This document shows, piece by piece, positions 1 through 64,000 of a stretch of 64,000 bases of DNA. How positions within the stretch are numbered: position 1 is the first letter of the stretch; each line of letters starts with the position of its first letter. The notes beneath the pieces are model-generated. The model did no database searches and was not told the origin of the DNA. It saw only the letters and a program-made list of their open reading frames with translations. The DNA lies in assembly GCA_021613535.1 (NCBI GenBank), contig CP075494.1, forward strand, positions 13,578,001 to 13,642,000, read 5' to 3'. Both the position numbers and the translations under genes were made by a program. The stretch is from Adineta vaga (taxonomy: Eukaryota; Animalia; Rotifera).

Positions 1-3000
1 ACCCAAAGTGGAAGCAGCTAAGCCAGCTAATGAACAATCATGTGTTATTGGTCAAGATACTCAGATCACATGGAAATTTAGTGGTGTTGAGAAACCACAA
101 GTAACATGGCTCTTCAAAGGACAACCACTTACAACTAATGAACGATATCAAATCACCGAAGGTGAAGATGGAACATCGACACTAGCCATCAAGAGTGCTG
201 AACTCACTGACAAAGGTGTTTACACTGCGAAAGCAACAAACGCAGTGGGTGAAGCAGAAGCAAAAACAACACTCAACATTGCTGGTATCAAACCAGTGAT
301 CACGAATGATCTCGAAGGTACATTACAAGCAACGAAAGGTGAATCAATGACAATCAAACTACAAGTGACAGGTACACCTCGACCTGATGTCATTTGGTGT
401 CGAGGAAATGATGATCTTGTACCAAGTGATCGTATTCAAGTAGTAGCACCAGCAAGTGAAGGTGATGACACATACACACTGACAATTCTGAATGTTCAAC
501 CAGAAGATCAAGGTGATTATTCAGCTAAAATAAATAATGTTGGTGGATCACTCAAAACAAAGAAATGCAAAGTGACCGTTACAAGTAAGTTATCGAACCT
601 TTCATATGCTTTTTCTAGTCTTACTTTTAATAGAATTACCCGTCTTTGTGAGCAAACCAACAGCTCAAGAAGTCAAACAAGGTGAAACAGCGGTGTTCCA
701 AACAAAGATCGATGGATATCCCACACCTAAAGTCACATGGCTTCTCAATGGCAAACTATTGACAGCGAAAGAAGGCGCGCAAGTCGAACTCAATGCTGCA
801 ACTGGTGATGCCAAACTATCAATTCCTAAAGTTGATCTACAACAACATTCAGGCACAGTTACATGTCGACTCGAGAATCCACATGGGACTCAGGAAGAAA
901 CTGCACGACTCGATATTCTTGCTGCACCACTCATCACCACTCAACTGCCGAAACAAGAAGAAACAGTGAGTGGCAAAGATGTGACACTTCGAGTCGTTGT
1001 TCGAGGTTCACCACGACCTGAAGCACAATGGTTCTACAATGACACACCGGTACCTGCAGAGAATACCACATTTGATGAAGAAAAGAGCGAATATCAACTC
1101 ACAATAAAACAAGCCACAGTTGCTACAAGTGATGGAACATATCGTGTTGTGTTGAAGAATGATCTTGGAGAGAGTGAATCAACACCATGTGTATTGACAG
1201 TACTGGAACCAGTGAAGGTAACAAAGACAGCACCAGCGAGTGATGTTGTCGACTTGAAAGTGGGTGAAGCATTTGAATTATCGTTTGATGTTGACGGTAA
1301 AGAAGCACCAAAAGTACAATTGACCAAGGATGGCAAGGAAGTGAAGTTCAGTAGTGTTGAAGGTGTGAAACATGTATATTCGATTGGTGAAGTAAAACCG
1401 GAACATCAAGGCGTATACAAGTTGACAGCAAAGAACAAAACATCAACAGAAGAAAATATTGTAACATTGAAAGTGACAGGTATGTCATTTTGATTATTAA
1501 CTAAAACTCGTACCCAAGTTTCGATGCGTTGCTGCGTGAGGTATCTTCTTCATACTCCATATGATATTCGTAGATACTATAATCTTTGCATTTCCGATTT
1601 GTAAATAGCAACAATGCTATACGAGAAACATACCAATCATACCGAACTATAACGTCATTCAGTACCATAATCCATTATGTATGTGAATATAAATGAAAAG
1701 CTAGCTTGTTCATAAGATATGGCCTGCAGAGATAGTCGGAAGTTTTCCATGAAACTTAAAATATGTATATTTCTTACGATTATTCATACATATTTTAGCC
1801 CCACTAAATATTACACAATCATTAACTGATACGAATGTTCTTCTTGGACAAAATGCAACTCTATCAATCATCTGTGATGCTTTTCCAGCACCAAAAGTAA
1901 CCTGGTAAGTTATCTATAGAGCCCCCCAAAGAGGTCCAACGTCTATGATCATTATTTTTTCCAAAGGTTTTCGAATGACACCGAATTGAAAACATCCGCA
2001 AAACATAAGATTGAAGTCAAACAGAATGTCTTCTCACTCACTATCAACAAAGCAGACCATCCCGACGTTGGCACATATCGTGTTCACGTTGATAATGGTA
2101 TTGATCAAACTGATCAAACGGCGAAACTCAACGTCGGAGGTAATACTCTTCCTCTTCACAATCAAAAACAATGCCTATGCATATATTTATTCTCATTTCT
2201 AGTCAAACCAAAAGTGGAAGCAGCGAAGCCAGCCAACGAACAATCATGTGTCATTGGTCAAGATACACAAATCGCATGGCGATTCAGTGGTATTGAGAAA
2301 CCACAGGTGACATGGCTCTTCAATGGACAACCTCTTACAACTAATGAACGACATCAAATCACCGAAGGTGAAGATGGAACATCGACACTAGTCATCAAGA
2401 GTGCTGAACTTACTGACAAAGGTGTTTACACTGCAAAAGCAACAAATGCAGTGGGTGAAGCAGAAGCAAAAACAACACTCAACATTGCTGGTATCAAACC
2501 AGTGATCACGAATGATCTCGAAGGTACATTACAAGCAACGAAAGGTGAATCAATGACAATCAAACTACAAGTGACAGGTACACCTCGACCTGATGTCATT
2601 TGGTGTCGAGGAAATGATGATCTTGTACCAAGTGATCGTATTCAAGTAGTAGCACCAACAAGTGAAGGTGATGACACATACACATTGACAATTCTGAATG
2701 TTCAACCGGAAGATCAAGGTGATTATTCAGCTAAGATCAGTAATGTTGGTGGATCACTCAAATCGAAGAAATGCAAAGTCACTGTCATGAGTAAGTTTAT
2801 ATTCAGTTTTATGGCCCTCTGTTTTAAGTCACTGTATATTTCTCTAGAATCACCCGTCTTCGTGAACAAACCAATCTCGCAAGAAGTGAAACAAGGTGAA
2901 ACAGCAGTATTCGAAACACAGATCGATGGATATCCCACACCTAAAGTCACATGGCTTCTCAATGGCAAACCATTGACAGCGAAAGAAGGCGCACAAGTCG

Positions 3001-6000
3001 AACTCAATGCTGCAACTGGTGATGCCAAACTATCAATTCCTAAAGTTGATCTACAACAACATTCAGGCACAGTTACATGTCGACTCGAGAATCCACATGG
3101 GACTCAAGAAGAAACTGCACGACTCGATATTCTTGCTGCACCACTCATCACCACTCAACTACCGAAACAAGAAGAAACAGTGAGTGGCAAAGATGTGACA
3201 CTTCGAGTCGTTGTTCGAGGTTCTCCACGACCTGAAGCACAATGGTTCTTCAATGACACACCGGTACCTGCAGAGAATACCACATTTGATGAAGAAAAGA
3301 GCGAATATCAACTCACAATAAAACAAGCCACAGTTGCTACAAATGAAGGAACATATCGTGTTGTGTTGAAGAATGATCTTGGAGAAAGTGAATCAACACC
3401 ATGTGTATTGACAGTACTGGAACCAGTGAAGGTAACAAAGACAGCACCAGCAAGTGATGTTGTCGACTTGAAAGTGGGTGAAGCATTTGAATTATCGTTT
3501 GATGTTGATGGTAAAGAAGCACCAAAAGTACAATTGACCAAGGATGGCAAGGAAGTGAAGTTCAGTAGTGTTGAAGGTGTGAAACATGTGTATTCGATTG
3601 GTGAAGTAAAACCAGAACATCAAGGTGTATACAAATTGACAGCGAAGAATAAAACATCAACTGAAGAGATGACTGTGACACTCAATGTGACAGGTAGTGT
3701 TTCATAATAACGATTAGTGTCCTATCTATTCGAAGAAGTAGATGAATTTCGTAATCCTATTGTTGTGATCATGCGAAAATTAGAATGAAATGAGTAGAAA
3801 ATGTCTTATAAGGTTGGGAAGTTAAGATGAGCTTATGGGGGAGAAATGATTCACTGAAAAATCAATATTTTTCTATCACATAAAAATAAAAATGTGGATC
3901 TATCATAGCGTCTTTAGATTCGATAGTTTCAGTTAAAGCAACCATTACTTGAGAGAAGTTATAGTTTGAGAACAAGCGATTATAACTATTGATAACTACA
4001 TAGATCTTACCCTAGGAAATTCAATAACACGTTTCTATAAATCGAGAGAACTTGTTAACTTCATAAAATTGTCCCATCTGCAAGGATCAATCGATCTATC
4101 ACATCACATCGTATATACTATGCAGACAATATTTTATATTCTATATGCGATTGCCAGAAATTTCTAATTCCCTCTCACTTAAGTACTAAAAGGTGATTCC
4201 TTACAGTCAGTATATATTTTAATGCTTTCCTTATAGCACCTCTCAATATCACACAATCACTAAGTGATACGAATGTTCTTCTTGGACAAAATGCAACTCT
4301 ATCAATAACGTGCGACGCATTTCCTGCACCAAAAGTAACTTGGTAAGTATTTTCTCACAATACATGCAACAAACTTCGAGTAACCAACATTTCTTTTCTC
4401 AAAAGGTTTTCGAATGACACCGAATTGAAAACATCCGCAAAACATAAGATTGAAGTCAAACAGAATGTCTTCTCACTCACTATCAACAAAGCAGACCATC
4501 CCGACGTTGGCACATATCGTGTTCACGTTGATAATGGTATTGATCAAACTGATCAAACGGCGAAACTCAACGTCGGAGGTAATACTCTTCCTCTTCACAA
4601 TCAAAAACAATGCCTATGCATATATTTATTCTCATTTCTAGTCAAACCAAAAGTGGAAGCAGCGAAGCCAGCTAACGAACAATCATGTGTCATTGGTCAA
4701 GATACACAAATCGCATGGCGATTCAGTGGTATTGAGAAACCACAGGTGACATGGCTCTTCAATGGACAACCTCTTACAACTAATGAACGACATCAAATCA
4801 CCGAAGGTGAAGATGGAACATCGACACTAGTCATCAAGAGTGCTGAACTTACTGACAAAGGTGTTTACACTGCAAAAGCAACAAATGCAGTGGGTGAAGC
4901 AGAAGCAAAAACAACACTCAACATTGCTGGTATCAAACCAGTGATCACGAATGATCTCGAAGGTACATTACAAGCAACGAAAGGTGAATCAATGACAATC
5001 AAACTACAAGTGACAGGTACACCTCGACCTGATGTCATTTGGTGTCGAGGAAATGATGATCTTGTACCAAGTGATCGTATTCAAGTAGTAGCACCAACAA
5101 GTGAAGGTGATGACACATACACATTGACAATTCTGAATGTTCAACCGGAAGATCAAGGTGATTATTCAGCTAAGATCAGTAATGTTGGTGGATCACTCAA
5201 ATCGAAGAAATGCAAAGTCACTGTCATGAGTAAGTTTATATTCAGTTTTATGGCCCTCTGTTTTAAGTCACTGTATATTTCTCTAGAATCACCCGTCTTC
5301 GTGAACAAACCAATCTCGCAAGAAGTGAAACAAGGTGAAACAGCAGTATTCGAAACACAGATCGATGGATATCCCACACCTAAAGTCACATGGCTTCTCA
5401 ATGGCAAACCATTGACAGCGAAAGAAGGCGCACAAGTCGAACTCAATGCTGCAACTGGTGATGCCAAACTATCAATTCCTAAAGTTGATCTACAACAACA
5501 TTCAGGCACAGTTACATGTCGACTCGAGAATCCACATGGGACTCAAGAAGAAACTGCACGACTCGATATTCTTGCTGCACCACTCATCACCACTCAACTA
5601 CCGAAACAAGAAGAAACAGTGAGTGGCAAAGATGTGACACTTCGAGTCGTTGTTCGAGGTTCTCCACGACCTGAAGCACAATGGTTCTTCAATGACACAC
5701 CGGTACCTGCAGAGAATACCACATTTGATGAAGAAAAGAGCGAATATCAACTCACAATAAAACAAGCCACAGTTGCTACAAATGAAGGAACATATCGTGT
5801 TGTGTTGAAGAATGATCTTGGAGAAAGTGAATCAACACCATGTGTATTGACAGTACTGGAACCAGTGAAGGTAACAAAGACAGCACCAGCAAGTGATGTT
5901 GTCGACTTGAAAGTGGGTGAAGCATTTGAATTATCGTTTGATGTTGATGGTAAAGAAGCACCAAAAGTACAATTGACCAAGGATGGCAAGGAAGTGAAGT

Positions 6001-9000
6001 TCAGTAGTGTTGAAGGTGTGAAACATGTGTATTCGATTGGTGAAGTAAAACCAGAACATCAAGGTGTATACAAATTGACAGCGAAGAATAAAACATCAAC
6101 TGAAGAGATGACTGTGACACTCAATGTTACAGGTAATGTTTCATAATAACGATTAGTGTCCTATCTATTCGAAGAAGTAGATGAAGTTCTCAATCATATT
6201 GTTTCGGTCATAATAAAGTTGGATAGAAATCAGTGGAAAGTGTCTTATCACATTCCTAAGCTAATATTATCTTATGGAGAAGGAATCATACACTGAAAAA
6301 TCAAATTTTTTCTACCAAAAAAAAATGCATATACGGATGTATCCTAGGATCTTTAGAATCGATGGTTTCAGTTAAAGCCACGATTACTTGAAATCAGTTA
6401 CAGTGCAAAAACGGATGGATTATCTTTCATACCATCCTCGACGAACATCTGGTAGCGTGACTGAATGTTTGGAATGAAAACTTCTTTTTGATGATTTTTC
6501 GAAGGAGTCCGTAAAAGAAACTTTTTGACAGATTTATGACTGGTGTTCGAAAATACTTTTTGGATAGATGATCTTAACAAAGAAAGTTCGAAAACTCTTC
6601 AGATTAACTTAGAGCTCAGAATCTAATATATCTTGCTGTGTTATTGATACAGTCCTTTAGATCCTAAGGAGCGGTATCCCATGAAGTTTATATAGATGAA
6701 TTTACAATGGCAGGAAGTTCGTGAAAAAATGTGTCGCGAGATCGTCAAGAACAAAATGACTTTTCTTTCGTTTTTGTTTTATCGACAATGGTGCAGAGTA
6801 AAACCACTGTAACTAAATATCTCTCTTTAATGTACACCACCAGGATTCTTCTAACAAGTTTTGCTTGTTTTATTGCATATTCCCTGAGCACATTTTATGG
6901 AACCAACCGTCTGTATCGATTTCAACAATTTGAAAAATTGAAAGAAAACGATAATTAGAATAATTTATAACGATATATCAGAAGACAAATATCATGATTG
7001 AGGAATTTGATCAATTCGAATAGCATATATGACGAAAATGAAGACGAAAGTTACAAAGGAGAGAGAGATAGAGAGAATTAAGAGATGCAAAAGAAAAGAG
7101 CCATCATTTTACGTTCTTAAATAGACGACCATATTGGTCAACAAAATACTGAATCTCAAAATGATCTCACATCAGAACAAAAGATAAATATAATAAGAGG
7201 AGGGGAACGTGCTTTTTTCGATAGAGAATTAAAAATAACTTCGTATTTCCCTGAGTTTCATGTGAAATATTCTTAAACAAAAACAAGAATATGTTACTGA
7301 TTATGAATGGCACTACAATAAAAACTAAAACAAATAAAACAATTTCTCAACCAAAGCTATTTCAGAGTTTTAAAACCTACATAAAAAGGAAAGGTATAGA
7401 TGGGTATGGATAGAGTAGCTGATATCTTGCTAATGAATGTTCTCCCTTTGTCCTCGACCTTCATCGACTCCTATATCCTGGCCTCTAATTATAATTTTCA
7501 TTTGATCCTTAACGAATGATAGTAAATTATGCTTACGCTCTTCTGAACATATCCCATCAGGAACATCCTGTTTATTTAGTTCGATTTTGTAAATCCGACA
7601 TCTCTGAAGAAAAGTTTCAATATTTTTTTCTCCAGGAATTCGTAACAGACATCTGTTACGGGAGTTCCGAATGACGAGGTGCTACGAAACGTAATTTTCC
7701 CGTAAAAACGAGCAAATCTAAATATTGATCAATAACAAGTTTCTGTAAATCAAGAGAACTTGTTAACTTCATAAAATTGTCCCATCTGCAAGGATCAATC
7801 GATCTATCACATCACATCGTATATACTATGCAGACAATATTTTATATTCTATATGCGATTGCCAGAAATTTCTAATTCCCTCTCACTTAAGTACTAAAAG
7901 GTGATTCCTTACAGTCAGTATATATTTTAATGCTTTCCTTATAGCACCTCTCAATATCACACAATCACTAAGTGATACGAATGTTCTTCTTGGACAAAAT
8001 GCAACTCTATCAATAACGTGCGACGCATTTCCTGCACCAAAAGTAACTTGGTAAGTATTTTCTCACAATACATGCAACAAACTTCGAGTAACCAACATTT
8101 CTTTTCTCAAAAGGTTTTCGAATGACACCGAATTGAAAACATCCGCAAAACATAAGATTGAAGTCAAACAGAATGTCTTCTCACTCACTATCAACAAAGC
8201 AGACCATCCCGACGTTGGCACATATCGTGTTCACGTTGATAATGGTATTGATCAAACTGATCAAACGGCGAAACTCAACGTCGGAGGTAATACTCTTCCT
8301 CTTCACAATCAAAAACAATGCCTATGCATATATTTATTCTCATTTCTAGTCAAACCAAAAGTGGAAGCAGCGAAGCCAGCTAACGAACAATCATGTGTCA
8401 TTGGTCAAGATACACAAATCGCATGGCGATTCAGTGGTATTGAGAAACCACAGGTGACATGGCTCTTCAATGGACAACCTCTTACAACTAATGAACGACA
8501 TCAAATCACCGAAGGTGAAGATGGAACATCGACACTAGTCATCAAGAGTGCTGAACTTACTGACAAAGGTGTTTACACTGCAAAAGCAACAAATGCAGTG
8601 GGTGAAGCAGAAGCAAAAACAACACTCAACATTGCTGGTATCAAACCAGTGATCACGAATGATCTCGAAGGTACATTACAAGCAACGAAAGGTGAATCAA
8701 TGACAATCAAACTACAAGTGACAGGTACACCTCGACCTGATGTCATTTGGTGTCGAGGAAATGATGATCTTGTACCAAGTGATCGTATTCAAGTAGTAGC
8801 ACCAACAAGTGAAGGTGATGACACATACACATTGACAATTCTGAATGTTCAACCAGAAGATCAAGGTGATTATTCAGCTAAAATAAATAATGTTGGTGGA
8901 TCACTCAAATCGAAGAAATGCAAAGTCACTGTCATGAGTAAGTTTATATTCAGTTTTATGGCCCTCTGTTTTAAGTCACTGTATATTTCTCTAGAATCAC

Positions 9001-12000
9001 CCGTCTTCGTGAACAAACCAATCTCGCAAGAAGTGAAACAAGGTGAAACAGCGGTATTCGAAACACAGATCGATGGATATCCCACACCTAAAGTCACATG
9101 GCTTCTCAATGGCAAACCATTGACAGCGAAAGAAGGCGCACAAGTCGAACTCAATGCTGCAACTGGTGATGCCAAACTATCAATTCCTAAAGTTGATCTA
9201 CAACAACATTCAGGCACAGTTACATGTCGACTCGAGAATCCACATGGAACTCAGGAAGAAACTGCACGACTCGATATTCTTGCTGCACCACTCATCACCA
9301 CTCAACTACCGAAACAAGAAGAAACAGTGAGTGGCAAAGATGTGACACTTCGAGTCGTTGTTCGAGGTTCACCACGACCTGAAGCACAATGGTTCTACAA
9401 TGACACACCGGTACCTGCAGAGAACACTGCATATGACGAAGAAAAGAGTGAATATCAGTTGTTGATCAAAGAAGCAACTGTTGCTGCAAATGAAGGAACA
9501 TATCGTGTTGTGTTGAAGAATGATCTTGGAGAGAGTGAATCAACACCATGTGTATTGACAGTACTGGAACCAGTGAAAGTGACAAAGACAGCACCAGCGA
9601 GTGATGTTGTCGACTTGAAAGTGGGTGAAGCATTTGAATTATCGTTTGATGTTGATGGTAAAGAAGCACCAAAAGTACAATTGACCAAGGATGGCAAGGA
9701 AGTGAAGTTCACCAATGTTGAAGGTGTAAAACATGTATACTCAGTTGGTGAAGTAAAACCGGAACATCAAGGTGTATACAAGTTGACAGCGAAGAACAAA
9801 ACTTCAACAGAAGAAATAACTGTTACAGTCAATATTACAGGTATGTGAATATCATAAGATAATTGTGTATTTCGTACCGTAGTCGTTCTCTTTGGGTCGA
9901 AATAAATACCTGGATAATAGGCATTTTCAGTCGCATAAGTATAAATTTGAAATTTGGCATACAGTCGTGTAATCAGTTTAAACTAATTAATGAATATTTT
10001 TGTCTCTACTCAATCACTTCTTTGATATCTTGAATTAGCTATACAGTCATACGGGAGGTGTTCATAATCTCGATGTACCGTGGTTTTGTTTACGATTTAA
10101 TTTTTAGTTTTGATATTGATGATATTTTGTATTTTGTACTTTGGTCGAATTCTCTATCATCATGATTTCTCCAACAGTACATAGCTTCGGAAGTTATTGG
10201 AACAAGGATGAATACGAACAAAGATTCAATACATTAGATCCGATCTAGCGTCGACAAATTTATAAATTGCGTAATTCCCGCTAACTTTAGTAGCGAGTTG
10301 ATAATTCACATTTTTTGACTATTTAAAAGACTATCAAATACGTAAGATAACATTTGTGCTGTATCGTGATATGATACTACAACTTTTATTTCGCAGAAGC
10401 AGACGTATTAAGTGATGGTAGCTTCAACATTCTTACTTATAGCAGACCGAAATAAGAATTGCTTTTTAGAAACCACAATACGACGAAACATTTCGACTAG
10501 CGACGTGCGTTCTTCAAATGAAACGTTATAACTTGATATGGGTATCTTGCTAACAAGTAATCATTCATAATGATTACGCATCGTATCCGATTCTGCTAGA
10601 TTCGTCACATCACACTAATATCAAAACATCAATTGATATATAGTGTTCGATACAGTATTAAAAGAGATTTTATCTTTGAGAAAGTTCAAACGATGTCTAT
10701 TTTCCAGTTCAATTCGTATTATTTTTCAACATTAGATTCCATAATATATCTCTTACTTTCTTTCTTAGCTCCATTAAATATTGTACAATCACTGACTGAT
10801 ACAACTGTCCTACTTGGTCAGAGCGGAATACTACAGATAACTTGCGATGCCTTTCCAGCACCGAAAGTTACCTGGTAAGATACATCGACTTATTCCATAC
10901 CATATAACTTTTTCATCATTTATACGTTTAAGGCTTTTTAACGACACCGAATTGAAAACATCAGCAAAACATAAGATTGAAGTCAAACAGAATGTCTTCT
11001 CACTCACTATCAACAAAGCAGACCATCCCGACGTTGGCACATATCGTGTTCACGTTGATAATGGTATTGATCAAACTGATCAAACGGCGAAACTCAACGT
11101 CGGAGGTAATACTCTTCCTCTTCACAATCAAAAACAATGCCTATGCATATATGTATTCTCATTTCTAGTCAAACCAAAAGTAGAAGCAGCTAAGCCAGCT
11201 AATGAACAATCATGTGTCATTGGTCAAGATACACAAATCGCATGGCGATTCAGTGGTATTGAGAAACCACAGGTGACATGGCTCTTCAATGGACAACCTC
11301 TTACAACTAATGAACGACATCAAATCACCGAAGGTGAAGATGGAACATCGACACTAGCTATCAAGAGTGCTGAACTCACTGACAAAGGTGTTTACACTGC
11401 GAAAGCAACAAATGCAGTGGGTGAAGCAGAAGCAAAAACAACACTCAACATTGCTGGTATCAAACCAGTGATCACGAATGATCTCGAAGGTGCTTTACAA
11501 GCAACGAAAGGTGAATCAATGACAATCAAACTACAAGTGACAGGTACACCTCGACCTGATGTCATTTGGTGTCGAGGAAATGATGATCTTGTACCAAGTG
11601 ATCGTATTCAAGTAGTAGCACCAACAAGTGAAGGTGATGACACATACACATTGACAATTCTAAATGTTCAACCAGAAGATCAAGGTGATTATTCAGCTAA
11701 GATCAGTAATGTTGGTGGATCACTCAAATCGAAGAAATGCAAAGTCACTGTCATGAGTAAGTTGTTGAAACCTCCATATGCTGTTTCTAGTTTTAATTCT
11801 AATAGAATCGCCTGTTTTCATTACGAAACCAACGACACAAGAAGTGAAACAAGGTGAAACAGCGGTATTCGAAATAAAGATCGATGGATATCCTACACCT
11901 AAAGTCACATGGCTTCTCAATGGCAAACCATTGACAGCGAAAGAAGGCGCACAAGTGGAACTTAATGCTGCAACTGGTGATGCCAAACTATCAATTCCTA

Positions 12001-15000
12001 AAGTTGATCTACAACAACATTCAGGCACAGTTACATGTCGACTCGAGAATCCACATGGAAGTCAGGAAGAAACTGCACGACTCGATATTCTCGCTGCACC
12101 ACTCATCACCACTCAACTACCGAAACAAGAAGAAACAGTGAGTGGCAAAGATGTGACACTTCGAGTCGTTGTTCGAGGTTCACCACGACCTGAAGCACAA
12201 TGGTTCTTCAATGACACACCATTTGCTGCGGAGAACACTGCATATGACGAAGAAAAGAGTGAATATCAGTTGTTGATCAAAGAAGCAACTGTTGCTGCAA
12301 ATGAAGGAACATATCGTGTTGTGTTGAAGAATGATCTTGGAGAGAGTGAATCAACACCATGTGTATTGACAGTACTGGAACCAGTGAAAGTAACAAAGAC
12401 AGCACCAGCGAGTGATGTTGTCGACCTGAAAGTGGGTGAAGCATTTGAATTATCGTTTGATGTTGATGGTAAAGAGGCACCAAAAGTACAATTGACCAAG
12501 GATGGCAAGGAAGTGAAGTTCAGTAGTGTTGAAGGTGTGAAACATGTTTATTCGATTGGTGAAGTAAAACCGGAACATCAAGGTGTATACAAGTTGACAG
12601 CGAAGAACAAAACTTCAACAGAAGAAATAACTGTTACACTCAATGTTACAGGTAAATTAGGATGCGTTTCTATTACATAATTTTTATTTAAACCGAAGTG
12701 AAACGAGCTATAATTAGTTTATTACTGCAAAGTATTAATGACGATATTACTTGATATTGTTGTTGATTAGATGATGTTCGTTTTCATTGTGAACTAGATA
12801 TCGGTCAGAGCGAAGATCATTAGTAGAACGAACTAAGTACTGATTCTTGTTTCATTAGATAGATAGTTTAGATTCGTTTATAATTACGACAATGGTTAAT
12901 TCTATAATATGCTCTCGGACAAACGTTAATCGTGATCTAAACGAAAAAGATGACACAATAATAACTATGGTAATTTACTTCCTCTGTGACCATCGAATGA
13001 TATTCATGTTTCGAACGGTTAAATGGAATTTCGATAGCGCTGAAATACTTGGATAGTTGTCAAAACTCGTAAAGAATTTGGATAGTTATTTATTTAAAAA
13101 ATACAATAGAAATCCATAGAACTATATCAGCTGGATTCTGATTGATGCAATATGCAGTAATATGTATGCTGTCTCATTGCTAGTTGTTTTCAAAGTAGAT
13201 ATTTTTTTCGTATTCGAAATGATGTATGTGGTGCATCCAAACCGCAATACTCTGCGATATTTTATATAGTCTTCCTCTTTATTCTAACATTTAAGCATAT
13301 TTAGAAAACTTCGAATATACTTGTTAATGTACGGTAGGGATGTGACTGTGAGTGAAGGTGCAGATACTATAAATATTCACACCCTCCATTTGACAGAACC
13401 GTGTCGAACAAACGCAACAAGGTTTTATTTTAACTGTTGCAATACTAGTCAAAACTATAGATTGTGATAAGCTGTATTACCTAGTCAGTTCCTTCGAGCA
13501 ACTATCAAGTATATAAGTCATACAATGGACGAAAGAACTTTCATACACACAGTTAGAGCTAAAGCATGTAATTGTTCAATTTTTTGATTCAGCCTTTCAC
13601 TCTAAGAGTCAAAAAGACAAGATATTGATTTTATTCTTGGAAATGAGCATTAATACTACCTAACATTTTATTTACGCAAATATAGTTTTTAAAAGTAGAA
13701 ATACTTACTCACTACTTATTTTATAGCACCACTAAATATTGCTCAATCACTCACCGATATCAATGTACTACTCGGTCAACCTGGCACCTTGTCTCTTACT
13801 TGCGATGCCTTTCCAGTGCCTAAAGTTACATGGTTAGTATTCACTTTATTTAAATCAATTCTATATATTTTATCACCCGTTTGCTTACAGGTTCTTCAAT
13901 GATGTTGAACTCAAGAATTCGTCTAAACACAAAATCGAAGTCAAACAAAATGTATTCTCACTTACTGTAAACAAATGTGATCATCCCGACGTTGGCATTT
14001 ATCGTGCACATGTTGATAATGGTATTGATCAAACTGATCAAACGGCGAAACTCAACGTCGGAGGTAATACTCTTCCTCTTCACAATCAAAAACAATGCCT
14101 ATGCATATATGTATTCTCATTTCTAGTCAAACCAAAAGTAGAAGCAGCTAAGCCAGCTAATGAACAATCATGTGTTATTGGTCAAGATACTCAAATTGCA
14201 TGGCGATTCAGTGGTATTGAGAAACCACAGGTGACATGGCTCTTCAATGGACAACCTCTTACAACTAATGAACGACATCAAATCACCGAAGGTGAAGATG
14301 GAACATCGACACTTGCTATCAAGAGTGCTGAACTTACTGACAAAGGTGTTTACACTGCGAAAGCAACAAATGCAGTGGGTGAAGCAGAAGCAAAAACAAC
14401 ACTCAACATTGCTGGTATCAAACCAGTGATCACGAATGATCTCGAAGGTACATTACAAGCAACGAAAGGTGAATCAATGACAATCAAACTACAAGTGACA
14501 GGTACACCTCGACCTGATGTCATTTGGTGTCGAGGAAATGATGATCTTGTACCAAGTGATCGTATTCAAGTAGTAGCACCAACAAGTGAAGGTGATGACA
14601 CATACACATTGACAATTCTAAATGTTCAACCAGAAGATCAAGGTGATTATTCAGCTAAAATAAATAATGTTGGTGGATCACTCAAATCGAAGAAATGCAA
14701 AGTCACTGTCATGAGTAAGTTTATATTCAGTTTTATCGTTCTCTCTTTTCACTCATTGTATATTTCTCTAGAATCACCCGTCTTTGTGAATAAACCAACG
14801 ACACAAGAAGTGAAACAAGGTGAAACAGCGGTATTCGAAACACAGATCGATGGATATCCCACACCTAAAGTCACATGGCTTCTCAATGGTAAACCATTGA
14901 CAGCGAAAGAAGGCGCACAAGTGGAACTTAATGCCACGACTGGTGATGCCAAACTATCAATTCCTAAAGTTGATCTACAACAACATTCAGGCACAGTTAC

Positions 15001-17904
15001 ATGTCGACTCGAGAATCCACATGGAACTCAAGAAGAAACTGCACGACTCGATATTCTTGCTGCACCACTCATCACCACTCAATTACCGAAACAAGAAGAA
15101 ACAGTGAGTGGCAAAGATGTGACACTTCGAGTCGTTGTTCGAGGTTCACCACGACCTGAAGCACAATGGTTCTTCAATGACACACCGGTACCTGCAGAGA
15201 ACACTGCATATGACGAAGAAAAGAGTGAATATCAGTTGTTGATCAAAGAAGCAACTGTTGCTGCAAATGAAGGAACATATCGTGTTGTGTTGAAGAATGA
15301 TCTTGGAGAGAGTGAATCAACACCATGTGTATTGACAGTACTGGAACCAGTGAAAGTAACAAAGACAGCACCAGCGAGTGATGTTGTCGACTTGAAAGTG
15401 AGTGAAGGATTGGAATTATCGTTTGATGTTGATGGTAAAGAAGCACCAAAAGTACAATTAACTAAGGATGGCAAAGAAGTGAAGTTCAGTAGTGTTGAAG
15501 GTGTAAAACATGTATATTCTATTGGTGAAGTAAAACCAGAATATCAAGGCGTATACAAGTTGACAGCGAAGAACAAAACATCAACAGAAGAAATAACTGT
15601 CACAGTTAATATTACAGGTAAACTAGATTTTTTTTCTTTCGTGAATTAATCGATAATACTAATGTATATGGATAAGATATTGAGGGAACGCCATCTTCAA
15701 GAAAACGCAGTATTATCATTGGTATGAGCCATTGCATTTGACCTCTATTGAATCAGAACACTTGTATTCTACTTCAATTACTTCAGTAAAAATAGAGTAT
15801 TTCCTATGAAACTCGAAGTCGCTGAATTGTCTTTTCGGCTATTGTGCTATTCGCCTGTACAAAAAGCAGAAATTAATAGGTAGACAATTTTCATGATATT
15901 TCACAACTACAAGGAATAATTCAGATTTATTTAAACCAAGTACTTTGAAAGAGGCGGTTATTCTTAAGCACAAGCAACACCTTTCTTTTTAACTTACATA
16001 ATTAATTTCAATTCTTTTTAGCACCACTGAACATTACTCAATCACTCACCGATATCAATGTACTACTCGGTCAACCTGGCACCTTGTCTCTTACTTGCGA
16101 TGCCTTTCCAGTGCCTAAAGTTACATGGTTAGTATTCACTTTATTTAAATCAATTCTATATATTTTATCACCCGTTTGCTTACAGGTTCTTCAATGATGT
16201 TGAACTCAAGAATTCGTCTAAACACAAAATCGAAGTCAAACAAAATGTATTCTCACTTACTGTAAACAAATGTGATCATCCCGACGTTGGCATTTATCGT
16301 GCACATGTTGATAATGGTATTGATCAAACTGATCAAACGGCGAAACTCAACGTCGGAGGTAATACTCTTCCTCTTCACAATCAAAAACAATGCCTATGCA
16401 TATATGTATTCTCATTTCTAGTCAAACCAAAAGTAGAAGCAGCTAAGCCAGCTAATGAACAATCATGTGTTATTGGTCAAGATACTCAAATTGCATGGCG
16501 ATTCAGTGGTATTGAGAAACCACAGGTGACATGGCTCTTCAATGGACAACCTCTTACAACTAATGAACGACATCAAATCACCGAAGGTGAAGATGGAACA
16601 TCGACACTAGCTATCAAGAGTGCTGAACTCACTGACAAAGGTGTTTACACTGCGAAAGCAACAAATGCAGTGGGTGAAGCAGAAGCAAAAACAACACTCA
16701 ACATTGCTGGTATCAAACCAGTGATCACGAATGATCTCGAAGGTACATTACAAGCAACGAAAGGTGAATCAATGACAATCAAACTACAAGTGACAGGTAC
16801 ACCTCGACCTGATGTCATTTGGTGTCGAGGAAATGATGATCTTGTACCAAGTGATCGTATTCAAGTAGTAGCACCAACAAGTGAAGGTGATGACACATAC
16901 ACATTGACAATTCTGAATGTTCAACCGGAAGATCAAGGTGATTATTCAGCTAAGATCAGTAATGTTGGTGGATCACTCAAATCGAAGAAATGCAAAGTTA
17001 CTGTCATGAGTAAGTTGTTGAAACCTCCATATGCTGTTTCTAGTTTTAATTCTAATAGAATCGCCTGTTTTCATTACGAAACCAACGACACAAGAAGTGA
17101 AACAAGGTGAAACAGCGGTATTCGAAATAAAGATCGATGGATATCCCACACCTAAAGTCACATGGCTTCTCAATGGCAAACCATTGACAGCGAAAGAAGG
17201 CGCACAAGTGGAACTTAATGCCACGACTGGTGATGCCAAACTATCAATTCCTAAAGTAGATCTACAACAACATTCAGGCACAGTTACATGTCGACTCGAG
17301 AATCCACATGGAACTCAAGAAGAAACTGCACGACTCGATATTCTCGCTGCACCACTCATCACCACTCAACTACCGAAACAAGAAGAAACAGTGAGTGGCA
17401 AAGATGTGACACTTCGAGTCGTTGTTCGAGGTTCACCACGACCTGAAGCACAATGGTTCTTCAATGACACACCGGTACCTGCAGAGAACACTGCATATGA
17501 CGAAGAAAAGAGTGAATATCAGTTGTTGATCAAAGAAGCAACTGTTGCTGCAAATGAAGGAACATATCGTGTTGTGTTGAAGAATGATCTTGGAGAGAGT
17601 GAATCAACACCATGTGTATTGACAGTACTGGAACCAGTGAAAGTGACAAAGACAGCACCAGCGAGTGATGTTGTCGACTTGAAAGTGGGTGAAGCATTTG
17701 AATTATCGTTTGATGTTGATGGTAAAGAAGCACCAAAAGTACAATTGACCAAGGATGGCAAAGAAGTGAAGTTCACCAATGTTGAAGGTGTGAAACATGT
17801 GTACTCAGTTGGTGAAGTAAAACCAGAACATCAAGGCGTATACAAATTAATAGCCAGAAACAAAACATCAACTGAAGAGATGACTGTTACACTCAATGTT
17901 ACTG
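1..17904 (+). repeat. Tandem array of near-identical 6-Ig super-repeat units: U1 <1-1479 (partial), U2 1799-3693, U3 4237-6132, U4 7945-9840, U5 10769-12651, U6 13727-15617, U7 16022-17904
   Basis: Each full unit has 4 exons (U2: 106+173+588+846 = 1713 nt = 571 codons). DNA and translations are almost identical between units. Inter-unit introns are 319, 543, 1812, 928, 1075, 404 and 55 nt. Confidence 0.96.
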
Positions 17905-20900
17905 GTAAATATAACCATTTAACAGAAAATAAAATCGTGAAATCATCGTTTTATTCTAGCTCCGTTAAATATATCACAACCCCTTAGTGATATTAATGTA
18001 TTGATGGGTCAAAGCGGTACTCTGACGTTCGTCTGTGATGCATTCCCTGCTCCGAAAGTAACATGGTATGGCGATGACGTGATTTCGATAGGAATACTCA
18101 ACATTAAAATTTTTCTTTTCGTTTTCCTAGGTTTATGAATGATAATGAGTTGAAAAATTCTGCTAAACATAAAATTGAAGCAAAACAAAATGTGTTTAGT
18201 TTAACTGTCAATAAATGTGAGAACGGTGATATTGGTATTTATCGTGCTCAGATAGATAATGGTATTGATAGAGGCGAGCAATCAGCCAAGTTGAACGTTG
18301 GTATTAAACCTACTGTGGTTGGGAAACCAACTGATGTTCAAGTCCAAATTGGCCAATCAGCTCGTCTCCAAGTACAATTTGCTGGACAACCTTTACCAGA
18401 CATTACATGGACTCGCGCTGATGGTCAACCGTTAGGTGAAAATGTCAAGATTGCCAATGATGAAAATGGCCTTGCTGTCTTAACATTCGATGCCACATCT
18501 TTGACAGACAAATGTGGCTATATTGCTAAAGCAACAAATATTGTTGGATTCGTCGAACAGAAGATCAATTTAGATGTTAAAGGTACGTATCATTGGATAT
18601 AATGAATACACAATCAATTCCCTTTTTTCGTACATGTTTAGAAATCAAACCAACGATTATTCGTGATCTCGAAGCAGCTATCAATGCTACAAAAGGTCAA
18701 CCAATGACTCTTACTATCGAAGCTACTGGTAATCCGAAGCCCACTGTTCGATTCTTCCGTGGGGTAGAAGAACTCGTCGCAGCAGAAGGTCAAATTGAGT
18801 TGAAAGAATTGGAAGATGGTCAAACATTTACTGCAACTATTCTAAGTATGCAACCGAACCATCAAGGTGAATACACAGCTACAGTTCAAAATACAGGTGG
18901 AAGTGCAAAGAGTAAGAAATGCAAAGTTACCGTAACAAGTAAGGCTTAATTTATTAGTCGATCGATACAAAAGAGAGACACATATGTTTCTTTTTCTTAC
19001 ATTTAGAAACTCCAACGTTTACTCGTACACCACAAGATTTAACTGTGGCAGAAAAGTCTGAAGCTGTTTTTGAATGTGAAATCGATGCGTTCCCAGCAGC
19101 TAAAGTTACTTGGCTAAAAGATGGTAAACCATTAACTGTAAAGGAAGGTGTTGAAATTCAAGCACAAGCTGATAAAGGTCTCTATACACTTCGTATTCCT
19201 CAAGCTGATACTGTAAAACATATGGGTACTATACTTTGTCGTGCTGAAAATGCAATAGGAAATGTTGAACATCCAGTGACACTGAATATCACTACAGCGC
19301 CAACACTGAAAGCACAATTGAAAGATACCGAAGTATTACGTGGACAAGATGCAACATTTTCGGTGGATGTTCAAGGTTTTCCAATACCAGAAATAACTTG
19401 GACACGAGGAACGGATAAAGTTCTCGAAGTAGAAGTCGAAAAAATATCGATTTCTGACGATCGAAAACAATTAACAATACATAATGCACAGATTGATAAT
19501 GAAGATGAATATAATGTAAGAATGGTGAATGAATTTGGTGAAATAACAAGTAAAGCAAAATTAAGTGTATTAGGTATGTTCTATTGTATGTTATCTAACT
19601 CTCATTGCTTTGTGTCTTTGAAGAATTACCGGAAATTCAACCACTTTTGGAAGATAAAAATGTTCAAATTCGTCAACAAATTGAATATTCAACAATAATT
19701 ACTGGTCGACCATTACCCGAAATTCAATGGTTGAAAAATCAAAAACCATTGAGTGCATCTCCGCCACATATTCAAATTGAAACTACTGAAGAGAATGTTA
19801 TTAAAACAACACTTCGCATCGATAATATTCAATCTGATGACGATGCTACATATACAATTCGAGTCAAAAATCGTGCTGGACAAAAAGAATCAACATCGAA
19901 ATTAAATGTCCAAGCCAAACTCTCATTTCTAAAAGCATTTAAAGATGAAAATGTTATTCAAGGACAACCAATTACATTTCAATGTCAAATTGAAGCTATA
20001 CCAAAACCGAAAGTAACTTTCTATCTAAATGATCAAGAATTGAAATCGGGCGGAAAAATTAAAGTTGAATCGAAAGGTGATGTTCATACGTTATCATATT
20101 CGAAAGTTGATTTAATCGATAGTGGTATCATTAAAGCAATCGCTGATAATGGTTTAGATAAAGACGAAATAACTGCAAAATTAAATGTCTGCTTGAAACC
20201 AAGTCTTGTAGGCAAACCAACTGATGCTCAAGTTTCAATCGGTCAACCAGCACGATTACAATGTTCATTTACTGGATTACCTATGCCAGAATTGAAATGG
20301 TCACGTGTTGATGGTCAGCCATTGAATGAAGGAATTGAAATAGCTAATGATGAAAATCAAGGAATCGCTGCTTTAGTATTTAATGCAACAGCAATGGCTG
20401 ACAAAGGAGCTTACATGGTTAAAGCAACAAATGTTGTTGGATCAGTTGAACAAAAACTCAATCTTGATGTTAAAGGTACGTATCATTGGATATAATGTAT
20501 AAATAATCAATTCCCTTTTTTCATACATGTTTAGAAATCAAACCAACGATTATTCGTGATCTCGAAGCAGCTATCAATGCTACAAAAGGTCAACCAATGA
20601 CTCTTACTATCGAAGCTACTGGTAATCCGAAGCCCACTGTTCGATTCTTCCGTGGGGTAGAAGAACTCGTCGCAGCAGAAGGTCAAATTGAGTTGAAAGA
20701 ATTGGAAGATGGTCAAACATTTACTGCAACTATTCTAAGTATGCAACCGAACCATCAAGGTGAATACACAGCTACAGTTCAAAATACAGGTGGAAGTGCA
20801 AAGAGTAAGAAATGCAAAGTTACCGTAACAAGTAAGGCTTAATTTATTAGTCGATCGATACAAAAGAGAGACACATATGTTTCTTTTTCTTACATTTAGA

Positions 20901-23900
20901 AACTCCAACGTTTACTCGTACACCACAAGATTTAACTGTGGCAGAAAAGTCTGAAGCTGTTTTTGAATGTGAAATCGATGCGTTCCCAGCAGCTAAAGTT
21001 ACTTGGCTAAAAGATGGTAAACCATTAACTGTAAAGGAAGGTGTTGAAATTCAAGCACAAGCTGATAAAGGTCTCTATACACTTCGTATTCCTCAAGCTG
21101 ATACTGTAAAACATATGGGTACTATACTTTGTCGTGCTGAAAATGCAATAGGAAATGTTGAACATCCAGTGACACTGAATATCACTACAGCGCCAACACT
21201 GAAAGCACAATTGAAAGATACCGAAGTATTACGTGGACAAGATGCAACATTTTCGGTGGATGTTCAAGGTTTTCCAATACCAGAAATAACTTGGACACGA
21301 GGAACGGATAAAATAATTGAAGCAAATGAAAAATATACATGGTCCGATGATCAACATCGTCAGTTAATCATTCATAATATACAAGTCGATGATGAAGACG
21401 AATATAATGTGAAAATACAGAATGAATTTGGTGAGATAACAAGTAAAGCTAAACTTGCATGTTTAATTGCACCAAATATTTCACCTTCTACTATTGATGA
21501 TATTATTTTACAACGTGGTGATGAAAGTGAACATCAATTTGAGATTGAAGGTCGTCCACAAGTTGATATCACATGGTTGAAAAATGGCAAAGAACTTAAG
21601 TTAACTGAAAATCCAAATTATATCTTTACTTCCGATAAGGAAACAAATAAAGAAACATTTAAAATAATCAAAGCTGATGGTGATGATCAAGCACGTTTTA
21701 CATTACAAATTAAAAATAAAGCGGGTAAAGCTGAGGTTAACATGAATATTATCGTCAAAGCTAGTTTACAATTTACAAAAAATCTTGCCGATGTTGCTAC
21801 TGTTGTTGGACAACCAGTAACATTTTCATGTGAATGTTTTGGTTTACCAAAACCAACAGCAATAATATGGTATTTCAATGATATTGAAGTTAAAGGATCA
21901 GCAAAATATAAAATGGATGCAAAATATCCATTGATTACATTAACACTTAACAAAACAGATTTAATTGATATTGGTAAATATCGTGTTGTTATTACAAATG
22001 GTGAACAAACAATTGAAAGCGAAGCCAATTTATTAGTACAAACAAAACCAAAATTAGAAGGTAAACCACAAGATGCACAACCAATTATTGAAGAATCAGC
22101 ACGAATTCAATGTAAATTTTCTGGTTCACAACCATTTACAGTCACATGGTTAAAGAATGGTGAACCATTAGTTTTACCAAATGATAATATCGAAGTGATT
22201 AGTGAAGCTGATACTGGTATTCAAGCACTTGCTTTTAAACGTGTTGAAATTGAAGATAAAGCAAGTTATACTGTTCAAGTTGCCAATAAAGTTGGACAAG
22301 CTGAAGGAAAAATGAATCTAACACCAAAAGGTTTGTATTAAAAATTCAATAGAAGACATTCGCATTTTTGTTTTCCTTTGTAGAAATCAAACCAACTATT
22401 ATCACTGATCTCGAAGGCAAAACAGTTCAAAAAGGTGAACCATGTGAATTAACAATTATTGCTGAAGGTAAACCGCAACCACAATGTAAATGGACATTTA
22501 ATAATCAAGATTTAACTTTAATACCTGATGAAATCGAATCTGTTGTTGATGAAAATGATAAACGTATTTATTATCTACGATTAATATCGACTCAACCAAA
22601 ACATGTTGGTGAATATTCATGTACATTAACGAATGGTGGTGGAAGTGTTAAATCGAAAAAAGTGAAAATTACTTGTGAAAAATCTCCACAATTTGGATCG
22701 GAAATTGGTAAAACAGTTAAAGCTATTCAAGGTGACGATACACGAATTGAAAGTCCGATTGATGCTTATCCAATACCTAAATTTACTTGGTAAGTTTTTC
22801 GATTTCGAAAAATAAACTTTTAACATTCGAATCTATTCTTTTAGGAGTCGAGCATCAGACAACAAAACATTGAGTGAAAAAGATGGCAATTATTCTATTG
22901 CATTTGATACAGATAGAAATGCTTCTATTCTATTAATTAAACAAGTTAATAAAGTTGAACATGAAAATGAATATATCTGTCAAGCAACTAATGAATTTGG
23001 TGCAGCTGAAATGCGTACAAAATTACTTGTACTTATTCGACCATATTTCATTGAACAATTAAAAGATACTCAATGTCATGAATTTACTGAACAATTCGCA
23101 ATTGAATATCAAGCTGAAGGTTTTCCTGAACCAACAATTCAATGGACACGAAATAATGAAGTTATCGTTCCATCATCAAAAGAATTTCGAATTGAAAAGA
23201 ATCGTTTAGTCATCTTAGAAACGAAATTAGAACATACAGGTACATATGCTGTGAAATTAACCAATGAAGTTGGAGAAATCGAATCATCAATGCAATTAAC
23301 AATTACCGAACGACCCATTGAAGTTGGTAAACATCTTGTCGATACAAATGGTGTTGAAAAAGAGAATATGACATTTGAATGTGTCTTTACCAAACCAATT
23401 GAACGAGTGAAATGGTTAAAGAATGGTCAAGAATTACCCGATGAAGCACGATTTCTACGTAAAGGTGAACCAAATCAACGATATTTTCAATTAGAAATTC
23501 ATTCATTAACACTTGATGATACTGCTGAATATTCGTGTGTTTATGATGAAGCAACAAGTTCAAAAGCGAAATTAACTGTTGGTGAATTGCCAGTTGATTT
23601 TGAAAAACCACTTTCAAATCAATCATTAACTGAATATGATACATTAACATTAGAATGTATTGTAACGAAACCAAATAAACAAGTCAAATGGTTTTTTGAT
23701 AATCAAGAAATTCAAGTTGATGAACGATGTCGACTTGAAGTCGAAGAGAAAACACATCGATTAATCATTAGCAATATGTCACCGAATGATGAAGGAAATT
23801 ATGATGTTATTACAGAAAGTGATCGAAAGAGTTCAGCATTTGTTAGTGTGAAAGGTAGGTCGATTTGTTTTTAAATGAATTTAGAAAGAAAACTTTTTTT

Positions 23901-26900
23901 AATTATAGAAATTCCTATTGAATTTGTTCGTCCATTGAAAGATGTTGAAATTCAAGAACGTTCATCTGAATTAATTCTCGAATGTGAATTAAATAAATCT
24001 GTTCATGTTGAATGGTATCGTTTTTCAACTGAATTAACATCATTTACTGATGAACAACGTATTATTCTCGAACATAATGATCTTATTCATCGTTTAATCA
24101 TTAAAAATATTCAAATGGATGATAATGGAACATATACATGTCGTTATCCATCACAAAATGTTGATTCATCATGTAAAGTACATGTAACAGAATTACCATT
24201 AGCATTTGTACAAAGTCTAAATGAAGAATATGTTATAACAGAAAATGATGATTTAATCTTAAATCTTGAATTAAATAAAATGAATTTCTTGAAATATGAA
24301 TGGCTTCAAGATGGTGTTGTTATTGAAAATAATGATCATATTAAAATGTCTGTTCAAGGTGAAAAATATCAATTGAAAATAACCGATGGTAAACTTGAAG
24401 ATCAAGGTAAATATACGTTTCGTATACCAGAAGCTAATCTTGAAACACAAACCAATGTACAAATCAAAGAATTAGCTATTTATTTTACACGACAATTGAA
24501 AGAGAGTACAATTGTTATGGAAAATACAACTGAATATCGTTTGGATTGTGAAATCAATAAGGAAAAGAAAGTTGCACAGTGGTTTAAAGATGATGAACAA
24601 CAAGCATTAGTTTCCAATGAAGAAATTCAAATACAAACCATAGGTCGTATACATGCATTAGTTTTCAATTCAGTAAAATTGAAACATGCTGGAAAGTATA
24701 CATGTCAATTTAGTGACGATATTAAATCGAGTGGTGCACTTCGAGTTGAAGGTATGTTTACGAAGAAAAGAAAATGTAAGAGATATTTTCGTTTGTTTTT
24801 ATAGATGCACCAACAGAATTCGAAGTTGGTTTACAAAATATGACAATTGTTGAAGATGAACCATTGATATTAGAATGTATTTTAACAAAAGATCGACCTG
24901 ATGATCAAATAACATGGTCATTCGATGGTGAACCATTAGTTATTGATAATGAACGTATTAAAGTATCCAAAGTTGGTCCTATTGTGAAATTAATTATTGA
25001 CGAATGTCAATTAAGTGATGATGGACGTTATCAAGCTGAAATTAATGGAAAAACAACCAAAGGAAATGTTGTTGTAACAGGTAAAACTTGAATGACATAA
25101 TTCTTTTTTTTGATTCATCTCAAGATATTCTTTTCAATTTTTTTCTAGAGAAAAAACTTGAATTTGTTCGTCCATTACAAGATATTGAATTTGATGAATG
25201 GTCCAAATGTGTTCTTGAATGTGAACTTAATAAACGTAATGTTCAATGTCGTTGGTATAAAGATACATCGGAAATTTATCCAAATGATCATTATCAATTT
25301 GAAATTGATGATAAAGTTCAACGTCTAATTATCGATCGTATTGAATTAACTGATGCTGCAACATATGGATGTGTTTGTCGTAAAGCAAAAACATCGGGAA
25401 ATTTAACTGTGAAAGAATTACCATACGATTTCATTCGTCCATTAGACGAAACTGTTTCAATTGTGGAAAAACAACAATTAGTTCTTGAATGTGAAAGTAA
25501 TAAACCGTTGAAAGATAATCCTATAATATGGACACGAGATGGACAAGTTTTAACACATAATCCAATCGATGGTATATTGATTAAAACAATGGATAAAGTT
25601 CATACATTAACAATTTATGAATGTAAAATGAAAGATCATGGACAATATGTATGTACAATTAAACAAGCAAGTACAACATGTCTAGTGAATATGAAAGGTA
25701 AATTGATATTGAATTTGAATTTGTTTTCGTTTTAAAAAGAATTTTGTTCAATTGATTTTTGTAGAAGCACCAGTAGAATTTGTTCGTCCACTAGAAAATG
25801 CAACAGTGACGGAAGGTCAACCATTGAAATTAAGTTGTACATTGAGTAAAGAAAATTGTCAAGTTATTTGGTTGAAAGATAATGAAGAAATCAATGTTAG
25901 TGAAGATGAAACAAATCGATTTGTTGCAACAAATGATGGTCGAGTGTATCGATTAGAAGTAAAAGAATCGAAGATGATCGATGCAGGAATATATACCATT
26001 AAAGTTGAAGATAAAGAACAATCATGTCAAGTTGTTGTTACAGGTAAGAAAACTTTCAAAAGAAATTAAATTTCATTGATTTCCCTTTTTTTCCTCTTAT
26101 CTCATTTAATAGAAGCACCAATTGATATCGTTATTCCACTCAGTGACAAGACATGTGTCGAAGGTCAAGCAGAATTCTCTGAATTTTATGTTGAATTGAA
26201 TAAACCAAATATCAATCTTATATGGAAATGTGACGATGAGCCAATTGATTTTACTGATTCGAAATATTCGAAATTGAATGAAAAAACGAAATATACATTA
26301 ATTATACGTACTATTGAATTATCTGATGAGAAACTATATTCTTGTCAAATTAGTGGTGGTACAACATCACGTGTCAAATCATCTGCACAATTAACTGTTG
26401 AAGAATTACCACCAGACTTTGTTTTAACAACAACACCATTACAAGATCGTGAATGTTTCGAAGAAGAAGATGTTGAATTCGAATGTGAATTGAGTAAATC
26501 GAAATGGAAGAAATCAGGTCAAACAATCATATGTAAATGGTTTCGAAATGGTGATCGTGAATTACGATCAACAGCAAAATATTCCATTCAACGCGAAGGT
26601 CCAATGCAAAAATTAATTATTCATAATGCACAATTTGAAGATGATGGAGAATATCGTTGTATGATTATGGATAAAGATGTTAGTGCTAAATTAACTGTTA
26701 AAGGTAATATTTTTCTATTCGTTTAAATTAGCACAATTCAATAATCTATTTTTCTTTTCATAGAAATTCCTGTGACTTTCACACAATTACTTGAAGATAT
26801 TCAAACAATCGAACGTGAAACTGTTACATTTCAATGTGAAATCTCGAAAACTCATTCAACACGTACACAAACAGAAATTCCAATTCATTGGTATCGTGAT

Positions 26901-29900
26901 GGTGTGAAATTAGTTGGTGGTGGTCGATTTGAATTATCGAAAGCATCCGGTGGTAAACGACAGATCTTAAAAATTATCAATGCTAGTTTAACTGATTCGG
27001 GTGAATATGCATGTACAGCTGGCAGTGAACAAGTTCGTACAGTTGCTAATCTTGTTATTGGTGATTTGAATGTGGAATTTTCACAAACATTACAAGATCG
27101 AACAATACTTGAAGATCAAACTTTAATACTTGAATGTGTTGTCAACCGTACAGATAAACCTATCGCATGGTTCTTTAATGATCAACAAATTCAATCGGGA
27201 ACAAAATATGATATTGGTCGAGAGAAGAATAAATTACGATTAGTGATCAAAAATGTTACTATTGAGAATGAAGGACAATATACATGTCGTGTAGCAGATG
27301 TTAAAACTCAATGTAAAGTCATTGTTGATGAAGAAAAAGTTCGTTTTGTCGAACGATTAACTGATGTTGGAACAAAAGAAGGTGAAAGCGCGAAATTTCA
27401 ATGTTCCGTTTCAAAATTAACTTATGTTAAAGCAAAACGTGATGTCGATTTTAAATGGTTACTTAATGGAAAGATCGTTGAAGAAACAGATGATAAGAAA
27501 TATTCAATTGAATTTGATAAACCAAATAAAATCTTAAAATTAACCATTAATGATGTACGAAATGAAGATGTTGGTATTATAACTTGTCAAGCAGATGATG
27601 TGACAACAATTGGACGATTAAATGTTGAAGAAATTCCAATTTATTTCGTTCGTAAACCTGAAGATCAAATTCTAACTGAATTACCAAATATATGTATATT
27701 TGAATGTGAATTAAATCGAGCTGGTATTCAAGTTAAATGGTTACATAATAAGAAAGAATTAGATTTTCATAAAGATAAAATTGAATTTCATAATACGGAT
27801 ACAATTTATCGATTGAAATTATTACAAATTGATGTGGAAGATCAAGGTGAATATGTTTGTGTAGCAAGAGATAAGAAAGCACAAGCATTCTTGAAATTAC
27901 AAGTTCCACCGAAAATTGAATCATTTCAAACTAATTCCAAATTAATTAAACACGATCAACCATTAGTTATTGATGTATTCTATACAGGATGGCCGGAACC
28001 AGCAATAGAATGGAATCGGACAAATAATAAAATGAAAACGAAATTAATTAAAAATGGTCATATACAAATGACTATTGATGCAATGCATCGTAGCGATGGC
28101 GGTTTATATGAAGTAACATTGAAAAATGAATATGGACAAGATCAACGCAATGGAACAATTGAAGTACTTGATAAACCAAGTAAACCGAAGAATTTAATTG
28201 TGAAATTATTGGATATTGGTGAATGTGAATTAACTTGGGAAGAACCAGATGATGATGGTGGTTCAGCATTGACAGGTTATTGTATTGAAAAATGTGAAGA
28301 ACGACGAGCTTCGTCATGGGATGAAGTTTGTGTCATGAGTTTTGAAGAAAAACGAGCAATTGTCAATCGATTAATTGATGGAGCAAAATATCGTTTTCGT
28401 GTTAGTGCAGAAAATAAATATGGTCGATCTGAACCATGTGAATATCCGGAAGTAATCTTAATAAAGAGTCCATTTGATCCACCATCTGCACCTGAAGCTC
28501 CACTTATTGATGAAATATTTGCGACGACATGCCGCGTACAATGGTCACCACCAGCTAGTGATGGTGGTACACCACTAACAGGTTATATTGTTGAACGTCA
28601 TATTCAAGGTGCATCACGTTGGTCAAAAGTAACCAAACAACCAATTAGTCCTGATACAACATTTGTTATTGCAGAAGATTTAGTTGAAGGAAGTGAATAT
28701 GAATTTCGAGTTATTGCTTGCAATAAAGTTGCACAATCAGAACCAAGTGCACCATCAAGAACAATTATTGCAAAGAATCCATTTGGTAAATGATTACATA
28801 CATTAAACATTTTCAAAAAATATATATTTTCATTTGTTTTTCTTCTTCTTTTAGATAAACCAGGTCCACCTCTCGATTTAATAATTGAAGCAGTTGCAAA
28901 TGATTGGATTGAATTAAGTTGGCAACCACCCATTAAAGATGGTGGATCACCAATAACAGGCTATGTAATTGAAAAACGAACACCAGCAAATTACAAATGG
29001 CTTGTAAGTTAAAACGAATTTATTCCTTTTGTTTTTCTATGGATTTCCTTTTTCCTTTCTTTTCTCAGACTGCAACTGAACCATTTGAAGGTACAAAAAA
29101 TAAAGTTCGTTCATTACATACTGGACAGAAATATGAATTTCGTGTTCGTGCACAAAATCTTGCTGGTCTTGGTGAACCATCGAATTCTACAAAAGAAACA
29201 GAAATACGAGAACCTGTGACTGGTGAAAAACCACGATTTATTCAAGAATTAGAATCAGTTACTGTTATCAGTGGAAAACCAGTAACATTAACTGCCCGTG
29301 TTAAAGGTGATCCAACTCCACAATTTAAATGGTTAGTATTTCTAAAAACAAAATTTATAAAAAAAAAAAGAGTTTAATTGTTTAATCATTTAGGTTGAGA
29401 AATGATCGTCCCGTTGTACATGATGAACATGTAACATTAAATGTGACAGGTGATACTGTCAAATTGATAATTGCAGAAGCTGCACCAACAGATGCGGGTA
29501 CCTATGAACTAATAGCAGAAAATCCTCTTGGTTCCATTGAATGTAGTGCTCGATTAACAGTAAATTGTAAGTAAACTCTATTTTTGATCAACAACAAAAT
29601 GTTCTATATGAATATTTTCTTCTCTTCATTTTAGCACCACCTGTTATTGTCAAATCTACACCATCACCAATCAGTGTCGCTGCTGGTCAAGTTCTGTATA
29701 TATCATGTGAAGTAACTGGTTATCCTCGACCAAGTATGATCTGGGAACCTGATAATAACCGAGCACGTACAGAACAATCAGATACATTTGTTGCTTTATC
29801 AATTTCTAAAGTTCGTGCAAATGAAGGTGGAAATTATAAATTAATCTTGAAAAATGTGGCTGGTACAGCTGAAGCATCATTCGATGTTAAGATTCAAAAT

Positions 29901-32900
29901 GTTCCACAACCCGTACGCAATCTGAAGATAGATAATATTCATGCTGACTCAGCTCATGTTACTTGGGAAGAACCATCAGATGATGGTGGTTTACCTATAA
30001 CTTCTTACTTTGTTGAATATCGTGATGCACGTCGTTCACAATATGTTAGAAGTGAACGTCTTACGGCTCAAACATTGGAATATGAACTTACTCGTTTAAC
30101 CAAAGGTTCGAAATACAGTGTGCGAGTATTAGCAGAAAATAAATTAGGTCAATCTGAACCGAAGGAAATCTCAGAGCCATTTGTGGCAAAAAATCCATTT
30201 GATGTACCAGGTGCACCACGAGATTTGAAAGTTTCAGGCGTTACACGGTCAACATGTCAACTACAATGGTCACCACCAAATAGTGATGGTGGATCACCAA
30301 TACAAGGTTATATTATCGAACGACAAACAGAGAAACGTTGGGTACGAGCTTTACCAACAATAGTAGAAGGAACAACAGTACAATTGGTTGATTTAATTGA
30401 AGGTTAGTTAATTGAATACAAACATATCAATGATCTTTTATTCTAAATGAAAAATAATCTCTTCACTTTAGGATCAATCTATGATTTCCGAGTTGCTGCT
30501 GTTAATGAAGAAGGTCAAGGTCCATATAGTCGTCCAAGTGAATCTGTTACTATCAAAGATCCATACGATGTACCAACTCAACCTGGACCTATTGATATTC
30601 ATGAACTAACTGATACATCATGTACATTAACATGGAAACCACCTATTCGTGATAATGGTAGTCCAATTATTGAATACATACTTGAACAACGTTTCAAATC
30701 AGATCCATCATTTACACGCGTAGAAACAGCTACACCAATCACAGAATGTATTCATAAATTAGATGAATTATTAACAAATGGTGAATATGAATTTCGTATT
30801 GCTGCACGTAATCAAGCTGGTCAAAGTGCATATTCTCAAACAGATAGGGCGATACATATTCGAGCTCCTCGTCAAGGTATTGCACCACGTATCGAAAAAT
30901 TACTCAATCAAACAATTACGGGTGGTAGTCAAGGTCGCGTTGAAGCGACAATTACTGGTTCACCAGAACCTGAAATTATTTGGTATCGAGGCGGTCGAAA
31001 ACTTCCTCTGACAACGGGACGTTATACATCCTCATTGGCCGAAGGTATTCTTGTATTATACATTAAAGAAGTACAGGAAAATGATGCTGGACAATATACC
31101 TTAGAATTACAAAATGAATATGGTAGCGATAGTAAACAATTACAATTGACTGTATTAGCAGCACCAAAAATTGATTTCGATTCTAAATATCGTAAACAAA
31201 TTATTGTTGGTCTTAATTCATCTATCCGTATTCCATTTACATTTACTGGTTCACCTAAACCGGAATTGTCAATTAGTCGAACGGATGAATCGAAAGAAAA
31301 TCGTTCTACACTAGATCTATTTGAAAGTAGCGGAACAATTCTTCTTCGTCAAACAGTACGTCAAGATACAGGTTTATATCGTTTACAAGCAACGAATGAA
31401 TGTGGTACAGCAACAGCACGTCTTGATATTCTTGTACAAACTGTTCCATCACCACCCGGTGGACCATTACAAGTGACTGCTAGTGGAAAAGATTATGCCA
31501 GTCTTGCGTGGCATACATGTTCAGATGATGGTGGAAGTGATATTGTTTCATATATTGTTGAAAAACGTGAAGCAAATAAATCTCTTTGGACAAAAGTAGC
31601 ATCAACTCGTCCAACTAATCCAACATATACATGTACTGGTTTACTTGATCAAACTAGTTATGAATTCCGAGTGTTTGCCGAAAATGATATTGGTATTAGT
31701 GAACCATTAGAATTAGAACATGCAGTTACAGCTAAATTACCATTTGAACGACCTGGTCCACCTGTTGGTCCAATTAAAATTGATTCAATCATTCAAACAG
31801 GTTGTACATTAACATGGTCACCAGCAACTGAAGATGGTGGTACGAAAATAACAGGTTATGTTATTGAAGGCAAAGATGTTAATCGACAAGCTTGGACACA
31901 GTTAGATACTGTTTCGGGTAATGAAACGTCAGTTGATCTACGACAATTGAAAGAAGATACTACTTATATATTTCGTATTATGTCAAAGAATATTGTTGGC
32001 CTTTCACAACCACTTGATAGCGAATCAGTAACATTGAAACGACCAAAAACAGTACCACATGCACCTGTTCCATTCTTTGTTAGTGATATTGATATTGATA
32101 GTTGTACATTAGAATGGGAAATACCGAAGTTTACAGGTGGAGAGAATATAGAATTGAAAAATTTTGTTATTGAACAACGTATTGGTGACAAAGAAACAAC
32201 ACCATGGAAAGCTGTTGCTGAACCTGATGCATATGTAACGAGTGCTTCCATTGGACATTTGAAAGAAGAAAAAGAATATTACTTCCGTATTAAAGCTGTA
32301 AATGAAATTGGACAATCGAAACCAACAGAATTAACAAGACCAGTTATTCCAAGACAGAAGAGTGGTATGTTTTTCATATTTATCTTTTGTTTTCATAGAA
32401 ATTTAAATTTTATCTTTATTTTTAGCTGTTCCATCAGCACCCATTGGACCTATCAGTGCTTTAATGGTTACACGAGATTCAATCACAATTAGTTGGGGAC
32501 CATGCAAAGATGATGGTGGCGCTGAATTAGTTGGTTATGTTGTTGAAAAACGTGATGCTTCACGAACTACTTGGCAACGTGTTGGATACAATGATCCAAG
32601 TACATTTACATATACAGCGACTGGACTAATCGAAGATGTTGCATATCATTTCCGTGTCTTTGCGGAAAATTCAGTTGGCATGTCACCACCATTGACTACT
32701 GTTGATCCAATTGTTGCTAAAAGTCCATATAGACGTCCAGATAAACCAGAAGGACCCTTAGTAACGAAAATTGCTTCATCAACATCTATTGATTGTTCAT
32801 GGCAACCACCACTCAATGATGGTGGTACAACATTAACTGGTTATATTATTCAAAGACGTGACGTAACAAGACCTATTTGGGTTACTGTAAGTTATTTGAA

Positions 32901-35900
32901 TAGTAGAAAACGTTTTTTTTAAACAATTCTTATATGATTATGTTACTATAGGCTGGACACGTTACTGGTGATATCTGTCGTTGTACAATTAAAGATTTAC
33001 CTGAAGATGGGTCTTATTTGATTCAAGTCTTTTCAGAAAATTCTGAAGGTCTATCCATAGAACCATTAGCATTAGAACAACCTGTTAAATTAACACGTAA
33101 AATCGATGTACCTGAACCACCAGCGAAATTAGATGTAATTGCCAAAACGGATACATCGATAACGTTGCAATGGGAAATGCCACGTAATGATGGCGGTAGT
33201 ATATTAACAGAATATCTTTTGGAAATGCGTGAAAAGAAAGGTAAAAATACAGAATGGATACAAGTACAAATTCTACCACCAGTTACAACAAGTTTCCGTG
33301 TAACAAAATTAAATGAAGATCTTTATTATAATTTCCGTATAAAAGCAGCTAATTCAATTGGATATAGTGAACCAAAATCATTAGAAAAAGCAGTGAAACC
33401 ACAAAAACAAAGTGGTAAGTATTTTTATACTATAAATCGTCATTGAAGCAAATACAATTTCATCTTTATTATAAATTTCAGAACCACCATCGATGCCTGG
33501 TAGACCATTAGAAACAACCAATATCGATCCAACATCAATGTCGATATCATGGAAACCAGCATTATCAAGTGGTTCAAGTGATCTTGCCAATTATCTAATT
33601 GAACGTCGTGATGCTTTGAAAGCACATTGGACTCCAGTGAAGAAAGTTTCATCGAGTCAATATAATCTTGTTATACCTGACTTAACCGAAGGTTCAAGTT
33701 ATTATTTCCGTGTTTGTGCTGTCAATGAAGATGATCTTCAAAGTGAATGGTTAGAATTAGAAGCACCTGCTTTATGTCGAAATCCATACGATGTTCCATC
33801 ACCACCGAAAAATCTTGTTGCTACTGAAATTACTGGACAAACTGTACGTATTCAATGGGATGTACCCGAATCTGATGGTGGTAAACCAATACGTGCTTAT
33901 ATTATTGAACGACGTGATACACTACGAACAACATGGTTGAAAGAAGCACGTTGTAAAACAACAACATATGAAATTGAAAGTTTACCATTGAATGCTCAAC
34001 ATTTAATTCGTGTGACAGCTGAAAATGAAGAAGGTTTATCAGCATCATGTGAAATTGATAAACCAGTACAGATCGATGCTAAAGATCGTAAGAATTTTGT
34101 TTTTTGATTAAATTGATTTTGTTTTAATCGAATTTTTTCTTCAATTTAGTTTCATTACCCAAAGCACGTGATGTAGAAATTGGTAAAGTTAAAGGTCAAT
34201 CAATAACATTAACATGGTTACCAGCTACAGGCACATTACAAGATAAAACGGATACAATATCAGCTTATATTATCGAAGCTTGGAATTCGGAAGATCGTGC
34301 TTGGAAAGAATTAGATCGAGCTGATGTTTCTGAAATGTCATATACACGAACCGATTTTAAAACAGATCTATCATATCAATTTCGTCTTCGAACATTAACA
34401 CGTAATGGTCGATGTTCATCACCAACACGTGAAACGCAAGTACTTTCATTGAAACGTACTGTTGAACCACCAGATACACCTGAAGCTTTAACAATTACTG
34501 ATATAACTGATGATAGTTTAACATTAAATTGGCGTGAAGGTTCATCGAAAACAAAACGATATATTATTGAAAAACGTGAAGCATCAAAGAAAGTTTGGGT
34601 ACCCGTAGGTGAATCGAAAGAAACACATATTCGAGTTGAACATCTGATGCGTCATTGTCAATATGAAGTACGTGTCTTTGCTGAAAATTCATTTGGTGAT
34701 CGTTCCAAAGAAGCAGCCCTATTATTCGTTAACTTTAAAGGACGTCAAGTACCACCTGGTTTATGTGAACAATTAAAAGTGAAACAACATAGTCCAACAG
34801 CATGTATCTTAACATGGTTACCACCTATTGATACTAGCAATGCTCCTATTCGAAATTATATTGTTGAAAAACAAGCAACAGGCCGTTTGACATGGCAAAC
34901 TGTAAATGATTCATTGCAAGCATGTACATGTCTTGTAAGTGATCTATCATCCGATACCGAATATAAATTACGTGTTGCCGCTGTAAATGAATATGGTCAA
35001 GGAGAATTTGTCGAATCAGAAACTATTCAAATTAAAGAACATAATATTCCACCGTCGAAACCAATGAATTTAACTGTTACAGATAGTACTTATACATCAA
35101 TTGATGTTAGCTGGTTATGTCCACGTGAATATGGTTCTAAACCAATTAAACATTATATACTTTATAGACGCTCCAATAAAGCTGGTGCTGAATGGAAATT
35201 AATTCATCGTTTAAATCGTTCACAATTAGCATATATATTTGAAAATCTTGATTCATCTCAATCTTATCATCTACGTGTTACTGCCGAATCTGACGCAGGT
35301 GAATCCGAACCATGTGAATTACCAGCACCAGTTTCACCGAAAAAGAAAGCTAAACCACCACCAACAATAGATCATGTTTTTGTTCGAACTATTGATGATG
35401 GTGTTGTTAGTCTTCAATGGAGTGGTCTCGATTCTGATGATGATACACAAGCCGAACAAAATGTTAATTTAATTGGATATATTGTCGAAATGTTTGATGG
35501 TCATGATTGGGTCGAAGTTGAACGTACAGATAGTGAAACACGAACATGTACAATAACACATCTTCGTCAAGATATTGATTATAATTTTCGTGTCTCAGGT
35601 TACAATCGTATTGGACAAGGTCGTACAAAAGACATTGATACACCTGTCAAAGCGAAATCTCCATTTTCACGACCAGGTCAACCATCTGGTCCAATGTCGA
35701 TAACAAATGTAACACGTTCAACTGTGGACTTAAGTTGGGCAGCATCACCAAGTGTTAATGATATTCCAATAACATCTTATTTTGTTGAAAAACTTCGTGA
35801 TGGTATTTGGATTAAAGTTGGTCGTTTACCACCAACATCAACATCATTAAAAGTCTTTAATTTAATTGAAAATAAAGAAGTTCTATTTCGAGTATCAGCT

Positions 35901-36134
35901 GAAAATCGTTTTGGTGTTAGTGAAGGTTTATTATCAACACGTGTTAAACCAACACGATTATTAGAAACAAAACCAGCAACCAATCTTGATTCAACAGCTG
36001 CTAGTTATTTTGAAAAAAATATAGACCATAATGATTTCAATTTTGTTTTATATCATGATAGTCCCGCGTCAACAACATTTGATAAATTGAAATTTGGTGA
36101 TGATATTGAAGAATATATTAAAAATGTTTGGTAA
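1..36134 (+). CDS. Giant titin-like Ig/Fn3 muscle protein, multi-exon, 5' end outside the window; about 78 Ig + 20 Fn3, over 9,000 aa in the window, ending ...KFGDDIEEYIKNVW*
   Basis: Continuous I-set Ig motifs (P.P.VTW, D.G.Y...A.N..G) then Fn3 motifs (W.PP..DGG..I.GY.IE, Y.FRV.AEN..G.S.P). ORFs join in frame across canonical GT-AG introns, e.g. 585-633, 1480-1798, 1905-1966, 2140-2202, 2791-2847 ... 33415-33481, 34088-34149. Last exon 34150-36134. Confidence 0.93.
6400..7730. mobile_element. ~1.3-kb insertion in the U3-U4 intron, probably a decayed transposon remnant
   Basis: Absent from the homologous U2-U3 intron (3694-4236), whose two ends align with 6133-6400 and 7730-7944. Weak inverted similarity between ~6411-6443 and ~7672-7704; hairpin at 7641-7660. 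Confidence 0.5.
18573..19419 (+). repeat. ~847-bp near-perfect direct repeat, copy 1 (copy 2 at 20466-21312)
   Basis: Constant 1893-nt offset, includes two introns, only a few mismatches in the first intron; flanks are strongly diverged. Confidence 0.93.
20466..21312 (+). repeat. ~847-bp near-perfect direct repeat, copy 2
   Basis: Matches 18573-19419 from GATGTTAAAGGTACG to GGAACGGATAAA. Confidence 0.93.
23305..28165 (+). CDS. Titin-like gene: unique tandem Ig segment (~16 Ig of the E.P..F...L.D....E....LECE type, as in distal I-band titin/obscurin)
   Basis: Exons 22845-23854, 23909-24751, 24805-25080, 25149-25697, 25765-26043, 26113-26703 and 26764-28785 carry repeated ELPVDFEKPL / EIPIEFVRPL / EAPVEFVRPL domain starts. 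Confidence 0.85.
28166..36134 (+). CDS. Titin-like gene: C-terminal Fn3-rich segment, Fn3x3-Igx2-Fn3x3-Igx2-Fn3x14, then a ~55-aa tail
   Basis: Fn3 starts DKPSKPKNL, DPPSAPEAP, DKPGPPLDL ... SRPGQPSGPM. No protein-kinase motifs before the stop at 36132-36134. Confidence 0.85.
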
Positions 36135-36511
36135 ACAATTAGAACAATCTAACCGATTATGATTATTGTTTCTTTTTTGTTTTGAGAAAAAAAAAGAAGA
36201 AGAAAACAATTCTTCTTCTTTTGTTTGTCATAGTTCGCTTGATTGTATACGAAAAGATCAATTCCATATTATCGGTCTAATGTGTTTTATAGGCATCAAT
36301 ATAAATGCTTTGTGTGTGTGTGCGTTTGAACCTTCTCTTTTTGTGTTAACCAAAATTTATGGTCCCCGAAAGGAAAATTTTGTAATGAGATGCGAAAAAA
36401 AGAATAATTGTGCGATTCAGATTGCTCCTCCGATCGTTATGATTACTTCTTTTTTTTCTATATCGTTGGAATGTGGCGGTGAAAGTGTTTGTTTTTCTTT
36501 TCTTATTTAAC

Positions 36512-36517
36512 AATAAA
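36512..36517 (+). terminator. Candidate polyadenylation signal (AATAAA) of the titin-like gene
   Basis: AATAAA ~380 nt after the stop codon, with T-rich sequence downstream. Confidence 0.45.
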
Positions 36518-37706
36518 CTCTTATGCATTAGGATAAATGCAAATTAAAAAAAATCCATTAGTCTTTTCATTTTGATTCAATTCATACGCGTTGATATATT
36601 AAAGAATAGCTCTTGTTTTTATAATGCCATGATATCTTGAATGAAAAATCACAATGCAATGTATTCGTTTATTTTTACATTGATAGCAATGTATTAAAAT
36701 GCAGAAATTCTAGTTTCAAGCAGTTTCTGTTGTTTGTTATGTTCGTGACGTTGAACAAACCTGAAAATGTCTGATTATTTATATCCTTCAAATTCATTGA
36801 TTCTACCAACTTTCTATCAATTTAATGACTCATATCTGCTGCTTCAGAACTGTGCGTTTCAACCAGTATATTCAAATAGTCGTATGATCGATAACAACTA
36901 ACTCAGATCATTTACAATCGGTACAGGTGATAGCATTATTCCGTTTTTTGCTCGTTAGAAGTTATATGCAATTTTTCTAATCTGCGTTTTTTACACAAAT
37001 AAGAATTAACATGAAATCGACTGACTTTTTTTAAAAGTGAATTGTCAATTGTTATCTTTAGAATGCGATCCAGCTAGTTAATTTATTATCCCCTTGTCAA
37101 CATCTCCATGTGATTCATAATATTGACTTGCATTTGCATAAGCAAACATTTGAATGATGCATGCAGACATATATAACATAAAAATAAATATTTTCATTAA
37201 ATTACAGTCGTTTTGAAACTGTTTTCCATGAAAAATATATGCGAATAACGAACGTTTTCGTGTCCTGTTACCATCGAGTTAGCATAGTGCAAGTATTTAA
37301 AAAGAAAAGTAAGATCATAAAACAAATTTGATGTCAAGATTAAACTATGTATTATTGAAAAGAATCTCAGAAAACGTTTCATTTATGTATTTTGAAATAA
37401 AATAACAGCTACCTACTGAAATAAAGCGCGGAGAAAAAACCCGTTTGTTGTAATACTTGCGCAAGATGCAAATTTATTATGTGCATAATAATCAGAACAA
37501 GTACAAATGCAATCATTACTTTTTTTTATATTGTCGCCATATCTGTCAAAAGTGAAATCATACATGGGAAGTTATGACGAATCATATGTACTTAACAAGA
37601 TAACGTTTCACCGAACAGCTTTCGAAGAGAACGAACAAAAACACAGTTATTTTGTTCTTTTTCCTGTTACTATCATTGTCTAAAACAAAACTATAGACGT
37701 GATATC

Positions 37707-39448
37707 ATGGCTTGGCTGTTGTTACTTTTATTATCGATAGTTACATTTATTTGTGGTCAAATTGATGATTGTACATTGATGAATCCTGTTCAAGACTTAA
37801 GAGCTGAAGCTGCATTAGTGCAATACTATAAAAGTCCAGTTCCATACACTTTTACTGAAATTGACTTTTTCCAACCTCAATGTTTTCATTGTACGAGTCA
37901 AAAGCGTCAAATATGTGCATCAGGTTATAAAGGTGTTGAAACATATGGAATAGCTAGTGGCAGTGTAGACAGAATCTCCCTCGTTACTAATCTTCCTTAC
38001 ATATATGGACTTGGAGAAAATGTAGGCAACATAAGTACCTCTGTTCTTGCTGTGACAACTCTTCGACAACCAAATCTTACGAGTAAGTATATTACGACAG
38101 ATACATTGACCAATACTGAAGATCAGCAGAAAAATTTAAAAAGAATTAAAGTATTCACATCTTGAAACTTTCCTTAGACTTATACTGGTACGTTACATCA
38201 TTCAATATTATGTCTATAAAATTTCTTAGTAGTTAACGGTGTATTAATCATCATATTAATATATTGTTTCATGAAAAAAATTCTTTTTCTTTTTCAGTTA
38301 GCTATCGAACCATGTTGAGATTTAAGGGTGTTGGAATTGGTAATCCATTACTTAACACGAAACAAATTGTTCTTCGATTGGGTGTCAAATGTTTAGCAGG
38401 TGACACAAGCGAGCATTTTGTCACAGTTGAAGGCACACCATATGATTTAACAGTTCGTCTATCAGTGAATGTAGTTGAAAATGGTGTGCTTTCTGACTTG
38501 ACCGGTCACAAACAAGCTCGTATTAATTGTGCTACACGAAACGTGACTAGTATCAGTACGATTAATAGTGATATTAGTCTTAATATTCCTTGCACAAATG
38601 GATCATGTCTTGGTAAGAAATCATACGAGTTCTTTTTGATTATACAGATAGTATCTTTTATTTTGTTTAGGGCCAGAATTTTGCTTAACTTACCAGCCTG
38701 AATATGCTGAAGAATTAGAAATTTGGTGCCCATTAACGGTGGACAATTATGATAAAAAAAAGAATGCTCACTTAATTATACCATCGGCTGCAGCGCAGTC
38801 TTTATTGCATATTCAATTGGAACGTGAACTTTTGAATTATGATCCGATAATATTCAACGCAGTAGATTGGTTTGTGCAACATCAAGGGGAAGTCATTATT
38901 ACTGTTCCCGAAGCAACACTTGGTGATCTCTTTTACGATCCGATCTGGCATTTAGTCTTACCTAAAGGAAGCAGCCGTCCAATGAATCGACGTATTTTTC
39001 TTCTTCATAAATGTGCCAATATACGAATAAGGTACAGATAATCTTTGTATGAGAGATAAAAATAGAACATGATCGTAGAATTTCTCTCCTCAAAACTCTT
39101 TCTAGTAGTCTCTTTATAACATCTATATATTGAAATATTTTGTTTAGCTATCACTCAGACGATAATGCTAATCTTCAAGATACAATCATTTTTGTTGATA
39201 TGGGTTCCAATAAAACGTTTACTATTCGTGAGGATAATGATTTAGAAGCTGCACGTCGTTCATGTGGTATCAATATCCTAACAAATGAACAAAGCACAGA
39301 GACGACGACGGCGACGTCAACAACGGTTCAAAAACCAACAAGAACAACAGTTCCTGATAATCACGCAGCGGTTGTGTGTATCTATATATCCGGCTTACAT
39401 TGGATGTTATCTTTGATAATAGTGGCAAAACTCATTTTACTAAAATAA
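37707..39448 (+). CDS. Uncharacterised 450-aa secreted, probably GPI-anchored cell-surface glycoprotein; exons 37707-38082, 38298-38612, 38671-39031, 39148-39448
   Basis: Exons sum to 1353 nt in frame with GT-AG introns. N-terminal signal peptide MAWLLLLLLSIVTFICG, several Cys and N-x-S/T sites, Thr-rich stalk (STETTTATSTTVQKPTRTT), hydrophobic C-terminus with no cytoplasmic tail. Confidence 0.8.
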
Positions 39449-39741
39449 TGTTTTTGATCATTGTTTTCTTTTGTCTTCACATATAATATAATCTATGGTT
39501 TTAAATCATATACCAAACAGATTTTTATCAAGACCCAGAAGTATGATTGTTCGATTTCCAAAATCTACATTAGACCTCAACATGTTTTCGAAATAGTTTA
39601 ATATCAAATGCGATTAATCACAGTATCTTCATTCATATAACATAAAAAATATACACACACATTTGATCTTTCAACAGTTTGTTTCTGCGTTTATCATTAA
39701 AAACATGTTACAATGAAAGATAAATTATTACTTGACTGTTG

Positions 39742-40114
39742 GGGATTCCCGAATTTCGCCAATAAGACTTTCGCCAACTGGACATTCGCCAATGGTGAAA
39801 GTCCAGCGATTTGTTGGCGAAAATACGGTGGACATTCGCCAATTGGCGAAGGTCATGATGGAATACTGGCGAAAGTACAGTGAGCTCTTTTCAGCTATCA
39901 TAGACGAATGCAAATGTCGGTTGCGTGTGCGGAACTAGGATATCAGGCTGTACCTTATTGCTGTCCTTTATCGACTTCGTCGAAAGACATCTTCTTATCT
40001 TATAAGTTATTTTGGCGAAAGTACAGTAGATATTCGCCAGTTGGCGAAAGTCATGGGGGTATACTGGCGAACGTCCTATTGGCGAAAGTCTTATTGACGA
40101 AGTTCGGGTAAGCC
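39742..40114. mobile_element. 373-bp non-autonomous DNA transposon (MITE), Merlin- or Mutator-like
   Basis: 8-bp TSD GACTGTTG at 39734-39741 and 40115-40122. TIRs GGGATTCCCGAATTTCGCCAATAAGACTTTCGCCAA vs reverse complement GGCTTACCCGAACTTCGTCAATAAGACTTTCGCCAA (31/36 identical, similarity extends to ~50 bp). Repeated TTCGCCA/TGGCGAA motifs inside. Confidence 0.88.
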
Positions 40115-40294
40115 GACTGTTGAGGTAGTATCTATTACACGTTGCTTGTTGAATCTAATATAAAGGCGTATCTTTAATAGTTGCCACTTCTTTTATTTAG
40201 ATAAAAGTCATAACTAGGATAATCTAGATAAAAAAATCTTTTTTTCGTCTACTAAAAGAAATAGAATGCATTCGTATGCAACATAATTCCCCAT

Positions 40295-43200
40295 TCATCC
40301 AACAATTCCAGTTAATTCTTCTAACGTAGCAGTTTCTAAGTACACATTGTATTCTTCTTGACGTTTTTCGCTTGCAAGTGCGTACGCATTTGCACGTGAA
40401 TTTATCATGATCTTCAATTTTTTTGCTGTAGCCGTTGTATCGTTCGACATTTTTTGCATGTGAGCTGTTCGTTCTTCATCTGTTGACACACCAAGCAAAC
40501 CACTGACTCCAGCAATTTGATTAACCATATATTCACGTGACACGTCATAATATGTTTTTGCCATCAAAAATAGTAAATGTGCATCACCATCGATGTCTTG
40601 AGATGCTTCAACAAGTAATTGAAGATAAAATTCTTTTTCATATGAATTCATATCAGCAGCTCCATTAACACCGTCCATTAATTCGATCACTGAAAGAAAT
40701 CTTTCCGCCACAGTCTATAATAATAAAAACTAATTTATCAGTTTCTACTGCGGATGAATGAAGTATTGAAAACCCATCGATTAGAGTATCTTATTGTGTG
40801 GTTAAATTTTTCGATGAATATTGAGGAAGACTGAATATAATCAGTTGCTTTCTTTTTATAGTATAACCTGTAATTGAATAATTTATGTGATACTACTCCT
40901 CTCGACAGAAATTTCTTCTTGCAAATATGATCATTCTCATGGTACTGGTATACATCTTTCATTGGCCGTTGTTGTTGCTGTTTTGTTAGCGACGCTCACC
41001 TTAAGAGATGTCTACTAAAGTTCAGTTATAACTCTGTTCGAATTCTTCGAACTCATAATTTTATAATAACATCTTATCAGAAGTCGAAAATAGTATTGAA
41101 AAAGAACAGAATAACGTCTTATTACTTTTGTCAAAATAGTTGGTATTAGATATTACTCTTTGATATGAAGAGATTAAATCGAAGAAAATATTGTAAACCA
41201 ACGATTTCGTCTATCAATGAATCTATAGGCACCTGTTCATAGCACTATTGGCAATAAATAAAGCCCCTCAAATTTGCGGAACGAACAAAAATGAACCATC
41301 TTCATTTTCAGATTATTTAAGTTACGCTATACACATTTTCTGTCGAATTTCGACCACCGGTATGAAAATGTGTAAAACTAGTGATCCAAAAATGGTCGTT
41401 TCTTTTCAGGTATGATACCGTCACAAAAGGTGCAGAATCTCAGATAAGTGTAAATAAAAATCAGAATGTAAGCATACCGTTTTTGTTGCATCTGCTTTTA
41501 TTGCAAGTTCTGAAAAAAATTCAACCATACGTTGCCATTGCTTGATAACGTCACCAACATGTCCAGCAGCTTTGCGTACGATGTCTATATATTCGTCTAA
41601 ATTCATACTATCGAGATTTGTTAAAGCAATTGAATGAATTGTATTTTCCAAGTTAGTCTGCTGAATTTGCTGTTCTAGAGTCATGTTACGATATCGTTCA
41701 TTAGCATGTTGTAATTCTGTGAGAGCTTGATCTGCTTTATCCTTCAACGCTTGATTGTATTTGCCTTGATCTGGATGAGGACGATAGTAGACTCGTTTAC
41801 ACCATCCAAACCATCCCCGATAATGATAATAAGCTTGATATCCGAGCGCATTCGCATTTTCAGGAATGGCCTAAAAATATATAGATATATATTGTTTTTA
41901 TATGTGATTATCTACGATTGAGAACAAAATTAGTAAATCTAGTGATTAAAAATACGATACAAGCGCCTTGAATATAGTAACAATAAGGCATAGAGAAAAA
42001 TTTTGAATAGAATATATCAATAAATGTTAGATGATTCGTATCACTTCATTTAAACCATACTATGTTATTCACACATATTAAGATGTTCACTTTTCTCCAT
42101 TACAAACGAAACACATCTCGATTGAACGTCTCAACATATGTAAATATCATGTACGCGTCACATATTTAATGTAGTATATATGCCACATAATATTCAAATG
42201 TTTGAAAAAACACTATCCTCTAAGTTTATGAGAGTGTCTCCTATGTTTGGAAATATCTCTCACGCTATGTTTGCTGCGTCACTAATTAAACAAATATGAT
42301 ACGTTCATCAACTTTTTTTCTATTGAAGACTAACCTGAACAGCTGCATTGTAAGCTTTCTGTTTTTCTTCTAACTCTTTCGTAATATTTGCGTATCTTTC
42401 TTTGGTATCTTGAAGATTTTTCTCCAATAGCTTTTGTGCTTCTTTTTCTTTAGCTATAGTTTCTTGAAGTTTTGCATTTTCTTTTTCTTTTTCCGATTGT
42501 GTTAGAGTATTCACTTGGGCAATTTCTAACAATAGATCCATAAGATCTTCGTATTGTTTCAATGTTGTGTTCGCTACTACAGAGCATTCATGAGTAATAC
42601 GATCGATATTATTAAGTTGTAAAGGCAATAATGATTTGATTAATTTTGATGTACCTTGACTTATAAGTTTCAATGCTGTTTTAAGATAAGTTGGTAATTG
42701 TTTCATATTCGTTTGTATACGATTCATTCCTGTGTGTGCTGCCATGAGTGCTCGGTACATTTCATTGGAAGTTTGTACAAGAGTAGCACGAAATGAATTT
42801 GGATATTTAATGTGTGTGAAATTAAATTCGGTTGTAAAAGCATAATCTTTCTTACTAGACAATGTCATAACACTGCTAACGAAATTGATCGTGGCTGGTC
42901 CACTTGACATTAACAATCCAAATTCACCATCCATTGCCGATTGTGAAATAAGTTCGTCATCCAAAGTTTCATCAAATAGTGATTTGACTGTTCTATGTGC
43001 TTTTATACGAAAAACAAAATATTATTATTGATACGTACAAAAAAGATAAGTCAGAGTTCACTGAAAATGTTCTAGGAGCTTCCAAAATTATTTCATCAAT
43101 CTTCTACTGAGGATGAGAGTGCCCGGAAAAAATAAATTCTAGTAGTTCCTCGTTTAATATCTTACCGGGAAGCATTTCAATACCACGCGTTGTATTGAAG

Positions 43201-43463
43201 AAGAAAGATGCATCGTCAATCTTAGGTAAATCTAAAATTTCAGCCATTGGCATGCGTAAAACACTTTCCATATAGGAATCACAGTAAGGATCTAGATCGC
43301 GGTTCAAAAATACGGAATAGGCAATTGATGGAAGATCATCAGAATCATCAATAACTTCTGCATTGCACCATGCACCGAGTAGAATAATTGTGATCGAAAC
43401 AAAAAATTCTGAAAAAGGTACATAACTCATATAAAATAGAAACGAAACACTTTGCTTACTCAT
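40295..43463 (-). CDS. Uncharacterised ~574-aa secreted helical/coiled-coil protein, candidate ClyA/Hbl/Nhe-like alpha-pore-forming toxin fold; exons 43463-43460, 43408-43166, ~42999-42335, 41870-41478, 40714-40295
   Basis: ATG A|GTAAGC..TTTTTCAG|AA splicing gives signal peptide MKFFVSITIILLGAWCNA. Exons sum to 1725 nt. Motifs IKYPNSFRATLVQ..AH.GM..I and QWQRMVEFF, plus long heptad helices. The exon 2/3 junction is ambiguous and the fold call is inference. Confidence 0.75.
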
Positions 43464-43513
43464 ATTTTCAATTTTAAGGTTGAAAGTTATTTTTCAATGG
43501 TCAAAAACCTTTG

Positions 43514-43521
43514 CTTTTATA
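43514..43521 (-). promoter_or_regulatory. TATA box (TATAAAAG) upstream of the secreted helical-protein gene
   Basis: Reads TATAAAAG on the minus strand ~50 nt upstream of the ATG at 43463. Confidence 0.55.
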
Positions 43522-44458
43522 GATAGTTCAAATATGAAACAGACTGAAGAAATACACCATGTTTTCTCAGAAAACATCATGTCATCGACAGTTCCATACA
43601 GATTCGTCTTCGCCGAAACGTAATCATTCCAGTCATATCTTGTAAGGTACTTGTGTTTAGCGAGAGAATACACAGCTGTTGAATAGCTAAAACAACATAA
43701 ATCATGTTTTCGACGATATTTTCACGTATTTAGGTTTCTATAGCTCCAGCTGTTTCTGATTTATCGTACCAATAATAGATAGTATTGCCCTCTTATCAGA
43801 AGGATTAAGTACCCATAAACGAAACGCAAGATACTTCTGCTATAACTAATGGATTTTGATTGATTTTAATTACCTACTTTTTTTTATCTACGTTGGGATT
43901 TGACGTGAATAATCATAGAAAGTAAATATTTAGGCAAATAGCTTCAAGCAATCTAAATTTCAGAAACTCAGATCAATTAAAATTGGTAGATTGAGGCTGA
44001 CATTCGTTTCGACTTTTTTTTTACAACAATTCATTGATTTTTTGCCACTTATCTATAATTGTATTAATTCTCTTCGTATTGTTGAAATTCAAATGCATGT
44101 TTTCATCTGACTATCATTTTTTCTGCTTATTTGTTGAACATAGTAACAATATCAATCATGCTCTAGCTAAGGTCACTATGAAAGTTAATCAGAATTGTCA
44201 GACAGTTCAAGTTAGTAGCAATGAAATCAATAATTTTCTCAATATTCAAGGTAAACACACAACAAGTTCATCTTAATGATTAATATTTTGCATACTCAAC
44301 ATGTGTGATTTTTACCATATTTATACTAAAACTTATATTTTTTGTTCGTTCGACTAACTTTCTCATATTACAACATATTTTACTTTTCGAATAGTTGATG
44401 ACTCATGAATACTTTATATTAAGAAATATGTACATCGATAATTACATAAATATTTTTT

Positions 44459-45220
44459 TCAAAAATTCGAAGTTCGACGAGCAACAACGAGTGTAACACG
44501 TCGACTATTGTTACAAATCTGTCGGATTAATTGAGCAGCCATAGAATGTGTTACCCATTGTAAATTTGCACTTGTACGATTTGTTTTGATTTCTAATAGA
44601 CGATCACCAATTTGAACTTGATTTTTCTTTGTATTCAATGCTATGAAACCATTCGGATCGATTTGAGTAATAAATAAACCACAATCGTCGTTCGCTTCAT
44701 CTAATCCTCCACGAATGGTAATACCAAGAGGTTGATCTTCTGAATCTGTTGTTAATAAAAAATCAACATATTCAATATGTAGAGGATTCACACGACGAAT
44801 ATGAAGTGTAATACATTGTCCTTGAATGCATGAAAATGCTTGAGCAGCATTATCGTGAGTAATATGAGTGAAATCAAATCTATTCATTGAAAGTATTCGA
44901 TCAAAAAGACGAAGTTTACTTCGTCCATTATCTTTCAATGCATTTGAACAATGTTCAATATGTGTAATAACAATAGCTCGTCCGTCAATTGTATCAATGC
45001 CACCACTTATCACAAATCCATATTTATTTGAAAAATCCGATAAAGGTGTAATTTCGATAATTTCATCTTTCCAATCATTTTCTATCGGTTGTTGTTGTTG
45101 TTGCTGTACACATGATGAATAAGGTGGTGGTGGTGATTCTTCTAGATATAAGTTCTGTGTATCATCAGTACATTTATTTCGATCGAATATATGATGATAG
45201 GTACGTTGCTGTTTTTTCAT
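44459..45220 (-). CDS. Double-PDZ protein (Dlg PDZ1/2-like) with an N-terminal PPxY motif, 253 aa, intronless CDS
   Basis: KYGFVISGGID..DRILSMN..THDNAAQAF; PLGITIRGGLD..GLFITQIDPNG..IGDRLLEI; SPPPPYS. Confidence 0.88.
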   Translation of the reverse strand: MKKQQRTYHHIFDRNKCTDDTQNLYLEESPPPPYSSCVQQQQQQPIENDWKDEIIEITPLSDFSNKYGFVISGGIDTIDGRAIVITHIEHCSNALKDNGRSKLRLFDRILSMNRFDFTHITHDNAAQAFSCIQGQCITLHIRRVNPLHIEYVDFLLTTDSEDQPLGITIRGGLDEANDDCGLFITQIDPNGFIALNTKKNQVQIGDRLLEIKTNRTSANLQWVTHSMAAQLIRQICNNSRRVTLVVARRTSNF

Positions 45221-45522
45221 ATTATTAGTTGGACTCTATCACGTAAGAAACTGTCGGATAAAAAGAAATGAGAATTCTGTCGATTGAAAAATATTTGTTA
45301 AAGCCTATCGAGCGGATTCAATGAAATTACGATGAATCATCAATGCGAATCAGTTTGTTTCTAGTCATATGAATAAATAAATCGTCTAGAGATTCTTTCG
45401 TTCGTTCGTTCGTTTCAGTTCGATAATATGATTCATCTATTTAATCGTTTTATTATTCTATTCTAAAACAAAATCGATAATTACAGAAAAACAAGAATCA
45501 ATTTTTTATCAAACGAAATGTT

Positions 45523-46221
45523 TTAATTCTGTATTGGATGTGCAATTATAAGTGTTAAATGTGTTGATTCATTTCTCATTTGTTTTATTAATTTCAAAGC
45601 ATGATCTAAATCAATACACTGTAGATTAATCGTTACATGTGTATTACTAATTTGTACTAAACGATCACCAATTCGTAGACGACCATTATTTGCTGCGAGT
45701 CCTCTCGGTTTAATACCGACAACGAATAAACCTGAATCATTATTTTGATTTTTTTCTATTCCACCATCGATTGTAAAGCCAAGTTTAGGTGAATCAATGA
45801 AACTTTTCTTATGTAAATCGAATTGAACTGTTTCAAGAGTTGTTGGTTGTAATCGACGAATACGAAATTTGACTAGTTTACCTTGATGTGCATTAAGAAT
45901 ACATTGAGCTGCTTCTTTTGGCATATTGATAAAATTCATATCATTCAATGAAAGAATAATATCAAATGGATGAAGTAATCCATTTTTATAAAGAACGTTC
46001 GTTATAACAATGGAATGATTGAATTTATCAATAGAAATCGACGAAGAATTTTTTTGTAGAACTTTTTCGGGTATTAAAACATCAATATCGAATTCAATCC
46101 ATTGCTCATCATGAACAATATTTCTCATCGATTTTTCATATGGTGCTGATGGATTCATCATTTCTTCTACTTGCATTAATTGTTCATGAAGTAAATGCCA
46201 AGGATTGCTCGTTGATACCAT
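45523..46221 (-). CDS. Double-PDZ paralog, 232 aa, intronless CDS; first PDZ degenerate
   Basis: KLGFTIDGGIE..GLFVVGIKPRGLAANNGRLRIGDRLVQI; first domain keeps LLHPFDIILSLND..KEAAQCIL; same layout as the neighbouring gene. Confidence 0.87.
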   Translation of the reverse strand: MVSTSNPWHLLHEQLMQVEEMMNPSAPYEKSMRNIVHDEQWIEFDIDVLIPEKVLQKNSSSISIDKFNHSIVITNVLYKNGLLHPFDIILSLNDMNFINMPKEAAQCILNAHQGKLVKFRIRRLQPTTLETVQFDLHKKSFIDSPKLGFTIDGGIEKNQNNDSGLFVVGIKPRGLAANNGRLRIGDRLVQISNTHVTINLQCIDLDHALKLIKQMRNESTHLTLIIAHPIQN

Positions 46222-47023
46222 ATCTTTTTCTTCTTTACCTTGCTGAATAACTCACTAGTGAACCTTACGTTTGATATCAACGAGTAAATGCAAATAGTCT
46301 CTTATCTGTTCTTTGTAACAAGATTGCTTAGATTTGAATCATATTTGAATGATTTCCTATCTTTTATTTCCAATTTTATCTTCATCACCACGAACACATT
46401 TGCGAACAGAAAAAAAAAGAAAGAAAGAAAGAAAGAAAGAAAGAAAAAAAAGGAAAAGAAAAAGAATCAATCCTCTCTCAGCTCATCTCCAGAATTGATG
46501 AAATCGTTTTAGATATCACTAGTAAACGTTAACTAGAAAATAATAATAAAGTAATAGACTGACAAGAAAAAGAAAACGAACAAAGCATAAAAACTTCTGT
46601 ACATTATTTCTCCCTCATCTCTTTCCGAAATTGTCTTGTTTTGTAGAAAACACGCACACAAACATGTTTGCTAAATTCTAAGTATCGATAGGTATATATA
46701 TGCATGTATATATGTATAAAAAAAATAATGTATAACAAATAATGAAGAGAAGAAGACAAAAAAAAGAGAGAAAAAGGCTCAAATTGAGATATGAGATAGA
46801 GATGATTGAACCATCTCTTCTAATTTGTGTGTAGAATAGCAAACAATGAAGAAGAAGAAGAAGAAAAAAAAATGAAAGAAACAAAGCAGAAAAGACACGT
46901 CACAACAAAATGAATGCAAGCGTATACTGTAAAAAAAAAGAAGAGAGGGAGAAAGAGAGAAAAGAAGAACGTTTGATTTGACTAGAGATGAGGAAGAAAA
47001 ACAAACGGAAGATCGAGCAATAT

Positions 47024-47810
47024 TCACGGATACATAATATCTTCGATTTTCTTCAGTAATTCTTTTGTATATTCAATTGCTTGTTCAGCTTGTGCTAAAA
47101 AACAAGAAAAAGTTATTAAAAAGAATGGACAAATTAATCTTCGACTTACAAACAGTGAATACTTCAGCTGGAATTTTAGCAAATCGTGCTGCATTAGGAT
47201 ATTGCATTCGATTTGGATCACCGATCCATTTATATAATTTATAACCAATTTCTCGTACATCATTATCAACACCGATTAATAAACCTGGAATATCTGCCGT
47301 CATATTTTTGCCAGTATCTTTATAATAATGATACGCTTTCAAGGCTTTTTCAGCCGCCTAGAAGACAAAAAATTTATCAACATATTCTATTATATCACCA
47401 GACATATTCTTTAAGTGTAGGTTTTGTTGATGTAGAAACTATCTTTATTATCATTCTCATCTGTCACCTTGTCTCTTATCGTCTACATTGTTCGAGTTTA
47501 TTTAACATACTGATTGTTCTCATTCATATTGCATAATCTTTACTTTTAATATTCTATTTACTCATTAACTAAAGAGCACTTTATTATTGATTCTATCTTT
47601 GTATAAACAATCAACACAATAATTTACTTTATTCATCATAATGATTGTATACTTCATATTTTAACTACGAAGAATATTCTCATGGAGAAACTTACGCGAT
47701 AACATTTATAACAAGCCCAATCATATGCCACTTGTCCTGTCGATGAGTGCATATCACTATATGAACTTTCGAGATCATGTTGTGCTTGTTTAAGCCATCG
47801 ATCAGCTTCT
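47024..47810 (-). other. HEPN domain of the sacsin-like protein, spread over the last three exons
   Basis: Spliced translation EADRWLKQAQHDLESS..AYDWACYKCYRAAEKALKAY..NRMQYPNAARFAKIPAEVFTVSQAEQAIEYTKELLKKIEDIMYP*. Confidence 0.87.
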
Positions 47811-50800
47811 GATTGTTGATAATTACGTTTTCGACGTGCATTTGGACTTTCTTCTATAAAAATAAGACAAGAAAAAAATAAATAAATATCATTTGCAAAA
47901 CTAAATGTTCAAGTCAATATAACTAAAAGCTTTCTACAATAATGAATAGTTCCACATCTACCCAAAAAAAAGAAAGCAACGAGCACTCACCAAAAATAGG
48001 ATCGGAAACTAATATGAAAGAAAGAAAGAACGAAATAATAAACATATAAACAATACATCATTCTGTGCGTGTGTTGACTACATGCAAAAAATGAACTAGA
48101 AGAAAAAACAGCAAACTTACTTCCTCCAGTTGATGATGATGGTTGAGTATTTGTACCATTCGTTGTCGTATTCGTATTATTTGTCGTATTTTCTTCTGTG
48201 GGAGTAAAAAATCCATGACGTCTTTGAAAACCATGTTGACGTCGATATTGCCATTCTTCACGTGCTGTACGAAATGACGATGATCGATGTGGACTAAATC
48301 GACTTTTCGTTCCATTTGGATCTGTATTCTCGGCATGATCTTTTGGTATATCTTGATAACTACGTTTCGTATCATCCGTTGAATCTTTATTTAAATTATC
48401 AAAACTACCAAAACGTTCATCACCAGTTGTTGCTGATGATGAACTTTGATGATGATCACTTTTTGTCGTATTCGAATATTTATTCCAACTAAATCTTGGA
48501 TCCGATGTTGAAAATGGTGTATGTTGAAAATTATTGAATGTATTGAAAAATGATGTTAAGGGATCATTTTCGAAATGATCAATTTGTTTACGTAGATGTT
48601 TGAATACTTCAGCAGCGAAACGTTCACGACCGGGATTTTTATCTGGATGCCATTTTAATAGAAGTTTTTTGACTGTTTTCTTACGTTCTTGTCCTGTTAA
48701 TTGATAGGCTTGTCGAACAGCATTGTAGATTTCGGTTTTCGTTAATTCTAATTCAGTTTTATCGATCATATCTTGTTCATTGGTTTGTGTTGATTCAGAC
48801 TCGGATTGAGATTCGGACGTTGCATTACCTGAGGAGTCACTATCTGCAGATGTTTGAGTTTTGAAATTATCGAAACCATTTGTTGAATGATTGAAATCAT
48901 TGGTAGATTCACCAGCATGATTCGTTTTTCCTGTACGTTTGGAAGAGGAAGAAGTTTTTTCATCGTTGAATTTATCTTTATCACCATTTTTGCCTATAGA
49001 CGACACACGCACAGTGAATCACATGGGTTAAATGTAGGATGAGGGAAAGGAAGAGAGACCGAATGTAAAGTTTTGGTAAGGCAAAGAAATCTCTTTTTTC
49101 GGGGAAATATTATGTTTTGTTCTTCATGTAGAATATTGAAACTATTCAATCTCGAAAGCTCTTAATGAATTCAATCAACACTTCTAACGCAGTTAGTATT
49201 ATTCAATCACTTATTTTCAATGACTTCTACTTTTTCTCTTGTGATAATCACACATGTAAGAAGAAGCAATCATAAGCAACGGATTTAGATATTAAAGCAA
49301 CACATATACATATATACATATATACATATACATGAATGAATAACAAATTGTTATTCGTTCAGTTATATATACATATATATATGAATATCATTCGGTCTCT
49401 GATTGAATAAAGTCTCTTTGTTTTTTCTTCTTTCCTACCTTGTGTCGTTGTCGTTGATGATTTGAATGAATCTCGTTCGTCAACTGGTTTTGTATGTACA
49501 GCATCGAATATTCTTGACCAATGTTCGAGTACATAGAAATTTGATGCTTCTATTTTTTGTGTTTCATTCGCATCATTAATTTTACATACAAATACATAAG
49601 ATAATGTTGAATCTGATTTCTTCCATGACCATTCATCTTGATTATTATCTTGTTCATTAGTAGATTCTTTAAGAATCTTTTCTACTTCACAATAAATATA
49701 AAGATCATTCATACGATAAACACATAAATCTCCTGGTAAGATTTGATGTAAATCAATATTAAATTGTTGTAATTGTTCAATATCATCACCATAAACATTA
49801 CCTGGCGATGGAATATATTGTAATTTAAGTATTGATAAGATATTTTCTTCTGTCGCAACATTGACTAAATTCAATAATTTTGCCATTTGTCCAATTGTTG
49901 TAGCTAATAGTGCAGCCATAACCGAATTATCCAATTGTAATTCAGATAGACCCAAACATGGACTTAAAGCACGTGCAAGACATAATGTAAAATAAGGTTG
50001 TTCAGTATGTTTCATACTGATATATAGAATAACATTTTCTTCACCTTCAACAACTAAATAAACGGCTTTTTCATCGACCGATTGATCAAGTTTTTGTTGT
50101 GTCTTCTTATAGATAAGATTGGTTTCTAAATATTCCACGCATGTAACTTTAACAAAAGTTAAACGTTGTCGAATTAAATTTTCTACATCATCAATCGAAA
50201 TAATCTTAGGATTTTGTTGTCGTGCAACATGATTTGCAATAACACGTGCCATACAACGATGTAAATGACGTGAAGATAATAATTGATTATATTTTCTTTC
50301 GAGATTAAATAGAAAACGTTGACGATGAGATTCTTCATCTTCAGGTATTGTTATTGAAAATGATTCTTCATATTTCTGACTAAATAAAACCGGACGTTGA
50401 CTAACGAAGATTTTATCAATAATATCTTTAATATTTGTTGTTGCCGTATTTGTTTTCGGATTTGCTGCTGCTGCTGATGATGGATTCGCATCAAGTTTAA
50501 GAACACGTTCATTTGGATTGAACATAAATTTATCTTGATTTAATTTCGTTATATAATCAATTTTCGTTCGATCATCCATAATGACAATATCGTTCGATTT
50601 AATAAGTTTAAAATCATTCGAAACAAAATAAAGACCAGGTAATTTTGTCTGTGGAGTTATCGTCGTACTTGTTGATAGATATTTAAAAAAACATTCCATT
50701 GCTTTCAATGATTTACATAATTCATTGGAATTTAAATAATCTTGTTCACAAACTTTCGATAATTTTCTTAGAATATCTCCGTATAACATCGGATGTGGTT

Positions 50801-53800
50801 CAGCTTGTGTACCAAGTTGAAGAAAGAATTCTTTATATTCATGAAATTCTGTATCTAATGAGAAGATAAATGGAGGAATTTCATCTGTAATAGGAAGATT
50901 TAAACAGAAATATTTGGCCGCAAGAAATTGTCGACGTGTTCGAGAGTAGATGAATTCTCGATCTTCTAATTCTTTATAGATTTCAGTTCGACGTTCGGGT
51001 TTAATTTCATGTTGAAAATAATTATAGATAGATTTCAATGCTGGAATAAGTATCTCATCGATGACATGTTGTGTAATAGTTGTTGAAGGAGCTTTTGGAT
51101 CACTAGAGAGAAAGAATAAGAATGGAAATAATAGGAAACAAACAAAAAACAAACTTGAATTGTTGATTTTTCAATGAAAATTTCTTTGCTAAATTAGCAA
51201 GATTCTTTTGTACTAATGCATAAGAAGGTTTTTTATTTAATTTGAAAAATTCCAAGGCATTTTCATCGATGGTTTCTTTTTGATCATTAACATCATTATA
51301 ATGTTCCAGACGAATAAATTCCGGTAATAAATATGACGATGTCCAACATAATTTAGCATCTTTAATCAATTCACCATCGCTTAATTTAATACATGTAAAA
51401 CGAAAATGATCGGCAACATTTGTATCCGAACAATTACTATATGGTTCATGTAATTGTAATAAGTCATCATGATCCGCATGCATCTGATATGGTTCAAGAA
51501 ATTTATAATCTAAGATTGAATTATCATAACGTGTCCAATTACTTAAGAGATGTTCATATAGATATTTCGAACGTTTACGTTGTTCGTTTGTCCAACCTTC
51601 TTGTTTTACATTCAATTGAATTGATTCCATGATTTGTTTACATTTATCTGTTGAAATATATGATCGAAGGCCGCATTCTTTGAGAAATTTCAGTAATGTT
51701 GGTGTATGAAATTGTTCATCAGGAAAATGATGAACACCTAAGATGGAACGAATGTTTTTGATATTTGGATCGTATAATTCATAGACTGGACAGATTTCTG
51801 GTGGATCACGCTAGAATGAGAAAGGCAAAGAATTGGCATAGAATGTTTGATATTTTGTCTCTTACTGATGATCGAGCAATTCCTGTTGGTGTCTTTTGTA
51901 AACAATCATTATTATTTGTAGAGGTTTGTGTAAAAATTTCTAATAAATCATGTAATTGTTTTTTACATTGTTCTTTTTCATGTGGAAATAATTTCTCTTC
52001 AATTTCTTCGATGAAATATTTCAAAAGATTTGCTTGAGATTTCACATCAAGTTTACGAAAATATGGTAAACATAATTGTAAGAAGATTTCCAAATCCGAT
52101 AGAATATTGAATCGAATATGTGAAAAGATTTTACTTAAGGGTTCGATTTTCTTTTGCATGAGAAGAACAGTTTTCTTTTCATGAAATTGTTCACTGAAAA
52201 AATTACGTTTAAATGAACGACGAATAATATTTGCCCATTCTTCATGTAAAACATAAACATGTGCAAAGTTTTCTAATGAACAACATTGTTGTATGGGAAT
52301 TTGTTGTTGTTGTTTATCATCGGATGAAACAATACCCCAGATTGGTTTGTAGATTTTCAGTTCGCGAAGTTTTTGAAAATTACCTTGATAACCATGAATA
52401 AGAAAATCATTGAAATATTTTAATATAATAACAATATCATCATCGGATAGATTATTGGTTATTTGTGTATGTTTATTTGATTCGAGAAGAAATTCTAAGA
52501 CGATATTAGGATTTAATTCATCCATATTTTCAACTAATTGTGGATTTATATGTGGATCATCGAGACGTGCTAAGATTGATTCAAGTTTTTTATTTCCAAA
52601 GATCTTGGGAAATAAACGTGAAGTTGCTGTTGTTGTTGTTGTTGTTGTCGTCGTTGAAAGATTTGATGGCACCGTTTGAGATTCAATTAATGGAGTTGGC
52701 GGAGTGGATGAGATTGTTGCAGTGGCTGTAACGGTTGGAAGTTTTCGTACTTTAACACCACCTTTAAGACAAACACGTCGATCAATTGATGGATGAACGT
52801 AATGTTCATCCTGTGACGATGATGATGATGATGGATTTGACACTGAAAAAGAAACAAACAAATACATAGATATATATGAAATATTCGATGGAAAAAAGAT
52901 CTTCTTTATTCAAAAAACTCATTTACAGTTAACTGAAGATGGAAATTTGAAGACAATTGTGTGATTACTCCGTTTCAATGGTGTCGTCGACATTCTCTCC
53001 TGTGTCGCGATGCTTGGTTATAATAATACTGTACTGTCTGTATGCTAAAAAATGCTACCACAACAACCAACAATTGTGTCAATAGATGGAAGCGCGATAA
53101 GATGACTGACAGAATCGAGAGAGAAGAAAAGGAATTGTGTATTCGTTTCTTTAAATATAACCAAGAAGAAAAAGAAGAAGAAGAAAGCAATGATGCTGAC
53201 GACGACAAGGTTAGAACAATAATAATGTAAACTACAGTCGCATTGATATTAAATGTATTGTATATTCAGTCAAGTATTCGTAAAAGGTACTGATGAAATG
53301 ATGAGGTTTGTATATGCTTATATTTAATTGAATAGATCAATGATTTTACATCATATTTGAGAAGGATCGAGAATATATATATGACAAGTCATGGATGACC
53401 TAACTTGCGTCGACGACAGGTTTGATATGCATATATGTATATATATATAGAGATAGATAGATATATATGATATGGGAGAAAAAGAAGTGTATATTGACTA
53501 ATTAAATTGATTACATTGACAACTTACACATTTGTTCTCTTTCAAATGGATAGAAAAATAATGTCGAACCAGGATGAAGAACACAATCAACATTTGGTAA
53601 ATGTAAACTAATATTTGCATTTAAAATATTCGAATATTGTTCAATTAATAATGCATAAATATTTTGTAATAATGTTAAATCATCTTTATCTATTGGTTTA
53701 GTTCCATATTTTTTCTTTATTTGTTCAATAATATTCAAAAGATCTTTTCCTTCAACTTGAATTTTAATTTGTAAAAGATCTAAGAAGAAATTCTTGTAAT

Positions 53801-56800
53801 GTTTATGTAATGACATTGATATGGGATAATAATATGGTTTTAAATTATTCGATATTGATGTTCGACTTGGTGCTTGCCATAATAATTGAGATAAAGATAA
53901 AAATAGATAAGTATCTGTAGATGATGAATCATTCATATAGATCAAACGACGTTGAGAGAAAAATTCACGGATATCTCGAATACATTGTTCTAATTGATTG
54001 GATGTCATAGATGATGAACGATATTCAAAAAGATGTTCACTGGATTTTAAATGAGGAAAACAGAATGATTGAATATAATCATAGAGTGTATAACTCATGT
54101 CTAAAGAAAAACAAAAACAAAACAAAATTCATGAGATAATGTCTGGAATTAATCATGTAGCAACAATTGAATACTCAAGAGAGATGTCGATCATATAGAT
54201 GAAAGGTTTTGTTTTTTTTTACTTAGGGAATGTTATTTCCGTTGAATATGAAACAAAGAATTTTCTTTCGTATTGATCGCTCATAGGAGAATTGTTAAGG
54301 TTAGAAAAAGAAAATGAAATATGTATGCTTCTTTCGAAGAATCTTACCGAGAATATATTTTGATGTTATTTGATGATTATAAATGGCTGAACTTGGTCCG
54401 TTAATAACTGTTAATTTTGTTAATTCATCAAGTTGTTTTAAAACATCTCGTAATTCAATTTTAGTTGTATCATCTAATCCAAGAAAATGTTCGACTTGTT
54501 TGGTTATTGTCGGTTGTTCTTGTGCATTTTTAGATTGTTGAGCAATAGGCCATGAACAACAAACTAATTGTTCATATTGTTGAGATAAAATATCTTTTGG
54601 TTTAAATAAACGACCAATGTATTTATCACCCATCCATATTAAACTAATTCCATTTAATTCGTGTGGTCTTTGTTTTATTGGTATAAACGGTAACTCTCGA
54701 AGTTGTACTGATGCACGTGTTCGTGCTTCTTTGTCATGAAGTGCTTCATGTGTATTAGAAGTTGATGATTGAGAATTCGATGGTTTATCACGTGAAAGCG
54801 AAGTAGATTGTCGTGAACGACGATCAGTTGAATCATCATTTTCATCATATGTTCGTGTTGTATTTGAAGACGATATGGAAAGCATATCATTAAGAATTTG
54901 TAGAAGTGCTATGGAACGTTCATGTGCTAAATCATAATCTCGCATACGTTGAATTGATTCACAACGTTCGACAAGTTCAGGCCAAGTGACAAGATTATCA
55001 TCACATTTCATTCCTAGAAGAAGAAAAAAAAACAGAAATTTATAAACTAGACTGACATTTATTGATAGAACATGTCGTTGACAAGAAGAGCTTGATTTTC
55101 ATCTCTAAGGTAAATGTTTATTTTCCTTCTCGTCTATTCTTACCAAGTAATTTCAAAACATTCAATCGATCTTCTCGTAAATAAGAATCTTGTCCACCAT
55201 ATGGAAATAACGAATCAATATCCGAATATAAAGATGCTAAACGACAATATGGATGAATTAATTTCGATGGTTTATTTAAAATTCTTCCATTTGGTGTACA
55301 TGGAATACAACAATGTTGTTTGAGAATATTTAACATTAAAGCATCAGCATGATCTAATGCAAAGAGAACCAATGTATCTTTCACATTTTTTGGCAGAACA
55401 TTTAAATTTGGTAAAAGTAAATCATTATAAGCACGATAATGATCGTAAAGATTCTTTTGATATTCTACACCTGACATTTTACGAATGAAATAATCTTCTT
55501 CGGTTAATAATTGACATTTTTTCTCTTTGGAAATAGTTGTTAAGGCTTGAACAACAATTTCTTTTACATTATTTTGTTTATTGAAAATATCTAAGAAAGT
55601 AAAAGAAAAGAGATGCAATGAAATGTAGAGAAAAAAAATCATACCTGGAAGATAGAGATAAATTTTATCATCAGATAAATCTAATGTACTAGAAAATGTA
55701 ATTCGTGTTTGTTCATCAGGAACCGTTTTTGTTGGCATTGTCTTCGTATTTTTCGTTTCGAAATCATTGATTATTTGTAATAAACGACGATCATTTGTAT
55801 ATGTTTCTTTTATCCATTTAAATAGATTTTCATCATAAATTTGTTGATTACGAATGATATCTTCTAATTTCGCACTGTCCGGATGATGTTTAACACCCAT
55901 GGATTCAAAAAATTTTCGATAATTATATAATTCATATGGAAGAATTTGAACATAGGGTGCTAATGGATGAGTTTTATCAATTAAATAGATTTGATTAGAT
56001 GTAGAAAATCCATTTGTACCATTCCATATCCATTCATTTAAATCACATATACGCATTTCTTTTAAAATATCATTAGAATTATTCATATGTGATAAAGTAT
56101 CATATAAACGTTTGCATAGATTTAAATAATCAAATGTTTCACTTTTTTGTTCATGAGAAGAACATTTGAGATAACATAGAACAATACATTTCAATTGTTT
56201 AATTAATAAATCAAGTTTTATTTCACGCATATCGATTAATAAACGATTTGATGTCGAATTTAATGTACGTGACGATGAAAGAAAATTTTCCGGAAGATCA
56301 AGAGATGAAACAAGTGCTGTAGCACCGATCAAGAAAACATTTGATTTATCACATACTTCACGTGGTGTAACAAATGGACGACGAGAATCAATTGAACCTA
56401 AATCAGATTTACAGTGAAACATCGAATGAAAAATGTTATATAATTGAAAGAAAAATTTCAAATTAGAACCTTGAAAAAGAAAGAGAAAAACGTTTTGGTC
56501 ATTTCTTTCGAATTCTACCTTGAATTTTCATTCAATTAGTTATTTCAATTTCGATCAAATGAATAATTATCAAAACGAAACGTTCGATATCATCATCGAA
56601 AAATAATTGCTTGAAATCATACTCAAACAAAACAAAAAAAGAAAACGAAGTTTTTACCTTGCCATGTTAATGTTGATGGATAGGAATTTGGTCTTTCAAG
56701 CATAACTGGTATCCATTGTGTGATATTTAAATATTGTTTTAAACTAATTCGTTTTGTTTGAGAATAATCATCGATTAATTTCGCATTTTGATTTAAAATA

Positions 56801-58595
56801 TCAATAATAAAATCTGCTAATAAGAACATTAATGAACGTTTACCATTGGCTGCTGATTCTTTTATTGTTAATTCACATATATCAATTAATTCATCGCATT
56901 TTATATCATAGAATTGTTTTAATTTTAAATGTTTAAGTAATGTTATATGTTCATTTGTTGAACAAATATCAATCGATGGTAAATATTTTGATTCAAATAA
57001 GATTAGAAATTTTTCTTTATTATTCACATGAAATGATGTTGGATCAAACATTTGTTGACATGAACAGAGTTCACCTTTTCGATTAGGAAATAATCGACTT
57101 GTTGATAATGTATCTTGACAAACAACATCTGTTAAAATCAAATTGGCACAATTCGATAACAACCATTTGCCTAGAGAAAACACAAAAGAAGATTTAAATT
57201 AGCAAAATATCTGACAGATGTTAACATTTTCGACATTTATCAGAAGGACAGACTATTATCCTTGAAAGAGAAAAATAGATTTATTCATGCATAGATTCTC
57301 CACGCATAAGCGCCTTGTCAAAAACCGTGAATAGACAAAGTCTAGTCGATTATTAAATCTTGATATTATAATGCAAAAAAAACCCGTGATAAATAGTTCA
57401 AAGTTTTCTTTTTTTTTTGCTAGTGACTTCAATTTTTCGAAGGACATTCATGTTCGAGGTCAATTGATAAAGAAAATCAAACCTTTCAACTTCTCAATAT
57501 GAAATCAATGATTTTCAAATGAAAAGAAAACGATTTGTATATCTAATGCATAATTCCTAATATCTCAATAAACAAGTTCTTCTGGTTGACTTGAAGGTCT
57601 TTCTTTTTCATTTCATATGTATATTTATTTACCTAAAAATGCCATTTTTTGTTGATCATTCTTCAATAATGTATTCATTGTTGATGCAGTTTGTATCGGA
57701 TGTTGTTGTTGCTGTTGGATATTTAATTGTTGTTGTTGTTGTTGTTGTTGACCAATTGTTGTGATAAGATATCTAGCAACATGTGTAAAATCATGGATAA
57801 CATAACCTAATTTATCTAATAAGATTCGCGAATCACTATCAGTTACATGAATACATTGTTTTGGTGGTTGTAAATCACAAGGTAATTTTGTTCCAGATTC
57901 ATAAATATACAGAATATTATTTAAACTAATATATCGATATTGTTGTTGATTGTTATCAACACCTAAAAATGCATTATCAAAAATAGGTAATTGTTTAATA
58001 CATTGAATATTGGAATCATCTAGTTGTTGTGTCATGATACGTGATAAATATTGTCGTAATAATTTCATATCATGTTCATTTAATAATGTATTAAATTCAT
58101 GTTGAATTTTCAATTGTGTAAAATGTCTCAAACGACATTTAAAGATTTGTAAAAGACCGAGACAAGATAATTGAGGAACATATTCTTCAATTGATTTATG
58201 TCGACGAATAATTTCAGGAAATGGTTCAATACAATAAAAATTTAATTTCAAAAGTATTTTTTGAATAGCTAAATCATCTTTACTTGGAACAATAGGTAAT
58301 TGAATAAGGCCAATATTTTTCGATAATTTATATAATGATATACTACTATTTGCTGTGGAAGCACCAATAGGACGTGATAGAGGTTGTAAATAGAGTATAT
58401 TCGTATTTTCTAACATGGAAAGATCATTAGGAAGTTTTTCATTGATATATTTCCAGAGATTTTCAAGCCATTCAATGTTGTAATAATCATGATTTCTAGG
58501 CCATTGAATACAATCATCACCACGACGCCATTCTCGTGGTAACATAACTAAATCAGCGAAATCTTTGCTCGGCATTGATTGAAGTTGAGTACGAT
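47024..58595 (-). CDS. Sacsin-like protein (~2,850 aa plus N-terminal exon(s)) with J-domain and C-terminal HEPN; exons 58595-57633, 57170-56658, 56397-55645, 55590-55144, 55013-54348, 54100-53528, (52932-52927), 52842-51866, 51810-51155, 51102-49439, 48993-48121, (48008-47991), 47853-47696, 47357-47150, 47094-47024
   Basis: Sacsin repeat motifs (CIPCTPNG..PSKLIHP..LFPYG..LGM; ELYDP..FP..F..FLKECGL; WIWNG..LAPY), J-domain KKLLLKWHPDKN and HEPN EADRWLKQA..DWACYKCY..AEKALKAY..YP..IP.EVFT. All exons join in frame through GT-AG introns. Confidence 0.9.
48575..48750 (-). other. DnaJ (J) domain of the sacsin-like protein with intact HPD motif
   Basis: EIYNAVRQAYQLTGQERKKTVKKLLLKWHPDKNPGRERFAAEVFKHLRKQID. 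Confidence 0.9.
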
Positions 58596-60456
58596 CTAGG
58601 ATATAAACATGTATATTAGTTTTGTTTATGAATCATTTCAATGATTCGATTAGAATGTCAAAATAAATCTCATCAAATATTCTCGTTATTCTTTATGCAA
58701 ATAGTGTCTTTTCGAGAGAGAGAAAAAAAACGAATCAACATTCCTTTTTTTTTCTTCATAATATTATTCCCTAATGACCATATCCAAGACAGCAGCTGAT
58801 ACCTACTCATCGCTTCCTTTGCTTGTATGTGTATGTGTGTCTGTATTTAGTGGAGAAATCTATGTATGGCAAGTCAATTCATTAGCATACTCGATTAATC
58901 AGTAAATGTCAACAATATTCTTTCTCGCTCTCCATATATATAGATATATGTATGTTTAAATATATATGTTCGTCTAATCCTATCAATGTACATTCTATGT
59001 CTAGCTTTATTTAGTAGAAAAAACAAAACGATAATGTCAGTCAATTACATTCATTCATTTTGTAGAAAAACTGACAATTATTTCTCATCGATAAGATTTC
59101 TTTGAAAAAGAAGGAAGGAAAGAAAGAAATCCGAACGTTTTCATGATCAATACTGAAATAAGATCTTGTTCTCATTGTCAACTGCTAAACTATAATTTAT
59201 CGCATCAATGATATCTTGATCTTTGTTATTCATCAATCATTTCTTTCAATTTTTTGTTAAAGATGAAAAATCTACATTCTTTTGTTGCTTAATGATTATC
59301 ATTAACTATCTTAGTCTTTCATTAATATATGATCTTATCGATGATGTGAAGTAAAAACGGATGATTAGATTAACTTTACAATTGTTTATACGAACAAATT
59401 AGTACGAGATTAGATCATTGAAAAAAAGAACGAAAGGAAGAAGAAATTTCTCGTAAATGAAAAGTTGATTTGCTCATAAATTATAAATCGAATCTTCTTT
59501 CAATTAAACATAATGATACATTGCCTTGATTCAACGACGAAACAAAAAACGAAAAAAAACGAAAATGGTATGCTTGACAACCTACATACACACGTTTATT
59601 TGCTTCGCTCTTTGATATATTTAAGTGTCCTTCTGAGCAATAAAGGCGTTTGCTTCGTCAAAAGAAGGAGGAGAAGAAGAAGAAGAAAAAGAGGGGCAAA
59701 AAAGCAATCAGACACTTTTTTGTATATGTGTGGTTTCGAAGCTTGAGAATCGATCAATGTCTTTATTGACGTCGTTCCTCGTGTCAAGACAATAGTAACA
59801 ATGTAGAATAGAAATGAAAAGTATACATATGTTTAAATAATCGATTAACGAAGAAAACGGAATGTTTTTAGTTTGATAACAGTGAGTTGAAGGTCTTTGA
59901 AGAAAAATCGATTTAAATATTCATTCTTTTACATACAAAACGAATTTGTTCAACAATAAAAAAACGATTTTTCAGTATTTATAAACCTTGTCATACCGTA
60001 ATGTGAACAATCATTTTTTGTTGTCACATTTATCAAGGATGACTGACAGTTTTTTTTTACTGACATTTGCTTAACACATATGAATATATGTATGTGTATA
60101 CATATTGCATATCGATGAATCAACATAAAAATGTTGAAAAATTGTCAAGCTTGAAGATTCACTAGGGATATTTATATATATTCAAGTACGAACTGTTCAT
60201 CGTGTCTAAGAATGAAATTCAATCCTATTCGAAGGCTAAAGATTATCTTCTGTATATATATATGTAGTTACTCGTTTTTGCTGTTTGCTCTAGTAAATAA
60301 TCAATATAGAAACCTTCTGTACATGTTCGCATACTGAGAAGAAGAAGTAGAAGAAGAAGAAGAAGAAGAAATCCGAGAAATGTTGCACAATTTGTGGTAT
60401 GTGCAGCTAATTAGTGGTTGAAATAAAAGACACAACTGTTTTGAAGATACACGCAC

Positions 60457-60799
60457 CCTCTTCATATTGTTGTGGTTTTGATGTTGGTGTTGGAGTAGCT
60501 GTGGCGATATTGCGTGACGAAAGATAAATATTTGGTGTTGGTGTCAGATCCCAAGCGGAAAGAAAACGCGGTCGATGCTGTTGTAATGGACCTAAGTAGG
60601 ATGAGGACAAAAGTGGTGGTGGTGTACGAATACGATGTTGATGATGCTGTGGAAATACGAGTGGAGCTCGATGTAAATAACGTGCAGATGTTGATGTTGA
60701 ACGATTTCCGTTCGTCGTCTGATGTCGTGGATTAGTATTAGATGAGAGTTGTTCGTAACGATTGGGTATCGTTGCTGAAAAGTGATATCGTGAATCCAT
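60457..60799 (-). CDS. Candidate alternative first (or cassette) coding exon of the sacsin-like gene, low-complexity P/T/S/H/R-rich
   Basis: ATG 60799 (MDSRYHFS..), 343 nt, ends GAG G|GTGCGT in phase 1, compatible with the phase-1 acceptor before 58595. Confidence 0.55.
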
Positions 60800-61022
60800 T
60801 GTATCTTTATTTGAACACACGCATATACACGGTGTATAGAGTAGATTTTTTTTATTTCAGGCTAGACAATGAGTGTAATCATCATCCTCAATCTTCACCT
60901 TCTTCTTCTTCTCCTCTTCGTTCGTAGTCCGCGTGATGAAGAAGAGGAGTAGTAGGAGAGTGACGACGTATGTACAGGGACGTCATCGTAAAAAACCTGT
61001 ATGAATATACGTAAGAGAAATT

Positions 61023-61026
<4 letters not shown>

Positions 61027-61086
<60 letters not shown>

Positions 61087-61098
61087 TGTGTGTGTGTG
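61027..61098. repeat. Compound microsatellite (AG)29 followed by (TG)7
   Basis: Directly visible; lies ~230 nt upstream (minus strand) of the candidate first exon at 60799. Confidence 0.95.
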
Positions 61099-61172
61099 CG
61101 TATATGTGTAAGAGAATATATGCAAACGCAAATGATGTCGTTGATGAGAGGAAGGACCAGTAAAGATAGAAG

Positions 61173-61220
61173 AAAAAAGAGACAGAGTAGTAGAAAAAAG
61201 AGACAGAGTAGTAGAAAAAA
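61173..61220. repeat. 21-bp tandem duplication AAAAAAGAGACAGAGTAGTAG x2
   Basis: Directly visible. Confidence 0.8.
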
Positions 61221-62586
61221 GAAGAGAAAAGAAATAGAGAATAGTACATATACATTCAATATGAGGAAGAAGAGCAATACCATCACTCTCTTTCTCCTAG
61301 TATTTTTTTCTTCCTCCTCTCTATTTACTATTCTTACAATAATGCTAACATTGCACCGGTATACTAAAGCTGTCTGTGTAATGTCATCACATAATGAAGT
61401 TGTTTTAGGATGATAATGGTCAAAGATTTTTACGTAATCTCTTTATCACGCGTTTGTTATTCAAACGTAAATGGAATAAAAACAATTCATAGATGAACAA
61501 AACTAGTCAGACACACGTAGGACAGCATACATTGTTACATTATTTGATTAATCTTCTTATTAACTAGATCAACTCGTCAGATAAACGCATTTATTTCTTT
61601 ATGCTTCTATGCATAAAACCTTCAATAAAGAAAACCTTTTTATTTCGTCTTTCTCTATACCTATATCTCTATAAAATAAGACAAATTTTGTGCGCATGTC
61701 TATTGATTACCTTGAGACAACTTCATTAATTATTAAATGATGAATCTCAATCAAGGAATCCCCTCTTTTTTTTTCTTCTACCCTTTATCATTAACACATA
61801 CCGTGACGAAGACAAACTGTACATGGTGATGTCAATTGTCCTTTTTGATATTTAAATGAACAAGTTCGTAATGTCAATTTCGGTAGTAAATGAAGATTAT
61901 CCGATGAAAAGGAAAGATTCCAATGTGAACGTGCAAAGATTTTTTTCGACATTTGTCATAGAAGAAATAAACCTAACAATAATAATCTCGAAAGATCATG
62001 TCTATTTATATACATATGATAAAGAACAAATGGATTACAACATCTTCGTCAAGAAACCGGTGAAACGTATCGCGACAATATATCATCTTTAATACTTGTC
62101 CTAGTTTTCCGGACAAAACTATTAGACTTTCTTAATGAAACTAACCAGATGTTTGATGTATAATTACATAAAAATATATATATTTATGTAAATATCTTTT
62201 TGCTTTCTTTTCGTTTATCTCTGCCTTGATTTTTCAAGTTCATTCACTACACTAATATACAGCATGCATCACTTCAAATGCATTGACGCATAGATCATTT
62301 TCTATTATCAATTTGCATATGATCAAATTTAACAAAAACCGAAGACGAAGAAAAGAAATCGACGAGTGTACAATCGAACGAATGAAAAAGAAAGCGTATA
62401 CACAATTGGTTTGATTGTAATGTGTATGTATATGTACTTATAATAACGAGCCATCGCGTTTCTGATGTATATTTTTCATGAAAAGAATGACGAGAGAGAG
62501 ACAAAATGAAAGACTTTTAAATGTATTTTTAACTCTCAGACATAGACATTCTCAAGGATTTCTGTTATTGAAAGAAGAATATTTAC

Positions 62587-63062
62587 CCGTTTGTTTTATC
62601 GGTATGTCGATTATCTGGTTTGCAATTGATATTCCTGTCTTATCTGTATTTTTTTCTTTGCTATTCCCTATGAAAAGATAAATATACAAAAGCGAGTAAG
62701 CGATCCATTATCGTACCGATATCATTTAGCGGTTGTTGATATTCTTCGACAGTTTGCTCTTGTACATTGATTGGCGATTGTTGTGCAAGAGTTTTAACAA
62801 GATCAAGATCAAGTGAAACTGGTCGTTTCATACGTTTTTTTAACCAACCACGTCCGATACACATGGGTATAGGTGTTTGTTGTGTGTTGATATTAAGTTG
62901 TGATTTATAATGTTGAGATTCTTTGGAAATTGGTAATGTATTATTGGTTGTTGTTGCTGTTTTATTTCGAAATATTGACAGATTTCTTGTCGAAAGAAAA
63001 TGACTAAGAAATGCATTGCGTTTTTTTGGTCCATTTGCGCTGCCTGGAGTGGCTGATGCCAT
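62587..63062 (-). CDS. Candidate 5' coding exons (63062-62717, 62667-62587) of the sacsin-like gene
   Basis: MASATPGSANGPKKRNAFLSHF..; donors G|GTACGA and G|GTAAAT are both phase 1; the 81-nt second exon is open; joins the 58595 exon in frame. Confidence 0.6.
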
Positions 63063-64000
63063 TGATTGATGAAAATAGGTGGAAGAAAGAAAGGAAGGAA
63101 ACGAGCAAGGTAAAGGTGGACTCTTTGAGTCTATTTTGTATAATACAGTCTCAGCAAAAGGATCTTTTCTCTCACTTCTTTTGACATACATACATATACA
63201 TAACGTTTCTTTCTTTTCTCGTTCTGTTGTATACTCTCGATTTTTTTTCTTTCTTTTTTTCTTCTTCTTCCATTCTCTTCGATTTCTTTTTTCTTTTCCT
63301 TCGACATTTCTTCATCAGAACACCTGAATACTTGCACATAACTAATATACAACAAAAAAAAGCGAAACAGGCGAGAAGCAAATATGTCGAATGACATTTG
63401 GAAAATGTGTCCGATTATCGTGAAATAAAAAGAAAACCTTCGATGTCATACGGACACGAAAGACCCATTGAACACACATATGTTTATAATTATAATTATA
63501 AATGTTACATCAAACATGTGTGTAGAAATGAATATTGAAAAATTTGTTACAAAAGATGTTTCAATGAATAATTTCTCTATTTATGACATTCAATTGTCAT
63601 ATACTTATCAAGTCATATTCTATGATTAACCTTTGAAAGAAAATTTTCTTTGCTTATTCATTCAAACAATCATAAAACAAGATATACATGACAATGATTT
63701 TAATCACGAAAAGAAGTATTCTTATAGGTAATTCAAGAACTATTTCTAACACAATGTTGTTTCTGGGATTTAGAAACGAAATGATATTTGAATTGATAGA
63801 TTATATGAACAAACGTTAATGAAAATCTATATCGTTTTCTTTTTTGTCTTTACTTTAACTCCTTCTTTTAACTTTGTTCAATACTTTCATATTGACAGGT
63901 ATCCAATCCAATCTTCTTGATATATACATAACTATATTCATTCATCCATTCAATACTCCACCCTAACCAACTCTAATTACACACCTTCAGTTTTAATACA

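What the first reader, a model, noticed from the sequence alone, without database searches (positions are those of the whole stretch)
1..17904. Titin-like gene with at least 7 near-identical 6-Ig super-repeats under concerted evolution
Seen: 571-codon, four-exon units whose exons and short internal introns are nearly identical. The 63-nt intron differs at about one position across U2-U7. The long inter-unit introns are mostly unrelated in sequence and length (319-1812 nt). Simple recent duplication would have copied those introns too. Inference: an old array whose coding cores are repeatedly homogenised by gene conversion or unequal exchange. Known: adjacent Ig domains in titins are usually very divergent, thought to limit domain-swap misfolding. 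A period of 6 keeps identical domains non-adjacent while allowing expansion. This could be a copy-number-tunable elastic filament in a highly contractile animal.
Basis: partly seen in the sequence, partly recalled or inferred. Interest (0 to 1): 0.8.

Follow-up and report, generated by a model that had tools for sequence, protein, structure and literature searches.

The report
Homogenised six-Ig repeats in rotifer titin
A giant titin-like muscle gene of a bdelloid rotifer holds seven tandem copies of a six-immunoglobulin-domain block; the block array is older than the species carrying it, yet copying between the blocks keeps them nearly identical within each species.

Summary
Window 1-17904 holds seven tandem units of four exons (106+173+588+846 nt = 571 codons = six I-set Ig domains). 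Internal introns are 49-63 nt and inter-unit introns 319-1812 nt. The genome has exactly seven copies. It matches the six-chromosome Adineta vaga assembly.

The gene is a giant titin/sallimus-like protein. It has N-terminal Ig domains, two long low-complexity spring-like exons, well over 100 Ig domains and a C-terminal FN3 run. No kinase was found.

- Informative sites form a mosaic (PHI-like p<0.0002), with identical tracts of 159-1458 nt.
- For the same unit pairs, dS is 1.3-2.4 in exons a+b but 0.01-0.23 in exons c and d.
- Identity falls from 98% to 75% inside one intron pair.
- Two other bdelloid genomes carry the array between the same flanks (8 and at least 5 units). Their units cluster by species, except an 81-nt stretch that clusters by position.

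"Nearly identical" holds only for the core. Exon a is 69-100% identical.

Six-Ig super-repeats and the anti-aggregation argument are already published for vertebrate titin. This is a new, probably convergent, member of a known kind. Function is inferred, not tested.

The parts
1..1479 (+). Unit U1 (domains D2-D6): exon c runs from 4 nt upstream of the window to 584, a 49-nt intron follows, and exon d is 634-1479. Its D1 equivalent lies upstream of the window (-346..-68) at 44% amino-acid identity.
1799..3693 (+). Unit U2: exons 1799-1904, 1967-2139, 2203-2790, 2848-3693
   Evidence: six I-set domains
4237..6132 (+). Unit U3: exons 4237-4342, 4406-4578, 4642-5229, 5287-6132. The 5' part is identical to U4 and the 3' part to U2.
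7945..9840 (+). Unit U4: exons 7945-8050, 8114-8286, 8350-8937, 8995-9840
10769..12651 (+). Unit U5: exons 10769-10874, 10933-11105, 11169-11756, 11806-12651
13727..15617 (+). Unit U6: exons 13727-13832, 13891-14063, 14127-14714, 14772-15617
16022..17904 (+). Unit U7: exons 16022-16127, 16186-16358, 16422-17009, 17059-17904. Exons a and b are like U6; intron 3 is identical to that of U5.
3694..4236 (+). Inter-unit intron I23, a paralogue of I34. Identity is 52/53 over the first 53 nt, 165/219 over the next 219 nt and 213/216 over the last 216 nt. These steps mark tract ends.
6133..7944 (+). Inter-unit intron I34, the longest (1812 nt). It contains an insert of about 1.3 kb (6405-7728) whose two ends match one other place in the genome (C1:14089332-14089828), so it looks like a mobile element.
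3268..3348 (+). 81-nt alpha/beta stretch of exon d (domain D5), shown here for U2. The alpha form is in U1 (1054-1134), U2 and U3 (5707-5787). The beta form is in U4 (9415-9495), U5 (12226-12306), U6 (15192-15272) and U7 (17479-17559). The alpha copies group with the first units of the arrays in species B and C.
17952..21453 (+). Diverged super-repeats downstream of the array, 33-62% amino-acid identity to the matching domains. They include a second similar pair, 18255-19560 and 20145-21453. That pair is 89% identical, more than either copy is to its orthologue in species B (about 77%).
21454..28790 (+). Further tandem I-set Ig exons of the same gene
28973..36131 (+). Mixed Ig/FN3 stretch followed by a run of FN3 domains. 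The reading frame ends at 36131 and no kinase domain follows.

Best explanation
Window 1-17904 is the central part of the tandem-Ig spring region of a giant titin/sallimus-like gene. The gene lies on the + strand, running from about 41 kb upstream of the window to window position 36131. The organism is a bdelloid rotifer, and the assembly fits Adineta vaga AV20.

The whole region is built from an ancient six-Ig super-repeat. Its flanking copies have drifted to 30-49% amino-acid identity.

Seven central copies are kept alike by non-reciprocal copying between units (interlocus gene conversion). Occasional unequal exchange changes unit number. Conversion tracts of roughly 0.15-1.5 kb cover exons together with the short internal introns. 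They end in or near the long, unique inter-unit introns. As a result the unit core (3' exon b, intron 2, exon c, exon d) is 91-100% identical, while the unit edges (exon a, intron 1, the long introns) stay old and different.

Shown here: the anatomy, the mosaic, the age of the array, the clustering by species, and purifying selection (dN/dS about 0.12).

Inferred, not shown:
- The protein is a cytoplasmic elastic filament.
- Forty near-identical Ig domains add uniform extensible length.
- The six-domain period keeps identical domains five apart, which would limit misfolding between neighbours.
- Because all inter-domain introns are phase 1, whole units or exon blocks could be skipped in frame.
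For: Anatomy.

Domains: six I-set per unit. Titin is the best solved-structure match for the Ig exons (6fwx, 3b43) and for the FN3 run (8g4l titin chain, E 2.5e-91). Upstream lie a 2449-aa T/Q/V/P-rich exon and a 2981-aa A/E/K/Q exon. None of the six domains has both canonical disulfide cysteines (sequence).

Mosaic: 3970 of 13203 pairs of informative sites fail the four-gamete test, and compatible sites cluster (PHI-like 0.101 against 0.301 on permutation, p<0.0002). A Sawyer-type run test finds identical tracts U2-U3 1458 nt, U3-U4 913 nt, U6-U7 580 nt, U4-U7 300 nt and U5-U7 159 nt, each p<0.0002.

Age against homogenisation: dS between U2-5 and U6/7 is 1.3-2.4 in exons a+b. It is 0.007-0.11 in exon c and 0.005-0.23 in exon d. 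Orthologous flank dS is 0.47 to species C and 1.0-1.1 to species B.

Tract ends: I23 against I34 is 52/53, then 165/219, then 213/216 identical.

Other species: the same four-exon units occur with colinear flanks. The first unit starts at exon c in all three species. Species B has 8 units and species C at least 5.

Trees: units are monophyletic by species for exon c and exon d at 93-100% support. An 81-nt stretch splits by position across species with 99/99 support. The same split is seen in named Adineta and Rotaria proteins.

Intron 2 differs between species in length and sequence but is near-identical within each species. Its identity therefore reflects copying, not constraint.

Selection: dN/dS is 0.06-0.18 among units.
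Against: No transcript, read-level or population data were available. Exon inclusion, unit number in the second haplotype and the rate of exchange are therefore untested.

Exon a plus the 5' part of exon b places the A. vaga units in two groups, but the AU test does not reject their monophyly (p 0.14).

The alpha/beta stretch was picked after seeing the data. Its AU p of 0.045 is weak on its own.

GC-biased conversion is not supported. Array GC3 is about double that of flanking exons. However, the least homogenised part has the highest GC3, and a polarised count shows no excess of W>S changes (p 0.52).

Species B units are only weakly homogenised (mean dS 0.91).

Species B and C are unnamed metagenome contigs.

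Mechanical function is inference from homology.
Confidence: 0.8

Rival explanations
1. Unequal crossing-over (gain and loss of units), not gene conversion, is the main homogenising process.
For: Unit number differs between species: 7 in A. vaga and 8 in species B.

U3 has a U4-like 5' part and a U2-like 3' part. It sits between two paralogous introns, I23 and I34, as a single unequal crossover would leave it.

In species C, intron 1 alternates (u2 resembles u4, u3 resembles u5), which suggests a two-unit duplication.
Against: Unequal crossovers duplicate the intervening intron, yet I12, I45, I56 and I67 have no detectable similarity to each other or to I23/I34.

U5 and U7 share intron 3 while U6, lying between them, does not.

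I23 and I34 are only 75% identical in their middle, although the adjoining tracts are 98-100% identical. The duplication is therefore older than the present identity.
Confidence: 0.12
2. Independent recent tandem duplications in each lineage, with fast turnover of introns and no homogenisation of an old array.
For: Units cluster by species. Unit numbers differ between species. Exons c and d have low dS within A. vaga.
Against: The array borders are identical in three species, including a first unit that begins at exon c.

In exons a+b of the same units, dS is 1.3-2.4. That exceeds the flank dS to both other species.

The alpha/beta stretch is shared by position across species and with Rotaria.

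The mosaic pattern and four-gamete failures also argue against it.
Confidence: 0.05
3. Assembly artefact: repeat units wrongly multiplied, collapsed or over-polished towards one another.
For: Near-identity of long stretches (U2-U3 99.9% over 1.46 kb) is the kind of sequence that assemblers and polishers handle badly. Read data could not be examined.
Against: Each unit is anchored by unique long introns, which occur once in the genome where checked, and by unit-specific versions of exon a, intron 1 and intron 3.

All seven frames are intact.

Two independent long-read metagenome assemblies of other bdelloids show the same architecture.

Annotated proteins of Adineta ricciae and Rotaria species run from D6 into D1.
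Confidence: 0.03

Closest known systems
6-Ig and 10-Ig super-repeats of the middle-Ig (I-band) segment of vertebrate titin/connectin (PMC12241362; Gautel 1996 as cited in PMC2196875)
   Same: Both are tandem I-set Ig domains of a giant elastic muscle protein, arranged with a period of six.

Copy number differs between lineages: 3 in human and zebrafish, 6 in elephant shark, 8 in whale shark, against 7 and 8 here.

Neighbouring domains are dissimilar. The same anti-coaggregation argument has been made for block duplication.
   Different: Vertebrate super-repeats encode one Ig per exon and have diverged from one another. Here six Ig domains sit in four exons and seven copies are 91-100% identical in their core through ongoing exchange.

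A domain-by-domain match to titin I65-I70 is not colinear (D2 best to I70, D3 and D4 both best to I67). There is therefore no evidence that the two six-fold periods are homologous. Convergence is more likely.
Drosophila sallimus/kettin, crayfish I-connectin and C. elegans TTN-1 (invertebrate titin-like proteins; from my own knowledge of the literature, not checked here)
   Same: All are giant proteins with long Ig runs, long low-complexity elastic repeats and some FN3 domains. Sallimus and I-connectin lack a kinase, as this gene does.
   Different: Kettin Ig domains are separated by linkers of about 35 residues. Here the domains abut, at about 95 residues per domain.

I know of no report of near-identical multi-Ig super-repeats under concerted evolution in those genes, and none turned up in the library.

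Sequence orthology to any of them was not tested.
Nebulin triplicate region and the human titin PEVK nine-exon triplication (PMC9109913, PMC12241362)
   Same: Both are multi-exon blocks of a giant sarcomeric gene repeated in tandem at very high identity. The nebulin triplicate region is prone to copy-number change.
   Different: Those are recent segmental duplications that carry their introns along. Here the long introns between units are unrelated and the array predates the species, so the similarity is maintained rather than merely young.
Central tandem Ig domains of obscurin (PMC2196875)
   Same: Groups of adjacent Ig domains show extremely high similarity. The authors attribute this to evolutionarily recent duplication.
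   Different: Obscurin shows no super-repeat pattern and its similar domains are adjacent. Here identical domains are always six apart.

Membership tests
Titin-like giant muscle proteins (titin/connectin, twitchin, projectin, TTN-1, sallimus, I-connectin) | Long uninterrupted runs of I-set immunoglobulin domains | tested here: met
   Six I-set domains per unit. There are runs of 10 or more in upstream and downstream exons. Titin is the top solved-structure match.
Titin-like giant muscle proteins (titin/connectin, twitchin, projectin, TTN-1, sallimus, I-connectin) | FN3 domains combined with Ig domains | tested here: met
   Ig/FN3 mix and an FN3 run at 28973-36131. The best match is the titin chain of the cardiac thick filament, 8g4l, E 2.5e-91.
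Titin-like giant muscle proteins (titin/connectin, twitchin, projectin, TTN-1, sallimus, I-connectin) | Long low-complexity elastic segment (PEVK or an analogue) | tested here: met
   A 2449-aa T/Q/V/P/S-rich repeat exon and a 2981-aa exon that is 81% A/E/K/Q lie upstream in the same strand and frame series. Elasticity itself was not tested.
Titin-like giant muscle proteins (titin/connectin, twitchin, projectin, TTN-1, sallimus, I-connectin) | Ser/Thr kinase domain near the C-terminus (titin, twitchin, projectin, TTN-1; absent in sallimus and I-connectin) | tested here: not met
   No kinase hit in any + strand open stretch from 28973 to 39445. The frame ends at 36131, and a separate gene with a signal peptide starts near 37.7 kb. 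The gene is therefore filed with the kinase-less members only.
Titin-like giant muscle proteins (titin/connectin, twitchin, projectin, TTN-1, sallimus, I-connectin) | Cytoplasmic, sarcomere-associated filament | not testable with these tools
   Indirect evidence only: none of D1-D6 keeps both canonical disulfide cysteines, and no VWA, EGF or other extracellular module was found.
Vertebrate titin middle-Ig super-repeat (homology of the six-fold period) | Domain-by-domain colinear correspondence with a vertebrate super-repeat | tested here: not met
   The multi-domain exons align in register with titin I65-I70. Single domains do not: D2 is best to I70, and D3 and D4 are both best to I67. Only one vertebrate fragment was compared.
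Tandem arrays under concerted evolution (interlocus gene conversion / unequal exchange) | Paralogous units more alike within a species than orthologous units between species, at an orthologous site | tested here: met
   The flanks are colinear in three species. Species clades have 93-100% support for exons c and d. Exon d dS is 0.17 within A. vaga against 0.89 and 1.27 between species.
Tandem arrays under concerted evolution (interlocus gene conversion / unequal exchange) | Mosaic ancestry along the unit (phylogenetic incongruence, long identical tracts) | tested here: met
   Four-gamete failures and the PHI-like permutation test; run test; segment identity tables.
Tandem arrays under concerted evolution (interlocus gene conversion / unequal exchange) | Evidence that the duplication is older than the similarity | tested here: met
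   dS in exons a+b is 1.3-2.4, above the flank dS between species. The alpha/beta stretch is shared by position across species. Five of the six inter-unit introns are unrelated to any other.
Tandem arrays under concerted evolution (interlocus gene conversion / unequal exchange) | GC-biased signature of conversion (supportive, not defining) | tested here: inconclusive
   GC3 is raised in the array in all three species. There is no excess of W>S changes in a polarised count, and GC3 is highest in the least homogenised part.
Hemicentin-type extracellular Ig arrays (one source names a relative 'hemicentin') | Signal peptide, N-terminal VWA domain, C-terminal EGF and fibulin-type modules, disulfide-bonded Ig domains | tested here: not met
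   No VWA or EGF hit anywhere in the gene. The canonical cysteine pair is missing in all six domains. The best structural relatives are titin.

The most novel reading that the evidence does not exclude
The six-domain period arose independently in rotifer and vertebrate titins because a physical rule sets it, either a minimum spacing between identical Ig domains or a packing period of the filament.

In bdelloids the uniformity of the spring units would itself be maintained. Conversion driven by frequent double-strand-break repair would keep the array homogeneous. Selection would preserve a distinct alpha-type unit at the array's 5' end across bdelloid families.
Probability: 0.15. Interest if true: 0.7.

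Novelty: new member of a known kind. Interest (0 to 1): 0.45.

Why it matters
This is a clean natural example of concerted evolution inside a single gene. The long unique introns act as fixed markers, so old duplication and recent copying can be told apart base by base.

It shows a six-Ig super-repeat spring in a spiralian titin-like protein, parallel to the one in vertebrate connectin. That makes the question of why the period is six testable by comparison.

The host is a bdelloid rotifer, where gene conversion and break repair are central to the debate on long-term asexuality. An 18-kb array with mapped tract ends could serve as a readout of ectopic conversion in mutation-accumulation or desiccation experiments.

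It does not reveal a new kind of molecule or mechanism.

Tried and rejected
1. Homology of the rotifer six-fold period with vertebrate titin I65-I70. The multi-domain exons aligned in register but single domains did not. Rejected as unsupported.

2. GC-biased gene conversion as the cause of the raised GC3. The polarised count was negative, and GC3 does not follow the degree of homogenisation. Left as unexplained.

3. Positional orthology from exon a plus the 5' part of exon b. The best tree splits the A. vaga units, but the AU test gives p 0.14, so it is not decisive.

4. An ohnologous array elsewhere in the genome. The only other matches, on contig C2 at 3.867-3.876 Mb, are 34-43% identical, so there is no second homogenised array.

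5. Orthology of the inter-unit introns between species. This was not attempted, because flank dS of 0.5-1.0 means the introns are saturated.

6. Literature on bdelloid titin, or on concerted evolution of titin Ig domains. Nothing was found.

7. The joined (spliced) 571-residue unit was not handed to any search tool. Searches were done exon by exon by reference. Joined sequence was built only inside local scripts, from the window file, for frame checks, dN/dS and domain mapping.

8. The large all-against-all protein search, structure prediction and RNA tools were not used, because nothing rested on them.

9. No contig looked human.

Full report
OBSERVATION

A repeat search and a self-BLAST find seven direct copies in window 1-17904. 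Their start-to-start spacings are 2214, 2439, 3708, 2811, 2966 and 2287 nt.

A seven-way alignment and splice-site mapping give the unit structure. There are four exons of 106, 173, 588 and 846 nt, which sum to 1713 nt or 571 codons. Every intron is bounded by GT..AG. The spliced frame is stop-free in all six complete units.

Internal introns are 58-63, 63 and 49-57 nt. Inter-unit introns are 319, 543, 1812, 928, 1075 and 404 nt. Each unit encodes six I-set Ig domains.

The introns sit at the D1/D2, D3/D4 and D6/D1 borders, all in phase 1. One further intron lies inside D1, in phase 2. This follows from the coordinates.

Three corrections apply:
- The identity is uneven. Exon c is 97.3-99.8% identical among U2-U7. 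Exon d is 91-99.9%. Exon b is 81-100%. Exon a is only 69-100%. Intron 2 differs at one base, but introns 1 and 3 exist in several unalignable forms.
- U1 begins at exon c. Its first domain lies just upstream of the window as a diverged copy.
- The genome holds exactly seven such units.

ORGANISM AND GENE

The window is C5:13578001-13642000 of a 100.8-Mb assembly in six contigs. The nearest proteins in public data are from Adineta and Rotaria. The assembly matches the description of the haploid six-chromosome A. vaga assembly AV20 (PMC8494291). The species name is an inference.

On the + strand the gene runs from about 41 kb upstream of the window to position 36131. Its parts, in order, are:
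- a few N-terminal Ig domains;
- a 2449-residue T/Q/V/P/S-rich repeat exon;
- a 2981-residue exon that is 81% Ala/Glu/Lys/Gln;
- some fifty Ig domains;
- the array;
- about thirty more Ig domains;
- an Ig/FN3 mix and an FN3 run.

The domain counts are rough estimates from open stretches and Pfam stretch counts.

Titin is the best solved-structure match for the Ig exons (6fwx, 3b43) and for the FN3 run (titin chain of 8g4l, E 2.5e-91).

No kinase domain is present. The frame ends at 36131, and the next open stretches belong to a small gene that starts with a signal peptide.

None of the six domains keeps both canonical disulfide cysteines, and no extracellular module was found.

I therefore file the gene as a kinase-less titin-like protein. 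From my own knowledge of those proteins it is nearest in layout to sallimus or I-connectin. It is not a hemicentin.

THE SUPER-REPEAT IS OLDER AND WIDER THAN THE ARRAY

Mapping the six domain types onto the rest of the gene shows the same D1-D2-D3-D4... order in the flanking Ig domains. It extends several super-repeats upstream and at least three downstream, at 30-49% amino-acid identity (62% for the D1 immediately downstream).

Within a unit the six domains are only 21-36% identical to each other.

A second similar pair lies just downstream, 18255-19560 and 20145-21453. The two copies are 89% identical to each other. That exceeds the roughly 77% identity of that region to its orthologue in species B.

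EVIDENCE FOR EXCHANGE BETWEEN UNITS

1. Mosaic. Of 163 informative sites among U2-U7, 3970 of 13203 pairs fail the four-gamete test. Compatible sites are clustered (PHI-like 0.101 against 0.301 under permutation, 0 of 5000 permutations as low). The groupings change along the unit:
   - U6+U7 against the rest across exon a to mid exon b;
   - U5+U7 across intron 3, with U6 lying between them and different;
   - U4-U7 against U1-U3 in mid exon d;
   - U4+U7 and U4+U6 near the 3' end.

2. Long identical tracts. A run test in the manner of Sawyer gives U2-U3 1458 nt, U3-U4 913 nt, U6-U7 580 nt, U4-U7 300 nt and U5-U7 159 nt. None was matched in 5000 permutations.

3. Uneven synonymous divergence. 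Between U2-5 and U6/7, dS is 1.3-2.4 in exons a+b. It is 0.007-0.11 in exon c and 0.005-0.23 in exon d. dN/dS is about 0.12 throughout.

4. Sharp steps in non-coding DNA. I23 and I34 are the only related pair of long introns. They are identical at 52 of 53 positions next to exon d, then at 165 of 219, and at 213 of 216 next to exon a. The extra length of I34 is an insert of about 1.3 kb. Its two ends match one other locus in the genome, so it looks like a mobile element.

5. Intron 2. This intron is 63 nt and near-identical in A. vaga. In the other two species it is about 52 nt and different in sequence, yet again similar within each species. Its conservation therefore reflects copying, not function.

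OTHER SPECIES

Two long metagenome contigs from other bdelloids carry the same four-exon units. Species B is ERZ26165376 ctg355622 and species C is ERZ25067493 ctg158072.

The flanks are colinear one-to-one with A. vaga on both sides in species B. In species C they are colinear on the 5' side, and the contig ends inside the array. In all three species the first homogenised unit starts at exon c.

Species B has eight units and species C at least five.

Orthologous flank dS is 0.47 to species C and 1.0-1.1 to species B. The dS of 1.3-2.4 between D1 exons inside the A. vaga array therefore predates both splits.

Trees of exon c and exon d place all units of each species in one clade with 93-100% support. 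Mean exon d dS is 0.17 within A. vaga, 0.34 within species C and 0.91 within species B. Between species it is 0.89-1.30.

The opposite pattern, clustering by position, was the one that would refute it.

There is one instructive exception, an 81-nt stretch of exon d in domain D5. It exists in two forms:
- The alpha form is carried by A. vaga U1-U3, species C units 1-2 and species B unit 1.
- The beta form is carried by all later units.

The split has 99/99 support. It is also visible in annotated proteins of A. ricciae, Rotaria sordida and R. magnacalcarata.

I chose this stretch after seeing the alignment, so its AU p of 0.045 should be read with care. Even so, it shows that two unit types already existed in order before these lineages separated. 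It also shows that homogenisation is incomplete at the array's 5' edge.

The same annotated proteins run from D6 straight into D1. They skip the introns as mapped here, which is independent support for the exon model.

MECHANISM

The most likely process is non-reciprocal copying between misaligned units during break repair or recombination. Tracts are a few hundred to about 1500 nt. They pass through the short introns and stop in or near the long unique introns. This accounts for the gradient from a homogeneous core to old unit edges.

Unequal exchange has also happened. Unit number is 7 here against 8 in species B. U3 is a U4/U2 hybrid flanked by paralogous introns.

It cannot be the main process, however, because it would duplicate the long introns. 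Five of the six long introns have no detectable similarity to any other.

An assembly artefact is unlikely. Each unit has unique anchors, all frames are intact, and two independent assemblies of other species agree. Reads could not be checked.

The functional reading is inference from homology and anatomy. It holds that the protein is an elastic filament, that its length is set by unit number and possibly by in-frame skipping of units, and that identical domains are kept five apart.

UNEXPLAINED

Third-position GC content in the array is about twice that of flanking Ig exons of the same gene in A. vaga (0.25-0.28 against 0.09-0.16) and in species C (0.19 against 0.09). It is also higher in species B (0.38 against 0.30).

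GC-biased conversion is the obvious idea, but two results do not support it. The least homogenised part has the highest GC3. A polarised count shows no excess of AT-to-GC changes in the array.

Array dS between A. vaga and species C (0.89) exceeds flank dS (0.47). This would follow if different ancestral unit types took over in each lineage.

COMPARISON WITH WHAT IS KNOWN

Six-Ig and ten-Ig super-repeats are established for the middle-Ig segment of vertebrate connectin. Their copy number varies between lineages. Block duplication has been explained there by the risk of co-aggregation of similar neighbouring domains (PMC12241362).

Obscurin has near-identical adjacent Ig domains but no super-repeat (PMC2196875). 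The nebulin triplicate region is a recent multi-exon segmental duplication (PMC9109913).

Three things are new here:
- the phylum;
- the four-exon packaging of six domains;
- the demonstration that an old array is kept alike by exchange rather than being merely young.

Single-domain matches to titin I65-I70 are not colinear, so the shared period of six is probably convergent.

I found no paper on bdelloid titin or on concerted evolution of titin Ig domains in the held library.

Earlier notes of this scan describe the same mosaic and the two upstream low-complexity exons. I used them only as context.

PROCEDURE NOTE

The spliced 571-residue unit has no single reference. Searches were therefore made exon by exon by reference, and the search with the joined unit was left out. 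Joined sequence was built only inside local scripts from the window file.

VERDICT

This is a well-documented new example of a known kind of system. Interest is moderate.

Noticed in passing
window 37596-39445 (+): A small gene sits between the titin-like gene and the next minus-strand gene. It has an N-terminal signal-peptide-like start (MAWLLLLLLSIVTFICGQ...) and a hydrophobic C-terminal tail. None of its four open stretches has a Pfam hit.
   Followed up: partly
window 47990-58632 (-): Large minus-strand open stretches, such as 49362-51170 and 55121-56527, have no Pfam hit. I did not test that.
   Followed up: no
window 6405-7728: An insert of about 1.3 kb in intron I34. Its two ends (12-111 and 1190-1298 of the insert) match the two ends of a stretch of about 0.5 kb at C1:14089332-14089828 on the opposite strand. 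There are weaker matches at two sites on C5. It looks like a low-copy non-autonomous mobile element.
   Followed up: partly
window 1-17904 compared with -16514..-1377 and 19599-36131: Third-position GC of the array exons is about double that of the other Ig/FN3 exons of the same gene. The same holds in two other species. A test for GC-biased fixation was negative, so the cause is unknown.
   Followed up: yes
L019:11867-20255 (species C): Intron 1 alternates between two forms along the array: units 2 and 4 share one form, units 3 and 5 the other. This suggests that a two-unit (12-Ig) block was duplicated in that lineage.
   Followed up: no
G000:C2:3867523-3875915 (-): A second gene rich in tandem Ig domains, 34-43% identical to the unit, with open stretches up to 1367 aa. 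It may be another titin-like gene or a much-diverged ohnologue. It has no homogenised array.
   Followed up: no
L016:5036-6112 (+), about 43 kb upstream of the window: A FAM199X-like open stretch lies just upstream of the first Ig exon (L016:8840-9373). It probably marks the 5' limit of the titin-like gene.
   Followed up: no
/scratch/B.fa 7494-23601 (L020+L018 merged, species B): In species B several inter-unit introns are only 54-80 nt and the others about 440-555 nt. Units there are much less alike (mean exon d dS 0.91) than in A. vaga, so the strength of homogenisation differs between lineages.
   Followed up: partly

Follow-up and report, generated by a model that had tools for sequence, protein, structure and literature searches.

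The gene on the minus strand at 47024-58595 of the window (the whole 64,000-nt stretch of Adineta vaga DNA analysed here) is an orthologue of sacsin, as its exons match a profile of canonical sacsins, and it represents a lineage-specific domain loss. Very probably it is one of two kept ohnologues that have dispensed with the Hsp90-like supradomains of repeats 2 and 3, and its product most likely works independently of an ATPase. We propose that two in-frame internal deletions in the rotifer and acanthocephalan ancestor removed the SRR supradomain (the ATP-binding sr1 plus the middle-like sr2) from repeats 2 and 3, leaving in place the srX and sr3 scaffold of each of the three repeats together with the J and HEPN domains; the repeat-1 supradomain persists only as a degenerate upstream cassette, which is skipped by the transcripts seen. 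Because SRR2 and SRR3 are lost and SRR1 is degenerate and skipped, the product most likely has no ATPase of its own.

Sacsin repeats without their Hsp90-like modules

The common part of the gene comprises the following exons, its internal introns being predicted; profile positions refer to the sacsin profile, which was built from nine canonical sacsins and has 4377 states.

57633-58595, minus strand: common exon 1, SIRPT1 srX, profile 650-917; acceptor found in RNA contigs
56658-57170, minus strand: exon 2, end of SIRPT1 srX, profile 919-1087; predicted intron boundaries
55645-56469, minus strand: exon 3a, SIRPT1 sr3 tail, profile 1084-1270; short low-complexity linker at its end
55591-55644, minus strand: junction-1 intron, 54 nt, GT..AG; splice signals read directly
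55144-55590, minus strand: exon 3b, SIRPT2 region right after sr2, profile 1876-2031
54348-55013, minus strand: exon 4, SIRPT2, profile 2029-2183
53528-54100, minus strand: exon 5, SIRPT2 sr3 tail, profile 2247-2349
52843-53527, minus strand: junction-2 intron, 685 nt; best GTAAGT..AG candidate
51866-52842, minus strand: exon 6, a disordered Ser/Thr/Pro linker of ~64 residues, then distal SIRPT3 srX, profile 3210-3387
51155-51810, minus strand: exon 7, profile 3397-3596
49439-51102, minus strand: exon 8, SIRPT3 sr3 and pre-J region, profile 3598-4063
48121-48993, minus strand: exon 9, J domain with HPD; Pfam DnaJ
47696-47853, minus strand: exon 10, HEPN start, profile 4235-4283; junction peptide matches the Rotaria P0004 protein
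47150-47357, minus strand: exon 11, HEPN core, profile 4283-4358
47024-47094, minus strand: exon 12, HEPN end and stop codon

These exons are placed colinearly along profile positions 650-4358 with two clean jumps: exons 1 to 3a precede the first, exons 3b to 5 lie between the two, and exons 6 to 8, the J domain (4091-4234) and the HEPN domain (4235-4358) follow the second. All three SIRPT repeats are present in the sequence through their srX and sr3 parts. The first-pass annotation had expected two internal gaps in an alignment to sacsin, and against the nine-sacsin profile these fall at 1270 to 1876 and at 2349 to 3210.

Searches were run exon by exon, or with database homologues as queries. 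In Pfam and NCBIfam scans of every window exon DnaJ was the sole family match, and the SACS / Hsp90-like sr1 domain (PF25794) was matched by none of the window exons at E<=0.1; the positive control, the canonical sacsin of amphioxus, gave 791 bits in three stretches. PF25794 was also unmatched in the syndermatan homologues P0046 and P0045, the GHKL motifs (N-box ExxxNAxD, Asp-Gly G1 box and glycine-rich G2 lid) are absent from the window product, and exons 1 and 8 gave nothing useful when searched against the PDB sequences. The family scans and the profile map together bear out the earlier claim that the ATPase motifs are missing and that the later parts of the three repeats follow one another in order.

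Vertebrate sacsin (SACS, the ARSACS protein) and the sacsin-like proteins of amphioxus and molluscs share with the rotifer gene the order of the three SIRPT repeats (srX, sr3) and, at the C-terminus, a J domain with HPD ahead of HEPN. In contrast to canonical sacsin, the rotifer gene lacks SRR2, SRR3 and part of the SIRPT3 srX, its SRR1 is degenerate and skipped in the transcripts seen, and alternative first exons provide its N-termini. The predicted product has ~2,900-3,000 residues, compared with 4,200-4,600 in canonical sacsin.

Two deletion junctions

Jump 1 (profile 1270 to 1876) takes away SIRPT2 sr1 and sr2 and spans 166 nt of genome, the GT..AG intron at 55591-55644 included. A second copy of the gene, the ohnologue on contig C2, has the same two jumps, with a frame switch at the same place of junction 1. 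Profile map and splice signals agree with the jump across this intron, from the repeat-1 tail into the later part of repeat 2, that the first-pass annotation had described. Jump 2 (profile 2349 to 3210) deprives SIRPT3 of sr1, of sr2 and of the beginning of srX, and spans ~1 kb of genome, including the 685-nt intron. Since just 3 residues separate the equivalents of exons 5 and 6 in the intronless homologue P0202, this ~1 kb holds no hidden exon. At either jump the genome leaves too little room for concealed ATPase modules, in keeping with the earlier statement that the introns are too short to hide them.

On the profile alignment, each deletion corresponds to a whole SRR supradomain (sr1 and sr2), the proposed catalytic-arginine region included, and repeat 3 additionally lacks roughly the first 260 srX residues. 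The human coordinates of the sacsin sub-repeats are published (PMC3629688); those of the deleted blocks were approximated through hagfish offsets. The loss of ATPase modules noted before therefore stands for repeats 2 and 3, but it is larger than was claimed, as it extends to sr2 and to the start of the repeat-3 srX.

Alternative first exons and the upstream repeat-1 cassette

Upstream of the common part, further coding exons lie within the window.

60457-60952, minus strand: alternative first exon A, ATG at 60799; low-complexity leader of ~114 codons
62587-62666, minus strand: small coding exon B2, spliced straight to the common exon
62716-63062, minus strand: alternative first exon B1, coding leader; probable start ATG 63062

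The RNA evidence, which covers 58001-64000, is drawn from the contigs of a single study; these were taken as RNA because of their GT..AG joints. The joint 58595<->60457, with GT..AG ends, occurs in four of four runs, and the joint 58595<->62587, which maintains the frame and has a phase-1 donor, in run X1. Exon A reads in frame into the common exon and has a stop upstream of 60820, its leader sharing 53% protein identity with the ohnologue, start included. RNA-like contigs cover 62716-62946 of exon B1, which is connected to 62666 by a 49-nt GT..AG intron and is likewise in frame with the common exon, its start and ORF being kept in the C2 ohnologue. Transcripts start at alternative first exons that give the common exon different short leaders, as shown for two leaders.

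Position 58595, previously taken as the 5' end of the gene, is instead the splice acceptor of an internal phase-1 common exon: the RNA contigs place a phase-1 acceptor at 58596-58597, and the conservation of the common exon with the ohnologue starts exactly at the acceptor AG. The local gene structure is corrected in both its first exons and its internal common exon. The first-pass annotation had also allowed for an untranscribed locus; RNA-like contigs spliced into the common exon show that the gene is transcribed.

The repeat-1 SACS module, which had been suspected upstream of the window, does exist 8-11 kb upstream, outside the window (PF25794, 68.5 bits), but its ATP-binding motifs are destroyed: the N-box is replaced in both ohnologues (it reads TFLTYGQSL, with Glu and Asn substituted) and 8 residues of the GxxGxG glycine lid are deleted, so ATP binding by this cassette is unlikely. 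A candidate sr2 remnant in its middle exon was not significant (iE 2.5). The ubiquitin-like domain that stands at the N-terminus of vertebrate sacsin found no match in leaders A and B1 or in the cassette ORFs. Amphioxus sacsin P0078 opens directly with the SACS module.

The cassette bears on whether an ATPase-bearing sacsin is still made, either as a long isoform that includes it or through another SACS protein acting in trans, which we regard as improbable. The last exon of the cassette has a phase-1 donor (CAA G/GTAGG, near 13,644,549 of contig C5) compatible with the common exon, and the two are contiguous on the profile, the cassette ending at 653 and the common exon beginning at 650; dN/dS is 0.42 and 0.16 in the two cassette exons tested, and the sequence of 65 bdelloid proteins diverges right after the donor, as expected of a spliced internal exon. 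A long isoform carrying the degenerate cassette could therefore exist on these sequence features, but it would bring with it the substituted N-box and the deleted lid. None of the 65 protein hits contains a junction from the cassette to the common exon, those reaching the exon end continuing beyond the conserved donor into unrelated sequence or ending a few residues later; the observed transcripts skip the cassette (RNA-like contigs, 58001-64000), and all observed junctions into the common exon originate from exon A or B2. As to a protein in trans, ~20 other SACS-domain loci in the genome could in principle act in this way, but they share nothing else with sacsin.

Conservation, selection and direction of change

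The loss of the Hsp90-like blocks of repeats 2 and 3 extends to relatives of A. vaga. Two acanthocephalan proteins, from Pomphorhynchus laevis and Neoechinorhynchus agilis, have the same jumps, as does one uninterrupted 2,825-codon frame on the metagenome contig L021, and jump 1 is common to P0046, P0045 and P0202. Between the two ohnologues, the one pair from which it was calculated, dN/dS is 0.20 over 2,919 codons, with frames open throughout both copies. This ratio indicates that the gene is under purifying selection and speaks against the neutral evolution considered in the first-pass annotation. Genome-wide, just this gene and its ohnologue match a mollusc sacsin outside its ATPase parts, and the canonical sacsin paralog whose existence had been considered was not found in the genome. 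Exon 8 is the most conserved stretch of the gene; a database word search with it returned only fragmentary rotifer models, and one with P0046 returned no full-length bdelloid model.

Loss is the parsimonious direction of change, a polarity read from outgroup sampling alone, because mollusc, amphioxus and hagfish sacsins each have three intact modules. That the architecture is instead ancestral, modules 2 and 3 never having existed in the lineage and having been gained later by canonical sacsins, has no direct support and is very unlikely: the retained repeat-2 and repeat-3 parts align in order to the matching repeats and a degenerate repeat-1 module persists. Least credible of all is a pseudogene in decay, or else an artefact of assembly or annotation, since, although database gene models are fragmentary and the sacsin models P0144 and P0186 of other animals have gaps resembling missed exons, here the genome itself was read rather than a gene model, both copies have open frames, dN/dS is low, spliced transcripts are present, and an intronless frame carries the same jumps.

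J and HEPN domains and the putative role of the protein

The Pfam DnaJ match on exon 9 (E 2.7e-5) scores 24.6 bits, under the cut-off of 27.8; the domain has the WHPDKNP motif with HPD intact, and among solved structures it matches the sacsin J domain 1IUR best (E 4e-13). The HEPN domain was matched by the profile over three exons. Because the HEPN of the window is split by introns, the structure match was run on the Rotaria orthologue P0004, which carries PF05168 and whose top solved-structure match is the sacsin HEPN 3O10 (E 2e-6). Both domains are retained, in agreement with the first-pass annotation.

Going by published work on mammalian sacsin, the J domain would recruit and activate Hsp70, the srX and sr3 repeats would form a client or scaffold surface, and HEPN would serve dimerisation and the binding of nucleotides or RNA. 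An ATPase-independent role as scaffold and Hsp70 co-chaperone can thus reasonably be inferred for the product, which by analogy most probably works as a Class C J-domain co-chaperone. In this class the J domain is attached to an unrelated client-binding scaffold, and the rotifer protein likewise has a J domain with HPD on a large non-chaperone scaffold. Unlike Class C J-proteins, however, it descends from sacsin and carries HEPN and sacsin repeat remnants, a combination that to our knowledge occurs in no other J-protein family.

For sacsin itself, ATP binding and hydrolysis by the Hsp90-like domains, and their contribution, are debated (PMC9880540), and pathogenic missense mutations in sr1/sr2 lead to the most severe phenotypes (PMC3629688). 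Tentatively, a selected SRR-less sacsin may have been kept in rotifers and acanthocephalans since before their divergence, with srX/sr3, J and HEPN being self-sufficient, a reading that we hold to be possible rather than probable. If true, an ancestral activity of sacsin would not need the Hsp90-like ATPase, and these genes would offer a natural template for shortened sacsins. The clade would represent a natural domain-deletion experiment, in which two supradomains are deleted and the third is crippled in a gene under purifying selection, and its deletions would separate the functions of scaffold, J domain and HEPN from that of the ATPase.

Exon 6 and the FGNKKLESILARL motif

The FGNKKLESILARL motif, located in exon 6, had been read in the first-pass annotation as a vestige of the repeat-3 ATPase module, which was not confirmed. 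The best local match of the A. vaga peptide in the whole sacsin consensus is the sr1 start plus N-box, but its score was reached by 11 of 300 shuffles, and in the same test the peptides of P0202, P0003 and P. laevis were not significant or matched elsewhere; as an sr1 vestige, the motif is without statistical support. HMMER aligns the residues adjoining it to srX instead.

The sr1 modules of the ancestor share the fold of Hsp90 and other GHKL ATPases, whereas the window product is without the Bergerat domain, the N-box, the G1/G2 glycine motifs and the proposed catalytic-arginine region. The AlphaFold2 model of exon 6 is mostly helical and lacks a Bergerat fold. The first-pass annotation had left room for structure prediction to reveal a GHKL fold; a fold search with the exon-6 model gave no significant match and no such fold. 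The weak rows of this search were consistently Hsp90-family middle domains (E 0.24-1, Z 3-4.4).

Identity of the gene

The window covers C5:13,578,001-13,642,000. On its minus strand, a long run of open frames begins at 58.6 kb and ends at 47.0 kb, in a region of about 30% G+C, and its closest proteins are supplied by Adineta and Rotaria. Pfam and NCBIfam scans of the exons recognised the J domain as the sole family. Exhaustive searching with a profile of the largest exon and the rotifer homologues returned hundreds of proteins of 3,000-4,600 residues, including Branchiostoma sacsin-like, hagfish sacsin and Haliotis sacsin-like proteins, and most of the long matches carry the ELIQNADD motif two or three times. 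Both C-terminal domains reported by the first-pass annotation were recovered: the J-domain exon, with its HPD motif intact, best matched the solved sacsin J domain (1IUR, E 4e-13), far ahead of ordinary DnaJ proteins, and for the HEPN stretch of P0004, the orthologue in Rotaria, the best match was sacsin HEPN (3O10).

When a mollusc sacsin, its ATPase parts left out, was searched against the whole genome (six contigs, 100.8 Mb), matches fell only at this gene and at one locus on contig C2, and therefore the genome holds a single sacsin pair and no canonical paralogue, whose existence had been considered earlier. The C2 locus is the ohnologue, as expected of a degenerate tetraploid. About 20 further loci with SACS or sacsin-type ATP-binding domains (e.g., C1:11972349, C5:10141308, C5:3003029 and C1:10128527) occur across the genome and have nothing else in common with sacsin.

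Two internal ATP-binding supradomains are missing

A profile of nine canonical three-module sacsins (4377 states) was run against all stop-free frames of the locus, exon by exon and without a joined spliced protein.

Placement of the minus-strand exons on the sacsin profile
Exon 1 (57633-58595), common exon: 650-917
Exon 2: 919-1087
Exon 3a: 1084-1270
Jump 1: 1270 to 1876 absent
Exon 3b: 1876-2031
Exon 4: 2029-2183
Exon 5: 2247-2349
Jump 2: 2349 to 3210 absent
Exon 6: 3210-3387
Exon 7: 3397-3596
Exon 8: 3598-4063
Exon 9, J domain: 4091-4234
Exons 10-12, HEPN: 4235-4358

Apart from the two jumps the order is strictly colinear from 650 to 4358, in agreement with the first-pass annotation that the later parts of all three repeats are kept in order. 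Converted approximately via hagfish sacsin and the numbering of PMC3629688, the jumps fall at roughly residues 1352-1982 and 2460-3344 of human sacsin. Gap 1 takes out sr1 (ATP-binding) and sr2 of the second repeat (SIRPT2), and gap 2 takes out sr1, sr2 and the opening ~260 residues of SIRPT3 srX; on this approximate mapping the regions holding R1839 and R2893, put forward as catalytic arginines (PMC9880540), fall inside the two gaps. Pfam SACS (PF25794), which scored 791 bits over three stretches of amphioxus sacsin as positive control, had no match in the window exons or the syndermatan homologues. The absence of ATPase modules from the internal repeats, as originally proposed, is thereby borne out, and the loss is larger than had been described, comprising entire SRR supradomains (sr1 + sr2) and the start of SIRPT3 srX rather than the ATP-binding sub-repeat alone.

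The introns had been judged too short to hide these modules. Internal introns, predicted from GT..AG signals, frame and homologues, measure 52-685 nt, several of them about 55 nt. Jump 1 spans 166 nt of genome, including a canonical 54-nt GT..AG intron (55644-55591), and jump 2 about 1 kb; because only three residues separate the exon 5 and exon 6 sequences in the intronless homologue P0202, 53527-52843 is a plain intron. Neither jump has room for a hidden module. Intron 1 (57171-57632) measures 462 nt here against ~50 nt in the C2 copy, which indicates an insertion in the window copy.

The peptide FGNKKLESILARL, considered a vestige of the third ATPase module, lies exactly at the expected start of SIRPT3 sr1, and the A. 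vaga peptide, compared with the sacsin consensus over its full length, matches best at the start of sr1 and its N-box. The same score was reached by 11 of 300 shuffles, however; peptides of other lineages did not reproduce the match, and HMMER placed the adjoining residues on srX. Exon 6, modelled with AlphaFold2 (mean pLDDT 70, core ~85), opens with a disordered linker of 64 residues and continues as a mainly helical domain, with no Bergerat fold, the GHKL structure that would have contradicted the proposal, and no significant match in a PDB fold search. The best structural matches of this domain (51866-52650) have only Foldseek E values of 0.24-1 and Z scores of 3-4.4, over 142-180 residues, and are mostly Hsp90, TRAP1 or HtpG chains over their middle domains, a weak and non-significant hint that srX is perhaps Hsp90-middle-like.

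Age and conservation of the deletions

Both jumps recur in the profile map of the C2 ohnologue, in the acanthocephalans Pomphorhynchus laevis (P0046) and Neoechinorhynchus agilis (P0045), and in P0202, called at 2,774 residues inside a single stop-free frame of 2,825 codons on a metagenome contig of 40% G+C; both deletions are thus older than the bdelloid/acanthocephalan split. Since one mollusc and two deuterostomes keep all three modules, parsimony favours loss. A comparison of the two ohnologues gives a dN/dS of 0.20 across 2,919 codons (0.10 to 0.36 per exon), and the frames are open throughout in both copies, which speaks against neutral evolution. The P0202 frame (L021:2322-10796) neighbours an XRN-type nuclease gene, and its contig probably represents another rotifer lineage that has lost the introns.

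In a full-text literature search, no account of how sacsin is built in rotifers or acanthocephalans came up; one transcriptome paper makes a passing mention of sacsin expression, and the sacsin analysis of PMC3629688 is confined to vertebrates. The protein described here is a sacsin without SRRs that is conserved and under selection.

A degenerate upstream cassette and alternative first exons

As the first-pass annotation had allowed, a repeat-1 module lies beyond the window. PF25794 matches C5:13,646,593-13,647,153, on the same strand as the gene and 4.6 kb past the window end, and the equivalent place upstream of the C2 ohnologue (L019:4929-5912).

Features upstream of the common exon (minus strand)
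C5:13,644,549-13,647,375 (L017:2549-5375): degenerate repeat-1 SACS cassette, three exons
60457-60952: exon A, ATG 60799, leader of ~114 codons
62587-63062: exons B1 + B2, probable ATG 63062

The cassette frame at L017 4437-5375 scores 68.5 bits; aligned to canonical modules, its N-box ILKELIQNAEDAGAS is replaced by LISTFLTYGQSLGAS and its GxxGxGF lid is short by eight deleted residues. Both changes are common to the ohnologues, and the cassette is read as a predicted pseudo-ATPase (dN/dS 0.42 for the module, 0.16 for the following exon). The next exon (L017 2549-3076; profile 477-653) ends with a donor in phase 1 (CAA G|GTAGG), a perfect fit to the common exon, whose match begins at profile 650. 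Among 65 bdelloid proteins, those covering this exon end diverge immediately past the donor, and therefore it is a spliced internal exon and not a gene end. Inclusion of the cassette in a long isoform is probable; no cassette-to-common-exon junction occurred among the RNA-like contigs of four runs or the 65 proteins, and the observed junctions into the common exon bypass it.

The gene had been started at 58595 (ATG 58575). Ohnologue conservation begins exactly at AG 58597-58596, 20 nt upstream of that ATG, two of three codon differences between AG and ATG are synonymous, and the peptide before the Met (xTQxQxM) is kept in P. laevis and on the P0202 contig, there behind the same conserved acceptor. 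Contigs of four same-species runs (~37 Mb each, their RNA nature inferred from GT..AG joints) were aligned to 58001-64000. They joined 58595 to 60457 in all four runs, and in one run to 62587 with a 49-nt intron (62667-62715), so the 5' end moves upstream. Both exon sets share the reading frame of the common exon and show coding conservation, including start codons, in the C2 ohnologue; the gene therefore has two or more alternative first exons that are coding, A and B1/B2. Added up from the exon coordinates, the part that starts at the common-exon junction comes to ~2,864 codons, and isoform A to ~2,978 residues.

As the transcripts seen carry no ATP-binding module, the product would most likely be a scaffold that works as a co-chaperone dependent on Hsp70. 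Hsp70 would be recruited by the J domain, clients or the cytoskeleton would be contacted through the srX and sr3 repeats, and HEPN would serve for dimerisation and for binding nucleotides or RNA, as reported for mammalian sacsin (PMC9880540; PMC13669270). The alternative leaders may send the product to different places.

A (TC)n microsatellite (60983-61100) lies directly upstream of exon A, and because all RNA contigs stop just before it, at ~60950, the 5' end given for this exon is provisional. Low-depth contigs in all four runs also cover 59524-60486, in the intron that separates exon A from the common exon; such coverage suggests transcripts that are unspliced or retain the intron, or else a different transcript in this interval.
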